A DNA stretch of 23,263 nucleotides from Promethearchaeota archaeon (GCA_048938445.1 JBHLME010000069.1:1-23263); one strand, 5' to 3'. Counted from the stretch's first letter, positions 1 to 23,263 are shown. Notes: generated from the sequence alone by a model not told the origin. Program-made: numbers and translations.

Positions 1-2
1 TG

Positions 3-2516
3 AAAAAAGCAAATCTCTTTAGGTTCTAAGACTCTAATCATTTGTAATAATTGTTTTTTATCACCATGAAGTTTTATTTTTAAATTAGGAGCAAATTTAT
101 TTAATAGTAATGCTCTAAAGGTTACAATCCAATCTTCAGTGAAATATATATCTGGTGGACTTGATTCGTCTTTCCTGATAACCTTTGGTTTGAAATCCTT
201 TTCTACTCCATCTTTAATTGGAATTTCAACATTTATTATATCATATTCTTCAGTTGGAGTTTCTGCTAATGGATCTTCAGTAATAATTCCCGCTTCTGAT
301 TTTATTAACGGTTCTTTAGTAAGATCTTCACTAGAAACTTCCATATTATCAGATTCTTCATCTTTTCCATTCAAATTATCATTTATTTCAATTTCCTCTT
401 CAGGTTCGGGAGGATATATCAAAGAAACACCAGGTTCTTCGTGAATAGCCCCTGCTAGATATACTAAATTATGTGGATTTCTACCAACAAAATTAACTAC
501 ATTTCTAATAATACCATATGAAAGGTCAGGAGGATGTGAGATAATGATATTATTTTTTGTTTTTAAGAAATCTAAATCCGAATAATCAAACCATCTGAAC
601 TTAATGGAATTGAATGGATTTGCTTTATCTTTAATTAATTTTGAAATGGGTCCGTAAATATACTCATATCGATGATTAATAACTTGAATATTTTTTCTCA
701 CCATCATGTCAACGTATATATTTGGGCGCTTTTGATAATTTCGCCTTAACTGTTTTTTCCTGAAATGCCGCCAGATTGTTAACATAAATGTAATTGCAAG
801 ACTAGATGGATCTGCACCAATTAGACAATTATCCTCATACTCTGCTTTTTGATCTAAGAATAATAACAGGCTATTAATCTGATCAGCCATTTTTTCAAAT
901 TCCTCATAAGCACTTGTCGAATCAATTAATAAAAAATCAATTGGCCTTGAAATTTGCTCTAGAAATTTTTTTGTTCCTGCAAATGGAGTAAGATCCCAAT
1001 ATGTATAGTCACCTGTGTATAAAAACCGAAAATTTTTTACTTTTGCTAGTATCATTAAAGCCCCCGGCATGTGACCGGCATGATAAAATGAAAGGTAGCA
1101 ATTTTTTATTTTGAATTCAATTTTAGAACCATTCTCAACATAAATTACATTTCTTATAATGCTTATGTACTCTTCCTCGTCAATTTTATCGTGAGTATCT
1201 TGCTTTAGAAAATCAGAGTCTCGAAGGAGATATAAATCCAGAGTTATACGTGAACATAAAATTGGAATATCTGGATATTTTGAAATTAATTCCTTTAATC
1301 CATTTAGATGATCAAAATGACTATGACTGATAAAAATAGCGTCAATTTTAGGTTCAAACTCACTTATTTGCTCTTGAGAAGAATATAAATCATTACCGTC
1401 ATTATCATATTTTCTCTCTTCAGAACTAATTTCTCTATCAAAATCTATGAGATCATCTACTTCTTTTAATTCCTCTTGTTCGTTATTTACCTCTTCTATT
1501 GGATTATTCTTTCGGTTTTTTATTATGGAGAAAAAATCATCAATATTCTGAAAATCTTCTGCTTCTATACCACAATCTAATAATATATTAAAGTCACCCA
1601 TATTTAAGATATGACAGTTATGGTTAGGTTTAAGAGAGACGGGATAAAGAAATACATCAACATCTTGTTGATTTAAATTATCATTGATAAGAGAAATAGA
1701 TTTAAAATGATCTGAAGAAAACTTTTTCTCTATTTTATCTATCGCAATTGATATTTCACTAGGTCCTACTGGAACTCCTGTTATATAAAAATACCATCCA
1801 TATTTAAGGACTAATTGCTTTAAATGTTCATACATCTTATCTCCAATGAGAGATTTTATGACAATTACTCTTTCTTTGAGATAATATATAATCTTTCCAA
1901 TTGCTTTTTTTTCCTTTATAGGAACATCTTCATTAACAAAAAAGAAATCTTTTAATACTTCCTTAATTGGCATCTGAGGAATCTTTTTTTTATTGATCAA
2001 GTTAAGATATTGATGATATTCTCTTGAATTATAAAGCGAACGCATATTCTCCTTTTCTTTCAAGGGTATGATGAGATCTTCAAATTGATATTGTTCAATG
2101 CTAATAGTTTTTTCTTCTTTCCGATGTTTTTCTTTCTTTTTCTTCTTATCCTTCTTCTCTGGTCCTTTATCTGCGGATACGTCTGAATTTGCTACAAAAA
2201 AAAACCAACCATAAGCCTTTATTAATTCATTCCTCTTCCATATTATTTGTTTTCCTGCTTCTGTAATTATTATAATAATCCTATCTTTTTGACAGTAGAT
2301 TATTTTAGAAATTGATTTCTTGGTGTTTTCAGGGATAGTGTCATTATCTTTAAAAAAGTGATTTAAAACTTCTCGAATATCTTTTTGAAAAATATTTTGT
2401 TCTTCCATTAGCTTTAATTTTTGAAGATAAGATTTTATTTTAAAAGATGAGGGCAATTCTTCCTTTTTTTCGATTAAAATAGAAATATCATTGACCTTAA
2501 ATTCCTCATGACTCAT
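3..2516 (-). CDS. MBL-fold beta-CASP ribonuclease (aCPSF/CPSF73-like) with two N-terminal KH-like repeats; 3' end runs off the window (>=838 aa)
   Basis: Absent from the ORF track because it has no stop in the window. Manual translation gives an open frame from ATG 2516 (MSHEEFKVND...) to the edge. Motifs: NILLDCG (~1569-1589), DAIFISHSHFDHLNG (HxHxDH, ~1299-1343), HAGHMPGA (~1059-1082), FLYTGD (~1008-1025), FLLIDST (motif A), KLHGD (motif B, ~60-74) and ICFF[H/Q] (motif C, cut by the edge). Confidence 0.92.
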   Translation of the reverse strand, partial: MSHEEFKVNDISILIEKKEELPSSFKIKSYLQKLKLMEEQNIFQKDIREVLNHFFKDNDTIPENTKKSISKIIYCQKDRIIIIITEAGKQIIWKRNELIKAYGWFFFVANSDVSADKGPEKKDKKKKKEKHRKEEKTISIEQYQFEDLIIPLKEKENMRSLYNSREYHQYLNLINKKKIPQMPIKEVLKDFFFVNEDVPIKEKKAIGKIIYYLKERVIVIKSLIGDKMYEHLKQLVLKYGWYFYITGVPVGPSEISIAIDKIEKKFSSDHFKSISLINDNLNQQDVDVFLYPVSLKPNHNCHILNMGDFNILLDCGIEAEDFQNIDDFFSIIKNRKNNPIEEVNNEQEELKEVDDLIDFDREISSEERKYDNDGNDLYSSQEQISEFEPKIDAIFISHSHFDHLNGLKELISKYPDIPILCSRITLDLYLLRDSDFLKQDTHDKIDEEEYISIIRNVIYVENGSKIEFKIKNCYLSFYHAGHMPGALMILAKVKNFRFLYTGDYTYWDLTPFAGTKKFLEQISRPIDFLLIDSTSAYEEFEKMADQINSLLLFLDQKAEYEDNCLIGADPSSLAITFMLTIWRHFRKKQLRRNYQKRPNIYVDMMVRKNIQVINHRYEYIYGPISKLIKDKANPFNSIKFRWFDYSDLDFLKTKNNIIISHPPDLSYGIIRNVVNFVGRNPHNLVYLAGAIHEEPGVSLIYPPEPEEEIEINDNLNGKDEESDNMEVSSEDLTKEPLIKSEAGIITEDPLAETPTEEYDIINVEIPIKDGVEKDFKPKVIRKDESSPPDIYFTEDWIVTFRALLLNKFAPNLKIKLHGDKKQLLQMIRVLEPKEICFF

Positions 2517-2565
2517 TAATAATGCAAATCTTTTATAAAAAATAATTATTTTGGATTGGGTGTAA

Positions 2566-3997
2566 TTATTTGTTATTTGTCAATTTTTCACCACATTTAA
2601 TACAATAAACCATAATTTCACTTTTTTGATATGTAATTTTACAATTTGTGCAATATAATAAGACTTTTTTACTTTTCAATGCAGCTAAAAGATGATCCAT
2701 TTTAATTTCTAATTTATCTAATGTTTCTTTTGGAATATTCTTTTTTAAATCAACCAGAGTTAAAATTTCTCTAATCGCTAAAGATGATGCTTCTTTAATT
2801 AAACCCTTTAAGTCAGCTCCAGTATATTCATTTGTCTTTTCTGCAATAATATTGAGATCTACATAATCTCCTAATGAAAGATCTTTTGTTATAGACAATA
2901 GATTCTCGTGGTGTTCTTCTTTATTGGGAAGTGTGAATTCAATTTCTCGCTCAAATCGACCTGTCCTTCTAAAAGCAGGATCAATTTCATTAATTCTATC
3001 TGTTTCTCCTATGATAGTTATAGACTCTTTCTCTTCCATCTGATTCATTAAGGAAATAAGTTGACCAACCATCCTCCTCTCAATATCACCCTGTAAAGTG
3101 TTCCTGTTTGCTGCGATTAATTCAAGATTATCTATAAAAATAATAGACGGAGCTCGTTCTACTGCATCTTCAAATTTTTCACGCAAGTTTCCCTCACTCT
3201 CGCCATAAAACTTGCTTATGACTTCCGCGGCATCAATGGTAATAAAACTTTCTTCAGTTTCAAATGTAAGTGCCCAAGCTATTAATGACTTACCTGTTCC
3301 CGAAGGACTAAAAAAAAAAATCCTTTATTAGGTTTGACTCCTATTTTTTTAATAATTTCGGGATGAATAAGAGGAATTTTGATTTGTTCTTTTACTATTT
3401 AAATTTGTTTAGTTAATCCTTTTATTATCAAAAGTGATCTTCTTTTTTTTCCAGTTCTTTTAAATCTTTATAAACTTTCTCTGAAAGGTGTATTTGAGTA
3501 TTTGAAAGTATTCTTACAGCTTTAACTTTTGGAAGATAATCTACTACAATGAGATCTACCCTTTTCCCCATAGCATAAAAACTTAAAATATCTCCTTTGG
3601 TAATTATTCTATTTTCTAATTTTTGGGCTAATTGTTTTGTATTTCTAATGACTACTGTTTCTTCTAAACCTGCAAAAGTGATTTTTGTAGCTTCGCTTGC
3701 TTTAATCTTGCGTATTTCCACGAGATTATCAAGCGATGCTCCTAAATTTCTCCTAAGAGACTGGTCAATTCGTATCGCATTTGATCCCAAGTCCTCAGCT
3801 TTTCCCGGATATAATAAAGCAGCAGTATCCTTTTTTGAAGTGGGGTGAAATATTTTTATAACATCTCCATTTTTTAAATTTAAATCCTTAATCAAGTTAG
3901 GATCAATTCTTATCCTTCCTTTACCAGCATCTTCTTTAAGAGCATCTTTTACTCTTACTTCTCGACCTTCCTCTTTATTATCATTTCTATTTATCAT
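2566..3997 (-). pseudogene. cdc48: Disrupted CDC48/VCP-like AAA+ ATPase (N-domain + one AAA domain + C-terminal Zn ribbon)
   Basis: 3428-3997 encodes a CDC48 N-domain (DAGKGRIRID...GDVIKI...IRIDQSLRRNLG). The linker pieces ITFDN / KGLTKQI*IVKEQIKIPLIHPEIIKKIGVKPNKG / SPSGTGKS...ISKFYGESEGNLR lie in different frames. Lesions: frameshift at the A8 run (3443-3450), frameshift near 3420-3423, in-frame TAA at 3399-3401, frameshift at the T11 run (3310-3320). Walker B reads IIFIDN, the SRH reads IDPAFRRTGRFERE, and the C-terminus is CTNC...CIKC. Confidence 0.85.
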
Positions 3998-4009
3998 TTT
4001 TTTAAATGG

Positions 4010-4041
4010 TCGGATTTTTTATACTTTTATATAAAATCCGA
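4010..4041. promoter_or_regulatory. Inverted repeat overlapping the likely TATA box of the cdc48-like gene
   Basis: tcggatttt (4010-4018) and aaaatccga (4033-4041) are perfect 9-bp arms, extendable inward with one mismatch. They overlap ttttatataaaa about 30-40 bp upstream of the ATG at 3997. Confidence 0.5.
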
Positions 4042-4229
4042 TTGTTTATATAATATTTTATATGTTTTGTTTGATTAAAATTGAATACCATAAAAACTAT
4101 TTTTAAACTTATTAAATAAATTAGATTCTAATTATTCTAATTATTTAAATCTCCATTTTTTAAAAAGATTGTATAATTTGAACAAAATAATCCTTTCCTT
4201 GAATAAGAGATAAAATATTTTAGAGGAGT

Positions 4230-7200
4230 TCATATTAAAGAAGGATATTTTTTCTCTAAAGCTTCTCCATAAAGCTTAGTATTTTTCCATTCCTTGTTCC
4301 TTTCATCCCATATCAAATTATTTAATGGATTGTAATGTTCGAAATCCTCTCCAGGAAATATCTGCTCTAGCATTAAATTGAAATCTATTAAGTCTGTAAG
4401 AATAAGGTAATGTTCAATTCCTAAGGTCTCAAAAATCTCGCTTATGCTCTCTCGAAGATGACTTAACTCTAGAGGCGGTAGACGTAATTTTATCATGAAT
4501 CCATTCTTAATCTCTCTTACCTTGTTTTCAGGATCATCTCGGATATAATAGTCCCCCTTGATGTGAAATATAAAACAATAATTAAAGAAGCTAAAAATTC
4601 TTAGGAGGATATCATTATATTTTGATTCAACCTTGGGTATAACTATAGAGATTCTTTCATTTAAATTAAGATTTTTCAAACGAATGTAAGGAAATAAAAG
4701 TTCTTTATGAGTCAATGAATGAATTTTCTTGGAAAATTGGATGTTCACGAATTTTTTAAGATTTTTTGCTCCGTGAGAATAAATGCTGAAAAGTTGCTCG
4801 AATTCTCTTGATTTTTTACCAAAAATCTCTGTTCCAACAGCTTCCGATAAAGAGAAAATTCTGATATTATAATTTTCTCTTTCCCGTTGAGATCCAAATA
4901 TTACAGAATGAGCATGAAGCTTGAACATTTGTGCTATCTTCGTATCTGCATCCCATCCACTTGATGACAAGTTCTTCTCAAAATGGAGCACGTGGTAGAC
5001 TTTTTCTAATGAAAAAAAACAATATTCACTAGCATTTTTATCTACTTTAATCAAACGGTTAATATATCCCCTATTAGCATTATGAAAAGGAAAAAGATAT
5101 TTTATTAAAAAAGAGGGGGCACGATCTATGGATGCGGTAAATTCTACCTTTTGAAACGTGTTGGAAAGTAGAAGTTTAAAATCAATTTCTCCAAGATCTA
5201 AAGGTTTCACGTATAGGTAATATTGTGAAAATCCAAAAGCACTAAAATTAGGTATGAATGAAATCTTATCAATATATGTGGTGAAAAATGGTTTTTCTTT
5301 TATTAAATCAATTTTTTTTATCCCAGATATGTATTTATTAAGATCTCGATTAAAATCATAAAGATCACTAATATTTTTAAAATCAAAATTAATTTCTTGG
5401 TTTGCTATTCTCTGACTCGTAGATTCAGCAAGTTCATATAAGGTAGCTTGAGGGATGCTAAAAATATTGTTCAAATTTTGAGGTTTTTTTTCAAAAGATT
5501 TATTCTTAGAAAGCAGTCTTTTTACATGCTTAAAAAATTGAGGAAATAAGGTTTTTGAATAACATAATTCATTTTTCATAAAATCATAATGTGTAGAGAG
5601 GTCAAGAGGTTTTAATAATCCAGTTGTGAAGAGTCTCTTAAAATAAATTATATTATCTTTAAAAAGAGTAGAAATAGACAGATATAAGAGTAATTTTTCT
5701 TGTTTAGTAAGTGTTGGTGAGTAGAATTCAAAACAAATAAGGTCATCTTCTCCAATTAGTAAATTAGTTCGAGGAAAATAAGAACGCATTCCCGAAATAG
5801 TGGAACAGATGACATCATCATTTTTTAAGATCAATATATAAAAAGTCTTGCTAACAGAACCGGTTGTTAGGATTGTATTTATCATGCATGGGTAAAGCAT
5901 TATAGGTTCGTTGGTAGTGAATTCTTCTATTTTATCTTCAAAAGAATCAGAAGATAGATTAATAACAGGCGTTTTTTTGAATTTTATTTTAAGTTCTTTG
6001 GTTTTATAATTGATGAATTTATCATATTCATCGTTATTAATGATAAGATTTTTGATTATATTATCTTCAATTAAATTCAATGCAATACATGAATCTAAAA
6101 AGTCTAAATATAGCTTATAGCGTTCCTTTTTCCTTGAAGATCCTTTTAAATGAGAAGATGATGCAAAATTCGCGTGAGAATATTCATTTATTACATGATT
6201 TTTCAATTCTTCATTTTTTAAGAACCTTCTAGAAGAAAATGAGTTGATTAAAAAGTTCTTTCCCATGAATTCCTTGAGCTCAATTATATTTTTGATATTT
6301 TTATGATTTTTAAGAATATTATCTGTTAGTTCCCTATATTTTAAGAGATCATTTAAATAATCTCTAACTGAAAAATAATTTGCTTGAAAACTTTTTTCTA
6401 TTAATCCTATAATTTCTTTTAACAGTAAAGGATCGGCCTTAATCATTCCGATACTTTTTTTAAACATCGAGAAATTTCTTTCATCACTATACTTCTTTTT
6501 GTAAAAATCTTCTTTCAAGAGGCGTAATGTTTCAGATCGTCGTTCAAGTGGCAATCCTGTAGATGAGAAATAACGAGCACGATCCAAAATTAAAAAATCA
6601 AGGAAAGAAAGCTTATCTTTCCTCCCTAATTCCGAGCTAGGTATAGGACTAATAAGCAAGAAATCTTTTTTAAAACTGTCATCTTCTGGTTCAGTGAGTT
6701 GCCCTTTATCAAATTCTTGTCTGAAATAATTCAGGTTCAAACTAGTATCCATATAATTTCGAAAAATTAGAATGAAATCGAGCAAATAATAATTTTTTTT
6801 CATTTGGTCCAAAAAATTTCTTAAATCATTGATAAATACCTCGGGAATTATACAATATCCAAAAATATCTCTAGAAAAATTTGTCATAGAATATCTTGAA
6901 TATCCAAAAAAGGGTATCATCTCCATGATTTTAATGATTTTGGATGTTGGGATTACCGGATTAAAAACAAGTAATAATATACTGCTTCTAAATTTAAAGA
7001 TTTCCCATTTTATAAAGTAATTTGGTGCTATATCTGTAAAATTTGATAACCATTTCAAATTATCAATAAATTTTGCTAAACTCAAATCTGTTCTAATAAT
7101 ATTTTTATTTTTAAAATCTTGAAAATAACGCTTATAATCTTGTAAGGCTCTGTAACTTTTTACTTCGTGAAATATATTAAAGAGATCCTTGATAGTTTTT

Positions 7201-7841
7201 AATACATCCTCGTCTCGTAAGGAAGTCCTCCCTTCATAGACATATGAAGCATACAATTTTTCATAAAATTCTCTATCATCTTCCCTTATCTCCATCACAT
7301 TCCTTCTCAAGTATTCAAAAAAGAAAGCACGAGGATTTGAGTCAGAAGTAATGTCTTTTTTTTTAAAGAACTTTTCAATTCGATCCATATGAGCATCAAG
7401 TAACTTCTTGTCCACTACTTGCTTTTCCACAATTGATTTCCATTTCTCAATGATTTTTAAATGAGATAGATCTTCTTGAACAAATTGATTAATAAAAATA
7501 TTAATGATTTTATATTCTTTCAATTTAAGCGGCACAAATCTGAGATATACCTCTCTCAACAAGAAAATTGGCATAAATTCAGGAAATTCACTTCTTATTT
7601 CTAGAAGAATCACACCCCTATCTAATTTTCTGTTTATTCCTAATGTGTAAAAGTTCTCATTACTACGATCATGATCTTGAGTAGTACTACTCTTATAAAT
7701 CCTAATTTCGCGATCTAATGGGTCTGAATTAATAATGGAACTCACTCTAACGGTATTCTCTTCGAAGCTTTGACGTATTTCATCAATATCACTTTCGAGA
7801 TGTAAATTCTCTAGAGATATGATAATAGGATCAATTGTCAT
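4230..7841 (-). CDS. Large hypothetical protein (1203 aa) with about four tandem Lrp/AsnC-like (wHTH + RAM/ferredoxin-like) units
   Basis: Long clean ORF. Recurring linker-strand motifs resemble the Lrp HTH-RAM junction: IAPNYFIKWEIFKFRSSILLLVF, MLYPCMINTILT..KTFYILIL, ISFIPNFSAFGFSQYYLYV, LLFPYIRLKNLNLNERISIVI. The CDS is secure; the domain call is by eye only. Confidence 0.6.
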   Translation of the reverse strand: MTIDPIIISLENLHLESDIDEIRQSFEENTVRVSSIINSDPLDREIRIYKSSTTQDHDRSNENFYTLGINRKLDRGVILLEIRSEFPEFMPIFLLREVYLRFVPLKLKEYKIINIFINQFVQEDLSHLKIIEKWKSIVEKQVVDKKLLDAHMDRIEKFFKKKDITSDSNPRAFFFEYLRRNVMEIREDDREFYEKLYASYVYEGRTSLRDEDVLKTIKDLFNIFHEVKSYRALQDYKRYFQDFKNKNIIRTDLSLAKFIDNLKWLSNFTDIAPNYFIKWEIFKFRSSILLLVFNPVIPTSKIIKIMEMIPFFGYSRYSMTNFSRDIFGYCIIPEVFINDLRNFLDQMKKNYYLLDFILIFRNYMDTSLNLNYFRQEFDKGQLTEPEDDSFKKDFLLISPIPSSELGRKDKLSFLDFLILDRARYFSSTGLPLERRSETLRLLKEDFYKKKYSDERNFSMFKKSIGMIKADPLLLKEIIGLIEKSFQANYFSVRDYLNDLLKYRELTDNILKNHKNIKNIIELKEFMGKNFLINSFSSRRFLKNEELKNHVINEYSHANFASSSHLKGSSRKKERYKLYLDFLDSCIALNLIEDNIIKNLIINNDEYDKFINYKTKELKIKFKKTPVINLSSDSFEDKIEEFTTNEPIMLYPCMINTILTTGSVSKTFYILILKNDDVICSTISGMRSYFPRTNLLIGEDDLICFEFYSPTLTKQEKLLLYLSISTLFKDNIIYFKRLFTTGLLKPLDLSTHYDFMKNELCYSKTLFPQFFKHVKRLLSKNKSFEKKPQNLNNIFSIPQATLYELAESTSQRIANQEINFDFKNISDLYDFNRDLNKYISGIKKIDLIKEKPFFTTYIDKISFIPNFSAFGFSQYYLYVKPLDLGEIDFKLLLSNTFQKVEFTASIDRAPSFLIKYLFPFHNANRGYINRLIKVDKNASEYCFFSLEKVYHVLHFEKNLSSSGWDADTKIAQMFKLHAHSVIFGSQRERENYNIRIFSLSEAVGTEIFGKKSREFEQLFSIYSHGAKNLKKFVNIQFSKKIHSLTHKELLFPYIRLKNLNLNERISIVIPKVESKYNDILLRIFSFFNYCFIFHIKGDYYIRDDPENKVREIKNGFMIKLRLPPLELSHLRESISEIFETLGIEHYLILTDLIDFNLMLEQIFPGEDFEHYNPLNNLIWDERNKEWKNTKLYGEALEKKYPSLI

Positions 7842-8171
7842 GACTCATATAATTAATTTTTAATTTTTAATGTTCGTTCTCCCTAAGGTTCATATTAAAA
7901 AATTTACTTTTTTTCTTTATATATGTTAATGTAATTTCACATATACATAGCTATTCCTCTAAATTAAAATCTTTTTTTTTATCAATTATATTTCAATCGG
8001 TATAAAACTCTTTTCAATAATGTTAAGTAAAAAATATAACTGAATAGCTGAACTATATGAAAAAATAATGATTCTTTTAACGCATTTTTTATCAATATTT
8101 TAAAGAAATAGTATGATATAGAAAAGGGGAAGAAAATAAAAGAACTAAAAGAAAAATTAAGCTTATAATAA

Positions 8172-9410
8172 CTACTTAATGAAATATAGAGGAATTACGG
8201 AGAGTATTTGAAGAATTCCAGCAATAAGGATAATTATTTCTCCAGTAATCAATCCAAATATAGTGTTAAGTCCCCAGAGAGTAAGTCCTAATGGAGAAAG
8301 TATAACTTTAGCTAGAATAGCAAATGAAGCCATTATTTGGTATGGTAAGACTTTTTTATGAGATATGTCGAACAATAAAGTTGTTAATCCTATTAAATAA
8401 AATCCTGAAATGAATTCTCTGATAGAAATTAGAACGAAAAACATGAATATTCCGAATAGCGGGGCAATAGATGTTAGTAAGCCACTAAAAAACACTGTTA
8501 TTAATAATAATTTCCGTTTATTGAATTTACGAATGAATTTACCTGCTAATAACAAGCTAATCACATCGATAAATATAAAAATTATCTGAAATATAGCATA
8601 AAGGGATTGTGGTTCCAACATTCCAACCGCCCAAGGATCAATCATCCAATCATAGAGAAGCGTTCCATATGTTAAAAAAATAAATGTACTCATTAATATG
8701 ACATTTTTTAGAATTATAGGTTCGTTTTTCGTATTATCTTTTTCTAAGTAGGTCTTATCTACTTCAATTTCCTTTAAGAGGAAGATTGTTGGAAAGATCG
8801 TGATTATTGTAATAATTCCCGTGATGAAAATAACGCGCCATGAAGTTAATGAAGTTACATCATCTAAAAAAAAATAATAAACACTTGAAATTATCGCTCC
8901 AATAACACTTCCAAATTGAAGGTAAAATGCGCTCTTGTTTTTCATTGATTCATTTATCGATTGAGCGAGAATGATCTTATCAATCGACACGTCCATTAAA
9001 GACAAAAATGCCAGATTTAAGCCAAGAAAAATAGTAAAGATCACGAGAAATTCTAAATTTAAAAGGAAAATGATGAAACTCAAGATAGCACCAACTGCAC
9101 CAAGTATTAACAGTGTCTTCTTATTAAAAAGTGAGGTTGAACTTTGTTCTAGTCTTGATTTTTTATCAAAATAAATAGAAAGTAGTGGTTTAGCGAACAA
9201 GAAAGAAAATGATACTAAAAGAACTATTCCTAGCTCCGTGATGTTTACTTCTGAGACATTCGCGTAATATATTGGAAGGAATTGATTGACATAGACAAAG
9301 ATTACTTGAACGATCAAATACACGGAAAAATATACAAAGTAATTCCTTTTTTGAAAATTCATTGATATCATTTCTTTGTTCTTTTTTAGTTTATGATATT
9401 CAAATTTCAT
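8172..9410 (-). CDS. Major facilitator superfamily transporter
   Basis: 412 aa with about 12 hydrophobic segments in two halves. MFS motif-A-like loops SIYFDKK and GKFIRKFNKRKLL; the KPL and DVSID motifs recall AmpG/BT1-type MFS. The true start may be a downstream Met (9371 or 9362). Confidence 0.85.
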   Translation of the reverse strand: MKFEYHKLKKNKEMISMNFQKRNYFVYFSVYLIVQVIFVYVNQFLPIYYANVSEVNITELGIVLLVSFSFLFAKPLLSIYFDKKSRLEQSSTSLFNKKTLLILGAVGAILSFIIFLLNLEFLVIFTIFLGLNLAFLSLMDVSIDKIILAQSINESMKNKSAFYLQFGSVIGAIISSVYYFFLDDVTSLTSWRVIFITGIITIITIFPTIFLLKEIEVDKTYLEKDNTKNEPIILKNVILMSTFIFLTYGTLLYDWMIDPWAVGMLEPQSLYAIFQIIFIFIDVISLLLAGKFIRKFNKRKLLLITVFFSGLLTSIAPLFGIFMFFVLISIREFISGFYLIGLTTLLFDISHKKVLPYQIMASFAILAKVILSPLGLTLWGLNTIFGLITGEIIILIAGILQILSVIPLYFIK

Positions 9411-9964
9411 TTTTTATATAAAATAAAATTATCCTTATATAAAGGAAAAAAGAAACTAACTTAGCATCTTTTTTATAAAATATTTAAAAAAAATAATGAA
9501 TCAAAAAAAAATATATTTTTTAGATTAATTTTTATTATTGAAAAAAGTCAAACAATTAATATAACAAATTATCCGTCTTAATGTATAAAAGTATTTTAGG
9601 TTCTCTAAAAATCTAAGATTAAGTTATTGTTTCTTATCCTTTACATTATTTTCCTATTTATTTTAAATTGTTATTAAAGAAAAAAAGTGATTAAATAATT
9701 TTAAATATAAATTGTCTAATTTTGATTTCACGATTGTAAAAATTTGACTAAACATTCCAAAATTTTTAATGGGAAAGACCTAGGTAAAACAAACCTAAAA
9801 ATATATTCCTTTACTCATTCTTTCCTTTCCCATATAAATAATTCTCCTTGATATTAATGAGGCTTTTTGTTTAACATGATTTTGGATAAATTAAAATAAT
9901 ATTAACAAGAAAAAACTGTGGAAGTGTTTAATCATTATTATTTAAACAAATGATATAAAAAATA

Positions 9965-10318
9965 CTAGGTATTCGTTAATTTTTCTTGAATTTTTATCAA
10001 CCGATCATATACTTCAATCAAGAGACTCTCTCTATCGTTTAAATCTTTTGAAGAAATATTTTTAATGGTCTCAGATGCGAATTCATCAATGGATTTGGAT
10101 TTTAAAAGATGTTCTACATAAAATGGAAAAAAATCTAGGAGTTCTTTGAATATTTCTTCCCTATGAAAGATGATCTCTTCTCTCAGTTTTTTCGCGGGTA
10201 ATAGACCATGTTCGAGTTTACTGATCATTTCTTTCAAGACCTCTAACTTACTCTCATCAAATATGATTTTTTCCAGCATATCTTTTAACATTTCTTCATT
10301 TTTATCAAAACTCATCAT
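9965..10318 (-). CDS. Small soluble alpha-helical hypothetical protein, last gene of the operon
   Basis: 117-aa ORF. An SD-like GAGGTG (10321-10326) overlaps the upstream TGA (TGAGGTGGAATGATG); spacing favours the second ATG at 10315. Confidence 0.8.
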   Translation of the reverse strand: MMSFDKNEEMLKDMLEKIIFDESKLEVLKEMISKLEHGLLPAKKLREEIIFHREEIFKELLDFFPFYVEHLLKSKSIDEFASETIKNISSKDLNDRESLLIEVYDRLIKIQEKLTNT

Positions 10319-10324
10319 TCCACC

Positions 10325-13300
10325 TCACATGTTGTTTGAAACATACACACTCAATAGATAAACTAAATCGTTCAACTTTTTATAAAGCCTTGAAACGTTT
10401 CTCTCTATATCCCCATCTGCAAACTCGACAATCTTGCACTCTTTTATTAACTCCTTTAATAACCCATCATTAATAGGGAATCCTTCAAATGATGTTATTT
10501 GGCTCAAAAATATATCAAATTCTTCTTTAGAAGGTAATTCATCTGATTTATTATAAACCATATATATACGATTGAAAAATTTAGGTAAAAGTTCCCTTTC
10601 CATCTCTTGAGCATTGATATATTGTTCAGCCTTTAAATAGCGATATATTCTGAATATCTTATCAAACAATATTCTCATTTCATTGCCCAACAATTCAATA
10701 AAACGATTCTCTTCATTAATTTTTCCTGTGGATTTTTCACTTTTATCTAATTCTATTTCGGTCTCCTTTGAAACAATTTTGGGATATAAATCATCGAAAT
10801 TATTTCTTTTAGAATCATAGTAATCCTTGAGAGCTCGTTCATATTGAAGTCCTACTGAATAAGATGTCCTAATAGATTCTGAGCCGCTTGCTTGTTTGGG
10901 GTGATTTTCAACTAGATAACTATGCTTGATGAGGATGTTGAAAATATCATTTCTCCAATTCCTAATCTCTCGCTTTTTCTTTTCTGAACCTGCAATCTTT
11001 ACAGCCCGGGAGTAAATAAAGCTCATCAAGTCTTCCTTCAACTTATTTCTATATAAATTTCCAATCTTATCTATTTTTTTAATAGCATCCATGAAATTAA
11101 TGATTTCATCAATAAAAGTAAAATAATTATCAAAGTCCTTTTTAAATATCGTTTTTCGTGCTTGTTGTATGATTCTTTTCTCTGAGTCATCAAAATCATA
11201 TCCATATTCTCTCATGAACTTTACGATTTCATCATATTCCATTTCGGGCGTATTTACTAATTCTCCTACATCTAATTTTACTGGAAAAGGTTGGTTAATA
11301 TCAGACCTTCGGACAATAATTTCATCATCCTTCATATTCATGAGGTAACTTTCTTGAAATGTTTCATTTCGACTTGAGCTATAGATCCCAGTTCCATGTA
11401 ATTTACTAAAGTTCATTAGATTAACTATCTGCTTAATTTCTTGCCTTTCTGTGGTCCTTAATGCAGCATAATTAGTAAAAAAGGTATATACATGTGGATG
11501 TAATGATGTGATGGCCTCTGACGAAACTACTATTCCTAATCCTGCGTTCTTGAGGGGCTCAAAGAATAGATCTATTTTGCCCTGCTTGCCATGCTTATCA
11601 AGAAATCGAGAGTTAAACATGATCTCTATGTGTGGAATGAATATTATTTTCTCACAGTAAGGTTTTTGATTTTCTATATAATGAATTATTTTTGATAATA
11701 TGATAAACGTAGCAAAGATTTTTTTCTGTAGGTCTTTTAATTGAGAAAGATTAATGATAACGGTATAATTTTCTTCAATGAAATCTCTCACGGTAATGTT
11801 TTCATCAGGATCACGGGAAAAAAATAAAGCTTCTAGATCTTGTTGAATGAAATCACTAAAAATTGAAGAGACTGAATCCAGACGGGCATCTTTTTCCCAC
11901 TGGGGTTTATAATCAATGTCATCCGTTATGATTTTTGAATCTTTTTCTAATTCAAGGTTTGGATCTGCTTTTAAAATAGCTTGTTTGAATCCATTCATGA
12001 TCCTATCATCCTTTTGAAATACCAAGCTGAGCACGTCTATCATGTATTTAAGATAGTCCATGTTATTTTTGTCATAGTGAATGTCAGACTTGATGGGATC
12101 TATCATAAATGACTTGCCTAATATAAAATAAAGGATTTCATCTTCAAATCGCGAATTCCGGAAATAATTGAGAAGCTTAGACCATTTTCCGGTGTAATCA
12201 AATACAATGCTAGGTGTTCTTGTTTCAATTAGATCCATTACAATTCTCATCATCAACATTTCCCTGCTACTGTTCGAGCCGCCAGTAATCAAAAGTTCAT
12301 TTAATTGGTCCAAAGTGAACCCCGCTTCATTTTCTTCTCTGTAAACTTCTGTGTTGATGGTATGACCTATGGTAATAAAATTTTTGAGATCAAAAGGCGT
12401 ATTAAATTCAGAAGCAATTCTAGTATCTAGCCCTTTTTTAAACTCCGGAAATATTTTTATCATTTTTGCCAGATATGCTCCATGATACATAAGATAATGA
12501 AGGTGGGTACCATTCATCCTAAAATGCTTGTTTTTCAAACATTCTAACAAGAATCCCGAAATGAGCTTGTTTCCCTTTAACATTTCGCCATGGGATTTAA
12601 TTATGTTCATCTTGAATGCTTGAACAGCTATTCTCTCCTTATCATAGAGATTTTCTTCTAAACATGAAAAATATTTCATTTTAAATGATTTTACAGGGAG
12701 ATATTCGTGTAATGACATAATAAAGATGGTCCTCCAAATCCCTTTTCTTACCGACATGAAGTCATGTTGCTGTGAAGCAGTTTTAGCCCATAAAACTTGA
12801 GTTTGAGTTTTAAGATTTAATAAATCCCATGCTTTATCTTCAAACGTGGCGAACCTCATAGGTGACATGGTATAAGTGAATGAAAGAGGGATTTTCTGAG
12901 GGATTATAGCTTGAATAAACTTGCTCATCCGCGCTATGGGTTTATTTCTAGAATCCAATAATGGAGGTATCGAATGAGTTAAATTGAAAATTTTAGTCCC
13001 GATAAGGAGTTTATTATCGACTGAAGCAAACAAACAGTCAGGAAATCTCTTGAAATAATAAAATGAGATTTTTTCAAAAGGATCAATCGTTTGAATTTCC
13101 ATATTAGTATAAGAAGATTTCTTTAGTAACCCAAAAAGGAATTCTCTCCAGAAAAAAAAAATGAAAGCGATAAATATTCCAATACACCATACCATAATGA
13201 TGATAATTGGAATTCCAACTCTTTCCAAGAGAAGATAAGAAATAATTATAATCATTCCAATATACATTGATTTTAATACTTGTTTAATGACATTCTGAGG

Positions 13301-14161
13301 AAAATTATTCTTTTTCATATCCCCCTGAATCACATCTGATTGAAAAAAAATGGTTTTGAATCCCTTAATCAGATCATCACTCATCAGTTCTTCTATATCA
13401 AAATGCCTGAAATTAGCATCGAATACATTTCTTGCTGCAGCTGAAAACCGATCTAACACTTCTAGTAAATATCGTAATTTCATGGAACTAAACATTCCCT
13501 TCACGTCGTAAAAAAAGCAAAAATATATAATTGTCCTCAAGGAGCGCGCTGATTTTCCTATCTTCATTTTATTTGATTCATTTTTTGAAGTGATGCTCAT
13601 TAGAGGTCTTTGTATGATTTGATACGTAAAGGGGATGTCAATTTCTGAAAGAGAAGTAAATAATTGTTTATAATTGGGTTTAATGTTTTCCGCTACCGTC
13701 TTGACTTGAAAAATTCTCAATCCTACGGTAGTCAAATCCTTGATGTTAGTGTAGAAAAGGGTATCTTTTGTTGATTTCACTGTCCAGAACTGAATGGATT
13801 CAAAGGGAGTTAATTTGCTCGCAGACCGTAATCTCATTGTTAAGAAGTTATTTAATGAAAAAAGTTCTTCATGAAAAACAATAATAAAAAAGACAAAAAT
13901 AAAAAAACCCGTGATGATTGAGGCTATCATATTTTTAAATACCATAAATGTTAAAAGCGTAATGACGCTCATCACACCTCCAAGTACAATGACTTTGATT
14001 GTCGTGAGATTTGAATTCACATCATTAAAACTTGGACTTTTTGCCCATATTTTCAAGTAATTATAAGCATCTTCAATTGATTTATCCTTGTTTCTATATT
14101 TAATCCTATTTCTTTTTTTACTAATTATCTTATCAACATCTTCGTGGGTTAGTGAAGTCAT
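10325..14161 (-). CDS. Membrane-anchored VirB4/HerA-like protein with duplicated N-terminal [2TM + alpha/beta] module, degenerate P-loop ATPase domain and probable C-terminal winged helix
   Basis: Start moved from 14194 to ATG 14161 (ATGA overlap with the upstream stop, GAGGT SD). HerA/VirB4 pattern: ITIG...ELLITGGSNSSRE (Walker A position), PSIVFDYTGKW, FMIDPI, TVIINLSQL, IIFIPHIE (Walker B position), EPLKNAGLGIVVSSE (RK-G..Q position). Four TM segments lie in the N-terminal 350 aa. Confidence 0.75.
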   Translation of the reverse strand: MTSLTHEDVDKIISKKRNRIKYRNKDKSIEDAYNYLKIWAKSPSFNDVNSNLTTIKVIVLGGVMSVITLLTFMVFKNMIASIITGFFIFVFFIIVFHEELFSLNNFLTMRLRSASKLTPFESIQFWTVKSTKDTLFYTNIKDLTTVGLRIFQVKTVAENIKPNYKQLFTSLSEIDIPFTYQIIQRPLMSITSKNESNKMKIGKSARSLRTIIYFCFFYDVKGMFSSMKLRYLLEVLDRFSAAARNVFDANFRHFDIEELMSDDLIKGFKTIFFQSDVIQGDMKKNNFPQNVIKQVLKSMYIGMIIIISYLLLERVGIPIIIIMVWCIGIFIAFIFFFWREFLFGLLKKSSYTNMEIQTIDPFEKISFYYFKRFPDCLFASVDNKLLIGTKIFNLTHSIPPLLDSRNKPIARMSKFIQAIIPQKIPLSFTYTMSPMRFATFEDKAWDLLNLKTQTQVLWAKTASQQHDFMSVRKGIWRTIFIMSLHEYLPVKSFKMKYFSCLEENLYDKERIAVQAFKMNIIKSHGEMLKGNKLISGFLLECLKNKHFRMNGTHLHYLMYHGAYLAKMIKIFPEFKKGLDTRIASEFNTPFDLKNFITIGHTINTEVYREENEAGFTLDQLNELLITGGSNSSREMLMMRIVMDLIETRTPSIVFDYTGKWSKLLNYFRNSRFEDEILYFILGKSFMIDPIKSDIHYDKNNMDYLKYMIDVLSLVFQKDDRIMNGFKQAILKADPNLELEKDSKIITDDIDYKPQWEKDARLDSVSSIFSDFIQQDLEALFFSRDPDENITVRDFIEENYTVIINLSQLKDLQKKIFATFIILSKIIHYIENQKPYCEKIIFIPHIEIMFNSRFLDKHGKQGKIDLFFEPLKNAGLGIVVSSEAITSLHPHVYTFFTNYAALRTTERQEIKQIVNLMNFSKLHGTGIYSSSRNETFQESYLMNMKDDEIIVRRSDINQPFPVKLDVGELVNTPEMEYDEIVKFMREYGYDFDDSEKRIIQQARKTIFKKDFDNYFTFIDEIINFMDAIKKIDKIGNLYRNKLKEDLMSFIYSRAVKIAGSEKKKREIRNWRNDIFNILIKHSYLVENHPKQASGSESIRTSYSVGLQYERALKDYYDSKRNNFDDLYPKIVSKETEIELDKSEKSTGKINEENRFIELLGNEMRILFDKIFRIYRYLKAEQYINAQEMERELLPKFFNRIYMVYNKSDELPSKEEFDIFLSQITSFEGFPINDGLLKELIKECKIVEFADGDIERNVSRLYKKLNDLVYLLSVYVSNNM

Positions 14162-15048
14162 TGGTTTCTTACCTCTTGATAATACAATTTCCAATATAAA
14201 AATCCAAGGATAATAGCTATTCCAAACAGGGCGAATGCAATAAGTGTAAATGCTCCAGATATTTCAGGACGAAATAATTCTTGGATGAGGATCACAATTG
14301 ATAACATTATAAAAACGACAGCCAATCCAATCAAAAAAAAACCTGGGATTTCATTAAGACTCTCTTGATATAAATGATTATTTTTTAATTGTCCCTTAAA
14401 TGATATTTTTTTAGAATTACCCATTGCTATTTCACGTTTCAATTTTTTATATTGCAATAACTGTTCGAAGGACTCTTTATCATATTTATTTTTTAATTTT
14501 TTTCTGATCATTGCTTCTTTATGACTCAATTCATGAGAAAGATACTGTTTAACATGATTACTATCTTTCTTCTTGAAAAAGATTCCCGATCGACCATTAT
14601 TACTCCGTATAAAGAAATTATTTGCTTGTGTTGTATATGAGGATTCCAAATAATCAGTATCATGAATAGACTGATAAACATTTGGAACGTCCATTTTCCT
14701 CAAGTCATAATAAATATTTACGAGTTCTTTGAGTGAATCGAAAGGAAATGACATAGGATTCCTCAAATAAAGTAACTCATATTTTTGAACCTTGTCTATT
14801 ATTTCTTTATGAAAAATCTTAAAATTAAAGGTATTTTGCATGACAGAATTGATTATATTCATATATTCAAATGCCTTGTGTTCTTTATTTGAAATTAACG
14901 GAGCAAATCCAAGCTTGACACCACTTTCATTCAAAACTCTCCTGATCAATAAATAAAAAACTACTGCGGCTCTTCTGGAATCTTCATTTTTCTTACTTAA
15001 ATGTATCAAAGTTCTTAATTTCACGTCAAGATCTTCATATGGGTTCAT
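14158..15048 (-). CDS. Hypothetical protein with soluble helical N-terminal region and two C-terminal TM helices
   Basis: 296-aa ORF with ATGA overlaps at both ends (15045-15048 and 14158-14161). TM segments: IPGFFLIGLAVVFIMLSIVILI and AFTLIAFALFGIAIILGFLYW. Confidence 0.85.
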   Translation of the reverse strand: MNPYEDLDVKLRTLIHLSKKNEDSRRAAVVFYLLIRRVLNESGVKLGFAPLISNKEHKAFEYMNIINSVMQNTFNFKIFHKEIIDKVQKYELLYLRNPMSFPFDSLKELVNIYYDLRKMDVPNVYQSIHDTDYLESSYTTQANNFFIRSNNGRSGIFFKKKDSNHVKQYLSHELSHKEAMIRKKLKNKYDKESFEQLLQYKKLKREIAMGNSKKISFKGQLKNNHLYQESLNEIPGFFLIGLAVVFIMLSIVILIQELFRPEISGAFTLIAFALFGIAIILGFLYWKLYYQEVRNQ

Positions 15049-15776
15049 CTAGTCCTTCGCCACCTTTGTCTTTGAAATTTTTCATAAATAATAGAAACAT
15101 CTTCCTTTGATCGAGATTCCGAATTTAGTTCTGCTATGAATTTCTCTAAAGGAATCTCTTCTTTTGAACTTTCTAAGATCTTCGCAATCAGAGTTTCTGG
15201 AGATCGCTTTTTTGATTCAAATCTATTTATTGTAAGAACAGAAAATAGTATATGAGGAAATATCAAGAGAAAGGACGCCACTTGCATTACATATGCTGGA
15301 CCAATGCAATAAGAATGAATAGTGTTTGTAGACAAATCTTCAATAGATATGAAGGGAAAATATAATTCATTAGTAATTAAAAACGTAAATGGCATTACTA
15401 AAATAAAATATCCATTTATCATCAATAAAAAAGTATTGAGATAAATGTAAGGCTTAGTCTCTTCCATTGAATTGGTCATCTCGACGCTCTTAAGGATTGC
15501 TCCAAATGCGCATATGAATACTAATCCTATAAGAATGACTCCCATAATAAGCAATTCGGTAGAATCTTTAGGTCTAAGGGCTTCATTACTACTTATTCCC
15601 TCAATGAAACTTGTTTGCCAGCTTAAGAATGCATTAAATGACCACTCAGCAATTACACTCCCAGATGAACATGCAGAATAATAATACCAATCCATAAACA
15701 TAGAAATAAATGCTAATGCTAATCCAAATAAAAATAAAATTCGTGCAAACTTTCCTTTTATAGTACCTGCCATCAT
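15045..15776 (-). CDS. Four-TM membrane protein with a beta-rich first outer loop and charged C-terminal tail
   Basis: The ORF track starts at TTG 15782. GGAGG (15784-15788) sits 7 nt before ATG 15776, so that start is preferred. Four hydrophobic segments. Confidence 0.85.
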   Translation of the reverse strand: MMAGTIKGKFARILFLFGLALAFISMFMDWYYYSACSSGSVIAEWSFNAFLSWQTSFIEGISSNEALRPKDSTELLIMGVILIGLVFICAFGAILKSVEMTNSMEETKPYIYLNTFLLMINGYFILVMPFTFLITNELYFPFISIEDLSTNTIHSYCIGPAYVMQVASFLLIFPHILFSVLTINRFESKKRSPETLIAKILESSKEEIPLEKFIAELNSESRSKEDVSIIYEKFQRQRWRRTR

Positions 15777-15778
15777 TC

Positions 15779-17839
15779 TCAATCCTCCAAGAAATTGCTA
15801 TATTTATTTGCCATAGATGGGCTGAATTTAATTTTTCCTCTTGAATTAATTTCATTTTTTTCCTCGTTTTCTTGTTTGCCATTAATGTGTGCGATATGTT
15901 CTTCAATTTCGAATGAACGAACAGTATCAAATTGTTTCGTGTTCATATCGCATTCGTATATGAATTGATGCATCCACTCTTCGGGTAATTCCTCTTTTAT
16001 CATAATAATTCCAGACTCATCAATCTTTAAATTTCTCTCATAATAGGGAGTTGTGAAATATGCATGGAGTTTGGATTGGTTCTTTAGCAAGGAAAGTACA
16101 AAAAATCCAATACCAAGTACGAGTAGCATTGCCATCCCTACTCCTAATCCGATAAATGTTGGTAATAATGAGGGTGCAAATAGCGCAATTAAAAATATTG
16201 CACCCGAATAAATTACAAAAGGTATAGCAAAATAACTTATCCGTGAAAAGAATTTATCATACGTGGTGATGTAACCATCGATCAAGTTTTCCTTGGTTGA
16301 ATGGTTCTCGATCAATATATGTTTCTTTTCAATATAAGCGATGAAATTTTTTATATTCATTGAATCAATGAAATGGATATTCTCAGCTCTTTGCCATGCG
16401 AATGGTGCCATTGAGCTTTCCAAGAACTCGACTTCATTATCAACTATTAAAATGGGACAAATTAATACTTCATAATATTTTTCTCCTGTAGTTAAGAAAA
16501 GCTCTTTTTTTGTAAGAGATTTTTCTATTGTTAGGGATTTTTTCAAATACTTTGAGAGAAAGTGAAATAATGGCCCTTCATTTATGATATCCTTAAAAAG
16601 TTGATCTCGAGAAATCTTCACAGCATCAAAACAGCTTTCAATTAAGAGCCTTTTATCATGCATGTTCAAAGTAATCTTGCGGTTTTCAGGAACATATTGT
16701 ATTTTTTCTTCATATATCCTGTGCTTCCCTTTTCCTGCTGAGATTTTTATGGGGATGATGATGATGAGTTCTAAAAAGTCGGAAATCTCAATTGACTTCG
16801 CTGCTAATAAGTCAATATTTTTAAAAAGCGTTAAATATTGCTCAATTTTTTTGTTGAGAACCCAATAGTCCAGAGATCTCAAGTCATTTTCGATATTTTT
16901 GATGATTTTATCAATTTCTTCACGAGTTAATCTTTCAGCTTGAAGTGGTGTTATAGATGTATTTTTTATGCTGATAGGTTTACTTGGAGTATCATTTATA
17001 ATTGATTCAGATATTAAACCATCTTGAACTAGTAAATCATTGCTTGAATGTAAAAATTCGGAAAAAAATTCCTCATCAATTTTATTGTCATTCATTTTGG
17101 AATCATTTTCATAAAAATTACCTTCTTTAATTTCATCTAATTCATCAAACATAAGAATTTTTTCATTACTCTCATCTATTTGCTGGATTTCATTACTATT
17201 GCTACTAATTTCCTTATCATAATCAGAAGTATTATCAGGTAACACTTCATTATCAATTATCATTTCAGGAGGTTCTATATAATCAGTGAGGTTTGATTGT
17301 ACCATATGATTTCGTGCTACATTGATGTATTTCTCTGCAGATTTCATACCTATCCCCTTGAATGATTGTAACATACGTGGAGTCATTGATGCTAGTTGTT
17401 CAATTGAATCAATACCATTACTTATTAGAATTTCTAAAGTTTTAGGACCGATTCCTTGGAGCATTCCTAATTCTCTTTCGCTTTTTTTAACCTTTGCAAT
17501 CTGGTTCAATTTAGTATCTATTCTTAGAGTTGGATTTCCTTCTACTTGCATGTTCTTTTTTTCCCCTTTTATTGATTCAGGTTCTTGCTCGACATACTCA
17601 CTCATAATTTCCATTTGTTTCTTGATAAAATTGATGAAATTTTCGAATGTATCAATCCACTTTTCATCATTTATTTCAAATGCAATGTCAAGCCCTTTTC
17701 GAGCTAGTCTAAGCCCTTGATCGAAGTCATAGGTGTCGATACATTGATTCACGCCATTCTCCAAGATGGATAATTCCCATTCATTTTCATCATCAAATTC
17801 ATTAATGATATCCATATCGAGTCTAGGGCAATATCTCAT
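15779..17839 (-). CDS. Membrane-anchored helix-hairpin-helix DNA-binding protein with probable degenerate PD-(D/E)XK-like domain
   Basis: 686 aa. Tandem HhH LQGIGPKTLEIL...LQSFKGIGMKSAEKYI (~17310-17470), acidic linker, then ENDLRSLDYWVL...IDLLAAK...LIIIIPIK (~16745-16890) and a TM hairpin (~16090-16240). The HhH and TM calls are strong; the nuclease fold is tentative. Confidence 0.8.
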   Translation of the reverse strand: MRYCPRLDMDIINEFDDENEWELSILENGVNQCIDTYDFDQGLRLARKGLDIAFEINDEKWIDTFENFINFIKKQMEIMSEYVEQEPESIKGEKKNMQVEGNPTLRIDTKLNQIAKVKKSERELGMLQGIGPKTLEILISNGIDSIEQLASMTPRMLQSFKGIGMKSAEKYINVARNHMVQSNLTDYIEPPEMIIDNEVLPDNTSDYDKEISSNSNEIQQIDESNEKILMFDELDEIKEGNFYENDSKMNDNKIDEEFFSEFLHSSNDLLVQDGLISESIINDTPSKPISIKNTSITPLQAERLTREEIDKIIKNIENDLRSLDYWVLNKKIEQYLTLFKNIDLLAAKSIEISDFLELIIIIPIKISAGKGKHRIYEEKIQYVPENRKITLNMHDKRLLIESCFDAVKISRDQLFKDIINEGPLFHFLSKYLKKSLTIEKSLTKKELFLTTGEKYYEVLICPILIVDNEVEFLESSMAPFAWQRAENIHFIDSMNIKNFIAYIEKKHILIENHSTKENLIDGYITTYDKFFSRISYFAIPFVIYSGAIFLIALFAPSLLPTFIGLGVGMAMLLVLGIGFFVLSLLKNQSKLHAYFTTPYYERNLKIDESGIIMIKEELPEEWMHQFIYECDMNTKQFDTVRSFEIEEHIAHINGKQENEEKNEINSRGKIKFSPSMANKYSNFLED

Positions 17840-17867
17840 AGTTATATTTAAAGAAAAAATATGAATT

Positions 17868-17941
17868 TTGATAAAATATCAACAATTCTTGATTAATTAT
17901 CAATTAATAAGAGTTGATAATTTCTTAACAGTTGTTAAGAA
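17868..17941. promoter_or_regulatory. Cluster of palindromic operator-like boxes upstream of the five-gene operon
   Basis: TTGATAaaaTATCAA (17868-17882), TTGATTaatTATCAA (17889-17903) and the weaker TTGATAattTCTTAA (17914-17928), plus a perfect 9-bp inverted repeat ttcttaaca-gt-tgttaagaa (17922-17941). Confidence 0.6.
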
Positions 17942-18177
17942 TAAACTAAATTTCAAAATATTTTAAGAAAAATGGGGAGAAGAACATTAAATTAATGCTT
18001 AATTATACATAAAAAATGACTATAAAATTTGAAAAATTGAAAATCTAAATCGAAATCCAGATTTAATTACTGTGAATAAAACCAAAATTAGTATTAATAA
18101 TTAAGGTTGAGCAAAATATTTATATTGGATAAACTTATAATATTTAAATAAATTATATTATAAAAGAGTGCGTATTG

Positions 18178-18996
18178 ATGAAAGAAATTTGTCATAAAGG
18201 ATTAGCTAGATTAGTTGGGACACTTGGTTCAATGCCTTTAGAGCCTGAAGATTTAAAAAATGTTATTGATGGTTCCATTGATCCTGATAATCTCAATAAA
18301 CAACGAATGAATGAAAATTTAATCAATACATTGACAATCTCGTTTGAATGGTTATTGGAGCATACAATCCATGCAAAAGAGTTAGCGATCAAATCTATTA
18401 ATGAAGCTTGTGAAGCCAGAAAAAGAAATAATGGAATTTGGGGTCGCTTTCTTGGATGGGCATTTCATTTTATAACTGATTGGGGAACACCCTATCACTC
18501 TTTTAAATCAAAATCAAATCCACTTCCATCATCAGCAAAAATAGGCACAGGTTCTGGAGCCATAATTGGAGGAATTGGAGGCTTAATTAAGAGTCTTACA
18601 AAACGTGATACTGATTTTAGGGAAATAATTTCAGATGGTTTCAAAGGAGCTGGAATTGGCGCGGTTGTAGGGACGGGAATAGGTGTTGGTATTGGTGGAG
18701 CAGCCCTAGCCATAAGCCATGGAAAATTTGAAACTCGGTGCGATGAACTCTGGGATGAATATTACTCCTCAATAGAGGAAAAATTTGAAATAGAGATAAA
18801 AAATCAAGAAGTATTAAATATAACAATAGATCTGTTCGAAAATAAGATGAATTCTTTAAGACAATTATGCGAAAGTTTACCTGCAGACTGGATTTTCACG
18901 TGCAATCGTGAAGAATATGCAGATTACATGATTAAAATTGCATTAACAATGGATTTAGCTTGTCAAGTCATAGCAAATCAAAAAATAAATGAATAA
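18178..18996 (+). CDS. Zinc-dependent phospholipase C / S1-P1 nuclease-fold protein with glycine-zipper insertion
   Basis: Metal-ligand pattern: N-terminal MKEICH, GSIDPD, EHTIH, FLGWAFHFITDWGTPYH, HGKFE. Gly-rich hydrophobic hairpin at ~18541-18717. ATG 18178 is preferred over TTG 18175. Confidence 0.75.
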   Translation: MKEICHKGLARLVGTLGSMPLEPEDLKNVIDGSIDPDNLNKQRMNENLINTLTISFEWLLEHTIHAKELAIKSINEACEARKRNNGIWGRFLGWAFHFITDWGTPYHSFKSKSNPLPSSAKIGTGSGAIIGGIGGLIKSLTKRDTDFREIISDGFKGAGIGAVVGTGIGVGIGGAALAISHGKFETRCDELWDEYYSSIEEKFEIEIKNQEVLNITIDLFENKMNSLRQLCESLPADWIFTCNREEYADYMIKIALTMDLACQVIANQKINE

Positions 18997-19211
18997 ATAT
19001 GTAGTTTTAAAAAATCTAAAGAAGATCATTCTTATCTATTTATAAGTGGTTTAGTTTAGGTATTTTTTGAATCAGCATCTTTTAAACAAAACATCTTCAA
19101 ATATATTCAGATAAATAATTAAGAAACTTCTATTTCAATCTTATCCGTTTTAATTATGAGGTTATAATTTTTTGTTTAAATACAAGGGGATTATGATAAT
19201 ACATTACTTTT

Positions 19212-19538
19212 TTGGAGAAAAATAAATTGTCAATAAGAACCGAAGACTTAAAAGATATTGGCAAGTTCAAGCAGAACACTAAAAATGCCCATAAATGTCC
19301 TATTTGCAAGAAGAAGATTGATATTGGTATTGAATTTGATATAATAAACAAAATGGTTAGAAAAGATAAGGGGATTTACACGCATCTCATCATACATGGG
19401 AATCCTCTTCATGGGATGATTTGCTATATTGATGTTCACATGACTGTTAGGAGCGTGAGTGCGATTGAAAGCATTGAAATTTCAAGAGATTCAGAAACGT
19501 TCAAGCAATTTATGAAAAAGTGGGCTAATCCTTACTGA
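19212..19538 (+). CDS. Small putative Zn-binding protein (CPxC...HxxxHG..H...YID..VR family typical of Asgard archaea)
   Basis: 108 aa; HKCPICKK...YTHLIIHGNPLHGMICYIDVHMTVRSV. TTG start. The family assignment is recalled, not searched. Confidence 0.75.
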   Translation: MEKNKLSIRTEDLKDIGKFKQNTKNAHKCPICKKKIDIGIEFDIINKMVRKDKGIYTHLIIHGNPLHGMICYIDVHMTVRSVSAIESIEISRDSETFKQFMKKWANPY

Positions 19539-19649
19539 TCGAGGTGTGATAGCTTAACTCTCATTGATTTCATAGATAAGGAAAAGGAAAAAAAAACTAT
19601 TCTTGGAAGAGACGAGGAAATATTTAAATTTATCAATGATAAGAGAATA

Positions 19650-22079
19650 TTGAGAGCTTTACTTGAATCCAAGATCTTCAAACTAAGAGAAATTCAAAAA
19701 GAGGCTATCAAAAAAAGTCTTTTTTTCAGAAAATCATTTTTAGCATGTGCACCTTCTGGTAGTGGTAAAACTCTAATAGGAGAATTGTGTGCTATCTATA
19801 ACATTTTCCATAAATTTGGAAAATCGGTATATCTCGTACCTTTTAAAGCATTGGCGACAGAAAAATATTATCATTTTCTCAAGTCATATAAGAAATATAG
19901 TATAAACATCCTACTTTCTATTGGAGATTTTGATGTTGATGATAGGGAATTAGCTAGAGCAGATCTTATTGTTACAACATACGAAAAGCTTGATTCTATC
20001 CTACGTAATTTTCATGATAAAGATTGGATTTTCGACATTTCCACCGTCATTGTAGATGAAATTCACGTCATTGGAGAAAATCATCGAGGTCCAAGATTGG
20101 AATCGTTGATTGTAAGATTAAATGAGCTATTAAACAAACCACAAATAATTGGGCTTTCTGCAACCATTGCCAATGCTGAATTTTTCTGTTCATGGCTTAA
20201 TTCTTTAGGAAATGATACGATCCTTATTCAGTCTAATGAGCGTCCTGTACCCCTCAAGTATGACATACAAGTCACGCAGAACAAGAATTCGACTATTAAA
20301 AAAATAGTTAACTCCACTTTAAATGAAAAGGGTCAAGTTCTCATCTTTCTTAACACGAGAAAAGCAACACAAAGGCAAGCTCATGACCTCTTAGCACAAG
20401 TAAGTAACTATTTAGGAGATTCAGATAAGGCAAAACTCAAGAAAGTTTCTGAAACTATGTATGAAATAAAAGGTCATAACAAGGAACTCGCTAAAGTTTT
20501 TAAACATGGGATAGCGTTTCACCATGCAGGATTGCTTTCAAAAGAACGAAAAATTGTAGAGGATAATTATCGAAAGAGACACCTGAAGGTGATTTGTTGC
20601 ACGACCACACTTTCTGCGGGAGTCAATACCCCTGCACGGGTAGTAATACTCAAAAATTTCAAGAAATTTATCACATCAGGCCACAACATTCGGGATTTCT
20701 CAGATTTTTATGAGGATGGTGATGGATTTGGTTATTTTAAGGCATTCACTGCTAATGAAGTGTTTCAAATGCTAGGTCGTGCTGGAAGACCAGGTCTAGA
20801 TCCTGTAGGTTATGGTATAATACTAGTCACGGATATTGAAGAAAAAATATGGGTAGAAGATCATTATTTTCAATTATCATCACTCGATTCACCGCTAGTT
20901 CCCAAGTATAACAATTTAACTTCAATGCTTCGCGACATGAATACGTTAAAAGAACAGACATTATTAAGAATCTATGAAGAAAAAGGGCTTTCTATAGATG
21001 ATTTGAAAAGATTTTTTGAAAGAACCTATTTTTGGAGCATTATGAAGGATCAAATGAAAGATAAATATGTTCCCATTGATCAGTTGCTAATGATAAAAGA
21101 AATATCAACAATAAATATTCTTAAACTCCATTCTGATCCAGGGATAGTGCGTTCTTTAAAGAAATCCAACATTCCCGTTAAGATAAGTAATATTTCAAGC
21201 ACTACTTTATTAGGACACGTAAAAAGCGAATTTGGGGTGTATACATGTCAATTTGATGTTGATACAGGTATCCAATGCTCTTGTGGATTTGAAAATGGTA
21301 TTTCAGACAATTTTGTTCATCAAGAGTTTGCGTTCCGGTTTTGTAGCCACGTAACTGCCTTTTTATTGTTCTTACTGCAATATAGTAATGAAAAGATTCA
21401 AAAATATGTCGAAGATATAGTACCAAAAGCAATAAAGGATCAATATATCCTTAATTATTTGGAAGAGAAAGGATTGATCATCAAGTCTAGTAAAAATACA
21501 TTAAAATGTTCTCAATTCGGAAAGTTAATCATAAGATTGTATCTTTATCCTGCCTCAGGAGTGCTCATACGTCACAGACTAGAAAACTCAGAAATAAACA
21601 CTTATCTAGATTTGATTCGTGAGGCATATCATATATTAATTAGTGAGGGACGGTTAAGAGACATGAAAATGCTCAATCCTATCCTTGATTATGCTGATGA
21701 GGAGCCGCTTGATAAAATATTAGAGACATACCATATAATGGCAGGTGACTTGTATTCCGTAAGGGATAACTTGAAAAGGATCGTTATGTTTGTTGGAATT
21801 ATTGCACGATACATGAGTGATTCTGATCTTTCATTGATTAACGTGACAGAGATGGCGGAGACTCTACAAATCCGAATACATCATGGGATTAAAGAAGAAT
21901 TATTTGATTTGGTCTTGCGCTTGCCAAACGTGGGACGAGTAAGGGGGAGAATATTTCACGATGCAGGGTATCACACCGCAGATCAAGTAAGAAAGGAAAA
22001 TTATTACATTTTACATAAAAAGACAGGTTTAGGGATTAATTTTTGTAAAAAACTCATCCAGCAAAAAAACCATAAATAA
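19650..22079 (+). CDS. hel308: Hel308/Ski2-like SF2 DNA helicase with SWIM zinc-finger insertion; true start probably upstream (~19554)
   Basis: Motifs LREIQ, APSGSGKT, PFKALATEK, TTYEKLDS, DEIH, GLSAT, RPVPL, FHHAGL, TTTLSAGVNTPA, QMLGRAGRPGLD and C-terminal HhH LPNVGRVRGR. CSC-x19-CSH at 21276-21350. Confidence 0.9.
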   Translation: MRALLESKIFKLREIQKEAIKKSLFFRKSFLACAPSGSGKTLIGELCAIYNIFHKFGKSVYLVPFKALATEKYYHFLKSYKKYSINILLSIGDFDVDDRELARADLIVTTYEKLDSILRNFHDKDWIFDISTVIVDEIHVIGENHRGPRLESLIVRLNELLNKPQIIGLSATIANAEFFCSWLNSLGNDTILIQSNERPVPLKYDIQVTQNKNSTIKKIVNSTLNEKGQVLIFLNTRKATQRQAHDLLAQVSNYLGDSDKAKLKKVSETMYEIKGHNKELAKVFKHGIAFHHAGLLSKERKIVEDNYRKRHLKVICCTTTLSAGVNTPARVVILKNFKKFITSGHNIRDFSDFYEDGDGFGYFKAFTANEVFQMLGRAGRPGLDPVGYGIILVTDIEEKIWVEDHYFQLSSLDSPLVPKYNNLTSMLRDMNTLKEQTLLRIYEEKGLSIDDLKRFFERTYFWSIMKDQMKDKYVPIDQLLMIKEISTINILKLHSDPGIVRSLKKSNIPVKISNISSTTLLGHVKSEFGVYTCQFDVDTGIQCSCGFENGISDNFVHQEFAFRFCSHVTAFLLFLLQYSNEKIQKYVEDIVPKAIKDQYILNYLEEKGLIIKSSKNTLKCSQFGKLIIRLYLYPASGVLIRHRLENSEINTYLDLIREAYHILISEGRLRDMKMLNPILDYADEEPLDKILETYHIMAGDLYSVRDNLKRIVMFVGIIARYMSDSDLSLINVTEMAETLQIRIHHGIKEELFDLVLRLPNVGRVRGRIFHDAGYHTADQVRKENYYILHKKTGLGINFCKKLIQQKNHK

Positions 22080-22145
22080 CCTATTATTTATTCAAAAAGA
22101 AAGAAAAAAAAGTATATTATAGTAAATATATTATTTATTGGGAGG

Positions 22146-22760
22146 TTATTTAGAAGAAATTTTTCGAGCTCTCAAGGCTAAAAAGACTAACAATACCAAA
22201 TGCCCTATAATCCCACCTGCTATTCCAACAAATAGCTCAAGAACATTTGCTTCACCAGTCACTCCTAACGCGATTAATACATACAATCCTAATGGGATAT
22301 TTCCTACTACACTTACAATAACTCCGGGATTATATCTTTTAAAACGAATAGTTCCCCCCAAATGAACGAAACCATTAAATGCAACCAATGTCATCAGACC
22401 CACGGGAAAGATTATTGAAATACTACCTAATACAATCAAGACGGGCGTAAGAATCCAAATAAATACAATGTTTACGAAGAAAGCTATTTTTTCTGTTAAT
22501 ACCATTTGAGAAGTATCTCCCTTAAGTAAAATTTTATTTAAGTCTTCTCGAAATCCACCGGGATATACGTATTCTTCAAATTGGTGTATCATATAGAGCG
22601 GTAAACTAAACCAATATAACCATACGAAACTCCCTATAGATTCTAATGAATTACTCCATATAGGTACTAATGAATTTAGAAAAAGTATGAGAAGCAGGAA
22701 TACAGCCACAACAATTCCAACTTTAGGCCAATGTTCATAGTAAAAGTTTTTTAAACTCAT
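22146..22760 (-). CDS. HXXEE domain-containing membrane protein
   Basis: 204 aa, about six hydrophobic segments; signature IHQFEEYVYPGGF plus NGFVH and YNPG. Confidence 0.9.
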   Translation of the reverse strand: MSLKNFYYEHWPKVGIVVAVFLLLILFLNSLVPIWSNSLESIGSFVWLYWFSLPLYMIHQFEEYVYPGGFREDLNKILLKGDTSQMVLTEKIAFFVNIVFIWILTPVLIVLGSISIIFPVGLMTLVAFNGFVHLGGTIRFKRYNPGVIVSVVGNIPLGLYVLIALGVTGEANVLELFVGIAGGIIGHLVLLVFLALRARKISSK

Positions 22761-22768
22761 TTCGTTAA

Positions 22769-22832
22769 CTCTAAATATTTTTTAATAAATAGGTAAAATT
22801 CTCTAAATATTTTTTAATAAATAGGTAAAATT
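22769..22832. repeat. Perfect 32-bp tandem duplication in the upstream region of the HXXEE gene
   Basis: ctctaaatattttttaataaataggtaaaatt occurs at 22769-22800 and 22801-22832. Confidence 0.95.
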
Positions 22833-23092
22833 TTAGATGTTTAATTCTATTAAGTATTTAAACTTTGGGATAGTTACTCCGTTACTTTTTAAACTTGTTG
22901 GGATAGAAATAAAGCATAAATTAGTATAAAAAAATTATAATGTGAAAATTTATAAAGGAGAACTCTTGTATTTTATCATCAATCTTTTGAATATTTAACC
23001 TTAGTTAAATAGAGGAATATTACTCATAAGAATATAGAAGTACCTGAGGTATTTAAAAAAAGAATTAAAAATTTAAATAAACATTCAGAAAC

Positions 23093-23263
23093 ATGCCTCG
23101 CAACCAGCAAGATAAATATATATTAGATTATTTATGGATATTGGAAAGACGATCTGGAAATTGCGTCTTTCAGCATGATTTTAATCCTGATACAGAAGAA
23201 ATAAAATATCCCCTTGATATAATCTCAAGTTTTTTTACGGCTTTTTATAGTTTGGTTGATACG
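23093..23263 (+). CDS. 5' part of a probable longin-like domain protein (runs off the window)
   Basis: Absent from the ORF track. ATG 23093 opens MPRNQQDKYILDYLWILERRSGNCVFQHDFNPDTEEIKYPLDIISSFFTAFYSLVDT. This fits the longin beta1-beta2-alpha1 pattern (hWIh...SG.ChF...F...DhhSxFhxAh) common in Asgard archaea. Confidence 0.7.
   Translation, partial: MPRNQQDKYILDYLWILERRSGNCVFQHDFNPDTEEIKYPLDIISSFFTAFYSLVDT

What the first reader, a model, noticed from the sequence alone, without database searches (positions are those of the whole stretch)
9965..17839. Candidate undescribed membrane DNA-handling system: five coupled genes built around an HhH/nuclease-fold anchor and a VirB4/HerA-like protein
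Seen: five co-oriented genes with ATGA overlaps (15045-15048, 14158-14161) or gaps of a few nt, and SD-like motifs (GGAGG, GAGGT, GAGGTG) before internal starts. Four of the five products are membrane proteins (2, 4, 2 and 4 TM). The first carries tandem HhH DNA-binding motifs and the fourth a VirB4/HerA-type domain. Known: crenarchaeal Ced/Ted DNA-import systems and type IV secretion pair a membrane-bound VirB4/HerA ATPase with small membrane proteins. Inference: this is a stoichiometric membrane complex for DNA import/exchange, chromosome tethering or antiviral sensing in an Asgard archaeon. It differs from Ced in the HhH-nuclease-fold subunit and the dead motor. No relaxase, integrase or pilin is visible, which suggests a domesticated chromosomal system rather than a conjugative element.
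Basis: partly seen in the sequence, partly recalled or inferred. Interest (0 to 1): 0.88.

Follow-up and report, generated by a model that had tools for sequence, protein, structure and literature searches.

The report
ATP-dead VirB4/CedD-like Asgard membrane operon
An Asgard (Lokiarchaeia-type) archaeon carries five tightly coupled genes for a membrane complex built around a relative of DNA-transfer motors that has lost its ATP-splitting residues and is inherited together with a neighbouring Hel308-type DNA helicase, so it is probably an undescribed way of handling DNA at the cell membrane.

Summary

New here:
- D holds an internal duplication of a membrane hairpin plus an N-terminal domain.
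- D has a C-terminal winged helix.
- Its nearest named family by sequence, reached through distant Asgard relatives, is CedD, a membrane ATPase required for DNA import in Sulfolobales.
- In seven Asgard families, counting the window's own, the D-like gene lies beside a Hel308-like helicase, often with RadA, XPD and FEN1.
- Within the window's family, operon and helicase are present or missing together (50/4/8/19 in 81 genomes).
- A NYN nuclease domain is fused to A in one genome and to E in two.

The "nuclease fold" in A was not supported. Physical assembly could not be tested because the complex predictor was unavailable.

Best reading (about 0.5): a non-catalytic membrane hub that holds DNA for the partner helicase. 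Ced-like import, defence and RNA surveillance remain open.

The scan had already noted the same family in other genomes. I found no paper describing it.

The parts
15779..17839 (-). Gene A (686 aa; public call starts at 17815). It has an N-terminal three-helix bundle, an (HhH)2 domain, a disordered acidic linker of about 110 aa, an alpha/beta middle domain, a TM hairpin and a folded cytoplasmic tail ending in a conserved Y-x-x-F-L-E-D motif.
   Evidence: ORF; model m6eeca18cca0d, pLDDT 75, confident at 20-80, 120-180 and 300-660; family alignments A3 and A4.
17321..17476 (-). (HhH)2 DNA-binding domain of A (residues 122-173), closest to the N-terminal domain of RadA/Rad51 and the NusA AR domains.
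16295..16942 (-). Middle alpha/beta domain of A (residues about 300-515). Near-invariant D343, K348, P363, P462, E474 and K506.
16085..16219 (-). TM hairpin of A (residues 541-585).
   Evidence: Hydropathy; helices 519-554 and 556-596 in the model.
15045..15782 (-). Gene B (245 aa from TTG 15782; ATG at 15776 or 15773 lies behind GGAGGA). It has four TM helices and a charged cytoplasmic tail, and its first outward loop carries conserved aromatic residues.
   Evidence: No Pfam family is shared by more than 1 of 30 members.
14158..15048 (-). Gene C (296 aa). A helical cytoplasmic N-domain of about 230 aa followed by a C-terminal TM hairpin (237-284).
   Evidence: Only weak Atlas look-alikes (TM-score < 0.5).
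10325..14161 (-). Gene D (1278 aa from ATG 14161; the longest ORF reaches 14194), the central pseudo-ATPase. The residue numbers below count from 14194.
13151..13993 (-). D, first module: TM hairpin (68-107) plus domain X1 (108-305), followed by the second TM hairpin (305-348).
   Evidence: Hydropathy; hhalign of residues 60-305 against 300-560 gives probability 99.0, P 3.4e-18 over 220 columns.
12425..13141 (-). D, domain X2 (352-590), the repeat of X1. It is possibly the counterpart of the VirB4 N-terminal domain.
   Evidence: Full-length TrwK/VirB4 chains align from model residue 20-24 onward (401-473 aligned residues, but rmsd 18-23 A).
11192..12421 (-). D, RecA-like core of the FtsK-HerA superfamily (residues 592-1001).
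12260..12283 (-). Degenerate Walker A of D (residues 638-645, GGSNSSRE): no Lys and no Ser/Thr at the catalytic positions.
   Evidence: Alignment A1; aligned P-loop columns.
11624..11647 (-). Degenerate Walker B of D (residues 850-857, IIFIPHIE). An invariant Pro sits where the Asp should be.
10853..11050 (-). Winged-helix-like module of D (residues about 1049-1114).
   Evidence: Helix-helix-helix-strand-strand in the model. PadR/HTH_34-type hits at the same place in distant relatives.
10328..10786 (-). C-terminal helical domain of D (residues about 1137-1289).
   Evidence: Model, pLDDT 82-90.
9965..10318 (-). Gene E (117 aa), a soluble helical protein. In two relatives it is fused to a NYN nuclease domain.
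   Evidence: PF11977 in the E homologues of L014 (E 2e-10) and L025 (E 7.4e-7).
19650..22079 (+). Hel308-like Ski2-family helicase (809 aa), divergently transcribed. It is the co-inherited partner.
   Evidence: Pfam DEAD, Helicase_C and Helicase_dom4_arc; NCBIfam Hel308-type equivalogs E 4.9e-123, 412 bits, below the cut-off of 887; PDB ASCC3 E 3.6e-87 and Hjm E 4.9e-81; linkage and co-occurrence.
19212..19538 (+). Small protein (108 aa) with a Cys-x2-Cys motif, just upstream of the helicase. It is conserved with the helicase in relatives.
   Evidence: tblastn hits beside the helicase in 7 of the 9 relatives' loci that hold the helicase (L013, L014, L019, L022, L023, L024, L027). No family hit.

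Best explanation
A-E encode a membrane-anchored, non-catalytic hub for nucleic acid (most likely DNA) that works with the neighbouring Hel308-like helicase.

Shown:
- D has the RecA-like core of the VirB4/HerA/CedD class, preceded by two copies of a membrane hairpin plus N-domain module and followed by a winged helix.
- D's Walker A and Walker B are destroyed, so it cannot act as a motor.
- A carries a RadA-type (HhH)2 domain on a long flexible linker and is pinned to the membrane by a hairpin, with both ends on the cytoplasmic side.
- B and C add six more membrane helices.
- All large domains face the cytoplasm.
- The genes are translationally coupled, syntenic and under purifying selection.
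- The genes are gained and lost together with the helicase.

Inferred:
- D forms a ring under the membrane, as VirB4, HerA and TrwB do, and serves as a static collar or docking platform.
- A's HhH and D's winged helix hold duplex DNA at the membrane.
- E is a soluble adaptor that in some genomes brings a NYN nuclease.
- The helicase supplies the ATP-driven unwinding or translocation that the dead ring no longer can.

The biological purpose is not settled. It could be repair or recombination of DNA held at the membrane, uptake or exchange of DNA as in Ced, or restriction of foreign DNA.
For: Fold:
- Foldseek E 2.7e-12.
- A profile of 16 homologues against PDB sequences finds only a HerA (8j4u), at E 0.16.

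Dead motor:
- None of 16 aligned homologues has GK[ST] at the P-loop.
- None of 239 stored family proteins has [AG]xxxxGK[ST] at that position; 4 have the pattern elsewhere.
- Of 22 distant D-like ORFs, only the two weakest (L080, L082) have it.
- The Walker B Asp is an invariant Pro in the window's family.

Duplication: hhalign probability 99.0, P 3.4e-18.

Sequence bridge to Ced: NCBIfam CedD is the top family for 16 of 53 D-like proteins, best E 1e-15. The CedD architecture and its role in DNA import come from passages of PMC11868833.

Synteny:
- A-B-C-D in 9 of 16 fetched loci, plus one cut by a contig end.
- A-B adjacent in 28 of 30 further loci.

Helicase link:
- The helicase is next to the operon in 9 of those 16 loci.
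- It lies within the fetched flank of D-like genes in 13 of 22 loci from other Asgard families (f9, f11, f14, f17, f21, f28), and directly abuts the D-like gene on the same strand in 5.
- RadA is present in 11 of the 22, XPD in 5 and FEN1 in 3.
- The best hit of those helicases in this genome is the window's helicase (303-360 bits, against 147-179 for the next).

Co-occurrence in 81 genomes of the family, my tally (A counted at best E <= about 1e-30, helicase at E <= 1e-50): both 50, A only 4, helicase only 8, neither 19.

NYN domain: fused to A in L027 (E 1.8e-17) and to E in L014 and L025. This argues that A and E sit in one assembly.

Selection, one congeneric pair: dN/dS is A 0.21, B 0.28, C 0.23, D 0.18 and helicase 0.09.

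Precedent: a ring ATPase partnering Hel308/Hjm (PINA; PMC6061704, seen only as a search listing with the start of its abstract, and in a passage of PMC13623763).
Against:
- Ring formation and DNA binding are inferred from relatives, not shown.
- HHH_5 is missing from 7 of 35 A homologues, so HhH-mediated DNA binding is not universal.
- NYN domains are usually RNases, and the helicase's best PDB hits include the RNA-linked helicases ASCC3, SLH1 and Brr2. RNA is therefore not excluded.
- In the window's own family RadA, XPD and FEN1 are not in the neighbourhood.
- Because operon and helicase are adjacent, their joint absence from fragmented assemblies can be an assembly effect. The genomes are also close kin, so the 2x2 table overstates independence.
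- The module is accessory: D was not found in 7 of 28 family genomes, some 98-99% complete. It also evolves two to three times faster than the helicase. Both traits fit a defence or exchange system as well as a repair hub.
- A, B, C and E have no detectable counterparts in the distant clusters. The only exception is an A-like neighbour in L021 (hhalign P 2.4e-6).
Confidence: 0.5

Rival explanations
1. A Ced/Ted-like machine for DNA import or exchange. The membrane parts (B plus the hairpins of A, C and D) form a conduit. The dead D ring is the cytoplasmic collar. The Hel308-like helicase pulls single-stranded DNA in for RadA-dependent recombination.
For: - CedD is the nearest named family by sequence (16 of 53 D-like proteins, best E 1e-15) and has the same TM + NTD + HerA/VirB4-like layout (PMC11868833 passages).
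- Ted loci also sit beside recombination genes (Rad50, a HerA-like helicase; figure-legend passage of PMC9905601).
- D-like genes lie beside RadA in 11 of 22 distant loci.
- The distribution is patchy and accessory.
Against: - No pilin, no VirB6/CedA-like protein and no extracellular domain was detected. B has no Pfam family shared by more than 1 of 30 members. A, B, C and E have no NCBIfam hit to a Ced or type IV secretion family.
- Outward loops are short: about 44 and 28 residues in B, and a few residues in the hairpins.
- The ATPase that Ced needs is dead here.
- The folds of B and C were not predicted, so a VirB6-like fold is not excluded.
Confidence: 0.15
2. An antiviral or anti-plasmid defence system. 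The dead ring senses or traps invading DNA at the membrane, and the helicase plus optional NYN nucleases destroy it.
For: - Fast evolution of A-E (23-39% identity, against 57-74% for the helicase, across the family) and dN/dS of 0.18-0.28 against 0.09.
- Patchy presence and extra copies of D in some genomes (three in G015).
- One paralogue lies next to a DUF87 HerA-like ATPase that matches PADLOC mad8 and HerA models (E 4.8e-11).
- NYN nuclease add-ons.
- HerA-class proteins and Ski2-like helicases (HamB) are known defence parts, and the helicase matches HamB models at E 1.8e-42.
Against: - None of A-E matches any of the 5027 PADLOC models at E <= 0.1, nor do the 4 distant D-like or neighbouring proteins of unknown family that were scanned at E <= 0.001 (L068 D-like and 488-aa neighbour, L066 D-N and D-C); L016's 346-aa neighbour also had none.
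- The helicase scores far higher on Hel308-type models (412 bits) than on HamB (143 bits).
- The main copy keeps one chromosomal position across at least nine genera, which is unlike a defence island.
- Distant relatives are embedded among RadA, XPD and FEN1.
Confidence: 0.15
3. An RNA-directed membrane complex. The helicase acts like its eukaryotic relatives ASCC3, Slh1 and Brr2 on RNA or stalled ribosomes at the membrane, the NYN domains are RNases, and A-E form the membrane platform.
For: - The best PDB hit of the helicase is ASCC3 (E 3.6e-87), followed by Hjm, SLH1 and Brr2.
- NYN (Zc3h12a-like) is annotated as a ribonuclease family.
- HhH domains of the NusA AR type also score on A.
Against: - NCBIfam's best models for the helicase are Hel308-type DNA helicases.
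- The neighbours in other lineages are DNA recombination and repair genes (RadA, XPD, FEN1).
- The HhH of A is closest in sequence to the RadA N-terminal domain.
- The relatives of D (VirB4, HerA, CedD, TrwB, DndH) act on DNA.
Confidence: 0.07
4. A decayed remnant of a type IV secretion-like or conjugative element, kept only as a structural membrane protein set with no nucleic-acid function. On this reading the helicase linkage is historical.
For: The ATPase motifs are lost. No relaxase, pilin or coupling protein was found. No family hits for B, C or E.
Against: - Purifying selection acts on A-D (dN/dS 0.18-0.28).
- The deviant P-loop pattern GG[ST]xx[ED]R is itself conserved in distant lineages.
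- The helicase linkage is kept in different gene orders in six other families.
- HhH and winged-helix modules are retained.
Confidence: 0.08

Closest known systems
CedD / CedB of the crenarchaeal Ced DNA-import system (NCBIfam NF053655 CedD, NF041017 CedB)
   Same: - The same layout: membrane helices, then an N-domain related to the VirB4 NTD, then a HerA/VirB4-class RecA-like domain (PMC11868833 passages).
- CedD is the nearest named family by sequence for distant members of the D family (16 of 53, best E 1e-15).
- Both are chromosomal and accessory, and both are tied to recombination and repair.
   Different: - The window's D does not hit CedD at all, and the relatives score at most 57 bits against a cut-off of 600.
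- Walker A and B are dead.
- The membrane hairpin plus N-domain is duplicated.
- D has an added winged helix and a helical C-terminal domain.
- The partners are A, B, C, E and a Hel308-like helicase rather than CedA, CedA1, CedA2 and Ups pili. No pilin was seen.
VirB4 (TrwK, TraB) with VirB3, the inner-membrane ATPase of type IV secretion systems
   Same: - Full-length TrwK chains align from the start of domain X2.
- A membrane hairpin in front of an N-domain recalls VirB3-VirB4 fusions (recalled from memory, not tested).
   Different: - No Pfam or NCBIfam VirB4 family hit.
- The catalytic motifs are lost.
- No VirB2, VirB6, VirB8, VirD4 or relaxase was detected.
HerA (HerA-NurA end resection; SIR2-HerA and DUF4297-HerA defence)
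   Same: - The only sequence-profile hit in the PDB is a HerA (8j4u, E 0.16).
- Both are associated with DNA repair genes.
   Different: No DUF87 or HerA family hit. No NurA, Mre11 or Rad50 beside it. D is membrane-anchored and ATP-dead. A HAS-barrel was not identified (not specifically tested).
PINA-Hjm (Hel308) partnership in Sulfolobus
   Same: A ring-forming P-loop protein that partners the archaeal Hel308/Hjm helicase in processing branched DNA (search listing and start of the abstract of PMC6061704; passage in PMC13623763). It is a functional analogy for 'ring plus Hel308'.
   Different: PINA is a soluble, active ATPase of another family with PIN and KH domains. No homology to D was tested or claimed.

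Membership tests
VirB4 (type IV secretion ATPase) | RecA-like C-terminal domain of the FtsK-HerA superfamily | tested here: met
   [not shown]
VirB4 (type IV secretion ATPase) | Functional Walker A (GxxGxGK[ST]) and Walker B (hhhhDE) | tested here: not met
   The window has GGSNSSRE and IIFIPHIE. 0 of 16 aligned homologues and 0 of 239 stored family proteins carry the motif at that position.
VirB4 (type IV secretion ATPase) | VirB4-type N-terminal domain | tested here: inconclusive
   TrwK chains (8rtd_O, 7o41_A, 7o43_A, 8rtb_A) align from model residue 20-24 with 401-473 residues, but at rmsd 18-23 A. The domain was not folded or searched alone.
VirB4 (type IV secretion ATPase) | Match to curated VirB4 family models (Pfam CagE_TrbE_VirB, NCBIfam VirB4-like) | tested here: not met
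   No family for D at E <= 0.1 in Pfam or NCBIfam. Distant relatives reach only E 0.0015-0.005 on the CD1110 VirB4-like model.
VirB4 (type IV secretion ATPase) | Encoded with VirB2/VirB3/VirB6/VirB8-type partners | tested here: inconclusive
   No such Pfam or NCBIfam hit for A, B, C or E. The folds of B and C were not predicted.
CedD / CedB (Ced DNA import) | Score above the curated NCBIfam cut-off (CedD 600 bits, CedB 700 bits) | tested here: not met
   The window's D has no hit. The best relative scores 57.4 bits on CedD and 14.9 bits on CedB.
CedD / CedB (Ced DNA import) | Architecture: TM helices + N-domain + HerA/VirB4-like domain | tested here: met
   compared with the description in PMC11868833.
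CedD / CedB (Ced DNA import) | Partner genes cedA/cedA1/cedA2 (VirB6- and VirB2-like) and DNA-damage induction | tested here: inconclusive
   No hit to a Ced or type IV secretion family in NCBIfam or Pfam for A, B, C or E. Their folds were not tested, and expression cannot be tested with these tools.
HerA | DUF87/HerA family match, HAS-barrel, NurA partner | tested here: not met
   [not shown]
Hel308 (for the partner helicase) | Score above the NCBIfam equivalog cut-off | tested here: not met
   412 bits against a cut-off of 887 (NF002654) and 323.6 against 1200 (NF040935). It is therefore a 'Hel308-like' Ski2-family helicase. Hel308 domain 4 is present (PF21280, E 1.5e-6).
PD-(D/E)xK or other nuclease fold (A, middle domain) | Structural match to a nuclease fold with a conserved acidic/Lys catalytic set | tested here: inconclusive
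   [not shown]
Known anti-phage defence systems (PADLOC-DB 2.0) | Any component model matched by A-E | tested here: not met
   0 families for A, B, C, D and E at E <= 0.1. Only the helicase matches HamB-type models, at 143 bits, weaker than Hel308 models.

The most novel reading that the evidence does not exclude
This is an Asgard-specific machine descended from the VirB4/CedD lineage of DNA-transfer systems. Its ring has been turned into a dead membrane collar, and an SF2 helicase of the Hel308 lineage (the lineage that gave rise to eukaryotic HELQ/POLQ-type enzymes) has taken over as the motor. [quoted passage not shown]
Probability: 0.2. Interest if true: 0.9.

Novelty: new variant of a known kind. 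Interest (0 to 1): 0.72.

Why it matters
If the reading holds, Asgard archaea keep a conserved membrane platform that couples DNA-binding modules and a Hel308-type helicase to a motor protein that is catalytically dead across the inspected family. That combination is not described for Ced, Ted, type IV secretion or HerA systems.

It could explain why this Hel308-like helicase is patchy in Lokiarchaeia. A survey reported Hel308 missing from 13 of 15 Lokiarchaeota genomes (passage of PMC10946056). Here it behaves as part of an accessory module.

It also gives a concrete, testable candidate for DNA exchange, membrane-linked repair or defence in the lineage closest to eukaryotes.

Finally, it is a clear case of a pseudo-enzyme family kept under selection. 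About 300 representatives were found among 1.84 billion proteins.

Tried and rejected
- Complex prediction (A residues 296-686 with D residues 12-560): the queue was full, the job was not sent on, and the tool was declared unavailable. No interface test exists.
- Sequence search of D against PDB chains: 0 hits at E <= 10. The profile search gave only one HerA, at E 0.16.
- Pfam, NCBIfam and PADLOC on the window's D: nothing.
- ESM Atlas for A's middle domain: the Atlas model was too poor (pLDDT 0.40) and gave no usable hit.
- ESM Atlas for C: only TM-scores below 0.5, to DUF4145 and Abi_C (HEPN-like) clusters. The alignment shows no conserved Arg...His pair, so I dropped the HEPN idea.
- Fold search of the A model: only the N-terminal helical bundle, the HhH domain and the long helices matched. 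A chimallin row (E 0.09, probability 0.47-0.60, rmsd 12) was judged to be noise.
- hhalign of the membrane and small proteins of the distant clusters (L066-L069) against the A, B, C, E and D profiles: no convincing match. The exception is the 598-aa neighbour in L021, which matches A at P 2.4e-6 over 246 columns; my print-out clipped the first digit of the probability column.
- Pfam on 30 B homologues: no family shared by more than one member.
- A mobile-element reading: no integrase, relaxase or transposase family, no tRNA, and G+C of the operon (0.29-0.34) close to that of its flanks.
- The whole-family search with the A profile: its tally of 81 of 81 genomes is inflated by generic HhH hits, so I counted only strong matches.
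- Literature searches for a description of this system found none: Asgard+HerA+VirB4, Lokiarchae+VirB4, Hel308+Asgard, Asgard/CedB/CedD/VirB4-like and Hel308/transmembrane/gene neighborhood. Subscription journals are not covered.
- PMC4158269: nothing relevant in the passages retrieved.

Full report
**The observation.** The window (an entire 23,263-base contig, about 30% G+C) holds five minus-strand ORFs at the stated coordinates:
- A, 15779-17839
- B, 15045-15782
- C, 14158-15048
- D, 10325-14194
- E, 9965-10318

- B/C share ATGA at 15045-15048.
- C/D share ATGA at 14158-14161, provided D starts at ATG 14161. The public gene call uses that start (P0001, 1278 aa).
- A/B overlap or are 2 nt apart, and D/E are 6 nt apart.
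- Purine-rich GGAGGA, GGTGG, GAGGT and GAGGTG lie just upstream of the B, C, D and E starts.

Hydropathy gives 2, 4, 2, 4 and 0 membrane helices for A to E. Pfam finds an (HhH)2 domain in A (HHH_5, residues 122-173, E 2.5e-10). B, C, D and E have no significant Pfam, NCBIfam or PADLOC family.

**What D is.** I aligned 16 homologues taken from related genomes and folded the cytoplasmic part, residues 352-1289 (mean pLDDT 74, with the core about 90).
- Foldseek against the PDB gave HerA (4d2i, E 2.7e-12), TrwK/VirB4, SIR2-HerA, TrwB and the VirB4 C-terminal domain (4ag5_A, TM-score by target 0.70).
- By sequence the link is nearly invisible. phmmer against the PDB found nothing, and a profile found one HerA at E 0.16.

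The ATPase motifs are gone.
- At the P-loop position the window reads GGSNSSRE, and none of the 16 homologues has GK[ST].
- At Walker B an invariant Pro replaces the Asp (IIFIPHIE).
- A profile search of 1.84 billion representative proteins found only 303 relatives at E <= 0.001.
- Among the 239 family proteins I could retrieve, none has [AG]xxxxGK[ST] at the P-loop position; 4 have the pattern elsewhere.

D has further features.
- Residues 60-305 and 300-560 are a repeat, a membrane hairpin plus a domain of about 190 residues (hhalign probability 99.0, P 3.4e-18, 220 columns).
- Behind the core lies a helix-helix-helix-hairpin module. In distant relatives this module scores as a PadR/HTH_34-type winged helix.
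- A helical C-terminal domain follows.

**What A is.** With 35 homologues the model reached pLDDT 75. It is confident for an N-terminal three-helix bundle (20-80), the HhH domain (120-180) and residues 300-660. A disordered acidic linker spans 183-294.
- The HhH domain is closest to the N-terminal domain of RadA/Rad51 and to the NusA AR domains.
- There is no N-terminal signal sequence, and basic residues flank the hairpin on both sides. This places both ends of A in the cytoplasm (read from the sequence; inference).

**B, C and E.**
- B has four membrane helices. Its first outward loop carries conserved aromatic residues, and no Pfam family is shared by more than 1 of 30 homologues.
- C is a helical cytoplasmic domain with a C-terminal hairpin. 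Weak Atlas look-alikes (HEPN-like families, TM-score < 0.5) are not backed by any conserved Arg...His pair.
- E is a small helical soluble protein.

**Conservation.** D is found in 24 of 41 relatives, including 18 of 24 genomes of the same family.
- In 16 fetched loci, the order A-B-C-D recurs in 9, plus one cut by a contig end. E lies directly downstream in 8 of those 10.
- In 30 further loci picked through A, B follows A in 28.
- Sequence relatives that carry a name are all 'hypothetical protein', from Promethearchaeota, Lokiarchaeia and other Asgard labels (98 hits).
- A-E diverge fast: 17-39% identity across the family, against 57-74% for the neighbouring helicase.
- They are nevertheless under purifying selection. 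In one congeneric pair dN/dS is 0.21, 0.28, 0.23 and 0.18 for A-D, against 0.09 for the helicase. The E-like gene gave a noisy 0.70 on 124 codons.

**The helicase link.** An 809-aa Ski2-family helicase lies divergently at 19650-22079.
- Its best NCBIfam models are Hel308-type DNA helicases (E 4.9e-123, 412 bits, below the cut-off of 887).
- Its best PDB hits are ASCC3, Hjm, SLH1, Brr2 and Hel308.
- It scores far lower on Hachiman HamB models (143 bits).
- It sits beside the operon in 9 of the 16 relatives' loci.

A phylum-wide search with the D profile found matches in 44 of 161 genomes. Outside the window's family these are distant, shorter or split forms, either an N-domain gene followed by a core-plus-winged-helix gene or a single protein of about 780 aa. 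I fetched 22 such loci.
- The helicase lies within the fetched flank in 13 of the 22, spanning six other families (f9, f11, f14, f17, f21, f28). In 5 it directly abuts the D-like gene on the same strand.
- RadA is present in 11, an XPD-like helicase in 5 and FEN1 in 3.
- Most of the loci without the helicase (at least 6 of 9) are contigs of only 5-13.6 kb.
- The best hit of those helicases in this genome is the window's helicase (303-360 bits, against 147-179 for the runner-up).

Within the window's family I tallied two searches of the same 81 genomes. A was counted only at best E <= about 1e-30, because the HhH domain inflates the raw count. The helicase was counted at E <= 1e-50.

| | Helicase present | Helicase not found |
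|---|---|---|
| A present | 50 | 4 |
| A not found | 8 | 19 |

- Three near-complete genomes without D (99%, 98% and 95% complete) also lack the helicase at that threshold. In two others the helicase hit sits at a contig end.
- Caveats: the genes are adjacent, so an assembly gap removes both, and the genomes are kin.
- Even so, this helicase behaves as part of an accessory module rather than as a universal housekeeping Hel308. That fits a published remark that Hel308 seemed missing from 13 of 15 Lokiarchaeota genomes (passage of PMC10946056).

**A sequence bridge to Ced.** The window's D hits no NCBIfam model, but CedD (NF053655) is the top family for 16 of 53 D-like proteins scanned. The best is E 1e-15 at 57 bits, far below the cut-off of 600.
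- CedD is described as membrane helices plus a VirB4-NTD-like domain plus a HerA/VirB4/CedB-like ATPase, and is needed for DNA import in Saccharolobus islandicus (abstract and passages of PMC11868833).
- Ced and Ted are described as domesticated type IV secretion systems with VirB4-, VirB6- and VirB2-like parts (passages of PMC9905601).
- The P-loop columns of the distant D-likes read GG[ST]xx[ED]R, with a retained hhhDD/DE Walker B. The window's family has also lost the Walker B Asp.
- Only the two weakest hits (L080, L082) carry a true GTTGSGKT-type loop.
- The inactivation is therefore old and progressive, and the deviant loop is itself conserved.

**Accessory modules and paralogues.**
- A NYN (Zc3h12a-like) nuclease domain is inserted in A in one genome (L027, E 1.8e-17) and fused to the C-terminus of E in two others (L014, L025). 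It occurs in 1 of 35 A homologues. A domain that moves between two subunits argues that they belong to one assembly.
- Some genomes have extra copies of D without B and C. One lies next to a DUF87 HerA-like ATPase (which also matches PADLOC mad8 and HerA models) and a 1673-aa TFIIB-repeat protein. One lies next to TPR and CDC48_N proteins. Others are paired divergently with an A-like gene.

**Interpretation.** The supported core is this: a conserved, selected, membrane-anchored assembly with cytoplasm-facing domains. It contains a ring-type pseudo-ATPase of the VirB4/CedD/HerA class with a winged helix, and a RadA-type HhH protein on a long tether. It is genetically tied to a Hel308-like helicase and, in other Asgard lineages, to RadA, XPD and FEN1.

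I therefore favour (about 0.5) a static membrane hub that holds DNA for the partner helicase. Ring formation, DNA binding, subunit contacts and helicase recruitment are inferences.

The purpose stays open:
- Ced-like import or exchange (0.15). Against it: no pilin, no pore protein and no outward domains were detected, though the folds of B and C are untested.
- Defence (0.15). For it: fast evolution, patchiness, paralogues and nucleases. Against it: no PADLOC match, a fixed chromosomal place and repair-gene neighbours.
- An RNA-directed role (0.07).
- A functionless remnant (0.08).

**Novelty.** Five literature searches found no description of this family or of its link to Hel308. The library lacks most subscription journals.

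Earlier agents of this scan reported the same family on other genomes with the same core reading. I saw these notes only after reaching it myself, and they are not independent evidence.

Added here are the five-gene form with E, the CedD bridge, the moving NYN domain, the co-occurrence table, the conserved deviant P-loop and the paralogue contexts. I class the finding as a new variant of a known kind: it is VirB4/CedD-derived, but it is a dead ring with a new partner set.

**Limits.**
- Only two structure jobs were available, so B, C, E, the N-terminal half of D and the middle domain of A were never folded alone.
- The complex predictor was unavailable.

Noticed in passing
window 2566-3997 (minus strand): A Cdc48-like gene appears broken. 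The CDC48_N/CDC48_2 ORF (3428-3997) ends in three stop codons. The following AAA domain (stop-to-stop frame 2566-3324, with a GTGKS Walker A) is in another frame and has no start codon before 3186, so the called ORF lacks its P-loop. An intact 760-aa version exists in a relative (L015).
   Followed up: partly
window 4230-7841 (minus strand): A 1203-aa ORF with no Pfam, NCBIfam or PADLOC match. Only its last 48 residues find a tblastn match, in one relative's locus (L014).
   Followed up: no
window 19650-22079 (plus strand), about residues 520-560 of the helicase: The Hel308-like helicase carries an insertion with a Cys-x-Cys ... Cys-x-His pattern that looks like a SWIM-type zinc finger. I read this from the sequence only; Pfam did not call it.
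   Followed up: no
window 18175-18996 (plus strand): A 273-aa ORF lies between the operon and the helicase. It has a weak zinc-dependent phospholipase C match (E 5.8e-4, below the cut-off) and a glycine-zipper stretch. It was not found at this position in the relatives' loci.
   Followed up: no
L016 (G015:C76) 936-13069; L015 (G015:C59) 5982-13955: One genome has three copies of D. One copy is flanked by a DUF87 HerA-like ATPase (PADLOC mad8 E 4.8e-11) and a 1673-aa protein with a TFIIB repeat and HTH motifs. Another is flanked by a TPR protein, a stand-alone CDC48_N protein and a DUF285 surface-type protein.
   Followed up: partly
L068 (G163:C1) 2352-17831; L069, L073, L081 and L085 are similar: In another Asgard family a long co-directional cluster strings together RadA, an XPD-like helicase, small membrane proteins, the D-like pseudo-ATPase, the Hel308-like helicase, a 488-aa two-TM protein, RadB/KaiC-like P-loop proteins, a five-TM protein and FEN1. 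It looks like a membrane-linked recombination and repair supercluster worth a study of its own.
   Followed up: partly
L080 (G170:C28) 113-4369; L082 (G183:C116) 1614-5399: Proteins of 1418 and 1261 aa are the weakest D-profile hits (E about 1e-6) but carry an intact GTTGSGKT-type Walker A at the aligned position. They may be the nearest catalytically active relatives of the family.
   Followed up: no
window 3-2516 (minus strand): An 838-aa metallo-beta-lactamase/beta-CASP protein (running off the contig end) has an N-terminal extension of about 250 aa. The extension contains two similar segments of about 100 residues, seen by eye in the translation.
   Followed up: no
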